From the IMG/VR virus record IMGVR_UViG_3300029214_000148: a stretch of 64,000 bases of DNA, one strand, 5' to 3'. Numbering within the stretch: position 1 is the first letter of the stretch; the number at the start of each line of letters is the position of its first letter. The DNA is from a virus. Positions 1-64,000 of this stretch are shown one piece after another. The translations under genes and the position numbers were made by a program. The notes under the pieces were generated by a model. The model did no database searches. It saw only the letters and a program-made list of their open reading frames with translations, and was not told the origin of the DNA.

Positions 1-150
1 TAACAAAAAAAATAATTAAATAATACACCATATCTATCCAAAAAAAATAAAAAAATTCCAAAAATCTTTTGACGACAAGGAAGATGGATCAATATATATT
101 GTGAGCACTTACTCATGTGTCAAAAAAAATGTTAAGGAGAAAGGCAATGT

Positions 151-1002
151 ATGGATAAATTTTTGAGCAATTTACCAGAAAATTTAAAATTCAGTATAAA
201 TGAGACTATAAGCATATTTATACTAATTTTAACAATTATGTTAATCACAAAAATATCTATTAAAAAAAAATGGATCACCGAAGAACAATCCGTGATATCC
301 AGCGTAGTGATTGTGTTTCTTGATGCACTTTTATTATATGCCGGACCGGATGTAATGTCCAGATTTCTTGCAGCTGTCCAGCTGCTTCCAAATATTGGAT
401 TTATTATTTTGGCTACTATCCAGAAGACTGTTTCAAAAAAGAAGATACTGGATAACGAGGGGGGTACTTCAGCACAGATTATCGTGAAGGCGATCCCTGA
501 TAACACGATTCTGCTGATCAAAGGGGATGAGCGTACTCCGCTTACCATCGCATATGACAAAGAATCAAAAAAGTATGTATGCTACGAGAACCTTTGCCGT
601 TTGAAAAACATCAATCCTGTAGATCTTTTTGAAGATGCCTATGCAGATATACTTATAGAAGACACCTACAGTTACAGGAAAGTGTTTAACCAGCTGACAA
701 ATAATACCGAACCAAAAGAGGAAGATTATATATTCGTACCCACATGGGTAAGCCGGATTGATACGGATGAAAACTCCGATGTACTTGCAGATTTCTGCCA
801 TAAGTGTTTGCTTGATGACAAGGATGTTCTGGAAAGAGCCGGGGTATCTGCAGATACTGTAAGTTTTATAATCACAAAACCCATCCAGGATGTGGATGAA
901 AAAGACCTGTCGGCAGACAAAATCCGGTATTATAAAGCAAACTTTAAAACACATAAGTTCTATCGGACAGACATTACAAAGAGGGGAGGAAAGAACCAGT
1001 GA
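151..1002 (+). CDS. hypothetical membrane-anchored protein
   Basis: 283 aa ORF with N-terminal hydrophobic segments; stop overlaps the GTG start of the next gene (GTGA). Confidence 0.45.
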   Translation: MDKFLSNLPENLKFSINETISIFILILTIMLITKISIKKKWITEEQSVISSVVIVFLDALLLYAGPDVMSRFLAAVQLLPNIGFIILATIQKTVSKKKILDNEGGTSAQIIVKAIPDNTILLIKGDERTPLTIAYDKESKKYVCYENLCRLKNINPVDLFEDAYADILIEDTYSYRKVFNQLTNNTEPKEEDYIFVPTWVSRIDTDENSDVLADFCHKCLLDDKDVLERAGVSADTVSFIITKPIQDVDEKDLSADKIRYYKANFKTHKFYRTDITKRGGKNQ

Positions 1003-3686
1003 TCTGGAACACTGCATACAAGATTGTAAGCAAATTTTATAAAGCTGTGAACAAAACAATAAGAATCATCATTACGACTGTTGTTATTCTTCTTATCGTA
1101 TCCGGGATAACCGCAGGCACGGGATGGTTATTGTTGCACAACCTGTACGAACAGTCAAGAGAAGAGGAATATAAGATTTTAAGCAACCTCAACGAAGGAA
1201 CATTCCGCCGTATGCGCAATACTGAAATCTATGACAAGAACGGGAATAAGATTGGAGAGATCAAGGCCGCGGATTTTCAGTACACGAAGCTTAAGGATAT
1301 TTGTTCCTTGATACAGGAAGGATATATTGCAGTAGAGGATGTACGGTTTAAAGAGCACAATGGAATTGATCCACAGGCTCTTCTCCGTGCGGGTGCCGCA
1401 TATGTAAAAAACAGAGGGAACATCACCCAGGGAGGATCGACCATCACACAGCAGGTAGTCAAAAACACCCTGCTTACGCAGGAACAGACGATTTCCCGAA
1501 AAGCTGTGGAAATATTTCTTGCCATGGACATTGAAAAAAAATTCTCCAAGGCTGACATCATGGAGTTTTACCTAAATTCCTGCTACTACGGGAATGGCTG
1601 CTATGGAGTAGGAAGTGCATGTAGATATTACTTCGACTGTAAGCCGGAAGATGTCACCCCCGCGCAGGCTGCATTACTGGTCGGAATGTCCAACAACCCG
1701 AACAATGTAAACCCTGTTGCGAGTGAAAAGGCTGCCACTTCCAAGCGGAAGTCAGTTCTTTCCAAAATGGAAAGAGCTGGGGTTATTACGAAAAAAGAGG
1801 AGCTTGCTGCCAACAAGGAAGATATTACGGCAAAGCAGATTTCCTCGGAGTCCATACCTGAAACCTACCAGACTTCCTATGCGGTTTACTGCGCAACAAT
1901 CGAACTTATGAAAAAAGACGGGTTCCAATTCCGGTATGTTTTCGAAGATAAAGATTCTTATAACAAATACCGGAAGAAATACTCCCGGAAATACAAGCAG
2001 TTTTCTTCCCTGATCAGGGAGGGCGGCTACAAGATCTATACGTCTTTTGATGCAGATGAGCAGGAAAACCTGCAGAGAAGCGTGGATTCTGTCCTCAACA
2101 AACGGTCAAAGGAAAAACAGAAAAATGGTAAATATCTGTTACAGGGAGCGGCCGTTGCCATTGACAACAAAACCGGATATATCACCGCTATCGTTGGCGG
2201 ACGAGGTACAGATGACCAGTACAACCGGGCATTTTTAGCATCCCGGCAGTCCGGATCGGCGATCAAACCAATCCTCGATTACGGACCGGCATTTGAAACA
2301 GGAAAGTATTTCCCTTCACTTATCGTCTCCGATTCCCCGATTGATAATGGTCCGAAGAATGCAGGCGGAGGATACAAGGGGAACGTCACCATGCGGTACG
2401 CCATTGCGGAATCCATCAATACCATAGCATACCGGACATTGCAGCAGGTCGGCATTTCAAATGGCTTAAAATACCTTTCTGATATGCAGTTTTCGACGCT
2501 TTCTTATCTGGACAACCACAATTCCGCGATCGCTCTTGGAGGATTTACAAACGGAGTACATATTACGGATATGGCCAGGGCATATGCAGCTGTAGAGAAT
2601 GACGGAAAATTCCGTGACCTCACCTGCATTTCAAAAATCGTCAGCGAACTGGATGGCACTGTTTACGATGGAAAAAAAGAAAAAGGGAAACAGGTATTTT
2701 CCCCGGCAACTGCTTACATGCTCACAAGCTGCATGCAGGATACCATGAAAGATTATGGCACCGGACACGGACTGACACCAAAAGGAAAGATCGTTGCAGG
2801 AAAAACAGGAACCACCAACGATTTGCGAGATGGATGGTTCTGCGGGTATTCTTCGAATGTTACCTGTGTCGTATGGGTAGGGAACGATGACAATTCCAAA
2901 GTGGCGGGCAATTATGGAGCAGCGAACGCTGGTGCCATATGGAAGAAATATATGGAAACAACAAGTGGAGGAAAAGAAAAGTTTTCCGTTCCGGAGACAA
3001 TAAAGAAAAGCTACGTGGATGGCAGAGGATACCCAACATCCGTAAAAACATCCAAAAAAGATCTGTTCGCAGTAGAAATCAAGAAAACAGCAGAGGAAGA
3101 AAAGAGCAGCTATTACCTCAAACAGCAGAAAGCTGCCGCAGATAAGGCGGTAAAAGCATTTGAGGATTTCCATATTGATTCACTGGACGATTATTATGTC
3201 GGATATGACTCCCTTAAAAAAGCTGCCGAAGATGCGGTTGCCGCGATTGATGACGCAGATGCAAGGAAACCGTATCTGAAACGGATTAACACAAAAGCTG
3301 CCGCACTGGAAGATGAAGCAGAAGACTGGAAGGACGTCAGCAGTTCCAAGGCTGCCTACGAAAGACAGAAGGAAGAGGATTCCCAGGCAAAAGCATTACA
3401 GGAACAGGAAGAGAAAAACCGGAAGAACCGGATTGCCTCTGAAGTCAGCAAATGCCAGTCTTACATTGATATGGTAAAGGGATTGGACACTTATTCCAAT
3501 ACTGCAGAAAAACTTCTGAAAAAGGCATATAACGCGCTTATGAAGATCGAGGATGATACGGAGAAAAACCGCATGACAAACGTCTATAATGAAGCCGCAG
3601 ATTATGTATCTGAACTAAAAAAAGCGGCGCTCCAGGAATCTGATACGGAAAACGCGGAAGAAGAGGGAGGCGACAGTATATGGTAA
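999..3686 (+). CDS. class A penicillin-binding protein (GT51 transglycosylase + transpeptidase) with C-terminal coiled-coil extension
   Basis: 895 aa. GT51 signature RGNITQGGSTITQQVVKN. Transpeptidase motifs SGSAIKP (SxxK), SIN (SxN), KTGT. Acidic/coiled-coil tail. Confidence 0.8.
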   Translation: MIWNTAYKIVSKFYKAVNKTIRIIITTVVILLIVSGITAGTGWLLLHNLYEQSREEEYKILSNLNEGTFRRMRNTEIYDKNGNKIGEIKAADFQYTKLKDICSLIQEGYIAVEDVRFKEHNGIDPQALLRAGAAYVKNRGNITQGGSTITQQVVKNTLLTQEQTISRKAVEIFLAMDIEKKFSKADIMEFYLNSCYYGNGCYGVGSACRYYFDCKPEDVTPAQAALLVGMSNNPNNVNPVASEKAATSKRKSVLSKMERAGVITKKEELAANKEDITAKQISSESIPETYQTSYAVYCATIELMKKDGFQFRYVFEDKDSYNKYRKKYSRKYKQFSSLIREGGYKIYTSFDADEQENLQRSVDSVLNKRSKEKQKNGKYLLQGAAVAIDNKTGYITAIVGGRGTDDQYNRAFLASRQSGSAIKPILDYGPAFETGKYFPSLIVSDSPIDNGPKNAGGGYKGNVTMRYAIAESINTIAYRTLQQVGISNGLKYLSDMQFSTLSYLDNHNSAIALGGFTNGVHITDMARAYAAVENDGKFRDLTCISKIVSELDGTVYDGKKEKGKQVFSPATAYMLTSCMQDTMKDYGTGHGLTPKGKIVAGKTGTTNDLRDGWFCGYSSNVTCVVWVGNDDNSKVAGNYGAANAGAIWKKYMETTSGGKEKFSVPETIKKSYVDGRGYPTSVKTSKKDLFAVEIKKTAEEEKSSYYLKQQKAAADKAVKAFEDFHIDSLDDYYVGYDSLKKAAEDAVAAIDDADARKPYLKRINTKAAALEDEAEDWKDVSSSKAAYERQKEEDSQAKALQEQEEKNRKNRIASEVSKCQSYIDMVKGLDTYSNTAEKLLKKAYNALMKIEDDTEKNRMTNVYNEAADYVSELKKAALQESDTENAEEEGGDSIW

Positions 3687-4195
3687 TTCCTGTATATATT
3701 TTACCCGTGATGGCCGTGATCTTTTTTACTGCCGGTGGCATGACTGCACGAAAAAGGAAAAAGGAGCTGGAAATTCCGGATAAAAGAAAGAAAATATCCT
3801 GCATTCTGTTCCTTTTATTCCTTATTTTCACCGTGCTGTCCATCGTGATCCTCCCGATAGAAGGACAGTTTTACGGGGAACCAGTAAAGATACTCTCAAC
3901 CACACTGGACAAAAATGACGTTATGGTTCTTTACGACCAGCCGGCAGATACGAAAAACCTTTCCCTTGCAAAAGATGACACCTTTCTGACGGATGCACAG
4001 TCAACGGAACGCATCCGGTATAAGGATGTCTTATACAACACAAACACAGTTAAAAGAAAAGATGTTTTTTCGGTAACAAAAAGCGAAGATGTAGGGCAGA
4101 ACAATATTTTTATTTCACAATGTATAGTAAAGGAAAAAGTATTATGCTTTTGGAAAGTTTCCGCATGCTATCGGATAACTGTTTCGGAAGATTAA
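3680..4195 (+). CDS. hypothetical membrane protein
   Basis: 171 aa; two hydrophobic helices; start overlaps PBP stop. Confidence 0.4.
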   Translation: MVIPVYILPVMAVIFFTAGGMTARKRKKELEIPDKRKKISCILFLLFLIFTVLSIVILPIEGQFYGEPVKILSTTLDKNDVMVLYDQPADTKNLSLAKDDTFLTDAQSTERIRYKDVLYNTNTVKRKDVFSVTKSEDVGQNNIFISQCIVKEKVLCFWKVSACYRITVSED

Positions 4196-4211
4196 GAAAG
4201 AAGGTGAGGTA

Positions 4212-4388
4212 ATGTTGGATGTAATTGCATCAAGCGGAATATATGCATATCTGATCATTGCTCTTTTGTGTATTCTGATCGTAAGATACGCTCTTCCACG
4301 TATCGCAAGGATTCCCTTCAAGATGATCCGGTTTATCCTGATTGTGGGAGCTATTGTTTTTGCAGCTTACCTGTATGTATCAAACTAG
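4212..4388 (+). CDS. small two-helix membrane protein (58 aa)
   Basis: ATG 8 nt after GAAAGGTGAGG; [24 protein letters not shown]...; not in ORF track because under 60 aa. Confidence 0.4.
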
Positions 4389-4407
4389 AAAAGAGAGGAA
4401 AAAGAAT

Positions 4408-4842
4408 ATGCAGAACATTAAAATCAAATATTTTACAGACAAAATCGAGAAGTTAAAATACGTCGATGGGACGTCCGACTGGATCGACATGCGTGCATCC
4501 GAAGAAGTGACGCTTCATGCCGGAGAGTTCGCTTTGATCCCGCTTGGTGTAGCCATGGAACTGCCGAAAGGCTATGAAGCACATCTGGTACCACGCAGTT
4601 CCACCTTTAAAAACTGGGGAATCATCCAAACAAACAGTATCGGTGTAATCGATGGTTCCTATTGCGGCGATAATGACATGTGGTGCATGCCGGTCTATGC
4701 GACAAGGGACACTGTAATCCATATCAATGACCGCATTGCGCAATTTCGTATCGTGGAGAATCAGCCGAAAATTGCTTTCGAGCAGGTGGAACATTTAATA
4801 GGAAAAGACCGCGGAGGATTTGGAAGCACGGGCATAAATTAA
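4408..4842 (+). CDS. dut: dUTP diphosphatase
   Basis: Internal ATG after AGAGAGGAAAAAGAAT. dUTPase motifs Gx[27 protein letters not shown]. Confidence 0.85.
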
Positions 4843-4863
4843 CCATACGCATTGTATACCAGA

Positions 4864-4886
4864 GGGCAGCAGTAGCTGCCCTTTTG
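4864..4886 (+). terminator. rho-independent terminator after dut
   Basis: GGGCAGCAGTAGCTGCCC hairpin + TTTT. Confidence 0.6.
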
Positions 4887-5088
4887 TATCATACTTTTCT
4901 TTTTTCTCATCTTTTAAAATTTCTACACATTAGACTTTTCTCCTATATTTGGCAGATAATTTAATATGTTTTTTATCTTAAATGCACATATTGCACTTCA
5001 TGTGTGCTTTTTTTCTATATAAAATCACTGGAAATTTTTACCAATAGATTTCCAGATTCTAGTTTTGTATTATCGCTGAAAAAATAGC

Positions 5089-5131
5089 ATTTCACATTAA
5101 TATTGTAAACATTTAGTTCATTGAAAGGAGA
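5089..5131 (+). promoter_or_regulatory. family-2 promoter/leader (TTTCACATTAATATTGTAAAC ... TGAAAGGAG) upstream of sigma factor gene
   Basis: same motif as the cassette island at 16.9-20.6 kb. Confidence 0.4.
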
Positions 5132-5138
5132 AAAGATT

Positions 5139-5849
5139 ATGAACAGACAAAAATTAAACCGCCTGAATAAGCTGGCGGAAAAAATCGGAAACGGAAACCA
5201 GGAAGAGACAAATCAGGCGTTTGAAGAAATGATGGGAATTTACAAAAATGAATTTCGACTCATTATTAGCTTTTGGGCGCAGCGGAAAAATTATTCCCTT
5301 GACAGGGATGATCTTATTCAGATTGCGTCATTAACACTGTTTCAGACGGCCATCAAATGGAATAATTCCAACCGCGGGCGCGATTTTGCATGTTATGTAA
5401 ATCCGGCTATCCGCGCAGCACTTATCCGGGCAACATCCGAGGATGCCCCAATCCGCGTCCCTTATGGCTCACAGCAGAATAAACGCGCCAAAAGGCAGAA
5501 GAGAAAAGGACAAGATAAGATTCTTGTGGACAGCACGGAGCGTATCAAAGTGCAGAATGATTCCTGGGTTGAAGGGACAACCCGTTCGCCAATGGAAATC
5601 GTCCTTGAGAGGGAACAGGAAAATACCCTGTATGCAGCCCTCCAGAGACTTTCAGAAATGGATCGCGAGATCATCATGCGGCACTATGGCATTAATCACG
5701 AAAGGGAGAGCTACAACGAGATTGCTGAAGACCTTGGAGTGACTAAACAGTGTATCAATTATAGACAGAACCGCATCTTTGCACGCCTCAAAGAGATTCT
5801 GTGTGATGAGCTCCAGTTCGATTCAACGGAAATCCTCGCAATGGGATAA
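5139..5849 (+). CDS. sigma-70 family RNA polymerase sigma factor (element-encoded)
   Basis: ATG 7 nt after AAAGGAG; region 2-like DLIQIASLTLFQTAIKW; C-terminal region 4 HTH EIAEDLGVTKQCINYRQNRIFARLKEI. Confidence 0.7.
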   Translation: MNRQKLNRLNKLAEKIGNGNQEETNQAFEEMMGIYKNEFRLIISFWAQRKNYSLDRDDLIQIASLTLFQTAIKWNNSNRGRDFACYVNPAIRAALIRATSEDAPIRVPYGSQQNKRAKRQKRKGQDKILVDSTERIKVQNDSWVEGTTRSPMEIVLEREQENTLYAALQRLSEMDREIIMRHYGINHERESYNEIAEDLGVTKQCINYRQNRIFARLKEILCDELQFDSTEILAMG

Positions 5850-6042
5850 ATCTGATTCCGTAGTCAGGGCTAAGAAAACTGAAAAAGGTAGTCTGTATAT
5901 GGCTATCTTTTTCTTATGGAAAAAGGAGAGAAATCACAAAAAAAACTAAGCTGGAAGCTGCCGCGTCTTCGCGTGCAGATCAGTTAGGTAGATGCAGACA
6001 AGGCCTGCATGCAAAACACACACAGAATGTGAGGCATAACAG

Positions 6043-6243
6043 ATGAGACTTAAGGATTTAATCGAGGTTATTGATATGGATTCTTTCGTGGAAACAATCA
6101 CAGAAATTGATATGTTGCATGGGAAACCACCAACACTACAGGGAACATGGGGAGAATACACAAAGCGGTTAACAGGAAAAGAATGGGAAAGAAAAGTGAA
6201 ACTTCTCCCACAATATGGAATACGGATTGTATTCCAGAGTTAA
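6043..6243 (+). CDS. small hypothetical protein
   Basis: 66 aa ORF with GAGG RBS. Confidence 0.3.
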   Translation: MRLKDLIEVIDMDSFVETITEIDMLHGKPPTLQGTWGEYTKRLTGKEWERKVKLLPQYGIRIVFQS

Positions 6244-6288
6244 AGAGAAAGGAACCAGATCGTTAGTTATCTGGGAAAGGGTTTTTAG

Positions 6289-8760
6289 ATGAAAATCATT
6301 ATTGCAGAAAAACCATCTGTTGGACGCACCTATGCGCAGGTGCTCGGCGTCCATAACAAGGAAGATGGTTACATGGAAAGTGATGAATGGATCGTCACAT
6401 GGTCGGTCGGACACCTTGTAACTTTGTGTTACCCGGAGGATTATGACCCGGAACTGAAACACTGGTCTATGGATACGCTTCCATTTTTACCGGAAACATA
6501 CCATTACCGAGTCATCGATGATGTCCGGAAACAGTTTGAAATCATAAAGAAGCTGTACCACCGGGATGACATCTCGGCGATCTATTACGCAGGAGATTCT
6601 GGACGTGAAGGTTTATACATCCAGATGCTCATAAGGGCACAGGCGGGCACAAAAGCAGGAATCGAGGAAAAAGTGGTATGGATTGATACGCAGACGGACG
6701 AAGAAGTCCTTCGCGGCATTCGGGAAGCAAAGCCTCTTTCCACGAAATTCTATCAGGATCTTATGCAGGCCGGATACATGCGTGCGATTGCAGACTCCGC
6801 AATCGGTATCAATTTTTCAAGAGCATTAACCATTAAATACGGGAACATGTTCCGTTCAAAGTCAAAAACAGACACAAAAGGAGCGATCCGGGCAGGAAGG
6901 GTAATGTCAGCCGTTCTTGGCATGATTGTTGAAAAGGAACGTGCAATCAAGAATTTCAAAGCGGTGCCATATTACAAGATTTCGAACAAAGTGACTGTCC
7001 CTGGCGGAACAATCACCGGCAACTGGAAAATTACCGATGACTCCAAGTATAAGGATTCCCCTCTTTTATATGAGGAAAAGGGGTTCCGGGAGGAAACCGA
7101 CGCGAGAAAAATGATCTCCGGACTGTCATCCCAGGTAACCGTAAAGACTTTTTCCAAAAAACCGGTAAAAAAGAACGCACCATTGCTGTTTAACCTTGCA
7201 GAGCTCCAGTCAGAATGCTCCAAATTATTCAAAATTGGTCCGGATAAGACACTGGAAATAGCACAGAGCCTCTACGAGAAGAAGCTCACCACGTATCCAA
7301 GAACAGACGCGAGAGTGCTGACTACGGCTATGGCAGGAGAAGTTGACAAGAACATCAAGGGGCTGACCGGATACAGCACGGTCTCATTCTTTGCATCAGC
7401 TATTCTGGACAATCACTGGTATAAGGGTATTGTAAAGACCAAATACATTGATGACTCAAAAGTAACCGATCACTACGCCATTATTCCAACTGGCGACACC
7501 AGCGCGTTAAGCAGTCTGAAAACAGAGGAAGCGGACGTTTACGAACTGATTGTAAAGCGATTCCTGAGTATTTTTTACCCGCCGGCTGTCTACGAGCAGG
7601 TATCCATCGAGATGATTGCCGGAACAGAACATTTTTTCACATCCGACAAGGTGCTCTCAGAAAAAGGCTTCTATGAAGTTGCCGGAATTCCAAAAGCGGA
7701 TAAGGAAGGGAAAGACTTTTCCATTTACGAGGGTATTGTATCCGGTTCTTCTTATGACAGTGCATACGGTATTGATAAAGGGACGACCTCCCCGCCAAGT
7801 AGATACACCTCCGGCTCCATTATCCTTGCTATGGAAAACGCGGGGAACCTGCTGGAAGATGAGGAACTGCGTGCGCAGATTAAAGGATGTGGCATCGGAA
7901 CATCTGCCACAAGAGGCGAGATCTACAAGAAGCTTCTGGCAATCAAGTACATCCAGACAGACAAGAAAACACAGGTCTTAACACCAACAGAAGACGGTTG
8001 CATCATCTACGACATCATGAAGGACGCACTTCCGGAGTTATTATCGCCGAAGATGACCGCCGAATGGGAACAGGGGTTATCCGAGATTGAGAATGGCATG
8101 GCCTCCAGAGAGGATTACCAGAACCAGATCAACGAATTTGTGAGAGAAAAGATCCAGCTGATCAAAGAAAAGAATAACGGGGAGAATTACAAAGGGGAAT
8201 CCACCGCGGTGGAAACAAATTTCAAGTGCCCGCTGTGCGGAGGAAAGATTCTCTTCCATAAAAAATATGGTTACAAATGCGAAAAACACATCAAAAAAGA
8301 TGAAGGCTGCAGTTTCCGTATTGGACCGATTCTTGGAATTCTGATTGGAGACAGGGATCTGAATGATTTACTCGAAAAAGGAGTCACAAGACAGATTAAA
8401 GGCTGGTTATCAAAGAGTGGAAAGAAATTTGACGCTGCCCTCCGGATAAAAGTAGACAAGCTGGAGAACAAAATGGAACTCTCCTTTGATTTTGATGCAG
8501 GAAGAGATAAGATCATCTGCCCGAAGTGCGGCGGAGAAGTACGGGAAGGACCAAAAGGATATTTCTGTTCCAACTACAAAAACGGATGTCAGTTGAATGG
8601 TTTATGGAAAAATGCCTGCTGGGTAAACATTACTGCTAAAGACGTCAAACAGCTTCTCGCAGGAAAGACTATTGAAAAAGCTGCAAAGGCGAAGAGCGGG
8701 GAAAGTTACAAAAAAAAGCTTATCTATGATATCAAAAAAGGTGAAATCCACGAAGTTTAA
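6289..8760 (+). CDS. topB: DNA topoisomerase III with C-terminal zinc ribbons
   Basis: 823 aa. Toprim start MKIIIAEKPSVGRTYAQVLG. Type IA core. C-terminal C4 ribbons CPLCGGK...CEKH and CPKCGGEV. Confidence 0.85.
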   Translation: MKIIIAEKPSVGRTYAQVLGVHNKEDGYMESDEWIVTWSVGHLVTLCYPEDYDPELKHWSMDTLPFLPETYHYRVIDDVRKQFEIIKKLYHRDDISAIYYAGDSGREGLYIQMLIRAQAGTKAGIEEKVVWIDTQTDEEVLRGIREAKPLSTKFYQDLMQAGYMRAIADSAIGINFSRALTIKYGNMFRSKSKTDTKGAIRAGRVMSAVLGMIVEKERAIKNFKAVPYYKISNKVTVPGGTITGNWKITDDSKYKDSPLLYEEKGFREETDARKMISGLSSQVTVKTFSKKPVKKNAPLLFNLAELQSECSKLFKIGPDKTLEIAQSLYEKKLTTYPRTDARVLTTAMAGEVDKNIKGLTGYSTVSFFASAILDNHWYKGIVKTKYIDDSKVTDHYAIIPTGDTSALSSLKTEEADVYELIVKRFLSIFYPPAVYEQVSIEMIAGTEHFFTSDKVLSEKGFYEVAGIPKADKEGKDFSIYEGIVSGSSYDSAYGIDKGTTSPPSRYTSGSIILAMENAGNLLEDEELRAQIKGCGIGTSATRGEIYKKLLAIKYIQTDKKTQVLTPTEDGCIIYDIMKDALPELLSPKMTAEWEQGLSEIENGMASREDYQNQINEFVREKIQLIKEKNNGENYKGESTAVETNFKCPLCGGKILFHKKYGYKCEKHIKKDEGCSFRIGPILGILIGDRDLNDLLEKGVTRQIKGWLSKSGKKFDAALRIKVDKLENKMELSFDFDAGRDKIICPKCGGEVREGPKGYFCSNYKNGCQLNGLWKNACWVNITAKDVKQLLAGKTIEKAAKAKSGESYKKKLIYDIKKGEIHEV

Positions 8761-8852
8761 CTTTCATCAAATTCTTCCAGTTTACATACGCGGAGCCTTC
8801 AAAAGCCAGCTCCGCGTTCCATTCAAAAAACACAAATTTTCCTATTTTTTCT

Positions 8853-8880
8853 TTGACGTTTTTTCAAATGGCTCAATATA
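8853..8880 (+). promoter_or_regulatory. family-1 conserved promoter (TTGACGTTTTTTCAAATGGCTCAATAT)
   Basis: one of at least 11 near-identical copies in the window. Confidence 0.5.
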
Positions 8881-8931
8881 TAAGGCGTAAGGAGAAAAAT
8901 GGGAAGAAAATAAACAAGAGAGGAATTTTTT

Positions 8932-9678
8932 ATGAATGAAAATGAAAGAAACGCAATTCTTGAATATGAGCAGATTTTACAAGGGAAAAGCTCCCGAACG
9001 AAGCTTTCAACGACGTATTTTAGGGCAGACTCAAACGAACAGAACCACAAGACGGCTGTCCATATTTTAAGATATATTTTCACAAAGATATACAAATGGA
9101 CACCGCTTGACGTAATGAATAAAGCATCAAAACAGATGATTTCTGATCTGAAGATCACAATCCCATATAGCAAACTGATTTTTCCAAAGGAAATGAATCC
9201 GAAAAGAGATTATTTCTACCTTGCAAAAATTCTGTTTCCGGAAGAAATCAAATCATTTGGGAAATACGACCGGGTTCTTTATCTATACAACCAAGTACGC
9301 CAAAGGAAAGCTCAGTTCCCGGAAGGGTATTTCTCAGAGCCGGGACAAGGAGAATACCGTGCAGGCATCTGCTTACACCAGGCAATCACTGATTCCCAGC
9401 AATTCCGGAATGAAGATGAACTTTATGAATTCTTTTCAGATGAGTCAAAGGCGCACGCTTTTTTGAAGAAATATAAGCTGGACAACGTATGTAGAATTAC
9501 ATTCCGAACACCTTTGGATTATCTATATGCAGCGCTTCCTGACGGACAGGACAAGCCTCTTTTGTACTTCAATCTTAAACTTCAAAAACTGTGTGAAGAA
9601 AAACAAATGCTCGGACAGTGGGATAACATGGTAAAAAAACACAAGAAATCCAAAAGCAAAAAACCAAAATATGCTTAA
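8932..9678 (+). CDS. hypothetical protein
   Basis: 248 aa, basic C-terminal tail, downstream of family-1 promoter. Confidence 0.5.
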   Translation: MNENERNAILEYEQILQGKSSRTKLSTTYFRADSNEQNHKTAVHILRYIFTKIYKWTPLDVMNKASKQMISDLKITIPYSKLIFPKEMNPKRDYFYLAKILFPEEIKSFGKYDRVLYLYNQVRQRKAQFPEGYFSEPGQGEYRAGICLHQAITDSQQFRNEDELYEFFSDESKAHAFLKKYKLDNVCRITFRTPLDYLYAALPDGQDKPLLYFNLKLQKLCEEKQMLGQWDNMVKKHKKSKSKKPKYA

Positions 9679-9801
9679 AGGATACAGGAGAAAAAATGAG
9701 AAAGACACATACTCACCGGGAACCAAAAGGAACTTTAAAGTGGTCGCTGTTGTTCAAACAATAACTATTACATTTCCGGCATGCAATGAGGTGGAGAGAT
9801 T

Positions 9802-10449
9802 ATGGCAATAAACTATGTAGTCCGTGTATCGGACGGGGAAAATGAAATTTACTACCAGCGCAAAAAGCTTTACGATATGGGACTACGTTTTAACAAGCGT
9901 GCCGGGCGAGGTGATTCTTTTTACGAAAAGAAGTGTGAAGAGAATGAAGCACACGCCATCGAGAAGTTTGCAGAACTCAATGGGTTAAAATGCATCCTTA
10001 TCCCGGAACAGTACACACGCTCTGATAATTACCGGAAAGAGTTCTTTAAGGCACAGAAACCGGTCAATAATGCACTGTACCGATGCGCTTACTGTGGTAA
10101 GAAATTCACATTCCAGCAGATCCAAGTTGACCATATTTTCCCTGTCAACGAACTTTCTTACAGCGGAATTGTAAGAAAGAGAGCAGCATCTTACGGAATC
10201 GCAAATGCCAATGATGTCAAAAACCTCTGCTGTGCATGTAAAAAGTGCAATCTGAAAAAAGGAACGAAACTCGGCATGTGGGTAATCCGTGGATTTCTCG
10301 GCAAGCATGAGGCGTACTGGAAGGTACGGCATATTGCAAAGGCAATAGTCTTCTGGTTATGCATTATATTTGCGATCTCCTTTTTAAAAGAAAATGCCCC
10401 GGAATTTTTCCAGACATTGACCAAGCTTTTCCTGTATCCTTTTGCATAA
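9802..10449 (+). CDS. HNH endonuclease domain protein with C-terminal membrane helix
   Basis: CAYCGKKF...VDHIFPV...CCACKKCNLKKG (HNH); hydrophobic C-terminus. Confidence 0.6.
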   Translation: MAINYVVRVSDGENEIYYQRKKLYDMGLRFNKRAGRGDSFYEKKCEENEAHAIEKFAELNGLKCILIPEQYTRSDNYRKEFFKAQKPVNNALYRCAYCGKKFTFQQIQVDHIFPVNELSYSGIVRKRAASYGIANANDVKNLCCACKKCNLKKGTKLGMWVIRGFLGKHEAYWKVRHIAKAIVFWLCIIFAISFLKENAPEFFQTLTKLFLYPFA

Positions 10450-10501
10450 GTCAAGAACCAAAAAACAGCAGCACGAAACGCAAAAAGAGGTAATATATGT
10501 A

Positions 10502-11047
10502 ATGTTTCTATGGATTCATTTTAAAAAGAAATTACGCGGAATATCGGAAATCGAAAAATTTTATATGGAAGACTGTCCCAATACAGCCGGCTATACACTT
10601 GAGTACATCTTGGGGCAAAGCGACAGCTGGCTGGAACAAAAGCACGACTACATACAGTGGCTTTTCCCGACAGCCAAATCCAGCTGCTTTAACCCAAAAG
10701 CGCCGGTGATTTCCCAAAAATCTGCTGACAAACTCATTCAAAAATACGGCGATGCTTTAAAAGAAAAGATTATCAAGAGCTTTTTCCGGATGGCAAAATT
10801 TTACGGTTTCCGCGTGTTTTATATCGTTGGAAGTTCCGTCGTTGTTGAACCGGACGATATACTTGAGAAAGGCTGGCTTTCAAAGGAAAACCACAACTTT
10901 CTGCGGCTGACCAGAATCATGGAATCCCTGCAGCTATTCGGACTTGACAATCATTACAAAGCCTTAAAAGAATGTCTGCTTGTTATTGCCGCAAAATATC
11001 CGGAAATCATTGGAGAAAAAACAAAAACGTATTGGGAAGACTGTTAA
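10502..11047 (+). CDS. OGFr-N-like domain protein
   Basis: WLEQKHDYIQWLFPT resembles the conserved xFIQWLFP core of the opioid growth factor receptor N-terminal family; start chosen after AAAGAGG. Confidence 0.35.
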   Translation: MFLWIHFKKKLRGISEIEKFYMEDCPNTAGYTLEYILGQSDSWLEQKHDYIQWLFPTAKSSCFNPKAPVISQKSADKLIQKYGDALKEKIIKSFFRMAKFYGFRVFYIVGSSVVVEPDDILEKGWLSKENHNFLRLTRIMESLQLFGLDNHYKALKECLLVIAAKYPEIIGEKTKTYWEDC

Positions 11048-11073
11048 AAACTACAAAAAATCTTGAATTTCCT

Positions 11074-11100
11074 TTGACGATTGACAAAAAGGATCAATAT
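11074..11100 (+). promoter_or_regulatory. family-1 conserved promoter variant (TTGACGATTGACAAAAAGGATCAATAT)
   Basis: repeat family copy. Confidence 0.45.
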
Positions 11101-11150
11101 ATAAAGTGAAAATGTAATGAGCATTTTACATAAGAAAGAAGGAAAATTTT

Positions 11151-11579
11151 ATGAAGAAAGCATACGAAGATTATTTGCAGTTGAAGCCTTATCAGTTCGT
11201 TTCATGGTTAAGCCGACAATTTGATATTGATACCCCGTACACGTTTACCACAGAAGATGATATCAACCGTGGACTTGAAGTTCTCTCAGTATACGCCCAG
11301 AATATCAGCTTTTTGGAAGATATGCAGTCCTTCTGCAAGCTGTACTGCAGAGAATTAAAGAGACTTGGGCCGGCAACCAAAAGTTCCTATGAGGATATGG
11401 TTGACCGTGGAGCAGCGATCGAGAATAAGATTTCCGGACTAAAAGTTTTATACCAAGCGCTCAACAAGAATATCACATTGATCTCTGACCAGCTGAAACG
11501 CCCACAGGAACATACCATCAGCAATTCTAGTCAGAACGGGCAGTGGAAAAACACTGGCTACCAGAACCGAAAACACTGA
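11151..11579 (+). CDS. hypothetical protein
   Basis: 142 aa ORF. Confidence 0.45.
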   Translation: MKKAYEDYLQLKPYQFVSWLSRQFDIDTPYTFTTEDDINRGLEVLSVYAQNISFLEDMQSFCKLYCRELKRLGPATKSSYEDMVDRGAAIENKISGLKVLYQALNKNITLISDQLKRPQEHTISNSSQNGQWKNTGYQNRKH

Positions 11580-11585
11580 CGCACG

Positions 11586-11617
11586 AAAGAGACTGCAAAA
11601 GCAGCCTCTTTTTTTTT
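11586..11617 (+). terminator. rho-independent terminator
   Basis: AAGAGACTGCAAAAGCAGCCTCTT + T9. Confidence 0.6.
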
Positions 11618-11695
11618 GGCATAAAAAAATAAGGCTGTAAAAACAGTAATTCATATTAATGGTAGTGAGAAATGAAAGAAAGAGGGGAAAACAAC

Positions 11696-11902
11696 ATGGA
11701 TATAGAAGAACTCTACAACGTGGTGTTTGACGATTATGGGAATATCAAGGTATGTGGTAGACAGCAAACGAAACAGCTGATCCTTGCCTGCCAAAAAGTA
11801 GACAGTACCATGGATTTTGGCGATCCGCGTACGGGATTTATGAATATTACAAACATCTGCATGCTTCGGACACGCTTAAGAAAAAACAGAAAGGAATCGT
11901 GA
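11696..11902 (+). CDS. small hypothetical protein
   Basis: 68 aa; ATG after GAAAGAGGGGAAAACAAC; preceded by conserved AAATAAGGCTGTAAAAACAGTAATTCATATT element. Confidence 0.4.
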   Translation: MDIEELYNVVFDDYGNIKVCGRQQTKQLILACQKVDSTMDFGDPRTGFMNITNICMLRTRLRKNRKES

Positions 11903-11906
11903 ATTT

Positions 11907-12683
11907 ATGCTTTCAACAATACAGATTTATTCGCAGAGATTTTTCCAGGAAGCGATACTTATGACAATTAAGCAGCCATCAAAACCCGGGAAAAGTGTTA
12001 ATTCCAATGCAGGGGTAGCTTCCGTCAACGAACTGAATACTTATTTCACTAATGCCATTTCCTATGCCGGATATATTGTTGTGGCACTTGGAATTATCTC
12101 GTTAATTCTTGCTTTTGCAGAAAGCAGCATGAACTCAAAAGCAAGAGGCTCAATGCTTGTCGCCGGCGGTGCGATCATGGTATCCTTTGCTGCCGTTATG
12201 GATAAACTCCGGATCGGAACAGACTCAACCGGAGCTTCCGTTGCAAAGAAAACACTCACCATGATAGGAACCGGCATGACATTAGTGGGCGGTATTCTGC
12301 TTGCATACAGTGTCATTCAATATATCATGGCATTTATCCATTCTACCGCTGATGAAAGTGCAAACGCGTCCAAAGGGCTTGCTGTCGGAATTGCATTTTC
12401 CTGCGGCGGTGGGATCATGAAAGGATTAAAGGGTATTCTTGCCAGCAATAGCCACGGCACTACAAGAATTGTCAAATATGTCGTATACCAGGTTATCGCA
12501 AATGCGGCAACCTATGTAGGTGTCGGAATGATTCTGTACGGAATTATAAACTATCTGCTTGCCTACAGGGATGAAAATGTTGAATCAAAAATGAAAGCAA
12601 GCATATATTTCGCCATCGGACTCGGACTTACTTCCGCACGGGTTATTATCCATAGTGTAACCAAACTTGGTTACTATAAATAA
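11907..12683 (+). CDS. polytopic membrane protein, putative T4SS component
   Basis: 258 aa, multiple hydrophobic helices, sits in VirB4 neighbourhood. Confidence 0.4.
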   Translation: MLSTIQIYSQRFFQEAILMTIKQPSKPGKSVNSNAGVASVNELNTYFTNAISYAGYIVVALGIISLILAFAESSMNSKARGSMLVAGGAIMVSFAAVMDKLRIGTDSTGASVAKKTLTMIGTGMTLVGGILLAYSVIQYIMAFIHSTADESANASKGLAVGIAFSCGGGIMKGLKGILASNSHGTTRIVKYVVYQVIANAATYVGVGMILYGIINYLLAYRDENVESKMKASIYFAIGLGLTSARVIIHSVTKLGYYK

Positions 12684-12776
12684 AAACTACCGATTATGGA
12701 ACATATAGATCAGCACACCGCACAGCGGTCCTCTGGAGTACCAGAGAAGAGAATGGAAGAAAGGAGGAAAAGGTAG

Positions 12777-13661
12777 ATGTCACAACTTATAGATAAAATC
12801 GTACAGGCGTTTAACTCCATTCTGGAATACCCTGTAAAAAAGCTTCTCGAGAACGCAATCGGAGAACAGCAGTTAAAATCCGTATTGAAGTTCCTGCAGT
12901 TATCAGCAAGCGGCGGATCCGGAAATCCAAATTACGCAAAAGTATTTGAAATGATAAATCTTATATTCAGCGTATTAAAACCGATTGGCTTTGCATTAAT
13001 TGCTACATTTTTCATTATCCATATGATCGAGGTCGTGTCCAAGGATGCCTTGACTTTAGACAGCTTTATCAAAGGATTAATCGGACTTGTATTAGTTATA
13101 TCAGTTGCGGCAAATGCAGCAGAGATTATGAATGCAATCTTTAACCTTGGTGAAAAGTTACTCATGCTCGTTTACAACAGCATTACTTCCCCTAAGAATG
13201 GCACAAACTTAAATTCTGTTATTAAAAATACCGCAAGTTCCATGGTTACAACCTACGGTGCCGGCTCCATAGCAATCGCATTAGTTATCTGGCTTGTCCA
13301 TCAGATCGTTATCATCGGTATTGATGTAGCTGCATTCTCACGAATTATTGATATCGGCTGGAGAGCCGCATGTATGCCTATCGGTATCGCGAATTCGTTT
13401 GAAGGCGGCGTAAATTCTTCTGGTGCAAAATTCTTCAAAGGCTTTGTAGCATCTGTCATATCGGGAGTTGTTATGGTTATCATCTGTGCAATTGGGTTTT
13501 CCTTATCAGCCGCTTTATTATCCTCACAAGCAGCCAGTCTTGCAACAAAATTTGTACATAAAGGAGCCATGACATTGATTGCAGAAGTAATCGCTGTAGA
13601 ATTTGCGACCATGGGAGCTGCAATCGCTGCACCAACAAAAACAAAAGAATTGTTTAATTAA
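12777..13661 (+). CDS. polytopic membrane protein, putative VirB6/TrbL-like channel component
   Basis: 294 aa, at least 6 predicted helices; AAAGGAGG RBS. Confidence 0.4.
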   Translation: MSQLIDKIVQAFNSILEYPVKKLLENAIGEQQLKSVLKFLQLSASGGSGNPNYAKVFEMINLIFSVLKPIGFALIATFFIIHMIEVVSKDALTLDSFIKGLIGLVLVISVAANAAEIMNAIFNLGEKLLMLVYNSITSPKNGTNLNSVIKNTASSMVTTYGAGSIAIALVIWLVHQIVIIGIDVAAFSRIIDIGWRAACMPIGIANSFEGGVNSSGAKFFKGFVASVISGVVMVIICAIGFSLSAALLSSQAASLATKFVHKGAMTLIAEVIAVEFATMGAAIAAPTKTKELFN

Positions 13662-13717
13662 TACATTTTTTTACGGCTTGTGAAAAACATCGTCATAATT
13701 AAGAAAGGAGGATTTTC

Positions 13718-14134
13718 ATGGTATCGAGAAAAACCCAGAAAGATGTTGGAAAATTTAAGGCAAAACTTGCCGGACCATTTACTGCCCGGCAGACGGTATT
13801 TATCGGAATGGGTGCAGCAGTAGATATCCTTGTATGTTCCGCCATGCATGGAGCAGGCTTTGACATCAATGTGATCGCGGCTGTATGCATCTGCATAATT
13901 GCACCATTTGTTTTATTTGGCACCGTCAACCCTTACGGAATGACATGCGAAAAATTCCTGTACCAGTTTTACATCTATCATGTTGTTGCACCATCTGTGA
14001 GGAAATACTGCACGCATACCGCTTTAGACGATATTAACACAGAAATTTCCCCGGAAGACAAGAAAAAGATGGAAATCAAAAAGAAAAAGATGAGTAAACA
14101 TACAGAAATAAAAGGATACCATTCTTTTGAATAA
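13718..14134 (+). CDS. PrgI/VirB3-like small T4SS membrane protein
   Basis: 138 aa, two helices, immediately upstream of VirB4 as in Firmicutes T4SS. Confidence 0.45.
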   Translation: MVSRKTQKDVGKFKAKLAGPFTARQTVFIGMGAAVDILVCSAMHGAGFDINVIAAVCICIIAPFVLFGTVNPYGMTCEKFLYQFYIYHVVAPSVRKYCTHTALDDINTEISPEDKKKMEIKKKKMSKHTEIKGYHSFE

Positions 14135-14138
14135 GAAA

Positions 14139-14166
14139 AGAGGGCTGCGACATGCAGCTCTTTTTC
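14139..14166 (+). terminator. hairpin + T-run
   Basis: GAGGGCTGCGACATGCAGCTC TTTTTC. Confidence 0.45.
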
Positions 14167-14302
14167 TTTACCGTGAAATAAGGCTGCAAAAACAGCAATC
14201 CATATTGATAATAGTGAGATTAACAAACAAGCCAGAATGCTTTTCCCTGTTTTGGGCACGAAATAAGAAGAAAGGAGAGCGGAATTTTCCGCCAAACAAC
14301 TC

Positions 14303-16705
14303 ATGACAGATAAGAAAAAAATAGAATCAACAAAACATCCCACCAAAATACCAAAAGATGTGCTCACCACCATTCCTTTTACAAGAGTGTACGATGACAC
14401 AAATACAGATGGTGGTATCATTGAAATTTCCAATGGATTGTACTCAAAATCCTATTATCTTGATGACACAAGTTTCTCTGACCTCGGAGATGAGGAACAG
14501 GACGATATCTTAAAATCATTCGAAAGGATCCTGAATACATTTAACCACCTGTATTCATATGAAATTACGGTCAACATTCGTAATATCGACAAAAGCAAAT
14601 TTAATGAAACGATCCTTATGCAGTATAAGAAAGATGAACTGGATGACCTGCGTGCGGAGCATAACGAGATCATTCTGGATAAGATGCAGGAAGGTAAAAA
14701 CAATTTAAAGGCGGAGAAGTATATTACCATTTCCGTAGAAGGAGAAAACATCAAAGATGCGCTTGAATTATTCGCTTCCATCGAGAAAGAAATCAATGTG
14801 AAATTCAAACACATTAACAATACCGGCATGCGTGCAATTTCACTGAAGGACCGGATGAAAATTCTCCATAACATCTACAACCTCGAGAACGAAGATTCCT
14901 TTAATCAGGATTTTAACCCGCGTTCCTTACAGAAACAGGGTATGAGCATAAAAACAGCGATTGCACCAATGTCCTTTGACTTCAAATCCAAAAACATGGA
15001 TTTCTTCAAGATTGGCGGCATTTACGGACGTTCCATGATTCTCCGCTCTATTCCTGCTAATATCAGCGGAAACCTGATCGAGACACTTTCCTCCGTATCC
15101 ACCAATATGCTTCTTTCCGTCCATTATGATGCACAGGAGCAGGAGAAAGCAGTCGCGTTTGCCTCTCATCAGGTAACTTCTGTCGGCGGTGATGTTATCA
15201 AACAGCAGACATCCCTTTCCAGAAGTGGTGCATCCCCGGACATGATTTCCCCGAAACTGCGTACTGCCCAGCTGGATGCGCAGGAAATGTTGGATGACCT
15301 GACAAACCGCAACCAGAAACTTTTCAAGGTTACCGTTGTTGCAACCGTGTTTGCAACCAATGAGAAAGACCTTGATATGTTCACGGAACAGATCAAGACA
15401 AAAGCAAAGGAAAATGTGTGTTCCATAGGTATCTTATATACCACGCAGGAACAGGGTTTTAACAGTTCCCTCCCACTGGCTAAAAACTATCTGGATGACA
15501 CCTATCTGGTAATGACCAGCGAGACAGCTTCTGCCGTCCAGCCATTTTCAACGGTCGAACTGCAGTCCAAGGGCGGTTTTTATTACGGACTGAACACCTT
15601 GTCCAAAAACCTTATTATTTACAACCGTTCCATTGGAATCAACCAGAATGGTTTTATCCTCGGTTCCCCTGGTACTGGTAAGTCATTCACTGCAAAAATA
15701 GAAATGTATCAGACTTATCTTAATACGGACAATACACAGATCTTTGTCCTTGATCCAGAGCAGGAGTACACGGTGCTTGCCAACCGTCTCGGCGGACAGG
15801 TATTCTCTATTGAACCGGGTGGCACAACTCACTTAAACCCACTCGATCTCGACATCACAAAAGATTCCGATGGCGATCCTCTCGCCCAGAAAGTAGACTA
15901 TATCATCTGTATCATTGAGCGTATGCTTGGTGGTAAATCGGAGCTTTCCGGATACGCAAAATCTTTCATTGATGCAACGTTACAGGATTTATACCGTCCG
16001 TATATCGCAGATCTGGAAAGCAGGGGGGTTACGATTGATACAGATACCTGTCCGACATTAAAAGATCTGTACGATATGCTCAGTAAGCACAAGAAACCGG
16101 AAGCCAGAAACCTTGCGGCGTCCATCCGTACATATTGTGATGGTACACTGGATCTGTTCGCACACCACACAAACATTGATGTAAACGCCAAAATGGTAAC
16201 CTATGATACCAGCCATATCGGTACCAACTTAAAGGAATTGGGAATGCAGATCTGTCTGAACGATATCTGGAACCGTATGATTGCAAACAAGAAAAAAAAG
16301 ATTCGTACCTATTTCTACATTGATGAGGCTCATTTATTCCTGCGTATGCCATCGTCCGCAGAATATATCGCAATGGTATGGAAACGTGCAAGGAAATGGA
16401 TGGGGACCCCTACCTTTATTACCCAGAACGTAGAAGATATGTTACGGTCCGCAGAAGGAAACACAATTCTTTCTACATCCGATTTCGCCGTTATGCTGTC
16501 TCAGTCACCGCTTGACCGTGCAGCATTATCAGAATTGTTTCATATCAGCCCGGAACAGCAGGAATTCTTTACGCATACCGGTTGCGGTGAGGGACTTATT
16601 TATACAGCAAAAGCAATCGTGCCATTTGAAAACCATTTCCCGGAAAACACAGAACTGTACAAGATTCTGTCCACAAAGCCGGCAGATGCAGAAGCACTTG
16701 CTTAA
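14303..16705 (+). CDS. VirB4-family conjugative transfer ATPase (PrgJ/TcpF-like)
   Basis: 800 aa; Walker A GSPGTGKSF; Walker B YFYIDEAHLFL; size and N-terminal region typical of VirB4/CagE. Confidence 0.85.
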   Translation: MTDKKKIESTKHPTKIPKDVLTTIPFTRVYDDTNTDGGIIEISNGLYSKSYYLDDTSFSDLGDEEQDDILKSFERILNTFNHLYSYEITVNIRNIDKSKFNETILMQYKKDELDDLRAEHNEIILDKMQEGKNNLKAEKYITISVEGENIKDALELFASIEKEINVKFKHINNTGMRAISLKDRMKILHNIYNLENEDSFNQDFNPRSLQKQGMSIKTAIAPMSFDFKSKNMDFFKIGGIYGRSMILRSIPANISGNLIETLSSVSTNMLLSVHYDAQEQEKAVAFASHQVTSVGGDVIKQQTSLSRSGASPDMISPKLRTAQLDAQEMLDDLTNRNQKLFKVTVVATVFATNEKDLDMFTEQIKTKAKENVCSIGILYTTQEQGFNSSLPLAKNYLDDTYLVMTSETASAVQPFSTVELQSKGGFYYGLNTLSKNLIIYNRSIGINQNGFILGSPGTGKSFTAKIEMYQTYLNTDNTQIFVLDPEQEYTVLANRLGGQVFSIEPGGTTHLNPLDLDITKDSDGDPLAQKVDYIICIIERMLGGKSELSGYAKSFIDATLQDLYRPYIADLESRGVTIDTDTCPTLKDLYDMLSKHKKPEARNLAASIRTYCDGTLDLFAHHTNIDVNAKMVTYDTSHIGTNLKELGMQICLNDIWNRMIANKKKKIRTYFYIDEAHLFLRMPSSAEYIAMVWKRARKWMGTPTFITQNVEDMLRSAEGNTILSTSDFAVMLSQSPLDRAALSELFHISPEQQEFFTHTGCGEGLIYTAKAIVPFENHFPENTELYKILSTKPADAEALA

Positions 16706-16762
16706 AAATATATTCCGGGTGTCCAGTGGATGCCCGGTGCTTTTAAAATGAGAGGTGAGGAT

Positions 16763-16933
16763 ATGTCAAGAATATGCCCGGAGACGAACGATACCGTGTT
16801 GTCACAGGATTGCGTGGAGTGTGAGACAAAACTATGCAGAACCAAGACGCAGCCGCCTGACAGCATGATAAACATGGATAAGAAAAGTAATGGTACCGTT
16901 AAAAATGCAGGAAAACCAGAGCTTCGGCTGTAA
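16763..16933 (+). CDS. small Cys-containing protein
   Basis: 56 aa; ATG after GAGAGGTGAGG. Confidence 0.3.
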   Translation: MSRICPETNDTVLSQDCVECETKLCRTKTQPPDSMINMDKKSNGTVKNAGKPELRL

Positions 16934-17013
16934 GTCTATTTCAATCGGAAAAGTTTTTTTCTTTCATATTTTTTGATGTAAGCAAAAAGTTATGCATCGA
17001 AAGGAGAAAATAC

Positions 17014-17352
17014 ATGAAGAGGGAAGGAATTGTAACGGTTGAATTAATTGTCATGTTTACCAACTGTGAGGATAACAATAAATTGAAGGATTTGTTTGAT
17101 CTTGTGATCGAACCGGAATCATCCAATGCCGGCGATCCTGGTATCATCGAATGTTCTGTAGTTTCCGAAGCCCGTATTGAAGCCGAAAACGGGGAAATCT
17201 GGGACAGAAATGGAGACCCCGGCATCTCTCCAAGCTGTGAGTCAGAATATTATTACGACAGCAGCGATCTACTGAAAAAACTGGAACAGCTGGGATACTG
17301 TGCAAAGATTATCTATGAGCAGCCTGACTGGGGCAGTTTTGTTGCGGCATAG
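17014..17352 (+). CDS. hypothetical acidic protein (cassette 1)
   Basis: 112 aa; family-2 promoter + GAAAGGAGAAAATAC RBS. Confidence 0.45.
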   Translation: MKREGIVTVELIVMFTNCEDNNKLKDLFDLVIEPESSNAGDPGIIECSVVSEARIEAENGEIWDRNGDPGISPSCESEYYYDSSDLLKKLEQLGYCAKIIYEQPDWGSFVAA

Positions 17353-17369
17353 CGAAAAATGGAGGGAAC

Positions 17370-17657
17370 ATGCGGAAATTCAAACTTAAAATCTGCTCAG
17401 AGTGTCGGAAGATGTATCTGCCGACCTACAACAACCAGAAACAATGCTCGGAGGACTGCCGTATTTCTGCCGATCGGAGAAGAAAGAGGGAACGGCAGAG
17501 AGAAAAGAGAAATTCGTTTCATAAACTCCATGTCTGCCGGCAGTGTGGCAAAGAGTTTATTGCAACCACGGCATCCATGTATTGTTCTGATGTGTGTCGG
17601 AAGATCGCCCAAAAAGAAAGAGAGCGGAAATACGGGGAAAATGCAGGAGGAAAGTAA
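17370..17657 (+). CDS. zinc-ribbon protein with basic linker
   Basis: 95 aa; CSEC..CSEDC and CRQCG..CSDVC pairs, RRRKRERQREKR. Confidence 0.45.
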   Translation: MRKFKLKICSECRKMYLPTYNNQKQCSEDCRISADRRRKRERQREKRNSFHKLHVCRQCGKEFIATTASMYCSDVCRKIAQKERERKYGENAGGK

Positions 17658-17665
17658 GAGAAAAA

Positions 17666-17692
17666 GGACATAGCTTCGGCTGTGTCTTTTTT
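17666..17692 (+). terminator. UUCG-tetraloop terminator
   Basis: ACATAGC TTCG GCTGTGT + T6. Confidence 0.6.
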
Positions 17693-17743
17693 GTTTCATA
17701 TTCTATATGTAAACAAATTCAGAATTTGAAAGGAGAAAATACG

Positions 17744-18700
17744 ATGAAAAAGGAAGAAATTGAAAGATACGTGGCAGCAAGGAACAATACGGTTTTGAAT
17801 TTTCCCGACCGTGGGCCATGGGGAAACAATAAATATCGTGGAAACTGTAGTGGATGGATAATTGCATATCTCATCTGGAGATATGGTGTCAAATCTCTCG
17901 CGGAGCTATTTGCAGGTGGTGGCACAGGATCTGACGTATGCAGGGATATGGATATTCCATATATCGGCGCAGATCTAAATCCAAACCCGGTAAGAAACAA
18001 TATTCTCACCACTGATGCGGTTTCAGATGAGGTACCGGATGAATTCCGGGACAAAGATATGTTATTCATGCACCCGCCTTATGGTGCTGAAATAGGTATT
18101 CCCTATGCAGGAAGTATGTATAAGGATCCAACCGGGAAACTTGCAAAGTCAGATCTCGGACAGATGCCATGGAAAGACATCATGAAAACGTTAAATGCGA
18201 TCATCATGAAGTATTATGCTGCAATGGCCCCGGGAAGCAAAATGGCAGTTCTTATGGGAGATGTCCGAAGAAAAGGAGTATACCACTCTATGTTCAACGA
18301 CATTGTAATGCCAGGGACAGTTTTACAGACATATGTTAAGATGCAGAACAATTGCGTTTCCGACGGGCGAACATACAGCAATCGTTTTACTCCTATCGGA
18401 CATGAGATGATGTATGTGATCGAAAAGGCAATGAATGCTTACCTGATAAATTACAAAATTCCATTTGAAAAGGAGATGGACATTCGTAATTCTCAGGCAG
18501 CTACTTGGAAAGATGTTGTTTATGCGGCAATGCACAAGCTTAACAAGAATGCGACTATGGAAGAAATTTACGAAGAAATTGAGGGATACAAAAAATGTGA
18601 AAGTAATCCTCATTGGAAAGACAAAGTAAGACAGACTTTGCAATTTGGCCCATTTAAGTCCGTCAGACGCGGCGTTTGGAAACTTGCGGCGGCAGCTTAA
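17744..18700 (+). CDS. orphan DNA methyltransferase (amino-methyltransferase, motif I before motif IV)
   Basis: ELFAGGGTGSD (FxGxG) then FMHPPYG (PPY). No adjacent restriction gene. ATG after GAAAGGAGAAAATACG. Confidence 0.65.
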   Translation: MKKEEIERYVAARNNTVLNFPDRGPWGNNKYRGNCSGWIIAYLIWRYGVKSLAELFAGGGTGSDVCRDMDIPYIGADLNPNPVRNNILTTDAVSDEVPDEFRDKDMLFMHPPYGAEIGIPYAGSMYKDPTGKLAKSDLGQMPWKDIMKTLNAIIMKYYAAMAPGSKMAVLMGDVRRKGVYHSMFNDIVMPGTVLQTYVKMQNNCVSDGRTYSNRFTPIGHEMMYVIEKAMNAYLINYKIPFEKEMDIRNSQAATWKDVVYAAMHKLNKNATMEEIYEEIEGYKKCESNPHWKDKVRQTLQFGPFKSVRRGVWKLAAAA

Positions 18701-18719
18701 AAAATAACTGCATTTAAAG

Positions 18720-18748
18720 GCACGGCTTCGGCTGTGTCTTTTTTTTTG
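18720..18748 (+). terminator. UUCG-tetraloop terminator
   Basis: CACGGC TTCG GCTGTG + T10. Confidence 0.6.
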
Positions 18749-18803
18749 TTTCATATTCCATATGTATAACCAAAATTTCTATCAATGAAAGGAGAAAAAT
18801 GAA

Positions 18804-19199
18804 ATGACAGAATTAGAAAAATCAAGAATGGTGATGGAAGGAAACGGAAATATGACCTGCAATTACATCGAGTACCATAAGATGACGGATCGAATGTTTT
18901 ACGGCGTACCACTGACAGAGGCTCATCTTGCAAGATGTACGGAAACATTACGTTGCTATCTTACCAATGGTGGAGCCGGAAAACTCATGAACAAATTAGG
19001 TATCGGAATTAAGTTGACTACCAAACAGGCTTTACTTCTTCCAGAAGAAATTGTATCTGAGCGGTTCGTCTGGTTAAAGGGACCGCGAAAAGGGCAGTTA
19101 CTGGAAAGACATGAGATCGAAGCTATCGGAATGTTCCTTCCCGGCGGAGCGTTATACCAAAAAGAAGGTAATTACAGATGGGATAGTCTCACCAATTAA
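18804..19199 (+). CDS. hypothetical protein (cassette)
   Basis: 131 aa; second ATG after an ATG-AAA-TGA micro-ORF. Confidence 0.45.
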   Translation: MTELEKSRMVMEGNGNMTCNYIEYHKMTDRMFYGVPLTEAHLARCTETLRCYLTNGGAGKLMNKLGIGIKLTTKQALLLPEEIVSERFVWLKGPRKGQLLERHEIEAIGMFLPGGALYQKEGNYRWDSLTN

Positions 19200-19254
19200 T
19201 TATTGATATTTTTGGAGATGCAAAATATGCCAGAAATAAATCATTTTAATTTCA

Positions 19255-19285
19255 AGAGCCTGCTTTGGCAGGCTCTTTTTTTTAT
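19255..19285 (+). terminator. rho-independent terminator
   Basis: AAGAGCCTGC TTTG GCAGGCTCTT + T8. Confidence 0.7.
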
Positions 19286-19335
19286 CTCATATTCTCTATG
19301 TAAACAAATTTGCATCATCGAAAGGAGATTTTACT

Positions 19336-20193
19336 ATGAGCTATTACAAAGTAAGAAGTGTCGCTTTTAAGCGGTCAATCAAGAAGATTTACGTCAGCTG
19401 CGCGGATCCATCTCTGCCCCCACTCAAGTATTACAGAAGCGAATACGCAGAGAATGTTGAGGATTTCGCAGAGAAATGCAAGATGTTCTGGGTGGATGTC
19501 CTGTCTGGGAACTTCCAGTTCATGAAAAGCAACCGATGGAATTCTTACGTGACAGATGCGTATGCAGAAATGCACCGGATCGCACATGATATCGATATTT
19601 TCGGCAAGGATCTGGATTACAAAACCAGTTTTTACGATGAGCTGCAGGAGTATGTTGCGAAAACATATCTTGTGCCGATCGTCACAAAGGAAGCAAAGCA
19701 TATTGATGTTGAATTCGAGGCTGGCTTCGCAGAAAAATGCCAGAAAAGATGGGATGAGATCGACAAGGAACGCAGTCAAAACAAACAAATTTATATTCAC
19801 ACTGCGTTAATATCAGACATATTCCATGGATGGGATACACTTTGGAGCAAAGACAAAAACCAGACCATCATTGCCAGAAGAGGACACTACAACAACCGTG
19901 GACTCCTGGACAATGCAGATGAGACAGCCATTTTCCTTCCGGAAGGAAGTGGAAGTGACTGGGGAAAGATTGCGCACGCAAAGACAGAAAATCTCCCGGA
20001 GATCCTGAATAAATACCCGCAGCTTGCCGGCGCGATCACAGTCGAAGCAACCTACCAGTCTGAAGAACGCGCCGCAATGGACGGCTACGAAAAGATTTTC
20101 CGGAAACCGGACGGTGTCATCCTGTACGCAAAAGAAGGCAACCACCATGAGACAACATGGGCGGAAGTCATTGGATATGGGGAAGTGTATTAA
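19336..20193 (+). CDS. hypothetical protein (cassette)
   Basis: 285 aa. Confidence 0.5.
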   Translation: MSYYKVRSVAFKRSIKKIYVSCADPSLPPLKYYRSEYAENVEDFAEKCKMFWVDVLSGNFQFMKSNRWNSYVTDAYAEMHRIAHDIDIFGKDLDYKTSFYDELQEYVAKTYLVPIVTKEAKHIDVEFEAGFAEKCQKRWDEIDKERSQNKQIYIHTALISDIFHGWDTLWSKDKNQTIIARRGHYNNRGLLDNADETAIFLPEGSGSDWGKIAHAKTENLPEILNKYPQLAGAITVEATYQSEERAAMDGYEKIFRKPDGVILYAKEGNHHETTWAEVIGYGEVY

Positions 20194-20194
20194 C

Positions 20195-20491
20195 ATGCAT
20201 GAACTTATATCTTACGACCAGCTGTTAAAAGACATCAAAGAACATCCGGAGTTCCCTTATGTCATTCTTGATCTTTTCCTTGAAAACGATGAGGAAGTTG
20301 ATCTCTGGTGTTCCCAGCATACGACATCTGCGTTTAAACTTGGGGAACCGGTGTACCGGCTTGTGCGGGGAAAGACCGCATACGAGCTGCCGGATATGAA
20401 ACAGGTTGGTTGGAAAATCAAGGACAGACTGCAGAAAGATCTGCGAGGTACCAGTTTTGAGGTACACAGTAACCTGCGGTTTAAAATCTGA
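20195..20491 (+). CDS. hypothetical protein, translationally coupled
   Basis: internal ATG in ORF 20024..20491, 1 nt after upstream stop. Confidence 0.4.
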   Translation: MHELISYDQLLKDIKEHPEFPYVILDLFLENDEEVDLWCSQHTTSAFKLGEPVYRLVRGKTAYELPDMKQVGWKIKDRLQKDLRGTSFEVHSNLRFKI

Positions 20492-20511
20492 CACCTGCAG
20501 ATAACATTAAG

Positions 20512-20538
20512 GAGAGTCTTCGGGCTCTTCTTTTTTTA
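20512..20538 (+). terminator. UUCG-tetraloop terminator
   Basis: AGAGTC TTCG GGCTCT + T7. Confidence 0.6.
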
Positions 20539-20588
20539 TTGCATATTAAGGGTGTAAACAAAACATATTTGAAAGGAGAATTGAAACT

Positions 20589-21083
20589 ATGAAAGAGTAC
20601 AAAGAATTTAAAGATCGGGATGAAATGTATAAAGTAATTACTTTCTGGAGTAATTGCTGCGGTGACCTGCATCACAACGGGGAATACGATGTCAGCGAGG
20701 AACAGCTTCCGGAAGAATTGCAAAGGGCATACCGCGAACTGTGGGAAGAAGGTAACGGATGCCTGGAATATCTTCTTGAGTATGGTGGCAGATATTACGT
20801 TGCGTTGTCTGCGGAATTTGATGGCGATTACGCAGATATGCTTGGTCTTTCCATGGACGAACTGTATACGGTTGGTAAATGCAATGCACTTAAACTGTAT
20901 TGCACGGATCTGTTTAAGGATACACTGCTTCTTATGGCAAAAAAGCCGCTAGATGGAGATTGCCACGAATTCATATTCCTGGTTCCGGCAATGGAGTCGA
21001 AGGAAGTTTACGATGAAATCGAGAAGGAAATCAGCGAAAAAATCTGGGATGTCCCGAAGGAAGTTGTGGATAAGAGAAGATAG
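20589..21083 (+). CDS. hypothetical acidic protein
   Basis: 164 aa, strongly acidic. Confidence 0.45.
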   Translation: MKEYKEFKDRDEMYKVITFWSNCCGDLHHNGEYDVSEEQLPEELQRAYRELWEEGNGCLEYLLEYGGRYYVALSAEFDGDYADMLGLSMDELYTVGKCNALKLYCTDLFKDTLLLMAKKPLDGDCHEFIFLVPAMESKEVYDEIEKEISEKIWDVPKEVVDKRR

Positions 21084-21231
21084 CAACAAATCACTTAAGG
21101 GGGAATGGGAAACCGTTCCTTCTTTTTCTGCCTGCAAGCAGACGATGTATACAGTTTATTTCAAAAATTAAAATATGAGGTTTTTCAGTATACGGTTGTA
21201 AAAATATTTTTAAAAAACTTTCTAAATTCCT

Positions 21232-21258
21232 TTGACAATTTTCCAGATGGCGCAATAT
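21232..21258 (+). promoter_or_regulatory. family-1 conserved promoter (TTGACAATTTTCCAGATGGCGCAATAT)
   Basis: repeat family copy. Confidence 0.5.
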
Positions 21259-21261
21259 GTG

Positions 21262-21420
21262 TATTGTAAAGGTCATAAACCGGGCTGCCAGGGTTACCGG
21301 CTGGCAGAAATCCTTTCGAAAATGTTTACGCTTCCGGGAAAACCCGGAAAGGAGCAGGAGGACAGCAGCACATGCTGCTTCCGGGTGCGATTCCCGGATG
21401 CTTCTTTTACAAGACCGCAC
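21262..21420 (+). ncRNA. conserved structured leader RNA, copy A
   Basis: About 160 nt shared with copies at 33.1 and 38.2 kb. Nested hairpins GCTGCCAG/CTGGCAGC, CCGGGAAAACCCGG, GCAGCACATGCTGC, and a T-arm-like CCGGGTGCGATTCCCGG followed by a U-rich tract. Confidence 0.45.
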
Positions 21421-21471
21421 GAAGCGGCGCAAAAACCACATAAACATGACAAAATACAGGGAGATTAAAAA

Positions 21472-23772
21472 ATGAATCAGAATAAGAAGATAGCAGAGAA
21501 AAAATCAAGACCATACCAGCAGGAATGCATTGATAAGGTAGACAGCTTAAAAGAAGGAAGATTCCTGATTGCTCTTGCAACAGGGCTTGGGAAGACATGG
21601 ATCTTCTCCCATTTTAAGAGATACGGAAGAGTGCTTATTCTTTCACACAGGGATGAACTGGTCAACCAGCCGAGACGGTATTTCGACTGTAGTTTTGGCG
21701 TAGAAAAGGCAGAAAACCATTCCAATGGGGAAGAGGTAGTATCTGCGAGTGTTCAGACACTCAGCCATGACTCCCGTCTTAAGCAGTATAAGCCGGACGA
21801 TTTCCACACGATCATCATTGATGAGGCGCACCACGCTGCCGCGCCATCCTATAAGAAGATCTTAAATTACTTTTCCGGCGCTAAGCGTGTGATCGGTGTC
21901 ACGGCAACTCCGAAGCGTAGCGACAACGTCCGGTTAGATGACGTTTTTAACGAGATTATTTATGCAAAGGACCTTCGTTGGGGGATTAAAAATAAATATT
22001 TAAGTCCGGTGCACTGCCGGGAGGTCCGTGCAAAATATTCCCTGAAAGGCGTAAAAAAATCTATGGGGGATTTTAATGTATCCGATTTGGACGGTTGTAT
22101 TACGGAAGAAGCTGTAATAAGTGTTGCAAAAGTTCTTACAGACTGTCTTCAGGAGAATCGGCATATTCTTATTTATTGTACTACTGTCAGAACCTGTAAT
22201 TTCCTGAAGGCAGTAGTTGACAAACTGCTCCCGGAAAAAGAACGTGGCAGTGTTGCTGTTTTATCAGGGAAAACGCAGGAAGAAGATAGAAAAAATATGC
22301 TTGATGGTTTTATGAACGGGAGTGTCCGCGCCATTATTAACTGCATGGTTTTAACAGAAGGTACAGATCTTCCTATTACGGATACCATTATCAACTTCCG
22401 GCCGACGTGCAACGCGTCTTTGTATCAGCAGATCATCGGAAGAGGAACCCGGCTCTATGAAGGTAAGGAAAACTGTTTATGCATTGATATTCTTCCAGAT
22501 GATGGCAGCGGAACAAATCTGTGTACAGCTCTTACTCTTTTTGGTATAGATGCAAAACTTCTTGGAAAGAAACAGTCTCGAATGCTTGAAGGTGAGACTG
22601 ATCCGCTTGAGATTAGCGATGAAATTGCAGGACGATTTGCAGAACTTACAAAGGCATATGAATATCGGTTGGAGCAGGTTAATCGCTTTGTGCAGGAGCA
22701 GGAAGAAATTATATCTTCTGCGCGGAAGAAACCACATGCAGATTTAAACGACCTTGCGCATGCAGTAGATAAATATAATTCAAAGAAAATGGATGAATTC
22801 CAAAATGATTATGATTTCCTTGGAATGGATTACTCACTTATGCCGGATACGGAACATCGTTATTGTATCAAACCTACATGGAATGACCATATTTACCTTG
22901 CTGATCCAGATGTTATGGGAAATACAACAGTTACGTTTGATCTTACTGCTAGTGTCGGGAAATATTATATCGGTGAAATGAAAATGCAGGATGCAATTTC
23001 ATTTGTTCATGATTTTTGTATGATATCTCCAGATTATATGAAATATTCCTGGAACGTGGCATTACAGGATGAATGGGGGAAAATAAAAGCAACTGAAAAT
23101 CAAATTGGACGTCTTATGAATGAGTATGACGGGTTTCACAAAGGAAATATTAACAAACTTCAAGCATCCAGACTGATTGATCTTGCCTCTCGTATTTCGA
23201 AGATGAAGGCAGAGGGGAAAATGATGCTTATTACACCAAGAATGCAGGAAAAAACAATTGATAAAAAAAAGAAAATGTTTAAGGAAATACTCGAAAAGGA
23301 ACTGAGGGCAAAAGAGCAGGGGCGTAGTGAGTTTGGAGAATTCCAGTCGAAAATCTTTGCTTTGGCAGAAAAAAAGAAAAAAGACGAAGAGAAATTAAAG
23401 AACCAAAAGCCTTTGGAAGAAGAAATGCTCGAAAATGGGGCGATTACAGTTAATATTGCTGTTTTTAGTTCAAAAAAAACAGCAAGCGATGCGCAGATAA
23501 AATTTCTTGGTAATTTAAAAGATAAATTAAAAAACAGAGGAGTGGCTGTCGATAAAAAAATTCCTTATATAGGAATGGGAGCAGAAGAGGCAAGTGTATA
23601 TATTACTATATTAAAAACGCTTGTAGATCGTAACGTAGACCTTATAAAATATGGTAAAAAAATTTATTTTAATCCAAATACAATCATGAGTGTTGTATTA
23701 AAACTAAAGGACACTTCATCCAGAGAAATTAAATGTTGTATCCCGTTCGAAAAAATAGAAGAATTGAGATAA
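21472..23772 (+). CDS. SF2 (DEAH, ResIII-like) helicase with long C-terminal extension
   Basis: 766 aa; motif I ALATGLGKT; motif II IIIDEAHHAA; VTATPKR; no HD domain. Confidence 0.7.
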   Translation: MNQNKKIAEKKSRPYQQECIDKVDSLKEGRFLIALATGLGKTWIFSHFKRYGRVLILSHRDELVNQPRRYFDCSFGVEKAENHSNGEEVVSASVQTLSHDSRLKQYKPDDFHTIIIDEAHHAAAPSYKKILNYFSGAKRVIGVTATPKRSDNVRLDDVFNEIIYAKDLRWGIKNKYLSPVHCREVRAKYSLKGVKKSMGDFNVSDLDGCITEEAVISVAKVLTDCLQENRHILIYCTTVRTCNFLKAVVDKLLPEKERGSVAVLSGKTQEEDRKNMLDGFMNGSVRAIINCMVLTEGTDLPITDTIINFRPTCNASLYQQIIGRGTRLYEGKENCLCIDILPDDGSGTNLCTALTLFGIDAKLLGKKQSRMLEGETDPLEISDEIAGRFAELTKAYEYRLEQVNRFVQEQEEIISSARKKPHADLNDLAHAVDKYNSKKMDEFQNDYDFLGMDYSLMPDTEHRYCIKPTWNDHIYLADPDVMGNTTVTFDLTASVGKYYIGEMKMQDAISFVHDFCMISPDYMKYSWNVALQDEWGKIKATENQIGRLMNEYDGFHKGNINKLQASRLIDLASRISKMKAEGKMMLITPRMQEKTIDKKKKMFKEILEKELRAKEQGRSEFGEFQSKIFALAEKKKKDEEKLKNQKPLEEEMLENGAITVNIAVFSSKKTASDAQIKFLGNLKDKLKNRGVAVDKKIPYIGMGAEEASVYITILKTLVDRNVDLIKYGKKIYFNPNTIMSVVLKLKDTSSREIKCCIPFEKIEELR

Positions 23773-23841
23773 TAATATTATATTAAAATAAAAGTTTGTT
23801 ACTATGTATAAAAATAAATACAATATTCTTTTAAAATTTTT

Positions 23842-23868
23842 TTGACGTTTGTTTAAATGGCGCAATAT
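23842..23868 (+). promoter_or_regulatory. family-1 conserved promoter reading into a small CRISPR array
   Basis: TTGACGTTTGTTTAAATGGCGCAATAT about 75 nt upstream of the first repeat. Confidence 0.5.
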
Positions 23869-23945
23869 TCATAACGAAGGAAGTAAACAGTTAAAAATAA
23901 TCCCACGGGGATAGAGGTTAGTGAATAGCTTTAAGCCACTGTTAT

Positions 23946-24180
23946 AGTTGCACCACGCAAGGGTGCAGGGGTGAAATATTATACTGAATCGTCGCTGCCT
24001 GCATAGATATAGTTGCATCCCTTATGGGATGTATGGGTTGAAATTCAATAGAAACAGATGCATTCGGAGGTGTTACAAGTTGCACCCCCGCAAGGGGTGC
24101 ATGGGTTGAAAATAAGAAATGGTAGGAAGGAATTCAGATATGAACATTAGTTGCATCCCGCAAGGGGTGCAGGGTTGAAA
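23946..24180 (+). CRISPR. degenerate small array, 4 repeats (GTTGCACCCCGCAAGGGGTGCATGGGTTGAAAT-like), 3 spacers
   Basis: repeats at 23946, 24011, 24078, 24149 with spacers of 34-37 nt; spacer 2 near-identical to spacer 2 of the array at 41014. Confidence 0.7.
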
Positions 24181-24343
24181 TAAAAGGATGTTGCCATATA
24201 TGTCAACCGAACTCGGCTATTGAATAACCGAGCATGAGGAAGCGGTTCTTCGGAACCGATGAATCATCCAGTATGACTGGTGAAGCGATGGTATACATAT
24301 TTGAACAAATCAAACAAAAATACAGAATCAGAGGAGAAATAAC

Positions 24344-24982
24344 ATGTCAAAAACAAAAGGACTATCAAAGAAGAAAAAATTACTAAAAACGCTCATGGAT
24401 GAATACCTACCATTTATTACGGTACTACTTATTGTCTTTTTGTATGCAGTAATTGCATTTATTAACATTCCAATTAATAAATGGCTTAGTTTCAACTGTC
24501 CACAATGGTCAGATGGGGAATATCATTTTTGCGATGCATTTTTTGTTCTTCCCTTATTTGAACTGATTATTTGTTTCATTGTGTTTGCTGTTTGTTATTT
24601 TGCCAGCAAGATAACAGCATACAGGAATTATTGTTGCATCCCCCTTACAGAAAATGAAATCAGGAAAAAAGGATTCAGAAACGCAGATGAGTATTTTACC
24701 TACGTGTGCGACATGTGTTCTTATGGTTTTAAAAATAATAAGGGCTACATTCTTGTTGGTGATGAAGACCTCAAAAAAATGTTAACTACTTGTCTGCAGG
24801 TATTTCCTGATAATGGGACAATTTTTTTAATAAACCGCCATATGGTACGAAATATCATATGGGATCCTGATTTTCTTTCCGCGCTTGCACTAGCCAGTGA
24901 CCAAAGGGCGGAAATCATCAATGGACGTGTTGTATTGTCTGGCACCACAAAAGATGGTGACAGAAAAGAATATAAGATATAA
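24344..24982 (+). CDS. two-helix membrane protein, paralog family A
   Basis: 212 aa; N-terminus MSKTKGLSKKKK..FINIPINKWLSF; paralog of 46140..46787; sits immediately downstream of a CRISPR array. Confidence 0.55.
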   Translation: MSKTKGLSKKKKLLKTLMDEYLPFITVLLIVFLYAVIAFINIPINKWLSFNCPQWSDGEYHFCDAFFVLPLFELIICFIVFAVCYFASKITAYRNYCCIPLTENEIRKKGFRNADEYFTYVCDMCSYGFKNNKGYILVGDEDLKKMLTTCLQVFPDNGTIFLINRHMVRNIIWDPDFLSALALASDQRAEIINGRVVLSGTTKDGDRKEYKI

Positions 24983-24998
24983 AGCAAGGAGATATAAT

Positions 24999-25217
24999 AT
25001 GTCAAAGAAAGCATCAGAAACACCGGAGGTGCCATCATATATCCCTCCGGCAAGTGAAAAGGAAAAGATTATAGAAAAGATCCGAAAAAAAGGAATTGAA
25101 TGCAAACCGGATGGTACCGGGATTCCAATATTCTACACAAATGACCCGAAAGTAATGGATATGATCCGAAAAGAGATCAATGAACGATTTTCGTTCGGGT
25201 TTCATATTCGTCCATAG
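24999..25217 (+). CDS. small hypothetical protein
   Basis: 72 aa; ATG after AAGGAGAT. Confidence 0.4.
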   Translation: MSKKASETPEVPSYIPPASEKEKIIEKIRKKGIECKPDGTGIPIFYTNDPKVMDMIRKEINERFSFGFHIRP

Positions 25218-25256
25218 GGAAAATAATAGAAAATAAGATTATAGGAGAAATAGTAC

Positions 25257-25546
25257 ATGTCAAAGAAAAAAATATCAAAAAAGAAAATGTATTAAAGGTG
25301 TTATGGAATGAGTGTATAACATTCAAGGTGTTAATTTTTATCATAGCATATGTAGTGCTTGCGTTTATTAATATGCCATTTGAAAAATGGCTCTCGCTTT
25401 ATTTCGAATGGGAAAAATTAAAGGATTATCAAGAAGTATTCATGGAGGAGATAACATTATTAGTAATTCTCCCTCTCATGGAGATAGCTGCTGTTGCATT
25501 AATTTGTTTTATTATCTATGAGTTTTTTGCTCTGTCAGTAAGATGA
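25257..25546 (+). pseudogene. frameshifted truncated paralog of family A membrane protein
   Basis: MSKKKISKKK...stop; one frame over continues VLKVLWNECITFKV...FINMPFEKWL, matching 46140; shift lies in an A-run. Confidence 0.4.
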
Positions 25547-25655
25547 TTGCATCTGATGAAGTAATTTCGATTGAAAAGGAAGAATGATACGAAAAGAACA
25601 CCGCTATTAGGTCAGAAATAAATAGCAGAGGTTTGCAGATATAAGGAGGATCGGA

Positions 25656-25877
25656 ATGTGTACTTTAAAGGATAAGTTAGTGGAATGTGGAGCATGTGTA
25701 GCAGCTGTAATTCTTGTGTTGGCAGTTTGTTATGGACTAAGTTGGATTGTAACATGTGGAGTTATTAAGCTGATTACGATGTGTTTTGGATTAACATTTA
25801 AGTGGTCCATTGCAACCGGTATTTGGTTAATAATTTGTATTTTGAAAAGTATTTTTAATGTAACTGTTAAGAAATAA
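25656..25877 (+). CDS. small membrane protein
   Basis: 73 aa hydrophobic. Confidence 0.35.
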   Translation: MCTLKDKLVECGACVAAVILVLAVCYGLSWIVTCGVIKLITMCFGLTFKWSIATGIWLIICILKSIFNVTVKK

Positions 25878-26146
25878 ATAGGAGAAATGAGCTATGACAA
25901 TATTAAATTTTATCATTGAGTGTTGGAAGAATTCTTGCGACGAAAAAATCAAAAGGAATTATGTTGAATCCCTTGCTAAAGTGGCGGTTTCAGTGGCCAT
26001 CATTATTATATCTGTTTTATTATATTTGCACATATGAAATGTATAACGGAAATGTATATTTTGGGGGAGGAGGGGTAAGTACAAACATAATTTTTAAAAA
26101 AGTAGCGCAAAGAAAGAATTCACTAATGCAGAAGGAGCGTAACAAT

Positions 26147-27970
26147 ATGATCAACGGAGAATTAGTTGTAGATAATTTTGCGGGCGGAGGAGGAGCTTCC
26201 ACAGGAATTGAACTTGCTACCGGATACAGCGTAGACATAGCTATTAACCATGATCCGGAGGCCATTAAGATGCATAAAGTAAATCATCCCAATACAAAAC
26301 ACTATTGTGAAAACGTATGGGAGGTTGATCCAGTAAAAGCCTGCAAGGGGCACCCTGTCGGTCTTGCATGGTTTTCTCCGGACTGTAAGCATTTTTCCAA
26401 GGCCAAGGGGGGAAAACCGGTAGAAAAGAATATTCGCGGTCTTGCGTGGGTTGTGCTTAAATGGGCGGCACTTGTCAGACCAAGAGTTATCATGCTTGAA
26501 AATGTGGAAGAATTTCAGACATGGGGACCATGTATTCCTATCAGGGATAAAGATACAGGACGCGTTATTGTCAGCATGGTAGGAAGGCATGACAGAGAGA
26601 AGAACGAGCCGCGTACGAGGGTTGCAGATCCAGGAGAAGTTGTTCCTGTAGATCGCCAGATATTCCAACCAGATCCTAAAAGGAGCGGCCAGACATACAA
26701 AAAATGGAGAAAGCAGCTAGAAGCACTTGGATATGAGATAGATACAAAGGAACTTGTAGCAGCTGATTATGGCGCACCTACTATGAGAAAGAGATTCTTT
26801 ATGATTGCACGGTGTGATGGCAAGCCGATTGTCTGGCCGGAACCAACACATGGACCGGCAGACAGTGAAGCGGTTAAAGCAGGTCTTGCCAAACCTTATG
26901 TAGGAGCGTACACGCAATTGGATTTTTCCATGCCGTGTCCGAGTATATTCGATACATCTAAGGAAATCAAAGAGAAGTATGGAATACGCGCTGTACGTCC
27001 ATTGGCGCAGAAAACAATGGATCGAATCGCAAGAGGATTAAAAAAGTTCGTATTAGACAATCCGGAGCCGTTTATTATCCAATGCAATCATGGTGGAGAG
27101 CGTAGACAAAACGACATCAAAGAGCCTTTACCTACTATTACTGGAAAACACGGATATGGAATTGTGGAACCTAAGATTGTTCCATATATGGGAACCAATA
27201 CAACAAATCATCCAGGTGGAAATTGTAAAAATCCTATACATACAATTACAACAGGAAATCAACAGTGCCTTATCAGCCCAACGCTGATTCAGTATTATTC
27301 CGAAACATCGAAGGATGAAGTCAGAAGCCAATCGATTGAAGATCCGATAATGACCGTGGATGGTTCGAACCGATACGGATTGGTCACGTCGTTTCTACAT
27401 AAATATTATGACGGAGGATACACTGGAGCTGGTGATACTGTCGAAAATCCGTTACCGACAGTAACATCCTGGGATCATAACAGTCTGTGTGCAGTTAATC
27501 TGATCCAAATGAATAATCATTGCGATGGAAGGGACGTGAAGGAGCCAATTCCAACAATCACAGCAGGCGATGGTCATTTCGGAGAGGTTAGAGCATTTCT
27601 GATCAAGTATTATGGTCAGGGAACTGGACAGGATGTTAAGGAACCTTTGGATACGGTTACATCAAGAGATCGATTTGGTTTAGTTACAATTAATGGTACC
27701 GACTATAAGATCGTGGATATCGGATTGAGGATGCTTGAACCGAAAGAACTGTATGGATGCCAGGGATTTCCAGATGATTACATCATAGACCGCGATTACA
27801 CAGGGAAAAAATACCCACGGAGTGAGCAGGTACGCAGGTGTGGAAATGCTGTATGTCCTCCGATTCCGGCTGCTCTTGTAAAAGCAAATCTTCCGGAATT
27901 ATGTGTGGCGAAGCGTACCGGCAATATGAAAATCCGGGAGGAACAGACCGGACAGCTTGGATTTGCATAA
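26147..27970 (+). CDS. DNA (cytosine-5)-methyltransferase with five repeated target-recognition modules
   Basis: Motif I FAGGGG; motif IV FSPDCKHFSKAKGG; motif VI ENVEEF; motif X GNAVCPP. Five repeats of (E/N)P(L/I)PT(I/V)T...G. Internal ATG after GAAGGAG. Confidence 0.7.
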   Translation: MINGELVVDNFAGGGGASTGIELATGYSVDIAINHDPEAIKMHKVNHPNTKHYCENVWEVDPVKACKGHPVGLAWFSPDCKHFSKAKGGKPVEKNIRGLAWVVLKWAALVRPRVIMLENVEEFQTWGPCIPIRDKDTGRVIVSMVGRHDREKNEPRTRVADPGEVVPVDRQIFQPDPKRSGQTYKKWRKQLEALGYEIDTKELVAADYGAPTMRKRFFMIARCDGKPIVWPEPTHGPADSEAVKAGLAKPYVGAYTQLDFSMPCPSIFDTSKEIKEKYGIRAVRPLAQKTMDRIARGLKKFVLDNPEPFIIQCNHGGERRQNDIKEPLPTITGKHGYGIVEPKIVPYMGTNTTNHPGGNCKNPIHTITTGNQQCLISPTLIQYYSETSKDEVRSQSIEDPIMTVDGSNRYGLVTSFLHKYYDGGYTGAGDTVENPLPTVTSWDHNSLCAVNLIQMNNHCDGRDVKEPIPTITAGDGHFGEVRAFLIKYYGQGTGQDVKEPLDTVTSRDRFGLVTINGTDYKIVDIGLRMLEPKELYGCQGFPDDYIIDRDYTGKKYPRSEQVRRCGNAVCPPIPAALVKANLPELCVAKRTGNMKIREEQTGQLGFA

Positions 27971-28110
27971 ATTGCATAAATTGCTATACTGTAAAAAGAA
28001 AATGTAAATATTGCTATCATTTGTATTTTTATAGACGTTCATATGCGCAATACATAATTCTTTTTGAAAAAGTAATGAGATGGTAACAAAGAAAAAAGGA
28101 GAGTGAAAGA

Positions 28111-28569
28111 GTGGTTCAAAATTTTGAGGCGTATGGAGTTGAAATTACGGTAGAGAAACCAATTGCTGTATGCGTAGCGTGCTCATTTTGTGTAAACATA
28201 GATATGGCGGTGGATAAAAATGTTACTCATTTTTGTGAAATTCTTGGGAAAGAAATGACTAATCAAGAAGCTGATAATAAACCTTGTTCAGAATGTCCAA
28301 TTACATATAGAAATAAAGAGTCTTTAAATGAAAAGAAGGAGAAAGGAAAAATGTTGATAATAAGTATTGTAATTTTATTTATGGGACTTGTATACATGGG
28401 GGCTATTGGAGTTGAAACTTTTTCACGCTCATTAATTTTTATTATGATTTCCATCGTTGAGCTTTTTCTTATCGTGTATGCGGACCGAAAAGATTTTGAA
28501 GAAAAAAGAAAACGTGATCATTCCATAACTCAATATGATCCGGATGAAGAAACAATAGAAGAGGATTAA
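28111..28569 (+). CDS. hypothetical protein (Cys pairs N-terminal, central membrane helices, acidic tail)
   Basis: 152 aa; GTG start after GGAGAG. Confidence 0.35.
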   Translation: MVQNFEAYGVEITVEKPIAVCVACSFCVNIDMAVDKNVTHFCEILGKEMTNQEADNKPCSECPITYRNKESLNEKKEKGKMLIISIVILFMGLVYMGAIGVETFSRSLIFIMISIVELFLIVYADRKDFEEKRKRDHSITQYDPDEETIEED

Positions 28570-28639
28570 AAAATGGGGGATGAAATTTGCTATTTGCATG
28601 CTTCAGAATAGGAAATTAAAAGGATAATGGAGAATAGAA

Positions 28640-29002
28640 ATGGGAGTTTTTCAAACAAAAGTATACAAGGAATGTTATCCATTTTCGAGAGAGGTTTTGT
28701 ACAATACAGAAAAACGGAAATTAATAATTCATTTACTAGAATTCCGTAATCCGGATCTTGTTTATGGCTCAAAAAAGAAAGCAATGATAACTGGAAGAAA
28801 ATTAAGGAAACAGGTTTTAGTTGCTGTTGACGAAGAATTAGATAAAATAGATGAAATTTATACATATATAGAAAATAGAGAGTATGCGAAAGTTGACGGT
28901 ATTTATATGAATTGGCTTCTCAAATTCTACAAATCCAGGATACGATGTTTTTTGGGAATAGGATTATATATGCCATATCAATGCTTTCAGTTATTTGAAT
29001 AA
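28640..29002 (+). CDS. hypothetical protein
   Basis: 120 aa. Confidence 0.4.
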   Translation: MGVFQTKVYKECYPFSREVLYNTEKRKLIIHLLEFRNPDLVYGSKKKAMITGRKLRKQVLVAVDEELDKIDEIYTYIENREYAKVDGIYMNWLLKFYKSRIRCFLGIGLYMPYQCFQLFE

Positions 29003-29015
29003 AGGTGGTGATATA

Positions 29016-29288
29016 ATTATGCATGAAATAGAAAACAAAATTTTAGAAGAATTGCTTGTTGCACCTTTGTGCATTGTTCAAGACCGGTATGGTGGATGTT
29101 ATTCTGGAGCAGAATATCTGGCATTTAATATGGAACCGTATTTAGTAACAGAATTGGACGTAGATGCAGGTGATATGAGCTGTCGCGATTTTTGGGAATA
29201 CGAAGCGAAAGAGTATATTATTGGAAAAGGAAATACTCCGTTAGAAGCACTATGCGATTTACAAATTAAATTAACTTCAAAGAAGTGA
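29016..29288 (+). CDS. hypothetical protein
   Basis: 90 aa; ATG after AAGGTGGTG. Confidence 0.4.
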   Translation: MMHEIENKILEELLVAPLCIVQDRYGGCYSGAEYLAFNMEPYLVTELDVDAGDMSCRDFWEYEAKEYIIGKGNTPLEALCDLQIKLTSKK

Positions 29289-29482
29289 TTGTGGCAGAAA
29301 GAACGGGTATAAAATGAAAAAGATTCCATGGCTTGTCTTATCTATCAATAACAGCAGAGTACCACTTCCATATGATGCTCCGCATGGGAGTGGTAGTTCA
29401 TAAAAAAGCTTCCATCAATGCTTTTGAAAAGCTATAATTATAACGTGTTATGGTCAAGCTTATAATAAGGAGATGAATAAAT

Positions 29483-29698
29483 ATGTACGGTATATCAAGG
29501 AAAATCCATGAGAGATTCATAAATAGAAAGTCAAAGAAACACGATGAAAAATATACAGTCCCATTTCCTACGGACATTCCAAACCCAAATATCGTGGTTT
29601 TCGGTACTCATGGGAGTGGTAAATGTCGGATGCCTCTTCGCGTTAATGCTCAAATAAAAGAACTGACTACATATGATGGACTGACAGAAAGGAGATAA
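29483..29698 (+). CDS. small hypothetical protein
   Basis: 71 aa; AAGGAG RBS. Confidence 0.35.
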   Translation: MYGISRKIHERFINRKSKKHDEKYTVPFPTDIPNPNIVVFGTHGSGKCRMPLRVNAQIKELTTYDGLTERR

Positions 29699-29700
29699 AT

Positions 29701-30045
29701 ATGGGAACTATTAGAAACAGATTGACGATTGTGAATGATTACAATTTTGATAGAATTACCAACACAAGACAAAATGCGGTTGAATATTTTGGAAAAATCA
29801 TGCGAGATGAATTTGACTTTCCGGATTATGATGTGAACACACAGATGATAAGTCCTATTTTGCCAAGTGTAGTAAACGGCATATACACCTTTGTTATTAT
29901 GGGAGACTGCTCAAAAGACGGATGGGAATTATCTAACGATTTTAAAAAGTACAGAGACGAGTGGATTCGGAAAAATAAGGGTCTAAATATATTGGTTGCA
30001 GACTTTGGAGAGGGAGATGCAGAAGCATATATAAAAGAGTATTAA
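29701..30045 (+). CDS. hypothetical protein
   Basis: 114 aa; AAAGGAG RBS. Confidence 0.4.
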   Translation: MGTIRNRLTIVNDYNFDRITNTRQNAVEYFGKIMRDEFDFPDYDVNTQMISPILPSVVNGIYTFVIMGDCSKDGWELSNDFKKYRDEWIRKNKGLNILVADFGEGDAEAYIKEY

Positions 30046-30256
30046 TGCCCGTTTACAGTCTATAAAAGACATATTGTATCCAGAATTAAGCAAACAAGCC
30101 GTTTCTTCTCGCCTGTAGAAGGAAGGTTGAACTGGATGAAGATGTGACAGTAGACAACTGGAAGGCTCGTATAGATATTGATGAATTAGAAGCTACATAT
30201 CGGGTCGCAGATTTATATACCGGTTCAATCGAAGCGTGATAGTTAATGTGTAAAGA

Positions 30257-30288
30257 AAGAGTCTTGGAATAAGGCTCTTTTTTTTATT
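30257..30288 (+). terminator. rho-independent terminator
   Basis: AAGAGTCTTGGAATAAGGCTCTT + T8. Confidence 0.6.
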
Positions 30289-30321
30289 TCAGAAAAATTT
30301 TCAAGAAATTTCTGATTTACT

Positions 30322-30348
30322 TTGACGATTTTTCAAAAGGCGCAATAT
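30322..30348 (+). promoter_or_regulatory. family-1 conserved promoter (consensus copy)
   Basis: TTGACGATTTTTCAAAAGGCGCAATAT. Confidence 0.55.
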
Positions 30349-30391
30349 GTGTAATGAAGACGAAAATAAGACGATTTTGGAGGGAGAAAAA

Positions 30392-30721
30392 ATGAAAATT
30401 TACTTTGAGGATGGAAAACTTGTCAATATTAAGCAATTACCGATTGCGCCGGATTATGTGATTGATGCTTCTGATGGAGTAACTGCCTGCATGGATATGC
30501 TGGATCGAATTTACTCGACTAATCGAGATGCAGTTGTATATACAAATTCAATTATTGCATTCAGTAACCGGTATGCATGGAATGAAGAGAAGAAAATTTC
30601 GGATGTTTATATCAGAGATGGAGAGGGTATGGAATTTACCAATATTGCGCTTCTGACAAATAGACAACTTCGGGAGGGGCATAATCTCGCGAAGTTGTAT
30701 CTTGGCGGTGAGTTCCGGTAG
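30392..30721 (+). CDS. hypothetical protein
   Basis: 109 aa; ATG after GGAGGGAGAAAAA. Confidence 0.45.
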   Translation: MKIYFEDGKLVNIKQLPIAPDYVIDASDGVTACMDMLDRIYSTNRDAVVYTNSIIAFSNRYAWNEEKKISDVYIRDGEGMEFTNIALLTNRQLREGHNLAKLYLGGEFR

Positions 30722-31115
30722 GAAAGAAAGGGAAAAATCATGGACAAAAGTGGAGTAATTAACGGATAGACTTACGAGGAAACAAACCAGACTGCGAAAA
30801 CTGCATGATTGTGGGAAAAAATATGTACAGATAGGATGTCCTACGACAGCTTATGGGATTTGTGTAGGCATACAAAAAGGAAATTGATGAATACTATGCG
30901 GTCGGAGTCCCAGAAGAGCGCCTGGAAAATGCAGAAAAGCAGAGAAAGGAAGAAAAACTTGAGCAAGAATCTAATTTGCATATGAGGGTATAGCAGATTC
31001 AAGATCGGTTGTATGTATTATTTTTGAAAGGGGTGATGCCTATTGAGAGTTAATTTTAAAGAGAGTACATAAATAGCAGTTTAAAAAATCATAAAGAATG
31101 TGAGGGAAAAAATAT

Positions 31116-32900
31116 ATGAGTGGTTTACCATTTGATCCTATTATTATTGCGGTTGTCGCGGTCGTTGTGATCCTTATCGGCATACTTGCCAGCGGGTATG
31201 TCAAAGCGCCGGCAGACAAGGCATACATCATTTCCGGACTTAAGAAAGTTCCGAAGGTGTTAATTGGCCGGGCAGGAATTAAGATTCCTTTTCTGGAAAG
31301 AAAAGACGAACTTCTGTTAAAGCAGATCGGTATTGATATTAAAACCGGAGGCTATGTTCCAACGAAAGATTTCATCGGTGTTGATATTGATGCGATTGCA
31401 AAAATCCGTCTGATTTCCATGCAGGATGTAGGCAAAGAGAAAACCTATACCAGAACAATCGTTGATGAGATTGTTGACGGCAGCAATACAAAAGATGGAG
31501 ATAAAGAATATTCAACTCATACAGAAACTGTTACAATCAAGATTACAGAAGATATGGCGCGTGCGGCAATGCGGAATTTCCTTAATATGAAAGAATCCAA
31601 CATTGTTGAAGCTTTACAGGATTCTTTACAGGGAAATATGAGAGAAATCGTTGGTACGCAGACATTGCGTGCTTTGTGCCAGGATCGTAAATCTTTTGGT
31701 GATGAGGTTCAGAGCAAAGCGCAGCCGGATATGAATGCCCTCGGTGTATGGATCGAGTCCTGCAATATTCAGCGTATTGAGGACGAACAGGATCTGATCA
31801 ATGCTCTTGGTATGGATAACATGGCTGCTATCCAGAAGAGTGCAAGCATTGCAAAGGCAGAGGCTGACAAAGACGTTGCGATTGCACAGGCGAAGGCAGC
31901 AAGAGAAGCAAATGATGCAAAAGTCGCCGCTGATACGGAAATTGCTGAGAAGCAGAACGAGCTTGCAATCAAAAAGGCAGAATTACAGCAGCTCTCTGAC
32001 ACAAAGAAGGCGATTGCGGATGCTGCTTATAAGATTCAGGAACAGGAACAGCGTAAAGCGATTGAGACAGCAAAAGTTAATGCAGATATTGCAGAGCAGG
32101 AAAGAACTGTTGAACTTCGCGAGAAGGAAGCACAGGTTGCAGAACAGACACTTAATGCGACGGTAAAGAAGCAGGCGGATGCAGATAAGTACAGCAGACA
32201 GCAGGCTGCAGAAGCAAATCTGATTGAAAAATCCCGTCAGGCTGATGCAGAAAAATATCAGCAGGAGAAGGAAGCAGAAATCCAAAAGATTAAGGCAGAG
32301 GCCGATAAGGAAGCGAAGAAAAAAGAAGCAGAAGGTATTCTTGCAATCAAGAGATCAGAAGCAGAAGGTATCGCCGCTGTAGGTAAAGCAGAAGCTCAGG
32401 CAATCGAAGCAAAAGGTATTGCAGAAGCTCAAGCAATGGAGAAAAAAGCAGAAGCTTATTCAAAGTATAACAAGGCTGCTGTTGCAGAAATGACGATCAA
32501 AATGCTTCCAGAGCTTGCAGCCAAAGTTGCTGAGCCGCTTGGACAGATTGACAAAATCACAATCATCGGAGGCGGCGATGGCAGCAATGGTATCGAACAG
32601 GTTGCCGGGAATGTTCCTGTTGTTATGGCGAAGGTCTTTGAGAGTGTCAAAGAAGCTACAGGGATAGATCTGACAAGTATTGTTAATGCTGAGTCTTACG
32701 ATGCGAAGGTTAACCGCAATGTTAATTTAACCGGTATCAAAGATACGGTGGCAATTTCCGGCGGATCAAAGAGTGATACTGACGCAGATAAAACCGAGAA
32801 TTCCGGCATCGATTCTGATTTATCAGGAGAAAATGCAGAGGTCATCCGTTCTTTGGCAGAAAATGCTAATCAGGAATCAGCTGACAGTAATCTGGACTAA
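31116..32900 (+). CDS. SPFH/band-7 flotillin-like protein (YqiK/FloA-like)
   Basis: 594 aa; N-terminal membrane hairpin; SPFH core; long Ala/Glu/Lys coiled coil (AEAEK repeats). Confidence 0.7.
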   Translation: MSGLPFDPIIIAVVAVVVILIGILASGYVKAPADKAYIISGLKKVPKVLIGRAGIKIPFLERKDELLLKQIGIDIKTGGYVPTKDFIGVDIDAIAKIRLISMQDVGKEKTYTRTIVDEIVDGSNTKDGDKEYSTHTETVTIKITEDMARAAMRNFLNMKESNIVEALQDSLQGNMREIVGTQTLRALCQDRKSFGDEVQSKAQPDMNALGVWIESCNIQRIEDEQDLINALGMDNMAAIQKSASIAKAEADKDVAIAQAKAAREANDAKVAADTEIAEKQNELAIKKAELQQLSDTKKAIADAAYKIQEQEQRKAIETAKVNADIAEQERTVELREKEAQVAEQTLNATVKKQADADKYSRQQAAEANLIEKSRQADAEKYQQEKEAEIQKIKAEADKEAKKKEAEGILAIKRSEAEGIAAVGKAEAQAIEAKGIAEAQAMEKKAEAYSKYNKAAVAEMTIKMLPELAAKVAEPLGQIDKITIIGGGDGSNGIEQVAGNVPVVMAKVFESVKEATGIDLTSIVNAESYDAKVNRNVNLTGIKDTVAISGGSKSDTDADKTENSGIDSDLSGENAEVIRSLAENANQESADSNLD

Positions 32901-32917
32901 CAGAATATGTAATTTAA

Positions 32918-32962
32918 GACATATACCGGGGTACTTGCGTATTCTGGTATATGTCTTTTTAT
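32918..32962 (+). terminator. rho-independent terminator
   Basis: AGACATATACC...GGTATATGTCT + T5. Confidence 0.55.
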
Positions 32963-33109
32963 GCTTTTATGGTGAGAGTTTTATTTTTGATCATGGCGAA
33001 ACGATACCAAAGAAAGTCCGGTTTGCAGTGTACGAAAAATGCAACCACCGGTGCAGTTTTTACTTCGAAAAGATCGGACTGGATATGGCGTAAGTTTTTC
33101 AAAAAATCT

Positions 33110-33136
33110 TTGACGATTTTTCAAAAGGCGCAATAT
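33110..33136 (+). promoter_or_regulatory. family-1 conserved promoter
   Basis: TTGACGATTTTTCAAAAGGCGCAATAT. Confidence 0.55.
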
Positions 33137-33139
33137 GTA

Positions 33140-33290
33140 TAGTGTAAAGGTCATAAACCGAGCTGCCAGGGTTACCGGCTGGCAGAAAATCCTTTCGAAA
33201 AATGTTTACGTTCCGGGAAATCCCCGGAAAGGATAGTGGGTACGCAGCGCAAGTTATTCCGGGTTCGACTCCCGGATATCCTTTTTCAAA
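33140..33290 (+). ncRNA. conserved structured leader RNA, copy B
   Basis: same architecture as 21262..21420; T-arm-like CCGGGTTCGACTCCCGG. Confidence 0.45.
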
Positions 33291-33319
33291 ATTGCAGGAA
33301 AAATGTGGAGGAAAAGAGA

Positions 33320-33625
33320 ATGGATGAACTGATCAAGAAACTTCGGATGTATGCAGACACATACAAAAAAGAACCAGCCGGACGGGAAGTTGAAGGTACC
33401 GTGGAATTGCTCGAAAATTCTGCAGATGCTTTGCAGGAAGCAGGGGAGGCTGTTCAAAAATTAAAGCAGAGATTTGTGGATGGAATAGATGTCCATTACC
33501 AGGGACATGATGCCGACGATTACATTGAGTGTCCTTTCTGCGGATACGAGGTTGCAGCGATCGACGATTACTGTGAGCTGCGCCCAAATCATTGTCCGAA
33601 ATGTGGAACAAAGCTGATATACTAG
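33320..33625 (+). CDS. zinc-ribbon protein
   Basis: 101 aa; CPFCG...CPKCG; RBS GGAGGAAAAGAGA. Confidence 0.5.
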   Translation: MDELIKKLRMYADTYKKEPAGREVEGTVELLENSADALQEAGEAVQKLKQRFVDGIDVHYQGHDADDYIECPFCGYEVAAIDDYCELRPNHCPKCGTKLIY

Positions 33626-33640
33626 ATATAGGAGGCTGGC

Positions 33641-33868
33641 ATGAAAGAATTGAGGAAGTTGTGCATGCACCCATTGTGCGATGCAGAGCCAAAAATGCAT
33701 ACGATTTACGAATATATCGGAAAAGCCGGGACGAAAGGTACGACAGTTTTGTGGTTCCTTGAGATCCCCAAAAAGGAGCCAAAGTGTATGGGATCAGTGA
33801 GGAAGACCATGTTTCTCCATATATGGAAGGCATGGCATTCCGGTATGCAGAATTCAAACCATACATGA
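33641..33868 (+). CDS. small hypothetical protein
   Basis: 75 aa; GGAGG RBS. Confidence 0.35.
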   Translation: MKELRKLCMHPLCDAEPKMHTIYEYIGKAGTKGTTVLWFLEIPKKEPKCMGSVRKTMFLHIWKAWHSGMQNSNHT

Positions 33869-33977
33869 TTGATGAGATTTACAGCAATGGATTCGTTGTC
33901 TGCCACGAGTGTTAGGATGAGACAAAAATGCGTGTCCAATTAACAAGAAGGAATATGCGGTAAGTAATGGAGATATT

Positions 33978-34457
33978 GTGGATATAAATGCAGAATACCA
34001 CAAAAGGGCATCAAATCTTGGCATGGAGAAGCAGAGGACTTACCTTCAGTATGAGATCTCCAAGCCAGATGTCATCAGAAAAGATCTTGAGACCGCAAAA
34101 AAGAGGCTGGAAAATGCAAAAGAAAGAAATTTTAAAACGTTGGATGAGTGGGAAGAAAAAATTGAAGCTTATACGAAAGTGTTGGAAGACAGCAAAGTAT
34201 CTTCCTTGTTTTACAATGATATTTCTAACGCCATTTCGGACGGAACAGCACAGTGCCGTATCTGTACCTTCGTTTGGCGGGGTAAATGGAAATATACGGA
34301 AAATATTTCCCTTGGAGTGTGCGTCGTGATCAAGCACATGGGGTACACCTACATTTTTGGCACAAGTCCAGACAGCCAGTATTCTCCATGTTTTGCAGTA
34401 TGGGAAAGCGAAGGAGAACCAGAGCTGGAAGAAGAAAACTACCTTATAGTCAAGTAA
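33978..34457 (+). CDS. hypothetical protein
   Basis: 159 aa; GTG start after GGAG. Confidence 0.4.
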   Translation: MDINAEYHKRASNLGMEKQRTYLQYEISKPDVIRKDLETAKKRLENAKERNFKTLDEWEEKIEAYTKVLEDSKVSSLFYNDISNAISDGTAQCRICTFVWRGKWKYTENISLGVCVVIKHMGYTYIFGTSPDSQYSPCFAVWESEGEPELEEENYLIVK

Positions 34458-34509
34458 GAAAGAAGCCGGGGAATCCCGACTTTTCTGCTGCATTGTGTGT
34501 ATATTTTAA

Positions 34510-34582
34510 CGCCGCCTGCGGGATTCGAACCCGCGGATAAAGAGTTCAAAGCTCCCTGCGTTAACCTTTTCGCCAAGGCGGA
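34510..34582 (-). tRNA. tRNA-Gln (anticodon TTG)
   Basis: Manual fold. T-arm GCGGG-TTCGAAT-CCCGC; anticodon loop CTTTGAA; D-arm GCGA/ACGC. Position 1:72 is a U-C mismatch. No encoded CCA. Confidence 0.55.
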
Positions 34583-34583
34583 G

Positions 34584-34651
34584 CACACCCGGAAGGACTC
34601 GAACCCTCGTTACCGGTTTTGGAGACCAGTTTCTGTCCATCAGACAGGTGC
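34584..34651 (-). tRNA. tRNA-Trp-like (anticodon CCA) with truncated D-arm
   Basis: Anticodon stem-loop CTGGT-CTCCAAA-ACCGG and T-arm fold well; only 68 nt; D-arm TCTG-ATGGA-CAGA is abnormally short. Confidence 0.35.
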
Positions 34652-34655
34652 ATAA

Positions 34656-34726
34656 CAGGCGATAATGGAATCGAACCATTGTTTTCTGAGTCAGAATCAG
34701 ATGTCTTACCATTGAACGAATCGCCC
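34656..34726 (-). tRNA. tRNA-Gln (anticodon CTG)
   Basis: Anticodon stem TCTGA/TCAGA perfect; loop TTCTGAC; 4-nt variable loop; acceptor GGGCGAT/ATCGCCT. Confidence 0.55.
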
Positions 34727-34728
34727 AG

Positions 34729-34802
34729 TATCCCCAAAGGGACTCGAACCCTTAACCGACAGATTAGAAATCTGTTGCTCTTTCCAATTGAGCTATGGGG
34801 GT
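34729..34802 (-). tRNA. tRNA-Arg (anticodon TCT)
   Basis: Anticodon stem ACAGA/TCTGT; loop TTTCTAA; D-arm GCTC-AATTGGAAA-GAGC; one acceptor mismatch. Confidence 0.6.
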
Positions 34803-34808
34803 ATATAG

Positions 34809-34898
34809 CGCAGACACCGGGGATCGAACCCGGACAGCGGGTGTGCCGCATGCCACATTAGCAGTGTGGAGGGGTACCATTTACCTTTATATGTCTGC
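34809..34898 (-). tRNA. tRNA-Ser (anticodon GCT), class II
   Basis: Anticodon stem CCACA-CTGCTAA-TGTGG; long variable arm GCGG-CACA-CCGC; acceptor GCAGACA/TGTCTGC. Confidence 0.6.
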
Positions 34899-34903
34899 AT
34901 AAG

Positions 34904-34975
34904 AGGCATCGGAGGGGATCGAACCCTCGCCTTCCGGGTTGCAGCCGGACGCCTTCGCCGTTTGGCTACGATGCC
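34904..34975 (-). tRNA. tRNA-Cys (anticodon GCA)
   Basis: Acceptor GGCATCG/CGATGCC perfect; anticodon stem TCCGG/CCGGA; loop CTGCAAC. Confidence 0.65.
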
Positions 34976-35005
34976 ATATAATTCTTCCCGATAAGAGAAG
35001 ATGAG

Positions 35006-35089
35006 CGCTGTGGCAGGGAGTCGAACCCTGATATCCTTTCGGAATGACGGTTTTCAGGACCGTTGCTTTACCAGTTGAGCCACCACAGC
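35006..35089 (-). tRNA. tRNA-Ser-like (anticodon TGA), class II, with C at position 33
   Basis: Acceptor GCTGTGG/CCACAGC; anticodon stem ACGGT/ACCGT; loop CCTGAAA; variable arm TCC-GAAA-GGA. Confidence 0.5.
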
Positions 35090-35197
35090 AAAAATAAAAG
35101 CATACACCTCTCAATCGAAAGATGTATGCTTTGTAATTCCAGGTATTTCCAATATTCTCCCGGAAATTTTCCTACAATGACCACATTTCTTTCAATT

Positions 35198-35278
35198 TGA
35201 GACAATATTTATTTGCACGACAACTACGCCAGATACATGACTGCGACTGACTCATACTTGCCTGTGAATATTGTCTCA
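35198..35278. repeat. 12-bp inverted repeat pair (TGAGACAATATT ... AATATTGTCTCA) separated by 57 bp, inside the tRNA cluster gap
   Basis: read directly; lies between the two tRNA sub-clusters. Confidence 0.5.
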
Positions 35279-35334
35279 TTACTGCTGTAATCATTGATTT
35301 TCCCTTCCTTTCCTTGGTTTTCTTGAATATTTAG

Positions 35335-35408
35335 TGTGTCTGGTGGGACTTGAACCCGACGACCCCACGATTAAAAGTCGCGTGCTCTGCCAACTGAGCT
35401 ACAGACAC
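35335..35408 (-). tRNA. tRNA-Lys (anticodon TTT)
   Basis: Acceptor GTGTCTG/CAGACAC perfect; D-arm GCTC-AGTTGGCA-GAGC; anticodon loop CTTTTAA; weak T-stem. Confidence 0.6.
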
Positions 35409-35413
35409 ATAAG

Positions 35414-35485
35414 CGGATCAGGAGGGAATCGAACCCTCATCTTCCGGTAGACAGCCGGATGTACTAGCCGCTATACTACAGATCC
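35414..35485 (-). tRNA. tRNA-Asp (anticodon GTC) with U at position 37
   Basis: Anticodon stem TCCGG/CCGGA; loop CTGTCTA; D-arm GTAT-AGCGGCTA-GTAC. Confidence 0.55.
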
Positions 35486-35489
35486 ATAA

Positions 35490-35562
35490 AGCTCCCGTCC
35501 GGCTTCGAACCGGAAACCTTCTGATTACAAGTCAGATGCACTACCAGTTGTGCTACAGGAGC
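35490..35562 (-). tRNA. tRNA-Thr (anticodon TGT)
   Basis: Acceptor GCTCCTG/CGGGAGC; D-arm GCAC-AACTGGTA-GTGC; anticodon stem TCTGA/TCAGA. Confidence 0.65.
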
Positions 35563-35646
35563 AGGAACACTTCCGACGGGTGCTGCCCCGCTATCTCCGC
35601 CGTGACAGGGCGGTGACTCTGTTGTTTGTCCTCGGAAGTAAATAAG

Positions 35647-35728
35647 TGCGCCGGGGAGGACTCGAACCTCCGGTGTTTCTTTGTGGCTGATTTACAGTCA
35701 GCTGCTGTCGCCTCTGAGCCACCGACGC
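35647..35728 (-). tRNA. tRNA-Tyr (anticodon GTA), class II
   Basis: Acceptor GCGTCGG/CCGGCGC; anticodon stem GCTGA-CTGTAAA-TCAGC; long variable arm. Confidence 0.6.
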
Positions 35729-35733
35729 ATAAG

Positions 35734-35806
35734 CTGGTCCGGAGGGTCTCGAACCCTCAACGCCCCGGTTAACAGCCGGGTGCTCTACCATTGAGCTACG
35801 GATCAG
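35734..35806 (-). tRNA. tRNA-Asn (anticodon GTT)
   Basis: Anticodon stem CCCGG/CCGGG; loop CTGTTAA; D-arm GCTC-AATGGTA-GAGC. Confidence 0.6.
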
Positions 35807-35878
35807 AGCATGTGACGGGTCTCGAACCCGCCCGTCCTGCTTGGAAGGCAGGTGTGCCGCCAACAACACTTCACATGC
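35807..35878 (-). tRNA. tRNA-Gly (anticodon TCC)
   Basis: Acceptor GCATGTG/CACATGC perfect; anticodon stem CCTGC/GCAGG; loop CTTCCAA; A at position 8. Confidence 0.6.
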
Positions 35879-36431
35879 ATGCGGATAAAAGAAGTGCCTG
35901 TTTTCTCTTATCCATTCAGTTTTTTACCGCATCGCTGCGGAGTGGACAGGAGTGGTAACGATCCACCCTGTAAGGATTTTCAGTCCTTCGCTAATCCATC
36001 TCAGCTACCTGTCCATGGCTTTTTCTGCAATAAAAAAGCCGCATCAAGAAATTTCCTCTTCTCTCTGCGGTCATCTGCGTTTTGCAATATTTCGGTTTTA
36101 AGTGCCTGGTTTAAAATCGAAATCGACCGCGGGAAGGTGTATCATAATAGTTCTGTCCCCATGTTTTCCCGGATTTTGAGCATGAGAAACTAAACATATT
36201 GCTGAAATCGCCGTATGTTCTACAATCATTATTAAAATTTTTACTACTCATCATCTTTAACATGGTTTTCTTTTCCTTTCATTTTAATTAATGCTGGATA
36301 AACAAAAAGCCCGTCACTTAACTCAAAGCTACACATCCAAATAGCTCTGAGTTAAAAGACAGGCACTTCTTTTATCTCATGCACCTATCATATCATACTG
36401 ATCGTGAAGTGTCAACAGGAAATTTAAAAAA

Positions 36432-36500
36432 GGTTATTTTTGGTTATTTTGGTTATTTTTCAAAATAAAACAAAATAAAACAAAATAAAACAAATAAAAA
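36432..36500. repeat. tandem repeats GGTTATTTT x3 and CAAAATAAAA x4
   Basis: read directly, in the 3-prime flank of the minus-strand gene. Confidence 0.6.
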
Positions 36501-36526
36501 TCTCCGCCAAAATAGACGGAGATTTG
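36501..36526 (-). terminator. terminator for the minus-strand gene
   Basis: TCTCCGCCAAAATAGACGGAGA hairpin followed on the minus strand by a T-rich run. Confidence 0.55.
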
Positions 36527-36530
36527 AAAA

Positions 36531-37151
36531 TTAACAGGTTAATTCGTAGTCGTACAGATCGAGCGGCGTTTTGTTTCCGCTGGACCACTCAAACTCTTCG
36601 TTGTCCCAAATGCTGCGGGCGTTGTTCAGATTGATCTCATCCGCCAGTACCTTTTCTTCGATATTAATGAACCGTTCCAAAGATTCTTTGAAGCGGTTGA
36701 TGACTTCCTCGGGATTCTTTGAATGCCAGCTGTATTCGTCGAAAAACCTTCCACTGGCGGTAATTGTTAATTCCTCGCCGTTATCCGACAATCCAGATAA
36801 TTCAAGTGTAACCATTCCCTCGGAAATATCGCTATAATATTCGCCTGGTTTGTTGGTATCGTTGATTTTGTTCCCTAGTTCTTCCGCTTTTTCCATCATG
36901 CCCCAAATTTCCCCTGGAAGCGTAAGGTAGTCTTCTGGATAGTGTTCCACGGTTGGGTTGATTTCCTCTTGCAGGAGATCTTCAACAAAATTGTCTCCTT
37001 TAAAAATAGCAAAAGAGTCGACACCTCTTGCGGAAACCTCAACTTTCCCGCATTTGCATGGGAATATTTTAAAAAGTCTTCTATCTCGAGTGTCATAAGC
37101 TACTGAAAAAATGCCGCATTCTTTGCATTTAAAATTTCTTTGTGTTTTCAT
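36531..37151 (-). CDS. hypothetical protein with N-terminal zinc ribbon
   Basis: 206 aa from internal Met (MKTQRNFKCKECG...CKCGKV) preceded by GGGAGAAAAATC; family-2 promoter upstream on the minus strand. Confidence 0.5.
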   Translation of the reverse strand: MKTQRNFKCKECGIFSVAYDTRDRRLFKIFPCKCGKVEVSARGVDSFAIFKGDNFVEDLLQEEINPTVEHYPEDYLTLPGEIWGMMEKAEELGNKINDTNKPGEYYSDISEGMVTLELSGLSDNGEELTITASGRFFDEYSWHSKNPEEVINRFKESLERFINIEEKVLADEINLNNARSIWDNEEFEWSSGNKTPLDLYDYELTC

Positions 37152-37159
37152 GATTTTTC

Positions 37160-37215
37160 TCCCTTCATCAATGGTTTTATTTACACTTTTAATATGAAAT
37201 ATTAAAAATATTTCA
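37160..37215 (-). promoter_or_regulatory. family-2 promoter/leader on minus strand
   Basis: TTTCATATTAAAAGTGTAAATAAAACC ... GAAGGGAG. Confidence 0.4.
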
Positions 37216-37234
37216 AAAAATTTCCCGGAAATTT

Positions 37235-37261
37235 TTGACGAAATTTCAAAAGGCGCAATAT
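37235..37261 (+). promoter_or_regulatory. family-1 conserved promoter, divergent from the minus-strand family-2 promoter
   Basis: TTGACGAAATTTCAAAAGGCGCAATAT. Confidence 0.5.
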
Positions 37262-37289
37262 ATGTAATGAAAGGAGGAGGAAATACAAA

Positions 37290-37622
37290 TTGGAATGTTT
37301 GACATGCAAGAAACACTGGTCGCAGGGAGGCCGCTATTCAGAGAACGTGAGAAACTGCCTGCATTATGAGGAAGAACCAAGAGGAAAAATGGTCCGCACA
37401 GAACTGTCTTTTCGTATGGATGCAGAGGCGGAAACTCCGGTGGTCAGATTTGGAGAGAAAATACTGGTTTCCGATGGTTCAAAAGCGGTCGAGATGACTG
37501 TGGTCAAGATCAACTGGGTTAATCTTCGGGATATGCTCTGCAATGTATCCGCGGATTATCATGAGAATGAGATGCCGCGATTTGAGAAAGAAAAGAAGTT
37601 CAAAGCATTACATGGAAAATAG
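37290..37622 (+). CDS. hypothetical protein
   Basis: 110 aa; TTG start after AGGAGGAGG; its stop abuts a small CRISPR array. Confidence 0.4.
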   Translation: MECLTCKKHWSQGGRYSENVRNCLHYEEEPRGKMVRTELSFRMDAEAETPVVRFGEKILVSDGSKAVEMTVVKINWVNLRDMLCNVSADYHENEMPRFEKEKKFKALHGK

Positions 37623-37728
37623 TTGCATTCCAGTGGAATGCATGGGGTGAAAGAAATAGGCAAATCGCATGACAATTTCTGAAATTAAATTGTTGCGCTC
37701 CCGTGGAGGGGGGCGTATGGATTGAAAT
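37622..37728 (+). CRISPR. small array, 2 degenerate repeats + 1 spacer, in the 3-prime UTR
   Basis: GTTGCATTCCAGTGGAATGCATGGGGTGAAAG / 38-nt spacer / GTTGCGCTCCCGTGGAGGGGGGCGTATGGATTGAAAT. Confidence 0.55.
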
Positions 37729-37875
37729 GTGGAATCCTGTGATTGGCACATACTTGGGTGTAGTGCAGAAAAAGTGACTCATTACAGATCACTTTCGATG
37801 AAAATTTGCTTTGCGATTTTTCCGATCACCCAATTTGGAATGTCGCTGCGGCATCCAGAATGGATTTCTCCGTTT

Positions 37876-38058
37876 TCAACAAAAAAAGAATGCGGATTCT
37901 TCCGTTTTCATGCGGTCTAAAGCTTGCGCAGAAAAATATAAGGAATGGTGGAAGTCGCATCTTTGTGCCTCCTCATATGTATGGACTTCCTCTATTTTCC
38001 CATCGATCAGGCTGACACAGCCGGACCAGAACTCTTTTCCTTCGAATATTGCTGCCAT
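37876..38058 (-). CDS. small hypothetical protein
   Basis: 60 aa; GAAAGGAGCAAAAC-ATG with a family-2 promoter on the minus strand. Confidence 0.4.
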   Translation of the reverse strand: MAAIFEGKEFWSGCVSLIDGKIEEVHTYEEAQRCDFHHSLYFSAQALDRMKTEESAFFFC

Positions 38059-38135
38059 GTTTTGCTCCTTTCAAAATACTTTCGTTTACACTTTCAATAT
38101 GAAATGAAAATATTTCAAAACATTTCCAAAAACTT

Positions 38136-38162
38136 TTGACGATTTTTTAAATGGCGCAATAT
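38136..38162 (+). promoter_or_regulatory. family-1 conserved promoter
   Basis: TTGACGATTTTTTAAATGGCGCAATAT. Confidence 0.55.
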
Positions 38163-38335
38163 GTATCATGTAAAGGTCATAAACCGAGCTGCCAGGGTTA
38201 TCGGCTGGCAGAAATCTTTTCGATATTTGTTTACACTCCGGGGAAACCCGGAAGGGGTAGTGAGGACGCAGCGTGTGCTGTTTCCGGGTTCGATTCCCGG
38301 GTATCCCTTTTGACTGCCACATACGGTCTTCTCAA
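38163..38335 (+). ncRNA. conserved structured leader RNA, copy C
   Basis: same core as copies A and B; T-arm-like CCGGGTTCGATTCCCGGG; followed by about 250 nt of extra leader before the gene. Confidence 0.45.
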
Positions 38336-38589
38336 AATTCAGCCGTCTGCGGCCTGTGGAACTTTCCACTGGACCAAAATAACGATAACCGCCAGAATAA
38401 CAGCAGCGTGCGTTGGCGTGAGAACTATCGGCGCACAGGGATTACTCCTTTCATATTTATCTATCAAACCTTTCCGTACATCGTATGGAAAGGTTATGGG
38501 ACAGCAGGTGCATAGACATGAACTATTCCGGGATCGTTTCCCGGATGTTCCATTTTTAAAACATTAAAACAAATCATAGGAGGGAATTG

Positions 38590-39315
38590 ATGATGGAGAA
38601 AGAAGTAGTATATGTTGCAGAACTGGATTCCGATGTTGATGATGTCGTTGCGGCACATTACTTATTTAACGAGGGTGTGTTAAAGTGTGTAGTATGCGAT
38701 CCATATCCAAGAACACCGGAGGGGTTGGCACGAAAGGGAAAGCTGGAAGCGCTTGGCATCGATGTGGTTAAGAAAATGCCACCGGTTGCAAAATATGTGT
38801 TTGTTGGCGGCGCTCTTACGGCTGTTGCTGGCTATATCCGGATGCACCATGTCGACTGGCTGGTAATGAACGGAGGCTTTGTTGGAGCAAATATTGCGAC
38901 CTTTGAACTGGATAAGTTCAAGGGGAAGAACACTGTCCGTACCTTCAATTTCAACTGCGATGTTGTGGCTGCAGATACGGTTTTGAAAACTGATGAGAAG
39001 CATATTTCTCATATTGTTCTTGTCGGAAAAAACGTCTGCCATGACGTCCGAAATACGAAAAATGGTCTCTGGAGTGGCGAGAAATACAAGAAATTGTTCG
39101 ATGAGTACCGGGTTAAGGATGAGAAGCGTCAACACGACTTGCTTGCCTGCCATGAGGGGCTTGCATTTCTGCGGGGAACCAATGCGATCTGTGAGTATGA
39201 GATGGTAAGACCATACAACACAGGCTTGAATGGCAAGCTGACGCAGTGGGGTAGCACAAAAACCATGGAAACACCATATCGCGAAGTGCTTGCTGCTGTT
39301 GGCTACCAGAATTAA
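38590..39315 (+). CDS. hypothetical protein, possible nucleoside-hydrolase-like fold
   Basis: N-terminal VYVAELDSDVDDVVAA loosely resembles the aspartate-cluster motif of nucleoside hydrolases; strong RBS AGGAGGG. Confidence 0.35.
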   Translation: MMEKEVVYVAELDSDVDDVVAAHYLFNEGVLKCVVCDPYPRTPEGLARKGKLEALGIDVVKKMPPVAKYVFVGGALTAVAGYIRMHHVDWLVMNGGFVGANIATFELDKFKGKNTVRTFNFNCDVVAADTVLKTDEKHISHIVLVGKNVCHDVRNTKNGLWSGEKYKKLFDEYRVKDEKRQHDLLACHEGLAFLRGTNAICEYEMVRPYNTGLNGKLTQWGSTKTMETPYREVLAAVGYQN

Positions 39316-39317
39316 AA

Positions 39318-39422
39318 GCTGCATCATGTGCGGGGGTGTATGGATTGAAATGTCGGAGTATGGTGTAAGAATCATATATATTCCTACGTTGTGCTCCTCC
39401 CGGTTGGTGCATGGGTTGAAAT
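39318..39422 (+). CRISPR. small array, 2 degenerate repeats + 1 spacer, in the 3-prime UTR
   Basis: GCTGCATCATGTGCGGGGGTGTATGGATTGAAAT / 36-nt spacer / GTTGTGCTCCTCCCGGTTGGTGCATGGGTTGAAAT. Confidence 0.5.
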
Positions 39423-39653
39423 ATAGTTCTAAAAATGGTTGGAAGACCTGTTTTTTGGTTACACCCATTGTCAGCTGTAAACCACAGTTAAGGCTTTCGG
39501 ATGCGGTTAAAGTTTAAAAAGGCAACACCGCCAGATGGCTGTTCCTTTCGCGCCCTGAGATCAAGAAATCATTATGGGGCGGGCACTTACCAAATGAACT
39601 TGAAAGAAAGATCTACGTGGAATCCATGATCCACAGGACAAAGGATAATCCCA

Positions 39654-40010
39654 TTGTCCTTTATGACTTTGATGACAGGTTTTACCAGTGCATGTACATG
39701 CTCCACTATGCGTGAAGATGGCACAGTCGCTGAAAGACGGTTCTTAAAACTCCCGGCAGAATACGACTCTCTGCAACATAAGATCGATCATATCAAACGT
39801 GCACGGCACCATGGTTCCAGACGTGTTTCAAACCTCTGGGCATATGCAGACGACGTCAATAAAGACATTGTTGTAAAAACAGCCCAGTTTGTTACGGATA
39901 CTGCCGTGCTGCATGTTAACAGCATGCAGTTGCGGTGTTATCACTGTGTCCTCAGTCAGCGAGTCCATACGGGAAAACAGGTATGGAAGCACGCGAATTT
40001 AGTCATGTGA
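39654..40010 (+). CDS. hypothetical ORF (weak)
   Basis: 118 aa; poor RBS. Confidence 0.2.
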   Translation: MSFMTLMTGFTSACTCSTMREDGTVAERRFLKLPAEYDSLQHKIDHIKRARHHGSRRVSNLWAYADDVNKDIVVKTAQFVTDTAVLHVNSMQLRCYHCVLSQRVHTGKQVWKHANLVM

Positions 40011-40120
40011 GACTTCACGGCCGGCCGCCGAAAGGACGTACACTACAAAAGCCTTTTGCACCTGACTTTTCTGTGGTATACTGAAAATATAAAAGATATT
40101 TCAAGGAGAAGGCAGAGAAA

Positions 40121-40993
40121 ATGAGAAAAAGTGTGAAAGATTTTGGAAATTTTGTAAGAAAAGACAATTACCCGGAGCTTCCAGAAGAATTGAAAGAATT
40201 TAACTATTTTTTGAGTGATGGCGAGACGGGACATGTGATCATGGCTGTGCCTGAGCACACTTTGAATAAAGCAGAAGAAAATGGGGATGAACTGGATGAT
40301 TACGAATGTCCAGTTCCAGTGGCATATGTTCTTAAGAATGGCTATCGGCTGTATAAGAACCATGTAATATGCCAGGTTCCGTACGATGAGAAACTGGGGA
40401 TGCGTATTCCGGAAGAATATTACGAACCGTCGATTATTTCTACAGATGCCGGGGAAGCAGAGAATCCGGTGTCCGGAGAGTTCCCTTATGAGAAAAGGAA
40501 ATGCTATCCAGAATTTGCAAACCATGCAGAAGCTGTAGTTGCGGATATCGTTAAGGATTACGTGCAGATCCGCGTATTTTTTAAAAATCCTACAGAAAAC
40601 GAGATTGCACAGTTTTCTCCGGATGCCAGACTGAAAATTCGTTTTACGGAGATGGATGGAACCTGTCTGTTTACCGTTAAAGCTGGTGATTTGTCATGGA
40701 TGGATGCACCATACCATGCAAAACTTGCAAAAGATTTGTCTGGATTCGACTTTACAGGTGAAAGTGAGATTCCGTTATATCTCCTCCTGATCGACTCATC
40801 GAATGGTGAGGTCAAAGCGGTTCGAAATGTCCAGTTGTCAGAAGAGTTTTCCAGCAAATTGAGAAATCTGGTGGATCGTCAGGTCAACTCTGATTTTGAT
40901 AAAAAGAAATATGCGGATATATTGTCCAACATTTATCTCCTTTTTTCATCGGATGAGCTGGCGGATGCCAGCACCATTAAGTGTCAGTGGTAG
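40121..40993 (+). CDS. hypothetical protein
   Basis: 290 aa; AAGGAGAAGG RBS; followed directly by a small array then a terminator. Confidence 0.5.
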   Translation: MRKSVKDFGNFVRKDNYPELPEELKEFNYFLSDGETGHVIMAVPEHTLNKAEENGDELDDYECPVPVAYVLKNGYRLYKNHVICQVPYDEKLGMRIPEEYYEPSIISTDAGEAENPVSGEFPYEKRKCYPEFANHAEAVVADIVKDYVQIRVFFKNPTENEIAQFSPDARLKIRFTEMDGTCLFTVKAGDLSWMDAPYHAKLAKDLSGFDFTGESEIPLYLLLIDSSNGEVKAVRNVQLSEEFSSKLRNLVDRQVNSDFDKKKYADILSNIYLLFSSDELADASTIKCQW

Positions 40994-41013
40994 GTAAGAA
41001 GATATACTTTACT

Positions 41014-41232
41014 GTTGCGCCCCATTGGGTGCATGGGTTGAAATCTTTATGACCTTCTGAAAAGTGAGGGCATCTTAGTTGCACCCCCGCAAGGGATGTA
41101 TGGGTTGAAATTCAATAGAAACAGATGCATTCGAAGGCGTTACAAGTTGCACCCCGCGAGGGGTGTATGGGTTGAAATTGCAGAAAGCTCAGGATTGGAA
41201 GGTTGCATCCTATGGGATGCATGGATTGAAAC
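41014..41232 (+). CRISPR. small array, 4 degenerate repeats + 3 spacers
   Basis: repeats at 41014, 41078, 41146, 41202; spacer 2 (TCAATAGAAACAGATGCATTCGAAGGCGTTACAA) matches spacer 2 at 24044 with 2 mismatches. Confidence 0.7.
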
Positions 41233-41271
41233 GAACATATTTGTTATTATTTATTATTGAGATCAGAAAGG

Positions 41272-41308
41272 TCTGCAGTCAGTTAATCTGGCTGCAGATT
41301 TTTTTTTG
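41272..41308 (+). terminator. rho-independent terminator after the array
   Basis: TCTGCAGTCAGTTAATCTGGCTGCAGA + T9. Confidence 0.65.
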
Positions 41309-41336
41309 CAATTTTTTAAAAATTTTCCAAAATCTT

Positions 41337-41363
41337 TTGACGATTTTTTAAAAGGCGCAATAT
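41337..41363 (+). promoter_or_regulatory. family-1 conserved promoter
   Basis: TTGACGATTTTTTAAAAGGCGCAATAT. Confidence 0.5.
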
Positions 41364-41598
41364 ACATATTGAAGGGATAAACAGGGGCTTACCGTTTGTT
41401 TCTTCAATAAGAGTTTTTCTCTTATATGCCTCCTTAAGTTTCCTGCGCTGCATTTACAGCATTTTGGCAGCGCAGGGGGAATCCACAGGACTGCATTTGA
41501 CGTTGTGTGGCGGCCTGCTCATCCGGTTCAACCCCGGAGGATTCCCATACCGCTTATTTTTGCGGAGACAAAAATTTTAAAAAATATTCAAAAATTCT

Positions 41599-41625
41599 TT
41601 GACGATTTTTTTAAAGGCGCAATAT
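41599..41625 (+). promoter_or_regulatory. family-1 conserved promoter upstream of the cas operon
   Basis: TTGACGATTTTTTTAAAGGCGCAATAT; leader shares GAAGGAATAAACAGGGGCTTGCCG with the 41337 copy. Confidence 0.55.
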
Positions 41626-41678
41626 GTGTATTGAAGGAATAAACAGGGGCTTGCCGCTGTTGATTACCAGAGTTAAAA

Positions 41679-41707
41679 GTTGTGCCCCTATGGGGTGCAT
41701 GGGTAAT
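41679..41707 (+). repeat. solo degenerate CRISPR repeat in the cas5 5-prime UTR
   Basis: GTTGTGCCCCTATGGGGTGCATGGGTAAT; hairpin retained, 3-prime handle degenerate. Confidence 0.5.
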
Positions 41708-41718
41708 AAGAGAAAGGA

Positions 41719-42393
41719 ATGGAAAAAGAAAAAATGGGAGTGAAACTAAAAGTCTGGGGAGATTACGCATTGTTCACCAGACCAGAACTGAAAACTGAAC
41801 GGTATACATACGATGTGATGACACCGTCGGCGGCTAGAGGAATTCTGGAATCTATCTACTGGCATCCGGGACTTCGGTGGTATGTAGACAAGATTCATGT
41901 ATTAAATCCGATTGCCACTACGAGCGTGAGAAGAAATGAACTTCTCAGTAAGATACCAAAGTCAAATATGCTGCAGGCATACAACGGCGGGGATGTGAAA
42001 CTGTATAACTCGTCAAGAGACGATATTATCCAGAGGGCATCTGTTATTCTCCGGGATGTCTGCTATGTGATTGAGGCGCATTTTGAAATGACAGGGAAAG
42101 CGAGCCCAACAGACAGCCCGGCAAAGTTTATAAGTATCTTTAACAACAGGGCAAGAAAAGGGGCATGTTATTCGATGCCGTATTTTGGTGTAAGGGAATT
42201 CCCGGCACACTTTGAACTCTGCGAAGGAGATGAAAAGATCCCATCCTACTATGAAGGACTTTCGGATAAGGATCTCGGGCTGATGCTTTATGATCTGGAT
42301 TACTCCTGCGGTAGAGATATCCAGCCAATGTATTATCATGCGATTATGAAAAACGGCGTTATTGACGTTGGGAACAGTGAGGTGCTTCGATGA
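41719..42393 (+). CDS. cas5: Cas5c (Cas5d), type I-C
   Basis: KLKVWGDYALFTRPELKTERYTYDVMTPSAARGILESIYWHP matches the Cas5d N-terminal signature. Confidence 0.85.
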   Translation: MEKEKMGVKLKVWGDYALFTRPELKTERYTYDVMTPSAARGILESIYWHPGLRWYVDKIHVLNPIATTSVRRNELLSKIPKSNMLQAYNGGDVKLYNSSRDDIIQRASVILRDVCYVIEAHFEMTGKASPTDSPAKFISIFNNRARKGACYSMPYFGVREFPAHFELCEGDEKIPSYYEGLSDKDLGLMLYDLDYSCGRDIQPMYYHAIMKNGVIDVGNSEVLR

Positions 42394-44129
42394 TCTTTCA
42401 GTCACTTGTGAAATTATATGAAACACTTGCGGATCAGGGAAAAGTGTCCCGTCCTGGCTGGTGTAATGCAAAGGTATCCTATGCGGTGGTTTTAAACCAT
42501 GATGGGACGATTAAAGATATTGTTTCCGTGAAACAGAAAGTGAAGAGAGGAAAGAAGACTGTTGAAATTCCAATAATTATGCAGGTTCCAGAGATGGTCA
42601 CCCGCGCTAACAACATTGCCTCCAGCTTTCTCTGCGAAAATGCAAAGTATCTCTTTGGAATTGACGAAAAGATGAGTTTGCGTACACTGGAATGTTTTAA
42701 GGCGGCAAAGAAAAAACATCTTGATATTCTTGATGTTGTGGATTCACCTGTAGCACAGACGGTATGTAACTTTTTCCGTTCATGGGATCCGGAACAGGCG
42801 TTGGATCAACCGGCTGTTGCAAAACTTGCAGAAGAGTTTTATAAAGGCGGAAACCTCGTTTTTGAAGTAGATGGGGAATATGTGCATGATGATGAAGAAG
42901 TCCGCAGGGCATGGATGGATTACAGCAGTGTACCATATGAAATGGTAACTGGAAGATGCCTTATTACTGGAGAGGAAGCGGAGATTGCCCGCACGCACGG
43001 GAAAATCAAAGGAGTTCCGGGAGCACAGTCATCTGGCGCGTCGCTTGTATCATTTAACGGAGCATCCCTTGAGTCTTATGAAAAAACACAGAGCTACAAC
43101 GCGCCGATTAGCACCTATGCGGCGTATGCATATGTGACCGCGCTGAATTACTTGCTTTCTACGGACGGGTATCACAGCAAGGTAGGAGATTCCATGGTGG
43201 TTTTCTGGACAGATTCCGGGGATGTGGATGATGTGAGCAGACTGCGGAAGATGATGGGAAATATCAATGAAAAGGATCACACCCTTACAGATACGGATGA
43301 AAAACTGTACGTCCTCTGCCTTGCACCAAATGCCGGGCGAATTGCAGTCCGGTTCTTCTATGAGGATGCGATCGGGGCAATCTGGGAAAACCTGTCCGAA
43401 CATGCCAGCCGGATGAAGATTGTAAAACCAGTATTTGAGGATCAAGAATTTATCAATATCTGGCAGATGCTCATGGAGACAGTCAACCAGAATCTTACAG
43501 ATAAAACACCTGTCCCGCATATGTCAGCAATGACGTTACAGTCAGTCATTTCGGATACACCGTATCCGCAGAGTCTGTATGCAGGTGTGTTATCTCGTAT
43601 CCGCGCGGAGCACAAAGGTGTTACTTACAGAAAAGCATCGATTATTAAAGCTTTTTTAATAAAGAACTACAAATGGGAGGAAGGAAAAAATATGGAAGCA
43701 TTAAATGAAGGCTGTAAGGATCGGGCATATATCCTTGGAAGACTGTTTGCGGTTATGGAAAAGGCACAGAAAGAAGCAGTTGGCAATATCAACCAGACAA
43801 TTTGTGATAAGTTTTACAATTCCGCGTGCACAACACCAAGATCGATCTTTCCAGTACTGATCAGGCTATCTAACAGTCATTTAAGTAAGTTGAAACGGAC
43901 AAAACCGGGGAGAGGATATTATTTTACAGCTAAAATGCAGGATTTAATGGATAAAATTCCGGTAACAGATGATGATCCGGGATTTCCGCGGCGTTTCTCA
44001 TATGAGGATCAGGGTAAGTTTGCACTTGGTTATTATCATCAGATGCGGGCGGAATATACAAGCAGTAAGTTAAAAGATAATGATTCAGAAGGTGATCAGA
44101 CAAATGCAGAGAATATGGAGGAAAACTAA
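42390..44129 (+). CDS. cas8c: Cas8c (Csd1), type I-C large subunit
   Basis: 579 aa between cas5c and cas7c; N-terminus MIFQSLVKLYETL typical of Csd1. Confidence 0.7.
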   Translation: MIFQSLVKLYETLADQGKVSRPGWCNAKVSYAVVLNHDGTIKDIVSVKQKVKRGKKTVEIPIIMQVPEMVTRANNIASSFLCENAKYLFGIDEKMSLRTLECFKAAKKKHLDILDVVDSPVAQTVCNFFRSWDPEQALDQPAVAKLAEEFYKGGNLVFEVDGEYVHDDEEVRRAWMDYSSVPYEMVTGRCLITGEEAEIARTHGKIKGVPGAQSSGASLVSFNGASLESYEKTQSYNAPISTYAAYAYVTALNYLLSTDGYHSKVGDSMVVFWTDSGDVDDVSRLRKMMGNINEKDHTLTDTDEKLYVLCLAPNAGRIAVRFFYEDAIGAIWENLSEHASRMKIVKPVFEDQEFINIWQMLMETVNQNLTDKTPVPHMSAMTLQSVISDTPYPQSLYAGVLSRIRAEHKGVTYRKASIIKAFLIKNYKWEEGKNMEALNEGCKDRAYILGRLFAVMEKAQKEAVGNINQTICDKFYNSACTTPRSIFPVLIRLSNSHLSKLKRTKPGRGYYFTAKMQDLMDKIPVTDDDPGFPRRFSYEDQGKFALGYYHQMRAEYTSSKLKDNDSEGDQTNAENMEEN

Positions 44130-44130
44130 G

Positions 44131-45042
44131 ATGAGCACACCAATTAAGAACAGATATGATTTCGTAGTATTATTCGACGTAGAGAATGGAAATCCGAACG
44201 GTGATCCGGATGCCGGAAATATGCCGAGAGTTGATCCAGAGACTGGCATCGGGCTTGTGACAGATGCCTGCATAAAGCGCAAGATCCGTAACTATGTGGA
44301 AACTGTAAAAGAAGATGCAGCCGGGTTCAAGATCTATATTAAAGAGGGGGTCCCGCTGAACCGGAGTGACCTTAAGGCAGTCGAAAGTCTTGGTATTGAC
44401 GTCGGTGACGACAAAAATGCACTTGAAGATGTAAAGAAGCTGAAAAAGACAGATGAAGATGTGGATCTTAAGCTCCGTGACTATATGTGTAGTAATTTCT
44501 ATGATATCCGTACATTTGGTGCTGTCTTGACTACCTTTACAAAGGCGGCATTAAACTGTGGGCAGGTACGTGGCCCGGTACAGATTGGTTTTGCAAAAAG
44601 TATTGATCCTGTTTTCAGCCAGGATATTACTGTAACCAGAGTTGCAATCACAACGGAAAAGGATGCGGAAAAGAAAAATACAGAAATGGGAAGAAAGAGT
44701 ATTATTCCTTATGGACTTTACCGTGTGGAGGGATATATTTCTGCTAATCTTGCCCGTAAGACCACCGGCTTTTCTGAAGACGATCTGGAACTGCTTTGGG
44801 AAGCAATCATTAACATGTTTGAGAATGACCATTCCGCAGCACGCGGGAAGATGGCAGTGCGTGAGCTCATCGTATTCAAGCATAACAGCGAGCTTGGCAA
44901 TTGTCCATCGTACAAACTGTTTGAAACTGTTGATGTTAAGAAGAATGATGGTGTTGAGTTTCCTCGTAAATATTCCGATTATGCAGTGACTATTCATGAG
45001 GATGCGATTCCGGATGGCGTGACAATGACTCGCAAAATCTAA
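44131..45042 (+). CDS. cas7: Cas7c (Csd2), type I-C
   Basis: VLFDVENGNPNGDPDAGNMPRVDPETGIGLVTDACIKRKIRNY is the Csd2 signature; start ATG after TGGAGGAAAACTAAG. Confidence 0.85.
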   Translation: MSTPIKNRYDFVVLFDVENGNPNGDPDAGNMPRVDPETGIGLVTDACIKRKIRNYVETVKEDAAGFKIYIKEGVPLNRSDLKAVESLGIDVGDDKNALEDVKKLKKTDEDVDLKLRDYMCSNFYDIRTFGAVLTTFTKAALNCGQVRGPVQIGFAKSIDPVFSQDITVTRVAITTEKDAEKKNTEMGRKSIIPYGLYRVEGYISANLARKTTGFSEDDLELLWEAIINMFENDHSAARGKMAVRELIVFKHNSELGNCPSYKLFETVDVKKNDGVEFPRKYSDYAVTIHEDAIPDGVTMTRKI

Positions 45043-45292
45043 AAAGATTTCCAGAGATTACAAGGCAACCCGCGTTTTGCGGGCTGCATCTGCTTGGGTT
45101 ATGCCGAAATGTAGAATTCCGGTGCGAACTGAAAGCTTACATAGCTTCTCTAGGAGACTCGCACCGGAAATGGAGGTATTAGTGTACAAATAGAACACAA
45201 AACCCAACTGTATAAGGCCGTTTGAGAACAATTAATTAGAGGAATTGTTTATATTTTGGCGATCGGGAGAGTTGTTTCTGTTCACTTTTACA

Positions 45293-46069
45293 GCTACGCC
45301 CCATGGAGGGCGTATGGATTGAAAATTGTATAGCCATCCCTGACAGCTTCCTCATTAGACGCTACGCCCCATGGAGGGCGTATGGATTGAAAATCTATAC
45401 TCTATTATGTGATGTACTAATGTCGCTGCTACGCCCCATGGAGGGCGTATGGATTGAAAATGATTGTTATTGGTTTTTATTCATGGAGAGGAAAGCTACG
45501 CCCCATGGAGGGGCGTATGGATTGAAAAGTAAGGTTTCGTCTCGAAGCCTTTATTCTGTTTTGCTGCGCCCCATGGAGGGGCGTATGGATTGAAATACCA
45601 AAATCTTTTGACATTCTTATAAATGGTAACAGCTACGTCTTATGGGGTACGTATGGATTGAAATCATAATAATTGTAGAGATCTCAATACAAAATAAAGC
45701 TGCGTCTCATGGAATACGTATGGATTGAAATGAAAAGGCGAGTTTGCGAAAGCAGATATTGGAATGTTGCGTCTCGTGGAGTACGTATGGATTGAAATTC
45801 CAACTTTAACTACATAACTATCCTGATAAACTTGCTGCACCCCATGGATAGTGTATGGATTGAAATTTAAAAAATCATGGATAACATCTGCGATAAGACG
45901 TTGCACCTCGCTAGGGGTGTATGGGTTGAAATTTCCATAATCGGTAGCCAATTATTATCATTAGGTGTTGCACCCCATAGAGGGTGTATGGATTGAAATT
46001 ATATAAAAATGATGAATATGTAAAAAAAATAAAAGAGTTACGCTCCATGGAGTGCGTATGGCTTGAAAC
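45293..46069 (+). CRISPR. type I-C-like array, 12 repeats in three repeat subfamilies, 11 spacers
   Basis: Repeats every 66-70 nt. Subfamily 1: GCTACGCCCCATGGAGGGCGTATGGATTGAAAAT (R1-R5). Subfamily 2: GCTGCGTCTCATGGAATACGTATGGATTGAAAT (R6-R8). Subfamily 3: GTTGCACCCCATAGAGGGTGTATGGATTGAAAT (R9-R11). R12 is degenerate. 3-prime handle GTATGGATTGAAAT conserved throughout. Confidence 0.8.
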
Positions 46070-46139
46070 CTCTTATTTTTTAAAAGATATCACGATTACA
46101 CCCAAAGTGGGCTTACGTAAATTTAAAGGAGAAAAGTAC

Positions 46140-46787
46140 ATGTCAAAAACAAAAGGAATATCAAAAAAGAAAGATGTATTAAAGGTATTTTGGAATGAGT
46201 GTGCAGTATTTAAGGTAGTTGTTTGTATTCTTGCGTATGTGATACTCGGCTTTATCAATATACCAATTAACAGGTGGCTTACATTTCATGTACCTAAATG
46301 GTCAGATGGGAAACTACATGATATAACAGGATCATTTTTTGTTCTTCCCATCCTTGAAGTATTAGCGGTCACTTTAATTTATCTTATCGCTAATGGATGC
46401 TTTTATTTCATCAGCAAGATGATCGCGTACAGGAATTACTGTTACATTCCGCTTACGGAAGATGAAATTAAAGGAAAGAAATTTAAGAATGCAAATGAGT
46501 ATTTTTCCTATGTCCTCAATGTCCTTTCCTATGGTTTTAAGAATGAAAAAGAAAATCTCCAGGTTAGTGATGATGATCTTCGAGAAATGCTTATAACTTG
46601 TCTGATTGTATTCCCTGATAATGGGACAATATTTCAGATAAAACCAGAAACTGCGTGGAATGTTTCAGACGACATCCTTTTCTCCGAAGCCGTTGAATTG
46701 AATTGCGGAAAAGCAGAAATAATTGATAAGCATGTTGTATTGTCTGGTGATAATAGAAACGGCAAAAGAGAAGAATATACAGTGTGA
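46140..46787 (+). CDS. two-helix membrane protein, paralog family A
   Basis: 215 aa; MSKTKGISKKKDVLKVFWNECAVFKV..FINIPINRWLTF; paralog of 24344; immediately downstream of the large array. Confidence 0.55.
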   Translation: MSKTKGISKKKDVLKVFWNECAVFKVVVCILAYVILGFINIPINRWLTFHVPKWSDGKLHDITGSFFVLPILEVLAVTLIYLIANGCFYFISKMIAYRNYCYIPLTEDEIKGKKFKNANEYFSYVLNVLSYGFKNEKENLQVSDDDLREMLITCLIVFPDNGTIFQIKPETAWNVSDDILFSEAVELNCGKAEIIDKHVVLSGDNRNGKREEYTV

Positions 46788-46838
46788 AAGTTGATAGGTC
46801 CTCATTCGAATTTTTTATCAAATTATGGAGGAATGGCA

Positions 46839-47363
46839 ATGGAAACAATAAGAGATTACGAAGCAATGGTATACGTACTTGAACATAACCGGAAAAGTGC
46901 CGGAACAGGTGAAAATATCAGTTGGAAGAAAATATCATATGAAAAGTTAAGTAAAGAGATGAAAAGCTATACCGGACGGATTAAGCGTATGCTTGGAGAA
47001 CTTATATTAAACGGACGGATAGAGATTAAAACAGAACGTCCTTTTGTTTACCGTGTTCTTATTAAATCCGTGTTTACAGAAGAAGAATTTAAGGAATACC
47101 AGGATACCCGTCTTCTTGGAAAATTCCATGACTCATTATCAAAATTAACTGATACTGTGGAAACTGCTTCCGAAACAGTACAAGCTGTTTGGCGTCCAAG
47201 TGAAGCTATGCAGAAACGCCAGACGGGTGCGGGGAATACGTTTGTGTATAGCAAAGGGAATTCTTTAAGCGTGCATGAGAGTTTTGAACGGTCAAAACAG
47301 AACCGGGAATACCGGCCGGCAGGAGAAAAGGCAGGAAAGAGAAAAGCTGTAACGATATGGTAA
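46839..47363 (+). CDS. hypothetical protein with basic C-terminus
   Basis: second ATG 8 nt after GGAGG. Confidence 0.45.
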   Translation: METIRDYEAMVYVLEHNRKSAGTGENISWKKISYEKLSKEMKSYTGRIKRMLGELILNGRIEIKTERPFVYRVLIKSVFTEEEFKEYQDTRLLGKFHDSLSKLTDTVETASETVQAVWRPSEAMQKRQTGAGNTFVYSKGNSLSVHESFERSKQNREYRPAGEKAGKRKAVTIW

Positions 47364-47391
47364 TTAAAAAGTAGGAAGGAAGTGAAGCGGA

Positions 47392-47856
47392 ATGTATGGT
47401 CTTATTATTAAGAAAAAATGGTTGGATTTAATCATGAGCGGGCAGAAGACTCTGGAGATCCGCGGAAGCAGGACTTCCCATGCAGGAGAAGAGATTGCGC
47501 TTCTCGAAAGCGGATCACAGAAGATCCGTGGTTTTTGTACGATTAAAGAAGTAACGGCCTTGGATAAAGGAAAATGGGAAGCACACAGGGATCGCCATTG
47601 CGTGGATGTGCCGTGGGAAAATCTTATTAAACGATATAAGACGCCATATGCGTGGCACTTATCTTCAATCACACCAACGGAGGAACTTACATATGAGCAT
47701 CCAAAGGGTGCCGTGATCTGGGTTAACCTGGATCATGTTCCTGTATTTAAAAAAATGAACAATAAAGGAAGAAATTGTCATGAACAAATCAAGGGAACCA
47801 GCTTGCACAAATATTTCATCTCGGGAGGGTTCTATGGAAAATATCATAACTTATAA
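47392..47856 (+). CDS. ASCH domain protein
   Basis: IKKKWLDLIMSGQKTLEIRGS is a typical ASCH N-terminal beta-barrel signature. Confidence 0.55.
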   Translation: MYGLIIKKKWLDLIMSGQKTLEIRGSRTSHAGEEIALLESGSQKIRGFCTIKEVTALDKGKWEAHRDRHCVDVPWENLIKRYKTPYAWHLSSITPTEELTYEHPKGAVIWVNLDHVPVFKKMNNKGRNCHEQIKGTSLHKYFISGGFYGKYHNL

Positions 47857-48238
47857 AACGACAAACTTATTTTCAACACCAGATCTGGTTTCTCTTTTCA
47901 CATCTGTTGGATGGGTTAATGAAAGTGCAGAATATCCTAATCGATTGGAAAATGCAATGTATCATTCAGATATTGTTTTTAGCGCATGGGACGGAGATAA
48001 GCTTGTTGGTTTATTAAGTACCATAAGTGATACAATGCATGTTTATATAACATATCTTCTAGTCGATCCATCTTATCAAAATAGAAAGATAGGTACTAAA
48101 TTGTTAAATATGTTTGAAAAACATTATGTTAATTACAAAAAAGAACTTAAAACGGAGAAAGCATCAGATTATTATAAACGCTTTGGGTGGCATTCGGATT
48201 CTGTGGGGATGGTTAAGAATGATCTTCCCCCTTTATGA
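47834..48238 (+). CDS. GNAT family N-acetyltransferase
   Basis: ATG after GGGAGGG; motif A-like LLVDPSYQNRKIGTKLL. Confidence 0.6.
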   Translation: MENIITYKTTNLFSTPDLVSLFTSVGWVNESAEYPNRLENAMYHSDIVFSAWDGDKLVGLLSTISDTMHVYITYLLVDPSYQNRKIGTKLLNMFEKHYVNYKKELKTEKASDYYKRFGWHSDSVGMVKNDLPPL

Positions 48239-48393
48239 TTATTGATTCTTAACAAATGCACCAATTGCGAAGTAGAAGGAGACGCAAATGTCATATATGA
48301 GTGAGTGGATTTATTCCGAAGAAGATGCATATTTTATTATTTTAGCAGTTGCTGATATTGTAACAGGGATTTCAACACTTGGAGGTTTTAACC

Positions 48394-48819
48394 ATGAATA
48401 ACGTTGTATTGATAATTATAGCTATTGCCACAACATTTGTAATTGATAAAGTATTTGATGATGTTCTAAGTCCTGCTGCAAAGTTTATTGTGACATTGTT
48501 GACGATATTGTTTTTCGTTTTTATTTATGTTTTTGGACAGTATGCAGCGGGTTCTGCCACTGCTGAACTACACAAATTTGTAGAACAACTTGATACGGAA
48601 CAGCAGAATCAGGTAGTTGAGACAGAAAAACAAGCTAATCCAAAAAAGCAAACAAGAAAAGAGCAGGAAGAGAAATTACATAAACTTGCCGCATCTGGTA
48701 AAGCGAAGATTGTAATAGATGGTGAACCGACAAGTGATGAGTTTGATATTGATGGCATTAAATTAAAAGATTATGATATCAAATTTAAGAATGGAAAAGT
48801 CTATTTGATATCAAAATAG
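48394..48819 (+). CDS. membrane protein with conserved C-terminal module (paralog of 59698)
   Basis: shared C-terminus D.DGI.L..Y.IK.K.GK.YLI.K; ATG after GGAGG. Confidence 0.45.
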   Translation: MNNVVLIIIAIATTFVIDKVFDDVLSPAAKFIVTLLTILFFVFIYVFGQYAAGSATAELHKFVEQLDTEQQNQVVETEKQANPKKQTRKEQEEKLHKLAASGKAKIVIDGEPTSDEFDIDGIKLKDYDIKFKNGKVYLISK

Positions 48820-49056
48820 GAAGCTATTACTATGTATTTCATTACTCTTATCTAAGTTTTGTTAGAATTAAAGAGGTTTGTCATGCCTATTGTTTTGAGC
48901 GTCATTATAGTATTTATGGGTAATTCAGAATGGGTATCCTGCAAGAATTGTAATAGAAAAATCTGAGGCTATTAATTCATTATTCTTTCCTAAAAATACA
49001 GAAGTCAAAGATTAGATTATTCTTGCAAAAATGCATTTAAGGAGGAACAAATTTTA

Positions 49057-49545
49057 ATGAATACGTTGGAAAATTTAGAAATGGTATTGTTTGACTTTGA
49101 TGATACGCTGTGCATACATAATCATCGCTCGGATGCTTATGAGGAAATGATGGAATATTTGTCATATATTCATTCAGGTGAAACATTTCCAAAATCATGG
49201 AATAAATCAAAACCGAATTTGCAGTTAAAGAAATTCATGGATTATCTTGCTTATAAGAATATCCCTATGGGTTTAATCAGCGGAGTGCGTGATTGTAAGA
49301 CTGCGGAAAGAAAGATCAAATGGGTTAAAGAAAATTACGGTTATTTACTGGAAAATTACTGTGTATCCAGTCAGGAACAGAAGATCATTGAACTTAAGGT
49401 CCTTGCAAAGGTTAACAGGCTTCATGAAAACCAGATTGCTATTATCGACGATTTGTATCCCAATCTTGAAAAAGCAGAAAGTGAGGGATTCGTTGCTCTT
49501 TCACCAATGCAGATTGTCAATATGTTCAATGAAGTATCTGAGTAG
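49057..49545 (+). CDS. HAD-superfamily hydrolase, deoxyribonucleotidase-like
   Basis: motif I MVLFDFDDTL; motif IV-like IIDDL. Confidence 0.55.
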   Translation: MNTLENLEMVLFDFDDTLCIHNHRSDAYEEMMEYLSYIHSGETFPKSWNKSKPNLQLKKFMDYLAYKNIPMGLISGVRDCKTAERKIKWVKENYGYLLENYCVSSQEQKIIELKVLAKVNRLHENQIAIIDDLYPNLEKAESEGFVALSPMQIVNMFNEVSE

Positions 49546-49713
49546 AAGTCTGCTGCAAGGATTATTCCATGCAAGATATGTTGAGAGATAATTTGTTGAA
49601 TTAGAGGTGATTATATTGGATTTATTTGGAAGAGATTTATGAACCCAAGCAGATGAAGATTTTTTAGGTAGAAAGTGTTATTTGTTGCAGAGTACGGTTG
49701 GAAGGGGATTTTA

Positions 49714-50520
49714 ATGAATAAGTTGGAAAATTTAAAAATGGTATTGTTTGACTTTGATGATACATTGGCTGTACATAGTCAAGGACATCGCATAAGCGAT
49801 CATCTGATGAAATATATGATTAACGTGCATTCTGGAAGTAAAGAATTATGGAATACCTCGAAACCGAATTTACAATTAAAAAAATTCATGGATTATCTTG
49901 CCTATAAGAATATCCCTATGGGATTGATTAGTGGAGTACATGATTGTAAAGCCGCGGAAAGAAAAATCGAATGGGTCAAAGAAAACTATGGGTATTCATT
50001 AGAGAATTATTGTGTATCCAGTCAAGAACAGAAGATGATTGAATTATCAACCATTGCAGAGGTTAATGGATTTCATGAAAGCCAGATTGCTCTTGTTGAT
50101 GACTACTATGAAAATCTCGGAAATGCTGAAAAAATGGGATTTACAACATTTTCTCCTATGGAAATTGTTAATTTGGTTAATTGCTTTCAAAAATCCTGGG
50201 GGGGGAAGATAAATTTACGAAATAAATACATATTCTGGGATATAGACGGCACTTTAGCGGCATACCGGTTTAACGGGCATGTTTCAGATCCGGAAGGTAC
50301 CGATAATGGTATGAGTTTAAAAGAAATCGAGGATGGGGTTTTATCGGAAGACAAATCAAAAGCAGATACCATTTTGCAATACTGTAAGGATCATGATATT
50401 AGCTTGCAAGATGTGGTATTTGTTGATGACACGATTCCATTTCTCCGCGAAGCAGAGCGAAAAGGGATTAAATCATTTCATATCAGCAGTTTTTTGGATT
50501 GGGATTTCGAAAGGAGGTAA
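49714..50520 (+). CDS. tandem HAD-domain hydrolase
   Basis: first domain paralogous to 49057 (MVLFDFDDTL); second DxDGT motif IFWDIDGTL in the C-terminal half. Confidence 0.55.
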   Translation: MNKLENLKMVLFDFDDTLAVHSQGHRISDHLMKYMINVHSGSKELWNTSKPNLQLKKFMDYLAYKNIPMGLISGVHDCKAAERKIEWVKENYGYSLENYCVSSQEQKMIELSTIAEVNGFHESQIALVDDYYENLGNAEKMGFTTFSPMEIVNLVNCFQKSWGGKINLRNKYIFWDIDGTLAAYRFNGHVSDPEGTDNGMSLKEIEDGVLSEDKSKADTILQYCKDHDISLQDVVFVDDTIPFLREAERKGIKSFHISSFLDWDFERR

Positions 50521-50524
50521 CATA

Positions 50525-51592
50525 ATGGATTTATGTATTGACTACAACTTGTTGTTTGCAGAATTAAAGAAACATGGTTTCTGCCTTGGTTTTTCAACAA
50601 TTGAGAATGTTGCGCTTTCAAAGGATCAGGTGGATTACTGGCATCGTGGCAATTTCATTTGTTGTGTAAAATCAAAGGGATTAATTGCAACTTATGTATG
50701 CTTTATTACTGGTGATGAATTGAAAGATGAATTCTCTACTTATAAGAGTGTTCATGAGTATTTGAATTTCACAGATACTATAGAAGCTCAGCGGAGACCA
50801 TCAATCATTAAAGCATTTGAAAACGTTTTATTTGCCAGTTATTCTGATGCAGTTGCTAAATATAATCAGATGCTTGCTGTTTTTCCAAAATTTACACCAG
50901 CATTTAAAGAATTGTTTGCAGAAGAAATGGATGCTCTTGCAGTATCTAATACGTCAATTCAGGTTAAACCTGATTTGTCTAAAATTTATATAAATAAAGA
51001 GCATGAATATTGTTACATCTCAGCTGTTACACCGGATAGTGTTTGTGTTAACCGGCTCACCGCTGTATCTTTTGAAAAAGAGCTGGATTATCGTGAATTG
51101 CAGCAATACACTGCCGTTCCAGAAGTTTTTGACGAATTACGTTCACTTCTGTTAACAGTATTACACGGTCTTTCTTCTGTTATCAAGATAAATAATCTGC
51201 CTGAAGATAACAGTGTTTCTTTGAAATATTATAATGAAACCGATGAATTCCGTGATACAAGATATACTGCAGTTGGTCAAAATTTCGAATTGATACTTAT
51301 CAATATGCTTGGTGCTTCCTGTTATTTGAGTGATAAGTCTCGTACACATGATTCAGATAATAAGTGTCACGCATACGATATTGCTGATGTTTTTTCAGCA
51401 AATGCTAAAGCCAAACGTATTCATGATTTTCTTGTAAAACTCATGAAAGAGTTTGCGCCTATTTTAGCAGGTGACCTGGCATTGCGGAAGCAGCTTTTCG
51501 ATTATTTGTATACACTTGAGGATGGTGATAATTCCGTTAATGCGCAGCAACCAGGGTTGCCAGATAATACGGATTCTTTGCCTCATAAATAG
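50525..51592 (+). CDS. hypothetical protein
   Basis: 355 aa; GGAGGTAACATA RBS. Confidence 0.5.
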   Translation: MDLCIDYNLLFAELKKHGFCLGFSTIENVALSKDQVDYWHRGNFICCVKSKGLIATYVCFITGDELKDEFSTYKSVHEYLNFTDTIEAQRRPSIIKAFENVLFASYSDAVAKYNQMLAVFPKFTPAFKELFAEEMDALAVSNTSIQVKPDLSKIYINKEHEYCYISAVTPDSVCVNRLTAVSFEKELDYRELQQYTAVPEVFDELRSLLLTVLHGLSSVIKINNLPEDNSVSLKYYNETDEFRDTRYTAVGQNFELILINMLGASCYLSDKSRTHDSDNKCHAYDIADVFSANAKAKRIHDFLVKLMKEFAPILAGDLALRKQLFDYLYTLEDGDNSVNAQQPGLPDNTDSLPHK

Positions 51593-51620
51593 GAAGAAAA
51601 AGGAGGAAAATAATTGCGAT

Positions 51621-52412
51621 ATGTATACTAAAATATATGCTATTTTTACGACAGTGGTTAAATATTTTATTCTGGCGTGTGGTATATCCTTATTACTATT
51701 TTTCTTTTATGATAATGAATTAGAACCAACAAAAGACAATATTAAATGTGTAGTTAGCATAATATATATGAATTTATTAACTGCAGTAGTAATTACATAT
51801 TTATTTAAAAAATTAATTGGTAGTATTAAGGAAGACGTTGTAAATGCAAAGCCGTATGGAAAAGCGCAAATAGGAAATAAAGAAAAAACGTATGAGAATA
51901 TAAGAGAAATGATTACTGTTCACGAAGCAGGTCATGCAGTAATGTCTTATTTAAAAAATGCAGATACAATTATTGTGAATGCTTCTCTTTGCGAACCCAA
52001 TGTAGTATCGGGATATGATAGCGTAGTAAATGCAGAAGTTGTGAAAAGCATGATACTTATTAAATACGCAGGAGCAATAGCAGAAGAATTAATATTTGGA
52101 CATTATAGTGCAGGTTCTTTTTTCGGATCTAATTCAGATAATTCAGATTTTAAACGTGCGACGGAATTAATTAAGGGCTACATTACTATGATTAATCCAG
52201 AACGGAGCAAAACACTATTAGATGACGAACTGAAAGATCAACTTATAGATATATCAAAAGCTTTTTATCAAGAATGCAAAGAATTACTTAGCTGTAATAT
52301 AAAATTAGTTGAACATTTATCTAATGTATTGACATACAAAGAAAGATTAACCACAGAAGAAGTACTTGAGATAATAAATGCTTTCAAGGAGAGCAAAGAA
52401 ATAAATACTTAA
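51621..52412 (+). CDS. membrane-anchored M41 (FtsH-type) zinc peptidase domain protein lacking the AAA module
   Basis: HEAGHAV zinc site; GAIAEELIFG and SNSDNSDFKRAT mirror the FtsH protease domain; single N-terminal membrane helix. Confidence 0.55.
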   Translation: MYTKIYAIFTTVVKYFILACGISLLLFFFYDNELEPTKDNIKCVVSIIYMNLLTAVVITYLFKKLIGSIKEDVVNAKPYGKAQIGNKEKTYENIREMITVHEAGHAVMSYLKNADTIIVNASLCEPNVVSGYDSVVNAEVVKSMILIKYAGAIAEELIFGHYSAGSFFGSNSDNSDFKRATELIKGYITMINPERSKTLLDDELKDQLIDISKAFYQECKELLSCNIKLVEHLSNVLTYKERLTTEEVLEIINAFKESKEINT

Positions 52413-52572
52413 ATTTTTATCATTTCCGGATGTCACGATTATCTGCAATGATTGCCACGGCAGAGGCTTTGCGGTTGTTGCAGAGAGTATTCGTGAACTG
52501 TCCGACAATATAAAGCAGCTGATTGAACAGAACAATAAGGATTGAAGATGATATCCTGTATTTAATGTCAAA

Positions 52573-52773
52573 GTGAAAGGAGAATTGTATATGGTTGTTA
52601 TTATTGGAGCAATAATTGTTTTTTGCCTTTTCATGGGAGTTATTCTTATAATTTCCGGATGTCACGATTATAACGAAGCAAACAGAGGAATGGAGATTGG
52701 CATTGGTATTTCTCTTATCCTCGCCCCAATTGTTGTTACGTTGACATATCTGGCTTTTGGAGGTGTGTTGTAA
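52573..52773 (+). CDS. small membrane protein
   Basis: 66 aa, two helices. Confidence 0.35.
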   Translation: MKGELYMVVIIGAIIVFCLFMGVILIISGCHDYNEANRGMEIGIGISLILAPIVVTLTYLAFGGVL

Positions 52774-52788
52774 TTTCTTGCGGAGCAG

Positions 52789-52861
52789 AGCAGAGGAAGG
52801 CTCACCGGGCTCATGACCTGGGTGTCGGATGTTCGATTCCTTTCTCCGCAATTAATTTTAA
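52789..52861 (+). tRNA. tRNA (anticodon CAT; Met or Ile2) on the plus strand
   Basis: Acceptor TGCGGAG/CTCCGCA perfect; D-arm GAGC/GCTC; anticodon stem CCGGG/CCTGG; loop CTCATGA; weak T-stem GGATG/CCTTT; C at position 8. Confidence 0.5.
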
Positions 52862-52965
52862 AAAAGGGAGGTTATAACATGTTCTAACTGATTAGAAAAC
52901 ATAAACAAGCATTCGTTCAAAAGAAAGATTCGTATGTGAAAAAAGGATGGGAGGAAAAGAAAATC

Positions 52966-53916
52966 ATGGGAATGGATGTAAACATGCTTGCCTGCGTGCG
53001 GGCACTTGCAGAAAACAGAATACAGGATGCGAAGAAATACGCGGTCTGCTGTTGTGCCAATGACAATACGAAGAAAAATGAGAGCCAGGTCAGAAGATAC
53101 AAAAATCTTCTGCTCAACGGTCCAAACATGATCGAGCTGCCAGCAAATCTTAACGGGCTCCTACGTATGGAAGATGTGTCCAGCTTTCATGCCGAGCGGT
53201 ACTACCTTGGGAAAACCCAGTGGGATCTTTTTGAAAAGATTAAACGTGGTGTGGCGGTCACGCTTAAATTAATGGAGTATGGGATTCCCTACAAAAACAG
53301 CACCCTCATATACGGCGTGCCCGGCACTGGGAAAACGGAGTTTGCCAGATATGTGGCGTATTCCCTGGGTATTCCTTATGCATATATTAATTTTTCCTTC
53401 CTGATCGACTCATTCATGGGGAATACATCGAAGAATATCCAGCGTGTGTTTGATTTCTGCAAAGGGCAGAAATGTGTCCTGATGCTTGATGAGATCGACT
53501 GTATCGGATTAAAGCGCGGCATAGGAGGAAATGGGGGACCAGATGGGGAAATATCAAGAACGACCATTTCTCTTATGCAGGCATTGGACGATCTGACAGA
53601 CGGGCAGATCATCATTGCTGCCACGAACCGGTACGACCTGCTTGATCCCGCTTTGTCCAGACGGTTCCAAAACCATGTGGAATTCTGTCCATTCAATTTT
53701 GAAGAAAACAGGGAGATGATGGAAAAATTCCTGGCGGCAGTGGACGAGTCTTTGCTGAGTGCTATGGAAATTGTAACGTATGCAAGAGAAAACCATACGC
53801 AGGCAGAGGTAACCGGGCATCTCATTGAAGTACTGACGCGCAAGGTATCGCAGGAAGTGGATGTGGAAGCGGCGCTGGAAGCACTAAAAAGTGGGAATGA
53901 AAGAACAGATAACTAG
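52966..53916 (+). CDS. AAA+ ATPase
   Basis: Walker A GVPGTGKTEFA; Walker B VLMLDEID; sensor/arginine finger region; ATG after GGGAGG. Confidence 0.7.
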   Translation: MGMDVNMLACVRALAENRIQDAKKYAVCCCANDNTKKNESQVRRYKNLLLNGPNMIELPANLNGLLRMEDVSSFHAERYYLGKTQWDLFEKIKRGVAVTLKLMEYGIPYKNSTLIYGVPGTGKTEFARYVAYSLGIPYAYINFSFLIDSFMGNTSKNIQRVFDFCKGQKCVLMLDEIDCIGLKRGIGGNGGPDGEISRTTISLMQALDDLTDGQIIIAATNRYDLLDPALSRRFQNHVEFCPFNFEENREMMEKFLAAVDESLLSAMEIVTYARENHTQAEVTGHLIEVLTRKVSQEVDVEAALEALKSGNERTDN

Positions 53917-53961
53917 GAAAATTTTTCTAACCGGTATTAACGGCAATAAGGAGGGAAAATC

Positions 53962-54366
53962 ATGGATAATCAGATTAACATTAAATATATGTTCACCGTG
54001 ATCGGTGGAGGCTGGACGCGTGTATCGAGGGCGTATTTTATTGCTGATGATAGAGTTTATTTTTTAAATAAGTTTTCACCAGCGGATTTAAAAATGTTTG
54101 AGAATCATTTTGATGATATCACAGCTACACTTGCTTCCGTGAATTTTGACACAACCGGGCTGGATTTTGTGAATCATGGCACGAATGTAGGTTTTGATAT
54201 GCCGACAATTACCATGTACCGGTATGAAAATGGGAAATACAAAAAATTGTGGTCAGAAGGGGATTATCGAAATTCAGAAGCTGTCGATACAATTCAGAGC
54301 ATTTTTCAGGATTCCGGCTACCTGGCAAAAGGGGGAAACCGGTCTGCAAATACCGCTACTTCATGA
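53962..54366 (+). CDS. hypothetical protein
   Basis: 134 aa; AAGGAGGG RBS. Confidence 0.45.
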   Translation: MDNQINIKYMFTVIGGGWTRVSRAYFIADDRVYFLNKFSPADLKMFENHFDDITATLASVNFDTTGLDFVNHGTNVGFDMPTITMYRYENGKYKKLWSEGDYRNSEAVDTIQSIFQDSGYLAKGGNRSANTATS

Positions 54367-54533
54367 GTGGGATGTTTTACCCGACTGACGGAAACGAATA
54401 CGAGATCAATATTCCATCTCCAGTGATACATGACTCTAAAGAAGAAGCTATGGCTGATGGAAACTTTGGTTACCGCTTTATACAGATAGATAGATCGGTT
54501 GGACCGGTAATCGTTATATTTGAAAGTCAATAA
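54363..54533 (+). CDS. small hypothetical protein, ATGA-coupled
   Basis: 56 aa; start overlaps the upstream stop. Confidence 0.3.
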   Translation: MSGMFYPTDGNEYEINIPSPVIHDSKEEAMADGNFGYRFIQIDRSVGPVIVIFESQ

Positions 54534-54845
54534 CCCATCACTAAAGTGACGGGCTTGTGTTTCAGCCACTACACAGTGGATATGCAGGCCCGATATTGAC
54601 TAGCCTAAGTGCTTCGGGCACTACGTTAAGAGAGAATACATAGTTACCTGCGGATGTAATGCCTAGTCTGCAGCAATAAGGGGACGTATTAAACAGTTTC
54701 ATTGGGGTGGAACAGTGTGCGGCAGATAAAGATGTACCTTTATCTCTTATCCATATAAACCTCTCTTAACATTGGCGAAGGCATTTTAACCACACTTCGG
54801 TGTGAGTACTTAAATCCGAAAGGATTTCAGAAAGGAGCATGACCT
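54534..54845 (+). ncRNA. putative IscB omega RNA (OMEGA guide RNA scaffold)
   Basis: 312-nt GC-rich noncoding tract directly abutting the iscB start, with multiple hairpins; position matches the known upstream omega-RNA arrangement of IscB loci. Confidence 0.5.
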
Positions 54846-56102
54846 ATGGTTTATGTGTTATCAAAAACCGGACAGCCTTTGATGCCGACAGAGAACCATG
54901 CAAAGGTCCGTGTTCTGTTAAAACAGCAAAAGGCAAAAATAGTACACGGCTGTCCGTTTACCATACAGTTGCTGTATGACAGTACAGACTATACACAGCC
55001 GGTAAGTCTTGGCATTGATGCCGGAAGCAGGCATATCGGCGTATCTGCCACTACGGAAACGAAAGTCCTGTACGAAGCAGATGTGACACTCAGAAACGAC
55101 ATCGTGGATCTTTTATCTACACGCCGGGAAGCACGGCGCACCAGAAGAAGCCGAAAGACTCGCTACCGCAAGCCGCGGTTCAATAACAGAACCCGCAAGG
55201 ACGGCTGGCTGGCTCCGTCCATACAGCAGAAGGTGGATACGCACCTTACTACGGTGCGCAAGGTAACGGAGATACTTCCAGTAAACAGCATCACGGTGGA
55301 AACTGCATCATTCGATATCCAGAAGATCAAGAACCCGGACATAGCCGGTACTGGCTATCAGCAGGGCGAACAGCTCGACTTCTGGAACGTACGTGAGTAT
55401 GTACTCTTCCGTGACGGCCATAAGTGCCAGTGCTGTAAAGGGAAGTCAAAAGATCCAGTGCTTAACGTGCATCATATCGAAAGCCGTAAGACCGGAGGAA
55501 ACGCACCGAATAACCTGATCACACTCTGCGAAACATGTCACAAGGGCTATCATAACGGTACCGTAAGCCTGCCGAAAAACATCAGGCGCGGCATGAAATT
55601 TAACGATGCTGCATTTATGGGTATCATGCGGTGGGCCTTTTTCAACAGGGTAAAGGAGACCTACGAGCCGCTTGGCATCATGGTAAAAATGACATATGGC
55701 TATATCACAAAAAATACAAGGATAGAGCACGACCTGCCGAAGGACCACTTCATCGATGCCAGATGTATCAGCGGGCACCCGGATGCAACAAGTGACGGTA
55801 CAGTCTTTTATCAAAAGAAAGTGCGCTGTCATAACCGCCAGATCCATAAACAGAAGATATTAAAAGGCGGTATCCGCAAACGGAACCAGGCCCCGTACCT
55901 GGTGAAAGGATTCCGGCTGTTTGAAAAAGTCAAATACCACGGGAAACAGTATTTTATCTTTGGCAGAAGGAGCAGCGGTTTTTTCGACATAAGGACTTTA
56001 GATGGCACCAAAGTAAATAAAGGCAGTGTAAGCTGTAAAAAGATCAGATCTTTGGACATGCCACGTAGCTATTTAACAGAAGAAAGAAAGGCAATAGTTT
56101 AG
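54846..56102 (+). CDS. iscB: IscB RNA-guided nuclease (PLMP domain, split RuvC with HNH insert)
   Basis: PLMP motif LSKTGQPLMPT; RuvC-I LGIDAGSRHIGVS; Arg-rich bridge helix RREARRTRRSRKTRYRKPRF; HNH CQCC...HHIESRKTGGNAPNNLITLCETCH; RuvC-III HFIDA. Confidence 0.8.
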   Translation: MVYVLSKTGQPLMPTENHAKVRVLLKQQKAKIVHGCPFTIQLLYDSTDYTQPVSLGIDAGSRHIGVSATTETKVLYEADVTLRNDIVDLLSTRREARRTRRSRKTRYRKPRFNNRTRKDGWLAPSIQQKVDTHLTTVRKVTEILPVNSITVETASFDIQKIKNPDIAGTGYQQGEQLDFWNVREYVLFRDGHKCQCCKGKSKDPVLNVHHIESRKTGGNAPNNLITLCETCHKGYHNGTVSLPKNIRRGMKFNDAAFMGIMRWAFFNRVKETYEPLGIMVKMTYGYITKNTRIEHDLPKDHFIDARCISGHPDATSDGTVFYQKKVRCHNRQIHKQKILKGGIRKRNQAPYLVKGFRLFEKVKYHGKQYFIFGRRSSGFFDIRTLDGTKVNKGSVSCKKIRSLDMPRSYLTEERKAIV

Positions 56103-56168
56103 CCTATAGTGTGTTCCTCTCATGACTAAAGTCACGAGTGTACGCACTTGGCTTACTAAAGGTATTTT

Positions 56169-56411
56169 ATGAAAATTGGTGAATTAAAGAGAAATAAGGA
56201 AGAAACAGAAGGAAAAATTCCTTCATTCGTCATCGGAGAGGTGGACAGTGACGCAGAAGCTGCGGAAATCATTGCAAATCTTGATGCCCACCGTCCAGAC
56301 TATCCGATGACTCTTGCAAAGAAGGGCGGCGGGATGTCGTTTGCGGAGAAATATCGGATAATGCGGGAAGAAATCGGGAAAATATCAGAAACAGGAGGGG
56401 AAAGCAGATGA
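56169..56411 (+). CDS. hypothetical protein
   Basis: 80 aa acidic. Confidence 0.4.
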   Translation: MKIGELKRNKEETEGKIPSFVIGEVDSDAEAAEIIANLDAHRPDYPMTLAKKGGGMSFAEKYRIMREEIGKISETGGESR

Positions 56412-56778
56412 GAAAAAGAATTGGGATGTTTGCAGTCATTGGATGTATTTTCTGCAGTGGATTATTCATCGGCGGATGCCGGATATTACGAAAGGGACAT
56501 TGTTGTCTGATAAATCATATAAATTAAGCGGGGATGTTACGTTTCTTCCAATTTCCGAGCAGAAGATCGATAACAACGATGAAGATCCGACGGTGATTAC
56601 GGAGTTTGTTAATATCAAAGATAAGACGGTGTGGATGCAGTCGTACAAAAGCTGTTCCGGATCCGAAATGTATGCCATCAGTATTGGACAGAGCATGGTC
56701 CAGGAACTTGATCCGGATGGAAAGCCGAAGCTGTATACCGGGGATATTAACGAGCTGATCAAGAAGTTCCAAAAGTAA
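56408..56778 (+). pseudogene. frameshifted putative lipoprotein
   Basis: Signal peptide + lipobox MRKRIGMFAVIGCIFCSGLFIGGC in one frame (56408..56527); mature part continues in ORF 56443..56778 in another frame. Confidence 0.3.
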
Positions 56779-56849
56779 TCAGATCCGCAAAGTTGCCTCA
56801 TGCCGGGGCAGTTTCTTATCGTCAAATACGGATACACAGAGGTTTAAAT

Positions 56850-57590
56850 ATGTTGGAAAAATACAGTTATGAATTGTGGAATGGAAATTGTCTGGAATTA
56901 ATGAAATCTATTCCTGATAAATCAATAGATATGATTTTATGTGATCTGCCATATGGGACAACTAAGTGCAAATGGGATATCGTAATACCATTTAAACCAA
57001 TGTGGGATCAATATAGTCGTATTGCAAAAGATAATGCCGCAATCGTATTGTTTGGACAGGAGCCATTTTCTTCTTTATTAAGGGTAAGCAATATCAGCGA
57101 TTACAAGTATGATATTTACTGGGAAAAAGAGCGGTTAACAAATATTAATCAGGTTAAACGGAGAGTTGGGAAAACTGTAGAGACAATATCTGTATTTTAT
57201 AAAAAACAATGTACATATAATCCTCAAATGGTTAAGCATGAAGGAAAACTAAGGAAAAACAGGGTAAAAAATGGTAAACTCGGAAAACTTACAGATGAAA
57301 ATGAAAAAAAAGTAATTGAGTATAATGATACTGGGTGGCGTTACCCTACGCAAGTTTGGAAATTTCAAAGAGATTGTCTGACTTCAAATTTGCATCCAAC
57401 CCAAAAACCATTGCTTTTATGTGAGACACTTGTCAAAACATTTTCCAATGAAGGCGATATTGTCCTGGATAATTGTATGGGATCTGGAACGGTTGGTGTA
57501 GCATGCAAACTTTTAAACCGTAAATTTATTGGTATAGAACTTGAAGAGAACTATTTCAAAATTGCAAAGGAAAGGATTGACCATAATTGA
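56850..57590 (+). CDS. beta-class DNA methyltransferase (N4-cytosine or N6-adenine)
   Basis: motif IV DLPYGT precedes motif I NCMGSGTVGV (beta order); no adjacent endonuclease. Confidence 0.65.
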   Translation: MLEKYSYELWNGNCLELMKSIPDKSIDMILCDLPYGTTKCKWDIVIPFKPMWDQYSRIAKDNAAIVLFGQEPFSSLLRVSNISDYKYDIYWEKERLTNINQVKRRVGKTVETISVFYKKQCTYNPQMVKHEGKLRKNRVKNGKLGKLTDENEKKVIEYNDTGWRYPTQVWKFQRDCLTSNLHPTQKPLLLCETLVKTFSNEGDIVLDNCMGSGTVGVACKLLNRKFIGIELEENYFKIAKERIDHN

Positions 57591-59413
57591 GAAAAGGACA
57601 GATTAAATTACTGGAAAAAGCAGAAAAAGAAGGATTTACAGAAGAACAGCTGGCTGTATTGCGTGGCAATCAGATGTTATGCACTTTAGATTATTATTAC
57701 TTTTTGCTGAAGCGTGGTGTTTCTGCTTCTGTAATTAATGCAATCATCAAAGCTGGTGAAGGATGGGGAATGGATTCGTTTGGATTCCAGTTGATGGAAT
57801 GTGGTTATTCATTGGAGGATATCCTTACATATATTGAGAAAAGCAAAAAGCTGTTACTTAATCATAATTATTTTTACGAAGAGATCATGACAGGGAAAAG
57901 TAAAAATGAAACTGATGTGTCTTTGCGTAAAAGCTATGCAGAAATACTTATACAGATTCCCGAATTATTGAGTTGCCGTGATGCATATATTACAAAGGCT
58001 GTCGAATTTGCAATCAATTCACGAATTTCAGTGAAAGATTTTATTGAGGAATTTTTCCCAAAGGAAGAGGATAGCTGGAAGGTCTTTAGAAACGGAAATT
58101 ATAAAGATAGCCAGTATACCGCTTTACTTTCTTTTTGGCGTAACCATATTCCACATTTATCAGACTTGTTATTGCCCAATGACAACAGTTTGTTTTTGTT
58201 TTACGAGCAGAAAGAAGTAGCTTTGGAAGATCAGATGAAACTTTTTATGGAAGCATGGAAAGCCCTTAACCATGTAACAGGGAAAGAACATTTCATTAAA
58301 ATAAAAGACTGCCCCATGTACTACAGGAGTATTGACATTAATAAGTCAGCAGTTAATATTTATCTGGCTTCGTCTTCTTATACAAATATTAACAATGGCG
58401 AATTCCATTTTGATGTATCGGAAGTATCTATGAAACTGGTCATTTTCCATTCCGGTGGATATTACTATAAAGGTTTCAAAGACCGGCTATTTCCGATTTC
58501 CATAAAGAAATTAAGTTCCATATGGAATGATTATGGAAATCTTGGAAAACAGGTGGTTACATTCATCCTTGGACATGCAATGGAAAAATTAAATGCCCTG
58601 GTCATGAAGGATATCCTGCGGACATTTGAAAAAGATAATTTTATGCTGCTTCCAATCAGACTTATCGACTGCCGGGATTCGTATAATTACAATCATCTGC
58701 TTCAGAAGAGGTGGGTTGCTGCGGATAAGATCAACTGGAACAGAACAGACGTCAACCTTGCTTACCTCGTAATTAAAAGTCTTCCGTACCTGGGACGTGA
58801 AAGCGATAAAAAACGATTATTACAGACAAAAGATACATCCCTGCTTGATGTGGTGGATTCTTCCTTCTGGAAGAGGAGATGGAACAACAAATGTATTTCC
58901 ACTTTCCTCGGATGCTTTATTGCAGGCGGTATCAGTGATGTGCCTGAAGATGGCGATCTGGATAATGTCAGAATCACAGCAGATGATTACATAAAAATGG
59001 CACACGAGATGCACCAAAAGGTTAAGCTTGGGTTCCGTAGCTGGAAGAAACTTAAGGATGCGCATGACAAAATATCAAAGAAATACAAAAATCGACTTCA
59101 CCGGGTGCATGTTCCAAAGAACAGCAAGTTCAACCATCTGAGGGAACTGCTCCCGGAATCCTATGAATGGATCCGTACAGGCAGCCGTCTCCGCATGGAA
59201 GGTATTGAGATGGGACACTGTGTGAATTCTTACTGGCAATACATAAACCAGGATACCTGTGCCATATATTCCTTTACAGCAGGAGAAAAACGCTACACTG
59301 CAGAATTCCGTGTTGACAGGAACGGGAAATATACGGTTAAGCAGATCCAGTCAAAGTATGACAGGGGGTGTCCGGCTTCTGTCCGGAAACAGGTGGGTAA
59401 GTTGATTTCCTAA
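57587..59413 (+). CDS. PcfJ-like protein, translationally coupled to the methyltransferase
   Basis: C-terminal RMEGIEMGHCVNSYWQY...KYDRGCP resembles the PcfJ family of conjugative plasmids; TTG start overlapping the upstream stop. Confidence 0.4.
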   Translation: MRKGQIKLLEKAEKEGFTEEQLAVLRGNQMLCTLDYYYFLLKRGVSASVINAIIKAGEGWGMDSFGFQLMECGYSLEDILTYIEKSKKLLLNHNYFYEEIMTGKSKNETDVSLRKSYAEILIQIPELLSCRDAYITKAVEFAINSRISVKDFIEEFFPKEEDSWKVFRNGNYKDSQYTALLSFWRNHIPHLSDLLLPNDNSLFLFYEQKEVALEDQMKLFMEAWKALNHVTGKEHFIKIKDCPMYYRSIDINKSAVNIYLASSSYTNINNGEFHFDVSEVSMKLVIFHSGGYYYKGFKDRLFPISIKKLSSIWNDYGNLGKQVVTFILGHAMEKLNALVMKDILRTFEKDNFMLLPIRLIDCRDSYNYNHLLQKRWVAADKINWNRTDVNLAYLVIKSLPYLGRESDKKRLLQTKDTSLLDVVDSSFWKRRWNNKCISTFLGCFIAGGISDVPEDGDLDNVRITADDYIKMAHEMHQKVKLGFRSWKKLKDAHDKISKKYKNRLHRVHVPKNSKFNHLRELLPESYEWIRTGSRLRMEGIEMGHCVNSYWQYINQDTCAIYSFTAGEKRYTAEFRVDRNGKYTVKQIQSKYDRGCPASVRKQVGKLIS

Positions 59414-59697
59414 TCGGTACCGGAAACAAAACTGCCGTAAGGAAAACATGACATGCGGATTTTTATGTCATCCTTTAAATACGGAATAAGATCGGAGATT
59501 CGATAATAAATCATGGGTTTTAAATTTGAAGAAAAAACGTCAGCTTAAAATGCACTGAGTGCGGTCAGGATTACGAAGATACGCAGATAATTGTGAATGG
59601 TGTTCCGAGCTGCAAATTCCACATATGTCCGGAATGTCAAAGAAAGTTTGAGAAAGTTTTTGGAAAGATCAAGGAAGTAATAAGAAAGTGGTAGGAA

Positions 59698-60042
59698 ATG
59701 AGTACATGTTTTTTGATTCTTGGAATTATTTGTATAGTTGCTGGAGTTGCTGGAATAATTCTCGAAATATACGGATGGGGTAGTCGTAATAAGAGACCTA
59801 TTGCGGTTTGCGAAGGTATTATGGCTGTATTATTAGGCATTGGAATGATTCTAGGACGAAATGAAAAAACTTATGATGAAATACAGGAAGAACTTGAGTC
59901 AGAAGCTATTGAAAACTATGATAATGGTTCAGAAGTTTATATCAATGGCAAGAAAAACAATGACATAGACATTAACGGTATTAATCTTGATAGATACAAT
60001 ATTAAAATCAAGGAAGGAAAAATTTACTTGATTGATAAATAA
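59698..60042 (+). CDS. membrane protein with conserved C-terminal module (paralog of 48394)
   Basis: C-terminus INGINLDRYNIKIKEGKIYLIDK. Confidence 0.45.
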   Translation: MSTCFLILGIICIVAGVAGIILEIYGWGSRNKRPIAVCEGIMAVLLGIGMILGRNEKTYDEIQEELESEAIENYDNGSEVYINGKKNNDIDINGINLDRYNIKIKEGKIYLIDK

Positions 60043-60120
60043 GCAGCCAAAACACAGTTCCATATTCATGATATAGGACTGTGTTTTTTGTAAGAAAATA
60101 AATAAAATTTTAAATTTCCT

Positions 60121-60150
60121 TTGACGAATTCTGAGATGGATAAATATATA
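60121..60150 (+). promoter_or_regulatory. family-1 promoter variant
   Basis: TTGACGAATTCTGAGATGGATAAATATAT. Confidence 0.35.
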
Positions 60151-60242
60151 TGCTGAAAATAAAAATTGCCATACAGGGGGCAGAACACATAGAATTTTCT
60201 GTCATCCTTTAAAAATCAGAAAATTAAAGGAGAACAATTTCA

Positions 60243-61688
60243 ATGAAAGAAAAATTTTTCCACCAGCTTCTTTCCATGTTTAGGGTAACACCGGAATATC
60301 CGGAAACGCTTATCCCGTCCGTAGAGGAAACCGCGAGAATTTTAAAAATAAACCCGGAAATATATAAGAGATTTGAGAATGCCTACCAGACTTCAGATGC
60401 TATAGATATTCCCGGCTATCCCATAAATGCAAAACAGGCTGCCAGAGAAAAAGAGGGAGTGGATATATCTGCTCCGGATCTTTCCTCTCTTATGAACAGG
60501 ATCGTTAGAGAGTTGGAAAACGATACTTTTATCTGGAAGTACACGGATGGAACTGTTTCCCCATTTAGTATCAACATTCCGGAAATAACAGAAATACCGG
60601 AACCTGTAACGGTGGAAGAGTTAAACATTGTTCCACGGGAATACCGCCCACAGCTTGCCGGGAATATCATCTGCAGGGGCTTGAATGACCATGCAGGGCG
60701 GCAGGCTGCATACTGGTATAATCTTGCAGTTAGTGAAAAATCAGAAAAGAAAAGGGAAGAAGCTTATTCCATGTTCCGGAAAAGTCTGGATATCCTTAAC
60801 CCTGATCTTGTTACATACAAAATGATCGGGATGAATGTCAATTCCATGGGTTACTGGCTTCCAAAGATGGTGAATGCCATAAAGGAAGACGGCTTCTTTA
60901 AAATTCCAGACACAACAATCATTAAAATCCCGCTTCCTCTGTTACAGCTCACATTTCTGGAATACAGCGACATTAACCGTACAACCCTTGATATCGTTGA
61001 TGATTACTGCAGGAAGGTTTTTTCGTTGGACGAGACAAAGGAATACTTCATTAAAACCGGAGTTTTTTCATCCAAATATGATTTCAGAAATGCCCGTGTA
61101 AGTGGGAAAAAGGAAGTCCGTGAACTTGGCGAATACCTGCTGTATATCCATGGATTTTCAAGAGTTGTTGGTGGCCCAACATCCTATGGTGCTGCCACAA
61201 CTAACGAGTGGGTGGTTCGTGACTTTATTCCAGACACAGAGAATAACCCAACGATCTACCATGGTCTGCCGCTCCATACGGAATACCGGGTATTTGTGGA
61301 TTTTAATGCTACGGATCCCTTTGAGCAGGTGCTTGGTATCAGTCCATATTGGGAACCAAAAACCATGAAAAATCATTTTAAGCCTCTTGCAGAAGGTTGC
61401 AGGGGAATGGATCCAGATGCATACCATGACTACTGCACATATTCCGTTGCCGAGGAAAAACTGATGAAAAGATATGAAGAGAACAAAGAGAAAGTTCTGG
61501 ATCATGTTTTGAATATAGTCCGCTGCAATGAACAGATGTATGGACAATGGTCCATGGATATCATGCAGAACGGAAATGATTTCTGGTTTATCGACATGGC
61601 AACAGCAAGTGAATCTGCATTAAATGAATGCATTCCTAAAGGAAAATTAAAAAAGATGGAAGAAAACTGGATTCCGGAGATCAGATAG
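60243..61688 (+). CDS. hypothetical protein
   Basis: 481 aa; AAAGGAG RBS. Confidence 0.5.
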   Translation: MKEKFFHQLLSMFRVTPEYPETLIPSVEETARILKINPEIYKRFENAYQTSDAIDIPGYPINAKQAAREKEGVDISAPDLSSLMNRIVRELENDTFIWKYTDGTVSPFSINIPEITEIPEPVTVEELNIVPREYRPQLAGNIICRGLNDHAGRQAAYWYNLAVSEKSEKKREEAYSMFRKSLDILNPDLVTYKMIGMNVNSMGYWLPKMVNAIKEDGFFKIPDTTIIKIPLPLLQLTFLEYSDINRTTLDIVDDYCRKVFSLDETKEYFIKTGVFSSKYDFRNARVSGKKEVRELGEYLLYIHGFSRVVGGPTSYGAATTNEWVVRDFIPDTENNPTIYHGLPLHTEYRVFVDFNATDPFEQVLGISPYWEPKTMKNHFKPLAEGCRGMDPDAYHDYCTYSVAEEKLMKRYEENKEKVLDHVLNIVRCNEQMYGQWSMDIMQNGNDFWFIDMATASESALNECIPKGKLKKMEENWIPEIR

Positions 61689-61699
61689 GGGGGAAAACT

Positions 61700-62386
61700 A
61701 TGAAAATTATTTATTCTAAATATACATTTGAAGAAGTCCACAATACAAGAAGAAAATGGTTATCTGATGAACCTGGTACATCGCGTGAAAAAATAAAAAT
61801 TGTATTACGATCCTTTCCATTTTTAGTTTATTTTTTATTTTGTGAGTATATCCTTCTCATTAACATATTTGATTATTCACAGCCGCTGGCTTATAGAAAT
61901 GTTATGAGGAAAATAATGAACCTTGATATTTATAAAAGCGCAGGGGTTTATACGAAGTTTTCAATCGATATACTATCGTACATATGCTATATGAGCGCTA
62001 TTGGCATTGCATTATGTCTAATAGCGATACTAATTTGCAAAATATATAAAAATATTGTATGCAGGATTATACCAATCAGTACGCCATGTATAGATAGAAA
62101 CAAGAAAAATCGATATGGGTATGATAAAACAATTGACATTGAAAAATTACTAGAAAGACAGAAAATGTTAAAAGAATTTATCAGTGATCATAATGCAGTA
62201 TTTACTCTAACAGGTAACGTGTTAAAAGTTACAATTTGTGAAGATGGATATTGCGAAGAAAAGTCTTTCCAGTTATCAGAGACAGAAGCAGAAAACATTC
62301 GGGAAAATGGGACATTTGATTTTTCTTATTTTGATGAAGAATGGGAAAAAATAATGTCGTACATACGAGGAGAAGAGAAAATATGA
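61700..62386 (+). CDS. membrane protein
   Basis: 228 aa, two or three helices. Confidence 0.45.
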   Translation: MKIIYSKYTFEEVHNTRRKWLSDEPGTSREKIKIVLRSFPFLVYFLFCEYILLINIFDYSQPLAYRNVMRKIMNLDIYKSAGVYTKFSIDILSYICYMSAIGIALCLIAILICKIYKNIVCRIIPISTPCIDRNKKNRYGYDKTIDIEKLLERQKMLKEFISDHNAVFTLTGNVLKVTICEDGYCEEKSFQLSETEAENIRENGTFDFSYFDEEWEKIMSYIRGEEKI

Positions 62387-62961
62387 ACAGTGAAATATTT
62401 AGAGTAGGTCAAACCTACAGTTTCATGGGTTACGATTGGACGGCCTGTGATCTTGTTAATGATGGTAAAACCCTTGTGATTCAGTCCCATGGTGTAACCC
62501 ATGGGGAATGGCCGGGTTTTGTAATGCCGCAGTTCGGCAACGGGAATTTTTATGCAGCAGATATTGATGGCGAGGATATTAGTGCCTACGATGACAAGAT
62601 GCAGACACTCTACGATGCCATCAAGGATGCTGAGGATTCATCCGCTTCCTATGGTAAGGGATTGTTTCTTATTAGCAAAGAAAAAGCCAATTTTACGAAA
62701 TGTGGAGAACCTGGTTCCAAAAATTACTGGCAGGCACTGAAGACAGCAGCGGAAAACGCCCGTTCGTTCTGGGCTACCTACTGCGCGTGGCTTGGTACTG
62801 TCGACGACAGCCACAATGCGTGGTATGTTCACTCGAATGGCTACGTCTATAGCTACGGCAATCAGAGCAGCGACTTTGTTGTCGCGCCGGCTTTCAATCT
62901 CGACTTGTCCAAAGTTGAGGTTGTTGAAAATCAAATTGTCAAAATAAGGTTAGAAAGGTGA
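62383..62961 (+). CDS. hypothetical protein, tandem paralog 1
   Basis: MNSEIFRVGQTYSFMGYDWTACDLVNDGKTLVIQSHGV; about 70% identical to the next gene. Confidence 0.5.
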   Translation: MNSEIFRVGQTYSFMGYDWTACDLVNDGKTLVIQSHGVTHGEWPGFVMPQFGNGNFYAADIDGEDISAYDDKMQTLYDAIKDAEDSSASYGKGLFLISKEKANFTKCGEPGSKNYWQALKTAAENARSFWATYCAWLGTVDDSHNAWYVHSNGYVYSYGNQSSDFVVAPAFNLDLSKVEVVENQIVKIRLER

Positions 62962-62967
62962 AAAATA

Positions 62968-63584
62968 TGAATAGTCAAATTACAAAAAATAACAATGTTT
63001 TAGAACTTGGGAAAACATACAGACTCGCCGGTTATGACTGGACGGCCTGTGAGCTGATCAACAATGGTAAAACCCTTGTAATCCAGTCCCATGGTGTGAC
63101 AAGTGGTGCATGGCCGGGATATGTAATGCCACAGTTCGGCAACGGGAATTTTTATGCAGCAGATATTGATGGCGAAGATATCAGTGCCTACGATGACAAG
63201 ATGCAGACACTCTACGATGCCATCAAGGATGCTGAGGATTCATCCGCTTCCTATGGTAAGGGATTGTTTCTTATTAGCAAAGAAAAAGCCGGTTTTACGG
63301 AATGGCGTGAACCCGGCTCTGGAAATTACTGGCAGGCTTTGAAAGAGGCTTCGATGAATTATCAGTCGTTCGGGGCTGCCGACGGCAACGCGTCGCTCGG
63401 TACTGTCTACGTCTACCACAACGCGTGGTATGTCTACTCGGATGGCTACGTCTACACCGACGGCAATCAGGACTACGACTTTGTTGTCCCGCCCGCTTTT
63501 AATCTCGATTTATCCAAAATAGAGATTGTTGGAGATGAGATTATCATTATGCATAAAGAAAATTTTAAAGATGAAGAAAAATAA
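62968..63584 (+). CDS. hypothetical protein, tandem paralog 2
   Basis: MNSQITK...LAGYDWTACELINNGKTLVIQSHGV. Confidence 0.5.
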
Positions 63585-63747
63585 TATAATGAATTACGTT
63601 TTAAATTTATGGCGAAAAATCCACAGGCTTGCCTGTGGGATGAAAGCTACATTTTTCACTTACTTGTTTCAACAGTTGGACACATAAGTGAAACTACAGT
63701 GATCAAATACATTGAGGAGCAGAAAATACATGGATGCTGACGAGTAC

Positions 63748-64000
63748 AAAAAACTTCTGAAAAAATTTCATAAACTTTCTGACAGGCATATCCTGGTCGC
63801 TGAGACGGATATGTCCTATCCTGATGTGCAGAAGGTCGTCCACTTTTCCGACAGGATCCGGAAAGCTGGCAATGAGCTTGTTGGTGTCATGAAAAAGAAT
63901 TATGAACAGCTCATGCGTACCAAAAAGTACCGCAAGCTGCTCCAGCTGTATGGCTCCACTGAGGACAAAAACAAACGCAAAACATATGCCGGACAGCTCA
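63748..64000 (+). CDS. hypothetical protein (3-prime partial, runs off the window)
   Basis: ATG after GAGGAGCAGAAAATAC. Confidence 0.3.

Follow-up and report, generated by a model that had tools for sequence, protein, structure and literature searches.

The closest described systems are the canonical type I-C (Dvulg) CRISPR-Cas loci of D. vulgaris, B. halodurans, S. mutans, and Lachnospiraceae. The type I-C repeat has been described as a 7-bp stem with a loop of ~5 nt, preceded by a 2-nt overhang and followed by an 11-nt tail (PMC8524198). The locus analyzed here shares with the canonical systems the effector genes, the repeat layout with its 11-nt tail (TGGATTGAAAN), the placement of the array 3' of the cas genes and on their strand, a spacer length of 33 to 37 nt, and the PAM TTC, but it differs from them in being without cas3, cas4, cas1, and cas2, in mixing its repeats, and in the presence of scattered mini-arrays. 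A second comparison is offered by the plasmid-borne type IV-A3 systems outlined by Benz et al. (10.1101/2023.06.23.546257), in which, as here, a Cascade-like effector is carried on a large conjugative plasmid, is without an adaptation module or Cas3 nuclease, and has spacers against conjugative elements. In contrast to type IV-A3, the present locus is I-C and has no DinG, and adaptation in trans is something that we infer here. Repeat heterogeneity does not feature in the abstract of that study.

Kunin et al. in 2007 (PMC1896005) described older repeats that stray further from the leader-proximal consensus, as well as compensatory changes in the hairpin, and both are seen here. However, whereas in that work only the last repeat was affected and the compensatory changes lay between organisms, here most of the array is affected, and the compensatory changes lie between neighboring repeats of one array. 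The stand-alone repeat-like elements and mini-arrays in cas loci treated by Shmakov et al. 2023 (10.1101/2023.03.03.530964), the atypical repeats of CRISPR-associated transposons, and virus-borne mini-arrays likewise comprise short divergent arrays or units near cas genes. Unlike stand-alone repeat elements, the main array here is an ordinary growing array, and an RNA anti-CRISPR or solitary repeat decoy was rejected as its identity, since its own Cascade genes adjoin it and targeting spacers are present. Finally, a I-C array on the Hodor megaplasmids has already been mentioned in a 2026 preprint (Yuan et al., bioRxiv 2026, PMC12934698), where it is called "apparently degraded." The main text of the preprint gives the array one sentence, and structure-preserving variation, leader-end gain, mini-arrays, and targets do not appear in that main text.

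The window, by which we mean the whole 64,000-nt stretch of DNA analyzed, comes from a large conjugative element that resides in human-gut Bacillota and is very probably a Hodor megaplasmid. Its VirB4 is of the CD1110 family (751 bits), and its relatives come from gut metagenomes, in contigs of up to 356,732 bp. The traits reported for Hodor in the preprint (a gut conjugative plasmid of >300 kb, VirB4, I-C cas genes, and a heterogeneous array) are matched; Rep_3, ParA/ParB/ParM, and multiple sortases are absent from the window. We infer this identity by comparing the window with the published description of Hodor. A tRNA cluster and gene order on one strand had suggested a huge phage as the origin, which we reject given VirB4, PrgI, PcfJ, and topoisomerase III and the lack of a match in INPHARED or IMG/VR.

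The type I-C effector set is present, intact, and adjacent, all on the plus strand, with scores far above cut-offs. cas5c, for the pre-crRNA endonuclease and Cascade subunit, spans positions 41719 to 42393 (Pfam Cas_Cas5d, 2.2e-38; NCBIfam type I-C Cas5c, 177 bits); the start called in relatives lies 15 nt downstream, giving 219 aa. Its product aligns with the D. vulgaris Cas5c of solved Cascade structures (E = 1.8e-65), and a Tyr and a Lys align to triad positions. cas8c (Csd1), for the large Cascade subunit, follows at 42390 to 44129 (Pfam Cas_Csd1, 1.2e-165; NCBIfam, 399 bits). Clustering at 90% identity places it in a group of 366 members, beyond which the next relatives, from Roseburia and Eubacterium I-C systems, are ~50% identical. 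cas7 (Csd2), for the Cascade backbone, occupies 44131 to 45042 (Pfam Cas_Cas7, 1e-107; NCBIfam, 342 bits) and encodes 303 aa by the gene calls of relatives, with the longest ORF beginning at 44080.

A scan of the ORFs of the 64-kb window (those of 100 aa or more throughout, shorter ones near the locus) revealed neither cas1, cas2, cas4, or cas3 nor any match to Cas3 or an HD domain, and the called genes in the 10-kb flanks of ~30 relatives include no cas1, cas2, or cas4. Since we see ~64 kb of an element of probably ~350 kb, adaptation genes or cas3 may sit elsewhere on it. The sole large helicase of the window, of 766 aa (21472 to 23772), was rejected as a hidden Cas3, as it is RadD/ResIII-like, with no HD domain, no Cas3-family match, and no similarity to an I-C Cas3. 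A similar helicase lies directly 5' of cas5c in relative L034, where the junction is without a hybrid mini-array and thus gives no evidence of recombination between arrays.

Directly 3' of cas5c-cas8c-cas7 and on the same strand, positions 45293 to 46069 hold 12 repeats (R1 to R12) of 33 to 34 nt and 11 spacers (s1 to s11) of 33 to 37 nt. An earlier, sequence-only reading had proposed an array with precisely these coordinates, and its grouping into R1-R5, R6-R8, and R9-R11 also stands, although its count of 11 repeats falls one short, as R12 is a fourth type. Ten distinct sequences occur among the 12 units, with pairwise differences of up to 11 of 33 nt. The newest part (45293 to 45460) consists of R1-R3, which are identical 33-nt repeats (GCTACGCCCCATGGAGGGCGTATGGATTGAAAA; hairpin, -11.8 kcal/mol), with spacers s1 and s2. 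Next come s3, R4, s4, and R5 (45461 to 45596), both repeats being 34 nt long, with one extra G in the 3' arm that yields an 8-bp stem (-15.3 kcal/mol); R5 has G at position 4 and T as its final base. The stretch s5-R6-s6-R7-s7-R8 (45597 to 45798) holds the GCGTCTC/..TACGT subfamily, which has U:A at pair 7-19 and a weak or bulged upper stem (-3.9, -2.7, and -6.1 kcal/mol for R6, R7, and R8). In s8-R9-s9-R10-s10-R11 (45799 to 45999), the repeats are of the GTTGCACC subfamily, with pair 6-20 as A:U, a type common to the sister lineages and the mini-arrays. The array closes at 46000 to 46069 with the oldest spacer, s11, which the window has in common with sister lineages B1 and B2, and the terminal R12 (46037 to 46069), which ends in GGCTTGAAAC, is nearest to R1 (5 differences), and forms a weak hairpin. 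All of these features are on the plus strand. Tandem Repeats Finder did not report the main array, because the spacers lower its identity.

Such heterogeneity could in principle be created by collapsed or chimeric repeats in the assembly. What rules this out is that 18 other independent gut assemblies, from different samples, studies, and assemblers, carry the same variant repeats where the window has them, alongside the same spacers, and the R6-R8 units are identical in them. Only G-run length (GGG/GGGG in the 3' arm; 5 to 7 G in a mini-array unit at 37692) could partly reflect sequencing or slippage, and we consider the chance that the heterogeneity as a whole is an artefact to be negligible. 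As a control, we used the complete bacterial I-C locus L004, where at least 34 repeats are identical and share the 11-nt tail, TGGATTGAAAT, with the array. The expectation that active arrays keep near-identical repeats is therefore borne out by the control locus but fails here, despite active adaptation. An IMG/VR contig with the same 13-nt tail (L001) was rejected as a relative, being an unrelated, uniform I-C array.

The 3' handle, GTATGGATTGAAAT, had been described as strictly conserved, and 12 of its 14 positions are indeed invariant. The two that vary are the base after TGG, which is A save for G in R10 and C in R12, and the last base of the tail, which is A in R1-R4, T in R5-R11, and C in R12. 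Scoring of the repeat alignment indicates that covariation does preserve the hairpin, as also proposed, but to a limited extent. All 12 repeats of the array are paired throughout the five basal pairs of the stem, and at pairs 6-20 (G:C to A:U) and 7-19 (C:G to U:A) both partners are exchanged without leaving an unpaired cell, but half of the distinct repeats lack pairing at 8-18, and R6, R7, R9, and R12 have a broken upper stem. In the element family (32 distinct repeats), 6 of 8 pairs change on both sides, and 90% of stem cells are paired, compared with 30 to 69% when the partner is slid; none of 500 shuffles reaches the observed values.

Repeats R1-R5, R10, and R11 have fold energies of -10 to -15 kcal/mol and the I-C layout of a 2-nt 5' overhang, a 7- to 8-bp stem, a loop of ~5 nt, and an 11-nt 3' tail ending in ATTGAAA(C/T). 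In R6-R9 and R12, this layout is reduced to the basal 5 bp and the tail. Fixed in the array are the stem base, the 3' tail, and the U-G-G that follows the cut, while the loop, the upper stem, and the 5' overhang are variable. The features read by Bacillus halodurans Cas5c (BhaCas5c) are at the same positions as the invariant ones of the array (PMC8524198). This correspondence, with a single cas5c adjoining the array, supports the suggestion of the sequence-only reading that selection acts for processing by one Cas5c.

The same folding data bear on whether the array is decaying, with the leader-proximal units alone at work and the distal repeats as fossils heading for loss. The wording of the Hodor preprint, "apparently degraded repeat array" (PMC12934698), would fit such decay, as would the folds of R6, R7, R9, and R12 (-2.7 to -5.3 kcal/mol), which are no better than those of shuffled sequence. 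R9 of the window has a further disruptive change, a window-specific G to T that is missing in other strains, spacer s4 is terminator-like, and the distal units are static and have been deleted in two strains. However, every distal repeat retains an intact tail and all five basal pairs (two of them compensated), which random decay would have eroded. The distal units are moreover unchanged in the 18 other assemblies, the leader end gains spacers with the correct PAM, and the cluster of 366 members has intact cas genes. A decayed array is expected to mutate blindly to structure and handle and to gain no spacers; the tail, the basal pairs, and the new spacers argue otherwise, and we regard decay of the array as improbable. 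Some distal units may go unprocessed, since four repeats fold no better than shuffled sequence.

How the array grows can be read from its strains. The leader (45043 to 45292, plus strand) is homologous in three lineages, as seen in an alignment of the window, L006, and L005. Its sequence includes an AT-rich core (TTAATTAGAGGAATTGTTTATATTTTGG) and an inverted repeat (GGTGCGAAC...TCGCACC) that is conserved; a similar element, GTGCGAAT...ATTCGCAC, is present in the leader of a complete bacterial I-C locus. Lineage A shows five leader-end states (s1+s2, s16+s1, s12, s14, and none) over a common s4-s11 block, and each spacer gained is accompanied by a copy of that lineage's first repeat. Spacer s2 is exclusive to the window and s1 to the window and L048-51; other strains have s12, s14, or s16 at the leader end, and s3/s13 and s4 are common to most lineage-A strains. 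Extra spacers are also found in B1 strain L054. In the sister lineages, the leader is homologous and the first repeat different, with 4 to 5 identical leader-proximal copies followed by older, different repeats. As the leaders are homologous but the first repeats differ, the first repeat diverged in place.

Recombination does contribute to the mixture of repeats. Spacers s5-s10 are deleted in L028 and L032, s13 is duplicated in L025, L015 has a hybrid repeat, and the internal spacers of L006 and L054 differ between shared flanking spacers. The link that had been drawn between R9-R11 and the small arrays is correct: R10 is closer to a mini-array repeat, the unit at 41146 (2 differences), than to its own neighbors, and it lies 3 nt from the old repeat of lineage B, while R11 is 4 nt from sister-lineage repeats. 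At the trailer flank, R12 and the downstream gene differ among lineages sharing s11, and a paralogue of that gene is found after the mini-array at 24 kb. Nor is the order of repeat types a clean ladder, as pair 7-19 reads, from old to new, C:G, U:A, and C:G again, a return that is awkward for simple descent; repeat positions 2 and 4 flip back and forth along the array, and distance within the array is a weak predictor of sequence difference (Mantel r = 0.28, reached by 156 of 5000 permutations).

The recombination events, the similarities of R10 and R11 to repeats outside the array, the trailer differences, and the return of pair 7-19, together with a spacer that occurs in two mini-arrays, would suit a composite array, in which recombination joined blocks from the element's own mini-arrays, co-resident related plasmids, or hosts, and Cas5c selection kept them compatible. 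The joining of arrays of different origin, as the sequence-only reading had it, is nevertheless unsupported as the main cause. Homologous leaders with differing first repeats point to divergence in place, and new spacers always arrive with copies of the current first repeat. When a degenerate pattern that matches any of the three subfamilies was run against 185,579 GTDB species-representative genomes and IMG/VR, no donor arrays came to light, and the R6-R8 type is without a close relative elsewhere in the data, the nearest being 7 to 9 differences away. We therefore think a composite origin rather unlikely. The sole match of the degenerate pattern was a single isolated unit in an Enterococcus genome.

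Repeat units also occur outside the main array. At up to 2 mismatches, the 13-nt tail motif is found 25 times in the window, compared with 4.2 expected, and a covariance model scan detects 24 units, all 24 on the plus strand, of which 12 belong to the main array. Four plus-strand mini-arrays are scattered over ~22 kb. One, with four variant repeats, lies 5' of cas5c (41014 to 41232); two consist of two variant repeats and one spacer (39318 to 39422 and 37622 to 37728); and the last, 18 kb 5' of the cas genes, has four variant repeats and three spacers (23947 to 24181). The duplicated spacer is that at 41112 to 41145, which recurs at 24045 to 24078. Across lineage-A strains, the mini-arrays are conserved, with identical spacers and repeat variants, and in the second repeat of the 37622 to 37728 mini-array, the G-run varies from 5 to 7 among strains. 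No partial match of any mini-array spacer to a cas promoter was found. One degenerate repeat unit is located in the cas5c 5' UTR.

Several spacers have identifiable targets. Spacers s14, s12, B1n3, and B3a, from four lineages, match one 684-bp gene perfectly, and all four protospacers, in L036 and L037, have the I-C PAM 5'-TTC. Diverged copies of the target have mismatches, with the PAM altered in two of four. The 684-bp gene heads a conjugation module with a VirD4/TraG coupling protein and a TraC/VirB4-like ATPase. Thirty spacers joined as one query had no match in PLSDB or INPHARED, and three leader-end spacers had no exact match in IMG/VR. Within the window and ~650 kb of related loci, no protospacers were found, the sole match being one of 15 nt between s5 and the promoter region of cas5c, which probably reflects a promoter motif common to both. 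A promoter consensus scan found no more sites than in shuffled sequence. Spacer s4 resembles an intrinsic terminator and, judged by this resemblance, could stop transcription of the older units.

Taken as a whole, the data are best read as a functional type I-C array on a conjugative element, in which slow growth keeps old repeat versions as strata, Cas5c/Cascade is the sole constraint, and some recombination occurs; we consider this reading probable, if far from certain. What weighs against it are the irregular order of the repeat types, the four poorly folding repeats, the terminator-like s4, and the view of ~64 kb of a much larger element. Transcription would start from the leader, and Cas5c would cleave each repeat at the 3' base of the hairpin, leaving the 11-nt tail, UGGAUUGAAAN, as the crRNA 5' handle for loading into a Cas5c-Cas8c-Cas7 Cascade. 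Growth would be rare and confined to the leader end, each new spacer entering with a copy of the then-current first repeat. Because cas1, cas2, and cas4 are not nearby, the integrase would most likely act in trans, coming from a host I-C system or another part of the element. With slow turnover, old units would be long-lived, and both the first repeat and its fossil copies would drift, while selection would retain nothing beyond the stem base (kept paired by compensatory changes), the handle, and the U-G-G that follows the cut. The repeat subfamilies would then be mostly age classes, their layers blurred by occasional recombination between units. The crRNAs would target rival mobile elements, notably the first gene of the conjugation module, and the complex, having no Cas3 of its own, would either silence its target or borrow the Cas3 of the host.

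More tentatively, a Cas3-less I-C Cascade on a widespread gut megaplasmid might capture spacers in trans through the Cas1-Cas2-Cas4 of host I-C systems and silence the transfer operon of its rivals. As the integrase would be borrowed and rarely available, the repeats would be freed from integrase specificity and could evolve as a family held together by Cas5c recognition alone, in the main array as well as in mini-arrays hard-wired across the plasmid. This possibility, to which we give modest credence, would make the locus a type I counterpart of type IV-A3 and a record of how repeats drift while remaining processable.

If the favored reading of a slowly growing, functional array is right, the locus is a natural mutational scan of the I-C repeat, with 10 variants in the array and ~30 in the element family, presumably all served by one Cas5c, and the variants suggest that the stem base, the U-G-G, and the handle are the only hard requirements. 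Two questions are thereby opened: whether type I systems, like type IV-A3, can acquire spacers in trans, and whether a Cas3-less Cascade acts by silencing in plasmid-plasmid conflict. Four lineages have independently aimed the system at the same gene of a competing conjugative element. The findings correct the picture of this plasmid array as a merely degraded one and suggest that a type I effector on a common gut megaplasmid stays adaptive without an integrase or nuclease of its own.

The main CRISPR array (45293-46069) comprises 12 direct repeats of 33 to 34 nt with a start-to-start spacing of 66 to 70 nt, separated by 11 spacers of 33 to 37 nt, all unique. Allowing up to two mismatches, the window contains 25 copies of the 13-nt tail motif GTATGGATTGAAA, compared to 4.2 expected, and none of 100 shuffles had as many. 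The array begins 250 nt past three genes on the same strand, cas5c (41719-42393; Pfam, 2e-38), cas8c (42390-44129; 1e-165), and cas7 (ending at 45042; 1e-107), all above the NCBIfam cut-off; these profile matches identify them unambiguously as type I-C effectors. Cas5c also matches the Cas5c chain in solved D. vulgaris Cascade structures (1.8e-65), and in this comparison one Tyr and one Lys align with triad positions, of which Lys is the sole residue described as invariant (PMC8524198). The genes cas1, cas2, cas4, and cas3 were not found among the scanned ORFs of the window, nor were cas1, cas2, and cas4 among called genes up to 10 kb away in ~30 relatives. The sole large helicase of the window was considered as Cas3 and rejected.

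Several features surround these genes. Upstream of cas5c is an 85-nt direct repeat (41310-41394 and 41572-41656; 86% identical) with TTGACG and an AT-rich stretch, which looks like a duplicated promoter region. Spacer s5 (45597-45631) has 15 nt in common with its first copy (41327-41341), adjoining TTT. Directly before the cas5c start, in the 5' UTR, is the degenerate repeat unit GTTGTGCCCCTATGGGGTGCATGGGTAATAAG (41679-41710), with an intact hairpin and a degenerate tail, which could be a site of Cas5c binding or autoregulation. The gene following the main array (46140-46787) and that following the mini-array at 24 kb (24344-24982) are paralogues, both beginning MSKTKG, with no family match in Pfam, NCBIfam, or PADLOC.

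The sequence-only reading had described three repeat subfamilies, and the alignment shows them to be real: R1 to R3 are identical, with R4 and R5 having one extra G in the 3' arm; R6 to R8 have GCGTCT../..TACGT in common; and R9 to R11 have GCACC../..GTGT. It had counted 11 repeats, overlooking R12, a fourth type nearest R1. Pairs of repeats differ at up to 11 of 33 nt, whereas G1, T3, C5, the final three stem bases (G-T-A), and the tail T-G-G-x-T-T-G-A-A-A-x are invariant. The 3' handle is therefore not strictly invariant as had been proposed, the first x being A, G, or C and the second A, T, or C. In the predicted hairpin, bases 3 to 9 pair with 16 to 22, and the 11-nt tail starts straight after the last paired base. 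Covariation of the stem, also proposed, is real: the five basal pairs are formed in all 12 repeats, and pairs 6-20 (G:C or A:U) and 7-19 (C:G or U:A) are compensated, with no unpaired cells in either. However, the hairpin is only partly preserved, as pair 8-18 is disrupted in half of the distinct repeats. Predicted fold energies are -10 to -15 kcal/mol for R1 to R5, R10, and R11, -6 kcal/mol for R8, and -2.7 to -5.3 kcal/mol for R6, R7, R9, and R12, the last no better than shuffled sequence.

Type I-C repeats consist of a 7-bp stem with a pentaloop, flanked by overhangs of 2 nt (5') and 11 nt (3'), and Cas5c from Bacillus halodurans reads the stem base, the U-G-G past the cut, and the 3' overhang, while ignoring the loop and 5' overhang (PMC8524198). 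The conservation pattern of the window repeats equals these known substrate requirements. In L004, a complete bacterial I-C control locus whose Cas8c is 45% identical, the 11-nt tail is the same, TGGATTGAAAT, and at least 34 repeats are identical, in contrast to the diverged repeats of the window array.

A covariance model built on the 12 main-array repeats identified 24 repeat units in the window, all on the + strand, including mini-arrays of four units at 23947-24181, two at 37622-37728, two at 39318-39422, and four at 41014-41232. Among 32 distinct repeats from the window and its relatives, six of eight stem pairs change on both sides, and 90% of cells are paired versus 30 to 69% with the partner slid; in none of 500 shuffles was either the paired fraction or the covariation score as high. 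Across strains of the window's own lineage (lineage A), the mini-arrays are kept with identical spacers and repeat variants. Two mini-arrays lying 17 kb from each other share one spacer (24045-24078 and 41112-41145), with two mismatches, its flanking repeats similar and non-identical. Strains differ widely in the length of G-runs (the unit at 37692-37728 has 5, 6, or 7 G, and first repeats have GGG or GGGG in the 3' arm, as in R1 to R4), a pattern that points to slippage inside repeats. In Enterococcus aquimarinus DSM 17690, a tiny cluster (L035:4050-4330) holds GTTGCATCCTTCACGGGTGCACGGATTGAAAT and GTTGCATCCTGTATGCGGGTGTATGGATTGAAAT, I-C-like units that likewise differ from each other.

The array was then parsed in 50 related loci. 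In 18 further lineage-A assemblies from different samples, spacers s5 to s11 are accompanied by the identical set of variant repeats in identical positions, which excludes an assembly artefact, the reservation attached to the sequence-only reading. Leader-end spacers differ, being s1 and s2 in the window, s16 and s1 in L048 to L051, s12 in ten loci, and s14 in eight, with none extra in L015, L017, and L022; each added spacer is accompanied by a copy of the first repeat. Deletions of s5 to s10 (L028 and L032) and of s4 (L015 and L023), together with a duplication of s13 (L025), indicate recombination between repeats. Leaders of the sister lineages B1 and B2 are homologous to that of the window (~70 to 75% identical, with conserved blocks), and the first repeat differs: GTTGCACCCCGCGAGGGTGCATGGATTGAAAT in B1, with four to five identical copies near the leader, and GTGGCGCCCCGTGGAGGGGCGCATGGGTTGAAAC in B2. 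In both, older repeats of the GTTGCACC and GTTGCATC types come after the first-repeat type. The oldest spacer, s11, is common to the window, B1, and B2. Relative to its counterparts in two sister-lineage loci (L005 and L006), the very AT-rich s11 (46000-46036) has one substitution and a 3-nt indel and is thus far better conserved than the leader (~25 to 30% diverged); its sequence may be under constraint, either as a crRNA or as a promoter of the downstream gene. Past the terminal repeat of these loci is an additional degenerate unit, GTCGCGCCCCGCGAGGGGGGTATATGGATTAAGG (L006:13300-13400 and L005:13330-13400), like the classical I-C repeat start GTCGCGCCCC, which may be a still older fossil.

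We consider it probable that the mixed repeats are strata, in which slow array growth keeps old first-repeat states and fossil copies drift, with only Cas5c and Cascade presumably constraining that drift. This reading follows from the polarised growth and the lineage-specific first repeats on homologous leaders, as well as from identical leader-proximal repeat blocks in A and B1 and the lack of donor arrays. When 185,579 species genomes and IMG/VR were searched with a degenerate pattern that accommodates all three subfamilies, the genomes yielded a single isolated unit, in E. aquimarinus DSM 17690, and IMG/VR yielded none. The array is not a clean ladder, as pair 7-19 reverts to C:G, positions 2 and 4 switch to and fro, and array distance correlates only weakly with repeat sequence difference (Mantel r of 0.28). 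R10 and a mini-array repeat differ by only 2 nt, R12 is closest to R1, the trailer flanks are unlike between lineages sharing s11, and internal spacers differ between shared ones in L054 (B1) versus L006. The array was thus also shaped by recombination among repeat units, some of it between arrays of related or co-resident elements. The joining of arrays of different origin, as first proposed, is nevertheless unlikely to be the main cause given the homologous leaders and absent donors, although R10 and the s11 trailer flanks support a contribution, which is compatible with strata. The distal half may also have partly decayed, given the weak R6, R7, R9, and R12 hairpins and spacer s4 (45529-45562), whose 9-bp hairpin and ensuing T-rich run are terminator-like on the transcribed strand and could reduce expression of the older half.

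A phage origin of the window was rejected, as it encodes a VirB4-like ATPase for conjugation (CD1110 family, 751 bits), PrgI, PcfJ, topoisomerase III, DNA methylases, and a sigma factor. Cas8c falls in a cluster (90% identity) of 366 human-gut metagenome sequences, whose contigs reach 356,732 bp, and relatives beyond this cluster are ~50% identical at best. Judging from description rather than a sequence match, the window very probably belongs to the Hodor conjugative megaplasmids of the human gut, reported in a 2026 preprint that calls their CRISPR locus degraded in a single sentence (PMC12934698). Thirteen tRNA genes cluster at 34509-36014 on the - strand, opposite to the strand of nearly all protein genes, an unusual cargo for a conjugative plasmid; a tRNA-Met gene is at 52778-52852 (+). 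A HEARO (omega) RNA (54526-54790; 115.6 bits) and the 418-aa RRXRR/HNH protein that follows (54846-56102) together form, on sequence grounds, an RNA-guided nuclease unit of the IscB type, carried by the same element.

When metagenome contigs were scanned for exact matches to part of s14, two contigs were found, and in them one 684-bp ORF (L036:2998-3681; 227 aa) is perfectly matched by four spacers from four lineages: s14 (L036:3190-3223, +), B1n3 (L036:3229-3196, -), s12 (L036:3355-3321, -), and B3a (L036:3439-3473, +). The I-C PAM, 5'-TTC, precedes all four protospacers. In copies of the gene that have diverged (86% protein identity), the protospacers have one to five mismatches, with the PAM altered in two of four. 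The protein was assigned to no known family. Its gene adjoins an IS21 transposase amid chromosomal genes in L036, and in other contigs (among L056 to L060) it heads conjugation modules with a 117-aa partner, one including a VirD4/TraG coupling protein, an ADP-ribosyltransferase, and ParA, and another a TraC/VirB4-like ATPase and coupling protein. The array is therefore acquiring true I-C spacers directed at a rival conjugative element. The gene for the 227-aa protein, which four plasmid lineages have hit independently, is a candidate key gene of that element.

The original observation is thus confirmed with corrections and its interpretation partly supported: this is a type I-C array, with repeats diversified yet Cas5c-compatible, on a conjugative megaplasmid. 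Cas5c would process every repeat variant, and the integrase would be supplied in trans, a weak hint of which is an inverted repeat common to the leaders of the window and the complete bacterial I-C locus. The Cas3-less complex may silence its target or use host Cas3.

Follow-up and report, generated by a model that had tools for sequence, protein, structure and literature searches.

Why would the CRISPR array of a mobile element carry a spacer that matches one of the element's own promoters, and at what is that spacer directed? The window analysed here, a 64,000-nt stretch of DNA (IMG/VR record IMGVR_UViG_3300029214_000148), encodes type I-C effector genes close to a regular 12-repeat array, and the fifth spacer of this array, lying between type I-C repeats, raised the question. 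The initial annotation, exact as to the position and sequence of spacer 5, described an agreement with a conserved promoter of the element at 15 of 15 positions followed by divergence, and proposed a partial self-match by which Cascade would tune the element's own promoters. The identity is real and above chance, though it lies at 41327–41341 and not, as given, 2 nt away at 41325–41339. CCAAAATCTTTTGAC, positions 2–16 of the spacer, is identical at that site (15/15; blastn-short, E = 0.001), and when up to two mismatches were allowed the 15-mer had four sites compared to 0.37 expected, a number reached in 0 of 100 shuffles.

The divergence described beyond the 15-mer held in one respect, as the unbroken identity does end after position 16, but the resemblance continues. 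Placed in register, spacer 5 matches 25 of 35 positions in each of two promoter copies (41326 and 38125), and these matches include the family-conserved TAAA(T/A)GG block. The promoter family, with the consensus ...TTTGACGATTTTT.AAA.GGCGCAATATGT.... on the element, is strongly conserved and occurs at 12 or more places in the window, almost always immediately 5' of transcription units, with further copies in the flanks of the window. As aligned, spacer 5 is over its whole length a diverged homologue of this promoter family and not a 15-mer grafted onto unrelated sequence.

The effector genes are unambiguous in type, with cas5c, cas8c, and cas7 all exceeding the Pfam and NCBIfam cut-offs for type I-C (Table 1). 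A tblastn search with the proteins of a complete Lachnospiraceae I-C locus recovered no cas3, cas4, cas1, or cas2 from the window and its 10-kb extensions on each side (84 kb). A helicase at 21472–23772 was rejected as a candidate Cas3, being RadD/EcoAI-like with the HD domain and the Cas3 C-terminal domain unmatched. Assignment to a CRISPR-associated transposon (type I-C CAST) was likewise rejected, the neighbouring genes being without transposase, TniQ, or Tn7-like genes, as was a type IV system, for which Csf and DinG would be expected and in place of which the effector is type I-C (Cas5c/Cas8c/Cas7). Homologues of Cas8c outside of one 90% cluster belong to complete chromosomal I-C loci (45–52% identity), and a scan of GTDB genomes for Cas8c relatives returned nothing or random matches only. 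Around these genes, the window has genes for a CD1110-family VirB4 (752 bits) and for PrgI, together with those for a PcfJ-like protein, topoisomerase III, and methyltransferases, as well as 14 tRNAs, with nearly all genes on one strand. Proteins of the element were found in hundreds of human-gut assemblies, where contigs with its genes cluster at 246–356 kb and none exceeds 1 Mb. No chromosomal genes were seen in the parts of these contigs that were examined, and ten of them have T4SS regions that are 99% identical. By these features the element looks like a conjugative megaplasmid of roughly 250–350 kb.

Table 1. Coordinates of the features discussed in the text, numbered along the window.
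Feature	Position	Strand	Remarks
Sigma-70-family protein	5121..5849	+	possible candidate factor for the conserved promoter family
Second-best own promoter copy	38125..38159	+	PAM position ATT; mismatches at 1 and 8; 25/35
Own family promoter, best self-copy of the protospacer	41326..41360	+	upstream of the cas operon; 25/35
cas5c (Cas5d)	41719..42393	+	TIGR01876, 177 bits, cut-off 85
cas8c (Csd1)	42390..44129	+	TIGR01863, 399 bits, cut-off 219
cas7 (Csd2)	44131..45042	+	TIGR02589, 343 bits, cut-off 182
Main type I-C array	45293..46069	+	12 repeats, 11 spacers
Repeat upstream of spacer 5	45563..45596	+	gives the 5' handle; strong hairpin, -15.3 kcal/mol
Spacer 5 (guide)	45597..45631	+	flanked by the repeats at 45563–45596 and 45632–45664
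Repeat downstream of spacer 5	45632..45664	+	diverged sequence; weak stem, -3.9 kcal/mol

The repeats of the array (~33 nt, 3' end ATTGAAA[N]) form hairpins whose stems vary in sequence while the hairpin is kept. In the aligned stems 93% of cells are paired, four of the six pairs have double (compensatory) changes, and the observed covariation score was reached by no shuffle, a pattern by which the array is to be regarded as maintained and not decayed. The weak stem of the repeat immediately downstream of spacer 5 is a caveat for 3' processing of its crRNA (crRNA5). Among five loci with identical Cas8c, the leader-proximal end of the array varied (a new first spacer, one loss, and one duplication), and spacer 5 and the entire distal array were unchanged in all five array variants. 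New spacers are presumably taken up in trans, since adaptation genes are absent from the 84 kb of the element examined. None of the spacers, 5 included, had a significant match among the plasmids of PLSDB or the phages of INPHARED, and for the spacers other than 5 no target was found in PLSDB, INPHARED, or IMG/VR scans (the last with spacers 0 and 1). Spacer 10 also has a partial self-match on the element, and when it was followed into 10 other element copies a full target was absent.

A full target of spacer 5 was likewise absent from the element itself, both in the window and in its 10-kb flanks. It was instead recovered by scanning metagenomes with a pattern derived from the promoter family, independently of the spacer, which returned a single related locus (L049). 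In this locus, a lone I-C-type repeat comes after a family promoter, and ~150 nt further on lies a protospacer (aaaa-TTC-ACCAAAATCTTTTAACATTCTTATAAATGGCAACA-TATGTAAAATGAAG) that matches spacer 5 at 33 of 35 positions, with TTC directly 5' of it and the family's -10-like TATGTA block after it. As the site aligns in register with the 41326 promoter well past the protospacer, it is itself a promoter of the family. An open reading frame (ORF) of L049 is an exact copy of the Roseburia protein WP_022044905.1, which occurs on 1000 or more contigs, the longest being 3.39 Mb. Six more loci (L068–L073) place the target site on the chromosome, in the order glmS, nadA, pstS-pstC-pstA, an island of ~6 kb, and pstB-phoU-phoB/R. 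The match is again 33/35 in L068–L072 and rises to 34/35 in L073, where the -35 hexamer TTGACA equals that of the spacer. Overall, the target differs from spacer 5 at one or two positions (14 and 31), the canonical type I-C PAM (5'-TTC, non-target strand) is present in 7/7 target loci, and the protospacer takes in the UP region and the -35 hexamer together with 17 of the 18 bp that separate the hexamer from the -10 element. Judged on these alignments, spacer 5 is a type I-C spacer of the ordinary full-length kind, with its target in trans on the chromosome of Roseburia faecis, the species that we infer to be the host of the element. The targeted promoter belongs to the same family as the promoters of the element, and the 15-nt identity at 41327–41341 is therefore to be attributed to shared ancestry and not to design.

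Several other scans returned no target, two of them for reasons that the target sequence makes clear. An exact-match search of the metagenomes with the 3' 26 nt of spacer 5 was empty (the real target differs at position 31), and a GTDB scan with a degenerate spacer/promoter pattern returned nothing or random matches only (the pattern requires TTTGAC, where most targets have TTTAAC). IMG/VR was scanned for spacers 5, 0, and 1, for the promoter family, and for the target as it stands in L049, with no matches or random ones only, and L049 was unmatched in PLSDB. The initial annotation had also suggested related competing elements as targets by virtue of a shared promoter; the promoter family is indeed shared, though the target is chromosomal in R. 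faecis and not on a competing plasmid.

The chromosomal island lies between pstA and pstB in 6/6 chromosomal loci, among which no mobility genes were seen in the island, and the 10 kb to each side of it showed no link to a CRISPR-Cas locus of the host. Within it, a crRNA-like gene (promoter, I-C repeat, guide, and terminator) adjoins a small gene under the targeted promoter. In that promoter, TATGTA follows the -35 element by 18 bp, and a ribosome-binding site (AAAGGAGG) and ORF follow ~80 nt further on. The ORF is monocistronic, with its own ribosome-binding site and a terminator-like hairpin 3' of it, and its product of 29 codons, MITYSTLFEFCKLIVAIISLIFQIFNHKK, matches the Pfam family Hol_Tox (‘putative holin-like toxin’) over its full length (25.9 bits, cut-off 23.3). 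On this one short match, barely over the cut-off, the ORF is taken to encode a putative holin-like toxin. The peptide also resembles type I toxins such as PepG1 (weak, sub-threshold similarity), and a 50-aa version of the ORF is annotated in R. faecis M72. A MerR-family gene downstream of the toxin ORF is driven by its own canonical promoter. The island's own crRNA-like guide has no PAM-proximal match of 8 nt or more to the toxin promoter. This guide has one seed-only site with TTC elsewhere, which is broken in L073. The island is far more common in the collection than the Cascade (3935 compared to 198 blocks), from which it follows that the toxin, in cells without the element, must as a rule be silent or do no harm.

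Taken together, the reading that we consider probable, with appreciable room for others, is that spacer 5 acts as an ordinary full-length I-C guide with which the nuclease-less Cascade silences a host toxin promoter in trans while largely sparing the element's own promoters. Cascade carrying crRNA5 would form an R-loop over the -35/UP region of the toxin promoter, and bound Cascade would block RNA polymerase and leave the DNA uncut, the mode in which plasmid type IV-A systems and CreA or Cracr guides act (PMC11656645; 10.1101/2024.10.29.618823). The repression is deduced from the position of the site alone, and the block without cutting from the presence of cas5c-cas8c-cas7 and the absence of cas3, cas1, cas2, and cas4 from the 84 kb. 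The chromosomal toxin would in this way be kept silent in cells that carry the element, with crRNA5 serving as a CRISPRi ‘antitoxin’ or as an anti-defence guide. The island may be a trap that fires when a transcription factor of the plasmid arrives, for which the sigma-70-family ORF (Table 1) is a candidate; another possibility is that through the circuit the host comes to depend on the plasmid.

An extension of this reading, possible though rather doubtful, is that the island as a whole is a chromosomal ‘plasmid-sensing’ cassette in which two promoters of the plasmid family drive a crRNA-like RNA and the Hol_Tox peptide, countered by Cascade. Both island promoters would fire on arrival of the megaplasmid's transcription apparatus, such as the sigma-70-family protein, and a fixed spacer of a nuclease-free Cascade on the toxin promoter would be the counter-move of the megaplasmid. 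Such an arrangement would amount to a CreTA-like conflict in trans between chromosome and plasmid, in which plasmid lineages might independently keep different spacers against the same 100 bp. Should the plasmid be lost, the same circuit could serve post-segregational killing.

A sister lineage bears on whether the silencing of a host toxin gene is to be preferred to a spacer without any regulatory role. One related locus (L040) has a Cas5 94% identical to that of this element, and another (L035) has Cas8 and Cas7 ~90% identical. The array of L040 has six repeats and one spacer in common with the array described here (a homologue of spacer 11). Spacer 3 of L040 also finds its target in this host island, with a match at 34 of 34 positions and a TTC PAM, on the opposite strand and ~40 bp upstream of the spacer 5 protospacer. 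On a genome of 3.4 Mb, two random spacers would fall no more than 100 bp apart with a probability of ~0.003, counted over all spacer pairs. Besides this proximity, each of the two protospacers has a PAM with a frequency of 1 in 64. Two spacers on one promoter region argue for selection to hold Cascade there, or at the least for a shared retained target. Against this background it seems unlikely that spacer 5 is a neutral relic of host DNA, acquired by chance through adaptation in trans and tolerated for want of cleavage. Leader-proximal spacers do come and go although the element is without adaptation genes, the targets of the other spacers were not found in database searches, and spacer 5 has one to two mismatches to its known targets, all as a relic would have it. 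Evidence against a relic comes from the independent spacer of the sister lineage ~40 bp away with its own TTC PAM, from the constancy of spacer 5 in every variant seen even as its neighbours turn over, and from a target that is exactly the -35/UP region of a toxin promoter, where binding alone is most effective.

Somewhat less likely is the autoregulation of the cas genes and array, or of the family-1 promoters, by crRNA5 acting as a CreA/CreR-like guide at the 41326 promoter. The 15 contiguous matches (positions 2–16) do lie at a promoter directly 5' of cas5c, and known crRNA-like regulators use ~9–14 PAM-proximal base pairs (10.1101/2024.10.29.618823). At copy 41326, the PAM position (41323–41325) is TTT, position 1 is mismatched, and scattered mismatches follow the identical stretch. 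In the type I-C system of Legionella pneumophila, TTT is the second-best PAM and the T1A seed change relieves interference only partly, and a TTT PAM is functional in the I-C systems of both L. pneumophila and B. halodurans (PMC5602111). On account of the L. pneumophila data, Cascade may bind weakly to its own DNA at 41326, a non-canonical target. The initial annotation had called for a check of each promoter copy for an adjacent TTC PAM. In the 12 own copies, the triplets at the PAM position are ATT, TTC, ATC, CTT, CTT, ATT, TTT, TTT, ATT, TTT, TAT, and ATT; the sole in-register TTC is that of copy 8842, where the seed is fully mismatched, such that none of the 12 combines TTC with a matching seed, and position 1 of the spacer is mismatched in 12/12. 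The promoter closest to cas5c (41588) matches spacer 5 poorly (21/35). With TTC and seed not found together, position 1 mismatched, and pairing that ends after position 16, the element's own promoters would be largely spared by crRNA5. Further, L040 and L035 keep the cas promoter (GCAAAATCTTTTGAC; near-identical in L040), yet a spacer 5 homologue is absent from the L040 array, and the guide and the element's own promoter are not co-conserved. Spacer 5 also sits in a regular array and not in a degenerate mini-array, and with a near-perfect full-length TTC target elsewhere, the partial self-match needs no special explanation. The proposal of a designed self-match is in this way largely explained away, and the self-match appears as an ordinary consequence of promoter homology.

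Still less probable is genuine interference, in which Cas3 would be recruited, either from a gene in another part of the element or from the host, and spacer 5 would destroy DNA bearing the island, thereby excluding or competing with a mobile island or donor DNA. In its favour, the PAM is canonical and the spacer matches the protospacer almost completely, and related Lachnospiraceae commonly have complete I-C loci that include cas3. Weighing against these points are the 84 kb of the element without cas3, an element Cas8c only ~49% identical to the host-type Cas8c, and the constant position of the island between pstA and pstB (6/6 loci) with no mobility genes seen there. A captured promoter, as the initial annotation had offered, firing inside the array and driving the distal spacers, is scarcely credible: spacer 5 does hold a perfect TTGACA after an A/T-rich stretch, and a terminator-like hairpin lies just upstream in spacer 4, but the protospacer stops before the -10 element, the repeat sequence GCTACG, which is not -10-like, stands in its place 18 nt past TTGACA, and a consensus scan found no promoter starting in spacer 5.

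In place of self-tuning, there is a testable case of a mobile element whose nuclease-less I-C Cascade uses an ordinary spacer against a host toxin promoter. The target to which the self-match led is unusual and directly testable, and a defined PAM (TTC), guide, and target are now at hand for experiments. If the silencing of the toxin promoter is correct, Cascade-only type I systems on gut megaplasmids would be working regulators, and arrays that look ‘degraded’ would not be decaying immunity. It would also extend natural CRISPRi against host genes beyond type IV-A, where it is already known, and would reveal a conflict between chromosome and plasmid fought through shared promoter families in an abundant butyrate producer of the human gut.

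Among known elements, the megaplasmid can be set beside the ‘Hodor’ conjugative megaplasmids of the human gut, which have Rep_3, ParA/ParB/ParM, several sortases, and a GC content of 44.6–47.1%, and for which membership is defined by ≥90% identity to group G1 or G2 genomes (PMC12934698). It shares with them the size class, the habitat, and a I-C system with divergent repeats, and differs in the GC content of the window (~41% compared to 44.6–47.1%) and in that Rep_3, ParA/ParB/ParM, and sortases are outside the 84 kb examined. The Hodor preprint gives the array no function or target (PMC12934698).

In function, the closest parallel begins with CreTA, in which the crRNA-like antitoxin CreA directs Cascade to repress the toxin CreT (Li et al. 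2021; PMC10120712). As CreTA is described there, the two systems are alike in an RNA-guided Cascade on a toxin promoter, with repression without cleavage (here deduced), and in the layout of the host island, with a crRNA-like gene beside a small toxin gene. They differ in four ways. The guide here is a full-length canonical array spacer, where CreA is a partially matching degenerate mini-array; the guide and Cascade reside on a conjugative element and act in trans on a chromosomal toxin; the putative toxin is a Hol_Tox-type peptide, where the CreTA toxin is an RNA; and the island's own crRNA-like guide has no convincing match to the toxin promoter. The likeness to CreA raised in the initial annotation is thus preserved in a Cascade without a nearby cas3 aimed at a family promoter, that of a toxin gene, and lost in that the target is not the element's own promoter. 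With CreR (bioRxiv 10.1101/2023.03.10.532045), spacer 5 has in common a partial PAM-proximal match to a promoter upstream of cas genes; unlike CreR, its PAM and seed there are non-canonical, there is no promoter-adjacent mini-array, the guide is absent in the sister lineage, and the full target is elsewhere. Spacer 5 is without the features that define CreA and CreR, namely a mini-array origin, a match that is only partial, and co-conservation with the target.

Cracr RNAs, which are crRNA-like and encoded by mobile elements, silence host cas or creT promoters, and a Cracr guide shields the incoming element from toxin-mediated growth arrest (bioRxiv 10.1101/2024.10.29.618823). Here too the guide is carried by a mobile element and directed at the promoter of a host toxin gene, but Cracrs hijack the host Cas proteins and mimic the host CreA with partial matches, whereas this element comes with a Cascade of its own and a spacer of full length. 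Plasmid-borne type IV-A systems are known for inter-plasmid competition by transcriptional repression, for spacer acquisition in trans, and for a spacer against host pilN (PMC11656645, 10.1101/2023.06.23.546257). The system described here resembles them as an effector without nuclease or adaptation genes (84 kb examined) that is carried by a large conjugative element, shows signs of acquiring spacers in trans, probably acts by transcriptional repression, and has at least one host gene as a target; it differs in being type I-C, without DinG, and in that its known target is a host toxin promoter and not plasmid genes. In function, the system is nearest to CreA/Cracr and to plasmid type IV-A CRISPRi, and by membership its guide is a type I-C spacer.

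Two further spacers of the main array had partial matches within the element itself. Positions 1–15 of spacer 10 (45933–45966) matched exactly an intergenic stretch on the minus strand (12687–12701), upstream of an ORF of the T4SS module (12777–13661), where similarity ended after position 15 and the PAM position was occupied by ATG. Ten further copies of the element were compared at this site: seven have T in place of the G in the window, and a full target of spacer 10 was found in none of the 10. Positions 5–18 of spacer 9 (45867–45899) were identical to 53956–53969 (14 of 14; E = 0.005 per spacer), a site that covers the ribosome-binding site and start codon of the ORF at 53962–54366, but as the four PAM-proximal nucleotides were mismatched this match may be due to chance.

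In a comparison with five loci that encode an identical Cas8c, repeats 1–4 of the array (45293–45528) were near-identical and the spacers among them varied between samples (one gain, one loss, and one duplication), while each of the distal repeats was different from every other. Despite these leader-proximal differences, no adaptation genes were present near the array. Spacer 4 (45529–45562), the spacer preceding spacer 5, resembles an intrinsic terminator, with a hairpin of 9 bp and then a T-rich tail.

Repeats of the I-C type also occurred outside of the main array (see table). Within the window, some of the mini-arrays and solitary repeats lie directly downstream of a copy of the conserved family promoter, and two mini-arrays have one spacer in common (24045–24078 and 41112–41145, 32 of 34 positions); these could be crRNA-like regulators or decoys. 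On the host island, the Roseburia faecis chromosomal segment that carries the Hol_Tox toxin gene whose promoter is matched by spacer 5, a stand-alone crRNA-like gene comprised a family promoter, an I-C-type repeat whose stem is 9 bp long, the guide itself (TTACAC[T/A]GCATAATCACC...), and a hairpin resembling a terminator. No clear target was found for this guide, with a seed-only site adjoining TTC at position 9287 of island locus L068 that is broken in L073. Pairing between the crRNA-like RNA and the toxin mRNA was predicted to be stronger than for shuffled sequences (−43.7 compared to −32.6 ± 4.7 kcal/mol).

Additional features of the element and the host island
Feature	Position	Strand	Remarks
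Stand-alone crRNA-like gene	L068–L073, ~9170–9020; L049, 355–230	−	host island; adjoins toxin gene
Tandem family promoters (two)	41310–41394, 41572–41656		262 nt apart; upstream of cas5c
Sigma-70-family protein	5121–5849		region 4 above Pfam cut-off; region 2 weak
Repeated unit, ~160 nt	21203–21363, 33081–33241, 38107–38267		begins at family promoter
T-arm-like copies	21379, 33257, 38282, 38526		
Cluster of 13 tRNA genes	34509–36014	−	opposite to almost all protein genes
tRNA-Met, single	52778–52852	+	
Mini-arrays/solitary I-C-type repeats	24012–24181, 37696–37728, 39319–39422, 41012–41232		scattered 3′ of genes

The transcribed sequences behind the two family promoters preceding cas5c began alike (GAAGG.ATAAACAGGGGCTT.CCG). 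Two sister lineages of the element (L035 and L040) have one promoter only at this location, and the position of the mini-array upstream of cas5c holds only a degenerate solitary repeat. The −10 element of the promoter family is non-canonical, and the sigma-70-family protein encoded by the element may recognise these promoters. Elsewhere, the ~160-nt repeated unit was followed by a tRNA-like T-arm (TTCCGGGTTCGAnTCCCGG), the copies of which were not called as tRNAs by ARAGORN or Rfam.

A HEARO RNA (Rfam RF02033, 115.6 bits) was identified within 54526–56102, with a protein possessing RRXRR and HNH domains directly downstream; together, these look like an IscB/omega-RNA-type module.

Follow-up and report, generated by a model that had tools for sequence, protein, structure and literature searches.

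A probable non-autonomous IS200/IS605-type element with an intact IscB and its omega RNA in a large gut mobile replicon

The interval 54526-56168 of the analysed stretch of 64,000 nucleotides (hereafter the window) is most probably a non-autonomous insertion element of the IS200/IS605 type (ISC-type) that carries an intact IscB together with its omega RNA. IscB is an RNA-guided DNA cutter and the ancestor of Cas9. We hold this reading with fairly high confidence, which is a single joint judgement on the element type and on the guide, target-adjacent motif (TAM) and homing steps of the explanation that we prefer. The original prediction had placed such a unit at 54530-56160, and its extent required only a small refinement, with the guide at 54510-54525 lying outside the element. 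The element is set between two small genes, of 56 aa upstream and 80 aa downstream, of a large gut mobile replicon that encodes a VirB4/TraG-like ATPase, PrgI, PcfJ, topoisomerase III, a PBP, a helicase and methylases and contains an array of 13 tRNAs. Relatives of this replicon reach at least 163 kb, and a DNA search found no close relative of it among GenBank phages or PLSDB plasmids. The coordinates of the features are collected in Table 1.

Table 1. Features of the IscB element and its immediate flanks, in window coordinates.
Feature	Position	Strand	Description
Whole insertion element	54526..56168	+	1,643 bp: omega-RNA scaffold, iscB, 3' terminal structure
Putative guide segment, ATCGTTATATTTGAAA	54510..54525	+	16 nt directly 5' of HEARO model position 1
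Omega-RNA scaffold	54526..54845	+	HEARO match, covarying hairpins, fold
5' subterminal hairpin, CCCATCACTAAAGTGACGGG	54534..54553	+	also first hairpin of the omega RNA
iscB	54846..56102	+	418 aa; sole long ORF in the interval
3' subterminal two-tier hairpin	56108..56148	+	AGTGTG / TTCC / TCTCATGAC-TAAA-GTCACGAG / TGTA / CGCACT
ATGAA	56169..56173	+	candidate TAM / transposase target site; TTCAT on the other strand

The 418-aa protein had been predicted to contain the full series of IscB domains, and this was borne out by Pfam, by alignments with PDB sequences and by the intact catalytic residues. Pfam reported RRXRR (7.1e-69, residues 2-174) and HNH (1.3e-07, residues 194-237), and the top matches of the PDB sequence search were IscBs (11hr, 2.5e-48; OgeuIscB 7utn/7xht, 9.1e-47), followed in order by TbaIscB, HfmIscB, IsrB and small Cas9s. 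The PLMP motif comprises residues 11-14, and the N-terminus aligns with residues 3-115 of OgeuIscB. The split RuvC domain contains D58 in GIDAG (RuvC-I), E152 in VETAS (RuvC-II) and H301/D304 in DHFID (RuvC-III), all aligned with the motifs of solved IscBs, and an Arg-rich bridge helix is located at residues 93-115, with RREARRTRRSRKTRYRK at residues 93-109. The HNH domain shows the CX2C...HH...CX2C arrangement, in which C194/C197, H209/H210, N222/N223 and C228/C231 are present, and all catalytic motifs are kept in the alignments with solved IscB structures. The size of the protein fits an IscB without REC, of about 400-500 aa. Residues past ~354 lie outside the best-scoring stretch of every PDB match listed, and the C-terminal ~80 aa are presumed to be the TAM-interacting domain. 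A Shine-Dalgarno-like AAAGGAG (54831..54837, +) is positioned 8 nt 5' of the iscB ATG in a block that is conserved in the alignment. The nearest bacterial relatives of the protein (65-75%) belong to Lachnospiraceae and Erysipelotrichaceae of gut and rumen.

The region upstream of iscB was described in the original prediction as a structured noncoding tract of 312 nt that abuts the start codon and encodes an omega RNA, and both parts of this description hold. The tract extends from the stop codon of the upstream gene (54531-54533) to the ATG (54534-54845), and its predicted fold of -98.9 kcal/mol was better than that of 100 out of 100 shuffles (z = -3.4). In a covariance-model search, Rfam HEARO (RF02033) matched 54526-54790 on the plus strand over its full length (model positions 1-211), ending 55 nt before the ATG, with a score of 115.6 bits (gathering score 83; E 2e-24); this was the single HEARO match in the 64-kb window. 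HEARO and the IscB omega RNA are now recognised as the same RNA (Meers et al., bioRxiv 10.1101/2023.03.14.532601; PMC13565253), and the right end (RE) of the transposon delimits the HEARO region (Meers et al., bioRxiv 10.1101/2023.03.14.532601). When 21 such regions were aligned, compensatory double changes were observed in 28 of the 34 predicted pairs. A HEARO match also lies directly upstream of the gene in all 19 IMG/VR relatives of the IscB (19/19; protein identity 37-74%), ending about 55-60 nt before the start. Absence of an omega-RNA match and mutation of RuvC or HNH catalytic residues had been named beforehand as results that would speak against an IscB system; the match is present and the residues are intact.

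Compared with the HEARO RF02033 consensus, the window RNA contains two insertions, and ~55 nt of conserved hairpins follow 3' of the model. The variable stem at ~54555-54597 is present in a long version, and a private hairpin with a 7-bp stem is inserted at 54724-54745, which is absent from the 20 other sequences. Of the hairpins 3' of the model, that at 54791-54804 is included in the covariation-backed consensus fold, and that at 54812-54827 varies in sequence while its pairing is kept, as judged by eye. Meers et al. (bioRxiv 10.1101/2023.03.14.532601) likewise describe the Rfam HEARO model as being without 3' hairpins. A sister lineage (L006/L010) differs from the window at nine positions inside the element. 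All seven coding substitutions (7/7) are synonymous, and the remaining two are a G>A that turns a G:U pair into A:U and a C>T in a hairpin loop. This pattern of substitutions indicates purifying selection on both the protein and the RNA.

The boundaries of the element were defined by comparison with related loci. On the left, likeness to L033 and L046 begins at GTCAATA (54526) and the DNA upstream of it is unrelated. On the right, likeness to L046 and to a short copy of the element in a related human-gut contig (L055) stops at 56168, where ...GGTATTTT is followed by ATGAA; the 3' end common with L046 reads …CTTGGCTT(A/G)C(T/C)AAA(G/T)GTATT… up to ATGAA, with divergence beyond. The empty site was reconstructed from two diverged homologs without IscB, L031, which was recovered through the upstream 56-aa gene, and L059, which was recovered through the downstream 80-aa gene; both are continuous across the join 54525/56169 (TTGAAAATGA / ATGAGAATGA / TTGATAACGA). 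A further locus, L011, contains a relative of the flanking AAA gene in a different downstream context and is uninformative on the site. The upstream 56-aa gene takes its final two codons and its stop from the first bases of the element, GTCAATAA, and the ATG directly after the element is the start codon of the 80-aa gene. A 5-bp TGAAA target duplication was considered and rejected: in our reading of the alignment, L031 fits the two-copy, no-duplication join nearly gap-free, whereas a single-copy TGAAAA join would cost a 6-nt gap. We also considered the 3' end of the element as a source of the ribosome-binding site for the downstream gene. AAAGG-N6-ATG is found there in the window, L055, L017 and L047, and a Shine-Dalgarno-like run occurs in 5 of 30 relatives; this was rejected as a trait of the family.

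Some homologs of the downstream 80-aa protein are joined in frame to the N-terminus of a protein whose gene is located 5' of iscB in the window: in P0004 and P0012 this partner is the AAA protein, and in P0006 and P0010 it is the 134-aa protein. These fusions are independent deletions that removed IscB. One and the same deletion is present in L057 and L058, which represent two samples. Three right breakpoints lie within ~8 nt at window positions ~56279-56286, and the L057 junction shows a TGATG microhomology.

Two traits of IS200/IS605 elements are present, namely insertion beside a fixed motif of 4-5 nt without target-site duplication, and imperfect subterminal hairpins at both ends without terminal inverted repeats. 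The matching palindromes that had been predicted to flank the unit were found at both ends, at 54536-54551 (CATCACTAAAGTGACG) and 56121-56136 (CATGACTAAAGTCACG), with 14 of 16 positions matching. This repeat is not significant by itself, because about 0.6 such matches are expected by chance in 2.1 kb according to our own arithmetic. We judge the hairpins to be real because relatives share both the arrangement and the matching of an element's own ends. First, most relatives have hairpins at both corresponding places, after the scaffold start and after the stop codon, and around their 3' hairpin the frame TTCCTCCCA...GGGTTTCC, which includes an outer stem, is conserved. Second, the 5' hairpin of the window matches its own 3' hairpin at 12/14 positions and the 3' ends of other elements at 10/14 at most. 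Third, the 5' hairpins of L014, L017, L019, L023 and L046 likewise find no better partner than their own 3' hairpin, and wherever the hairpin sequences are distinct, the best or near-best match of a 5' hairpin is the 3' hairpin of the same element. This own-versus-other comparison was used in place of RNAalifold, which returned no pairs on the short 3'-end segments owing to alignment-register problems. The 3' hairpin occurs once in the window. On the strand of the transposase, the 5' hairpin is the RE and the 3' hairpin is the left end (LE).

The element had been predicted to lack TnpA, and a scan of both strands of the window for Y1 TnpA (PF01797), covering 99 ORFs of 90-260 aa, found no match; we therefore regard it as non-autonomous. 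This is the common state of such elements, since tnpA is found nearby for only ~1.5% of iscB genes and ~98% are non-autonomous (Meers et al., bioRxiv 10.1101/2023.03.14.532601). The window contains a single copy. The identical protein is encoded on 22 contigs, and all 10 places listed represent the same site and neighbourhood, which gives no indication that this copy moved recently. A gapped-pattern search of IMG/VR and the JGI metagenomes did not detect the exact empty site, which is a weak negative because the occupied junction itself, used as a control, occurs once in the metagenome collection.

The element family, as judged by comparison of loci, has clearly been mobile. The flanks of relatives differ at every locus, and the genome assemblies of Sharpea porci and of two Lachnospiraceae MAGs, Lachnospiraceae SUG1701 and uncultured Lachnospiraceae bin.32, each contain two copies of related elements. 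In addition, L055 carries at a second site a 221-bp copy consisting of the ends only, which starts with GTCAATAACCC, ends with AAAGGTATTTT and is located between …GAGGTAGAAAAT and ATGAAG…. The empty site for this copy was searched for and not found. Like PATE/MITE-like derivatives of IS200/IS605, it has retained the hairpin at either end and the flanking ATGAA, although this ends-only copy is located in the related contig and not in the window; it shows past mobility of the family. The canonical copy in the same contig has been shortened by a deletion, and thus decay does occur.

The guide of an IscB element is taken from the flank directly 5' of the scaffold, and in characterised IscBs it is 16 nt long, a length that we assumed for the window element. 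The guide, which the original prediction had sought at the 5' end of the transcript, would accordingly be ATCGTTATATTTGAAA at 54510-54525. This segment is flanking DNA outside the element, at the 3' end of the 56-aa gene upstream, and no second exact match to it occurs in the window. Directly after the element, ATGAA (14) or ATGAC (12) is found in 26 of 30 relatives, and the ends-only copy in L055 is likewise followed by ATGAA. For GstIscB of Geobacillus stearothermophilus, TTCAT located 5' of the LE was determined experimentally to be both the TnpA target and the TAM (bioRxiv 10.1101/2023.03.14.532601), and the window motif agrees with it because TTCAT reads as a 3' ATGAA on the IscB strand. 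Based on these observations, the TAM of the window IscB is probably ATGAA. In 17 of 30 relatives an ORF of 50 aa or more begins at the flanking ATG, compared with 30% at random ATGA sites, and therefore the elements often directly precede a start codon. The iscB gene and the gene upstream of it have the same orientation, in line with what has been reported for iscB elements. A scan for promoters and terminators upstream of the element gave no signal above shuffles; since no upstream promoter stands out, expression of the guide is an assumption.

Based on characterised GstIscB and OgeuIscB, from which we infer the guide, transcription and cutting steps, the element might operate as follows. Read-through from the co-oriented upstream genes would yield an RNA that begins with ~16 nt of flank (54510-54525) and continues into the scaffold, and the IscB-RNA complex would cut DNA in which those 16 nt are followed by ATGAA. 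Such a target would be the same locus without the element, either the donor joint that a TnpA acting in trans would leave behind on excision, predicted to read TATATTTGAAA joined to ATGAAAATTGG, or alternatively a sibling replicon in the same cell whose site is empty. With the occupied copy as repair template, the element would then be reinstated or spread. The predicted excision junction is …TTTGAAA joined to ATGAAAATT…, and the predicted circle junction is …GGTATTTT joined to GTCAATAACC…, which can also be written as AAAGGTATTTT joined to GTCAATAACCC. The occupied site should be immune to IscB, because the guide match there is followed by GTCAA and not by ATGAA.

The architecture is close to that of known systems. 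The GstIscB element (bioRxiv 10.1101/2023.03.14.532601) is likewise a non-autonomous IS605-type element in which iscB is preceded by an RE-bounded omega RNA of the HEARO type, and is likewise co-oriented with its upstream gene. The residue numbering of its dead mutant D58A/H209A/H210A is identical to that of D58 and H209/H210 in the window protein, and its TAM, TTCAT, corresponds to the ATGAA suggested here for the window. In contrast to GstIscB, the window element resides in a large mobile replicon of the gut instead of a Geobacillus chromosome, one copy is present in the window, and the omega RNA has the extra hairpin (54724-54745) and the long variable stem. The domain order and the catalytic motifs also align with those of the OgeuIscB-omega RNA complex (PDB 7UTN, 7XHT; E 9e-47), whose RNA belongs to the same Rfam family. 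The window protein has 418 aa compared with 496 aa in OgeuIscB, with aligned query stretches of 1-111 and 104-332, and its putative ATGAA differs from the TAM NWRRNA reported for OgeuIscB.

Here, we need to consider that the same element might now be immobile and fixed in the replicon, with the nuclease kept to cut competitor replicons that lack IscB, or simply undecayed. We consider this unlikely, though it is the most serious of the alternatives. Such a fixed copy would be consistent with the same site being occupied in every place listed, with the window ORFs being without TnpA, and with a host replicon that is itself a large mobile element and whose IscB-less relatives are possible targets; a concept of non-restorative homing or competitor killing is also included in a table of a 2026 review (PMC13565253). 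However, the hairpin at each end is intact and the two still match, and the second-site copy in L055 shows movement within the replicon family. With regard to the cutting of competitors, the exact 16-nt target is found in none of the IscB-less relatives examined, and L031 matches it at 11 of 16 positions by our own count.

It is more doubtful still, and in our view improbable, that the element serves mainly as a device for RNA-guided homing or exclusion between co-resident sibling replicons, with the deletion and fusion alleles (P0004, P0006, P0010, P0012 and L055) being scars of escape from it. The replicon family is mosaic elsewhere too, which counts against this reading, and the breakpoints could also be clustered simply because the conserved C-terminal half of the 80-aa protein is retained by selection. 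The deletion alleles are unlikely to be scars of IscB cutting.

The original prediction had also placed the element next to a Cascade lacking cas3. A type I-C Cas5d/Cas8c/Cas7 trio is indeed present at 41719-45042 with two CRISPR arrays, and no Cas3 was recognised among the window ORFs scanned, but the trio is located about 9.8 kb from the element and is not adjacent to it. We found no evidence of a functional link. That IscB partners this Cascade or its arrays, for example as the missing nuclease, is suggested by the Cas genes and arrays lying 8.5-13.5 kb upstream, yet it is highly improbable given that IscB has its own complete guide RNA, that relatives of the element occur in unrelated bacterial and viral contexts without Cascade, that relatives of the replicon retain the neighbourhood and are without IscB, and that ~10 genes lie in between. 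A free-standing, protein-guided HNH homing endonuclease behind an unrelated structured leader RNA would suit the label 'HNH endonuclease' that PHROG and GenBank give to homologs (Clostridium phage c-st, PHROGs 119 and 2214), but this reading is effectively refuted by the full split-RuvC and bridge-helix architecture, by the alignment with solved IscB-omega RNA complexes, and by the IscB-specific HEARO model, with the RNA accompanying the gene in 19/19 viral relatives.

The architecture of an IscB-omega RNA pair within an element lacking TnpA is already described and has been dissected experimentally (Meers et al., bioRxiv 10.1101/2023.03.14.532601). The element reported here leaves the knowledge of how IscB works unchanged and is ordinary for a specialist. 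It adds an intact, apparently selected and compact IscB-omega RNA pair of 418 aa to a well-characterised family, and its value is mostly that of a catalogue entry and a possible candidate for genome editing. The replicon, with its type I-C Cascade and element-free siblings, is a natural system for examining RNA-guided homing between mobile replicons.

When window positions 54521-54525 and 56169-56175, which flank the IscB element, were joined, the reconstructed unoccupied site read T-TGAAAA-TGAAAA-TTGG and contained a perfect tandem hexamer (TGAAAA-TGAAAA). The homologous sites of two IscB-less contigs, L031 and L059, resemble this reconstruction. Examination of related replicons revealed several independent in-frame deletion/fusion alleles without the IscB element (contigs L056, L057/L058 and L060; P0004, P0006, P0010 and P0012, which are homologs of the 80-aa protein encoded directly downstream of the element), and in their fusion products upstream genes supply the N-termini, to which the 80-aa protein contributes its conserved C-terminal half. 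The right breakpoints of three deletion alleles fall within ~8 nt, at window ~56279-56286 (CTTGATGCCC), and a TGATG microhomology is present at the L057 deletion junction.

One related contig, L055, holds both a 221-bp derivative of the IscB element and a truncated canonical copy. In the derivative (L055 4128-4348), which is an ends-only form, the 5' end of the element contributes ~72 nt, the 3' end ~130 nt and the interior of iscB a 19-nt fragment. It occupies a second insertion site, preceded by an RBS-like GAGG and followed by an ATGAAG start codon. The canonical copy (L055 8053-8660) is cut off after ~81 codons by a deletion of the equivalent of window 55090-56279; at the junction, the truncated iscB runs into the downstream gene for the 80-aa protein at codon ~38.

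Within the omega RNA, a lineage-specific hairpin with a 7-bp stem is inserted at window 54724-54745. This hairpin is missing from all of the aligned relatives (20/20), and its loop shows a C>T change in the sister lineage (L006/L010). Other structured RNAs were observed near related IscBs. In the viral contig L014, a ROOL RNA (1988-2586, 303.8 bits) and then a tRNA lie directly upstream of a related IscB element. Contig L020 carries a type-P5 twister ribozyme (6778-6827) ~2.5 kb downstream of its IscB.

Elsewhere in the window, two CRISPR arrays bracket the type I-C genes for Cas5d, Csd1/Cas8c and Cas7 (41018-46070); Cas3, Cas1 and Cas2 were not recognised in the scanned window ORFs. A second, small HNH-type ORF was detected away from iscB among the 99 window ORFs of 90-260 aa (HNH_5, 1.3e-07; NinG, 1.5e-04), and a single tRNA-Met precedes the IscB element by ~1.7 kb. 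No close match to the replicon was found in PLSDB or GenBank phages. The replicon, which may be a plasmid, an integrative element or a phage-plasmid, encodes conjugation-type proteins (a VirB4/TraG-like ATPase, PrgI and PcfJ) as well as topoisomerase III and a bifunctional PBP, and phage-like features share the replicon with these genes.

Coordinates of CRISPR-Cas, tRNA and other replicon features in the window
Feature	Window position	Strand
CRISPR array, 4 repeats	41018-41233	
Cas5d, type I-C	41719-42393	
Csd1/Cas8c, type I-C	42390-44129	
Cas7, type I-C	44080-45042	
CRISPR array, 12 repeats	45293-46070	
Array of 13 tRNA genes	34509-36014	-
tRNA-Met, apart from the array	52778-52852	+
Conjugation-type genes, topoisomerase III, PBP	999-3686, 6289-8760, 14303-16705, 57587-59413
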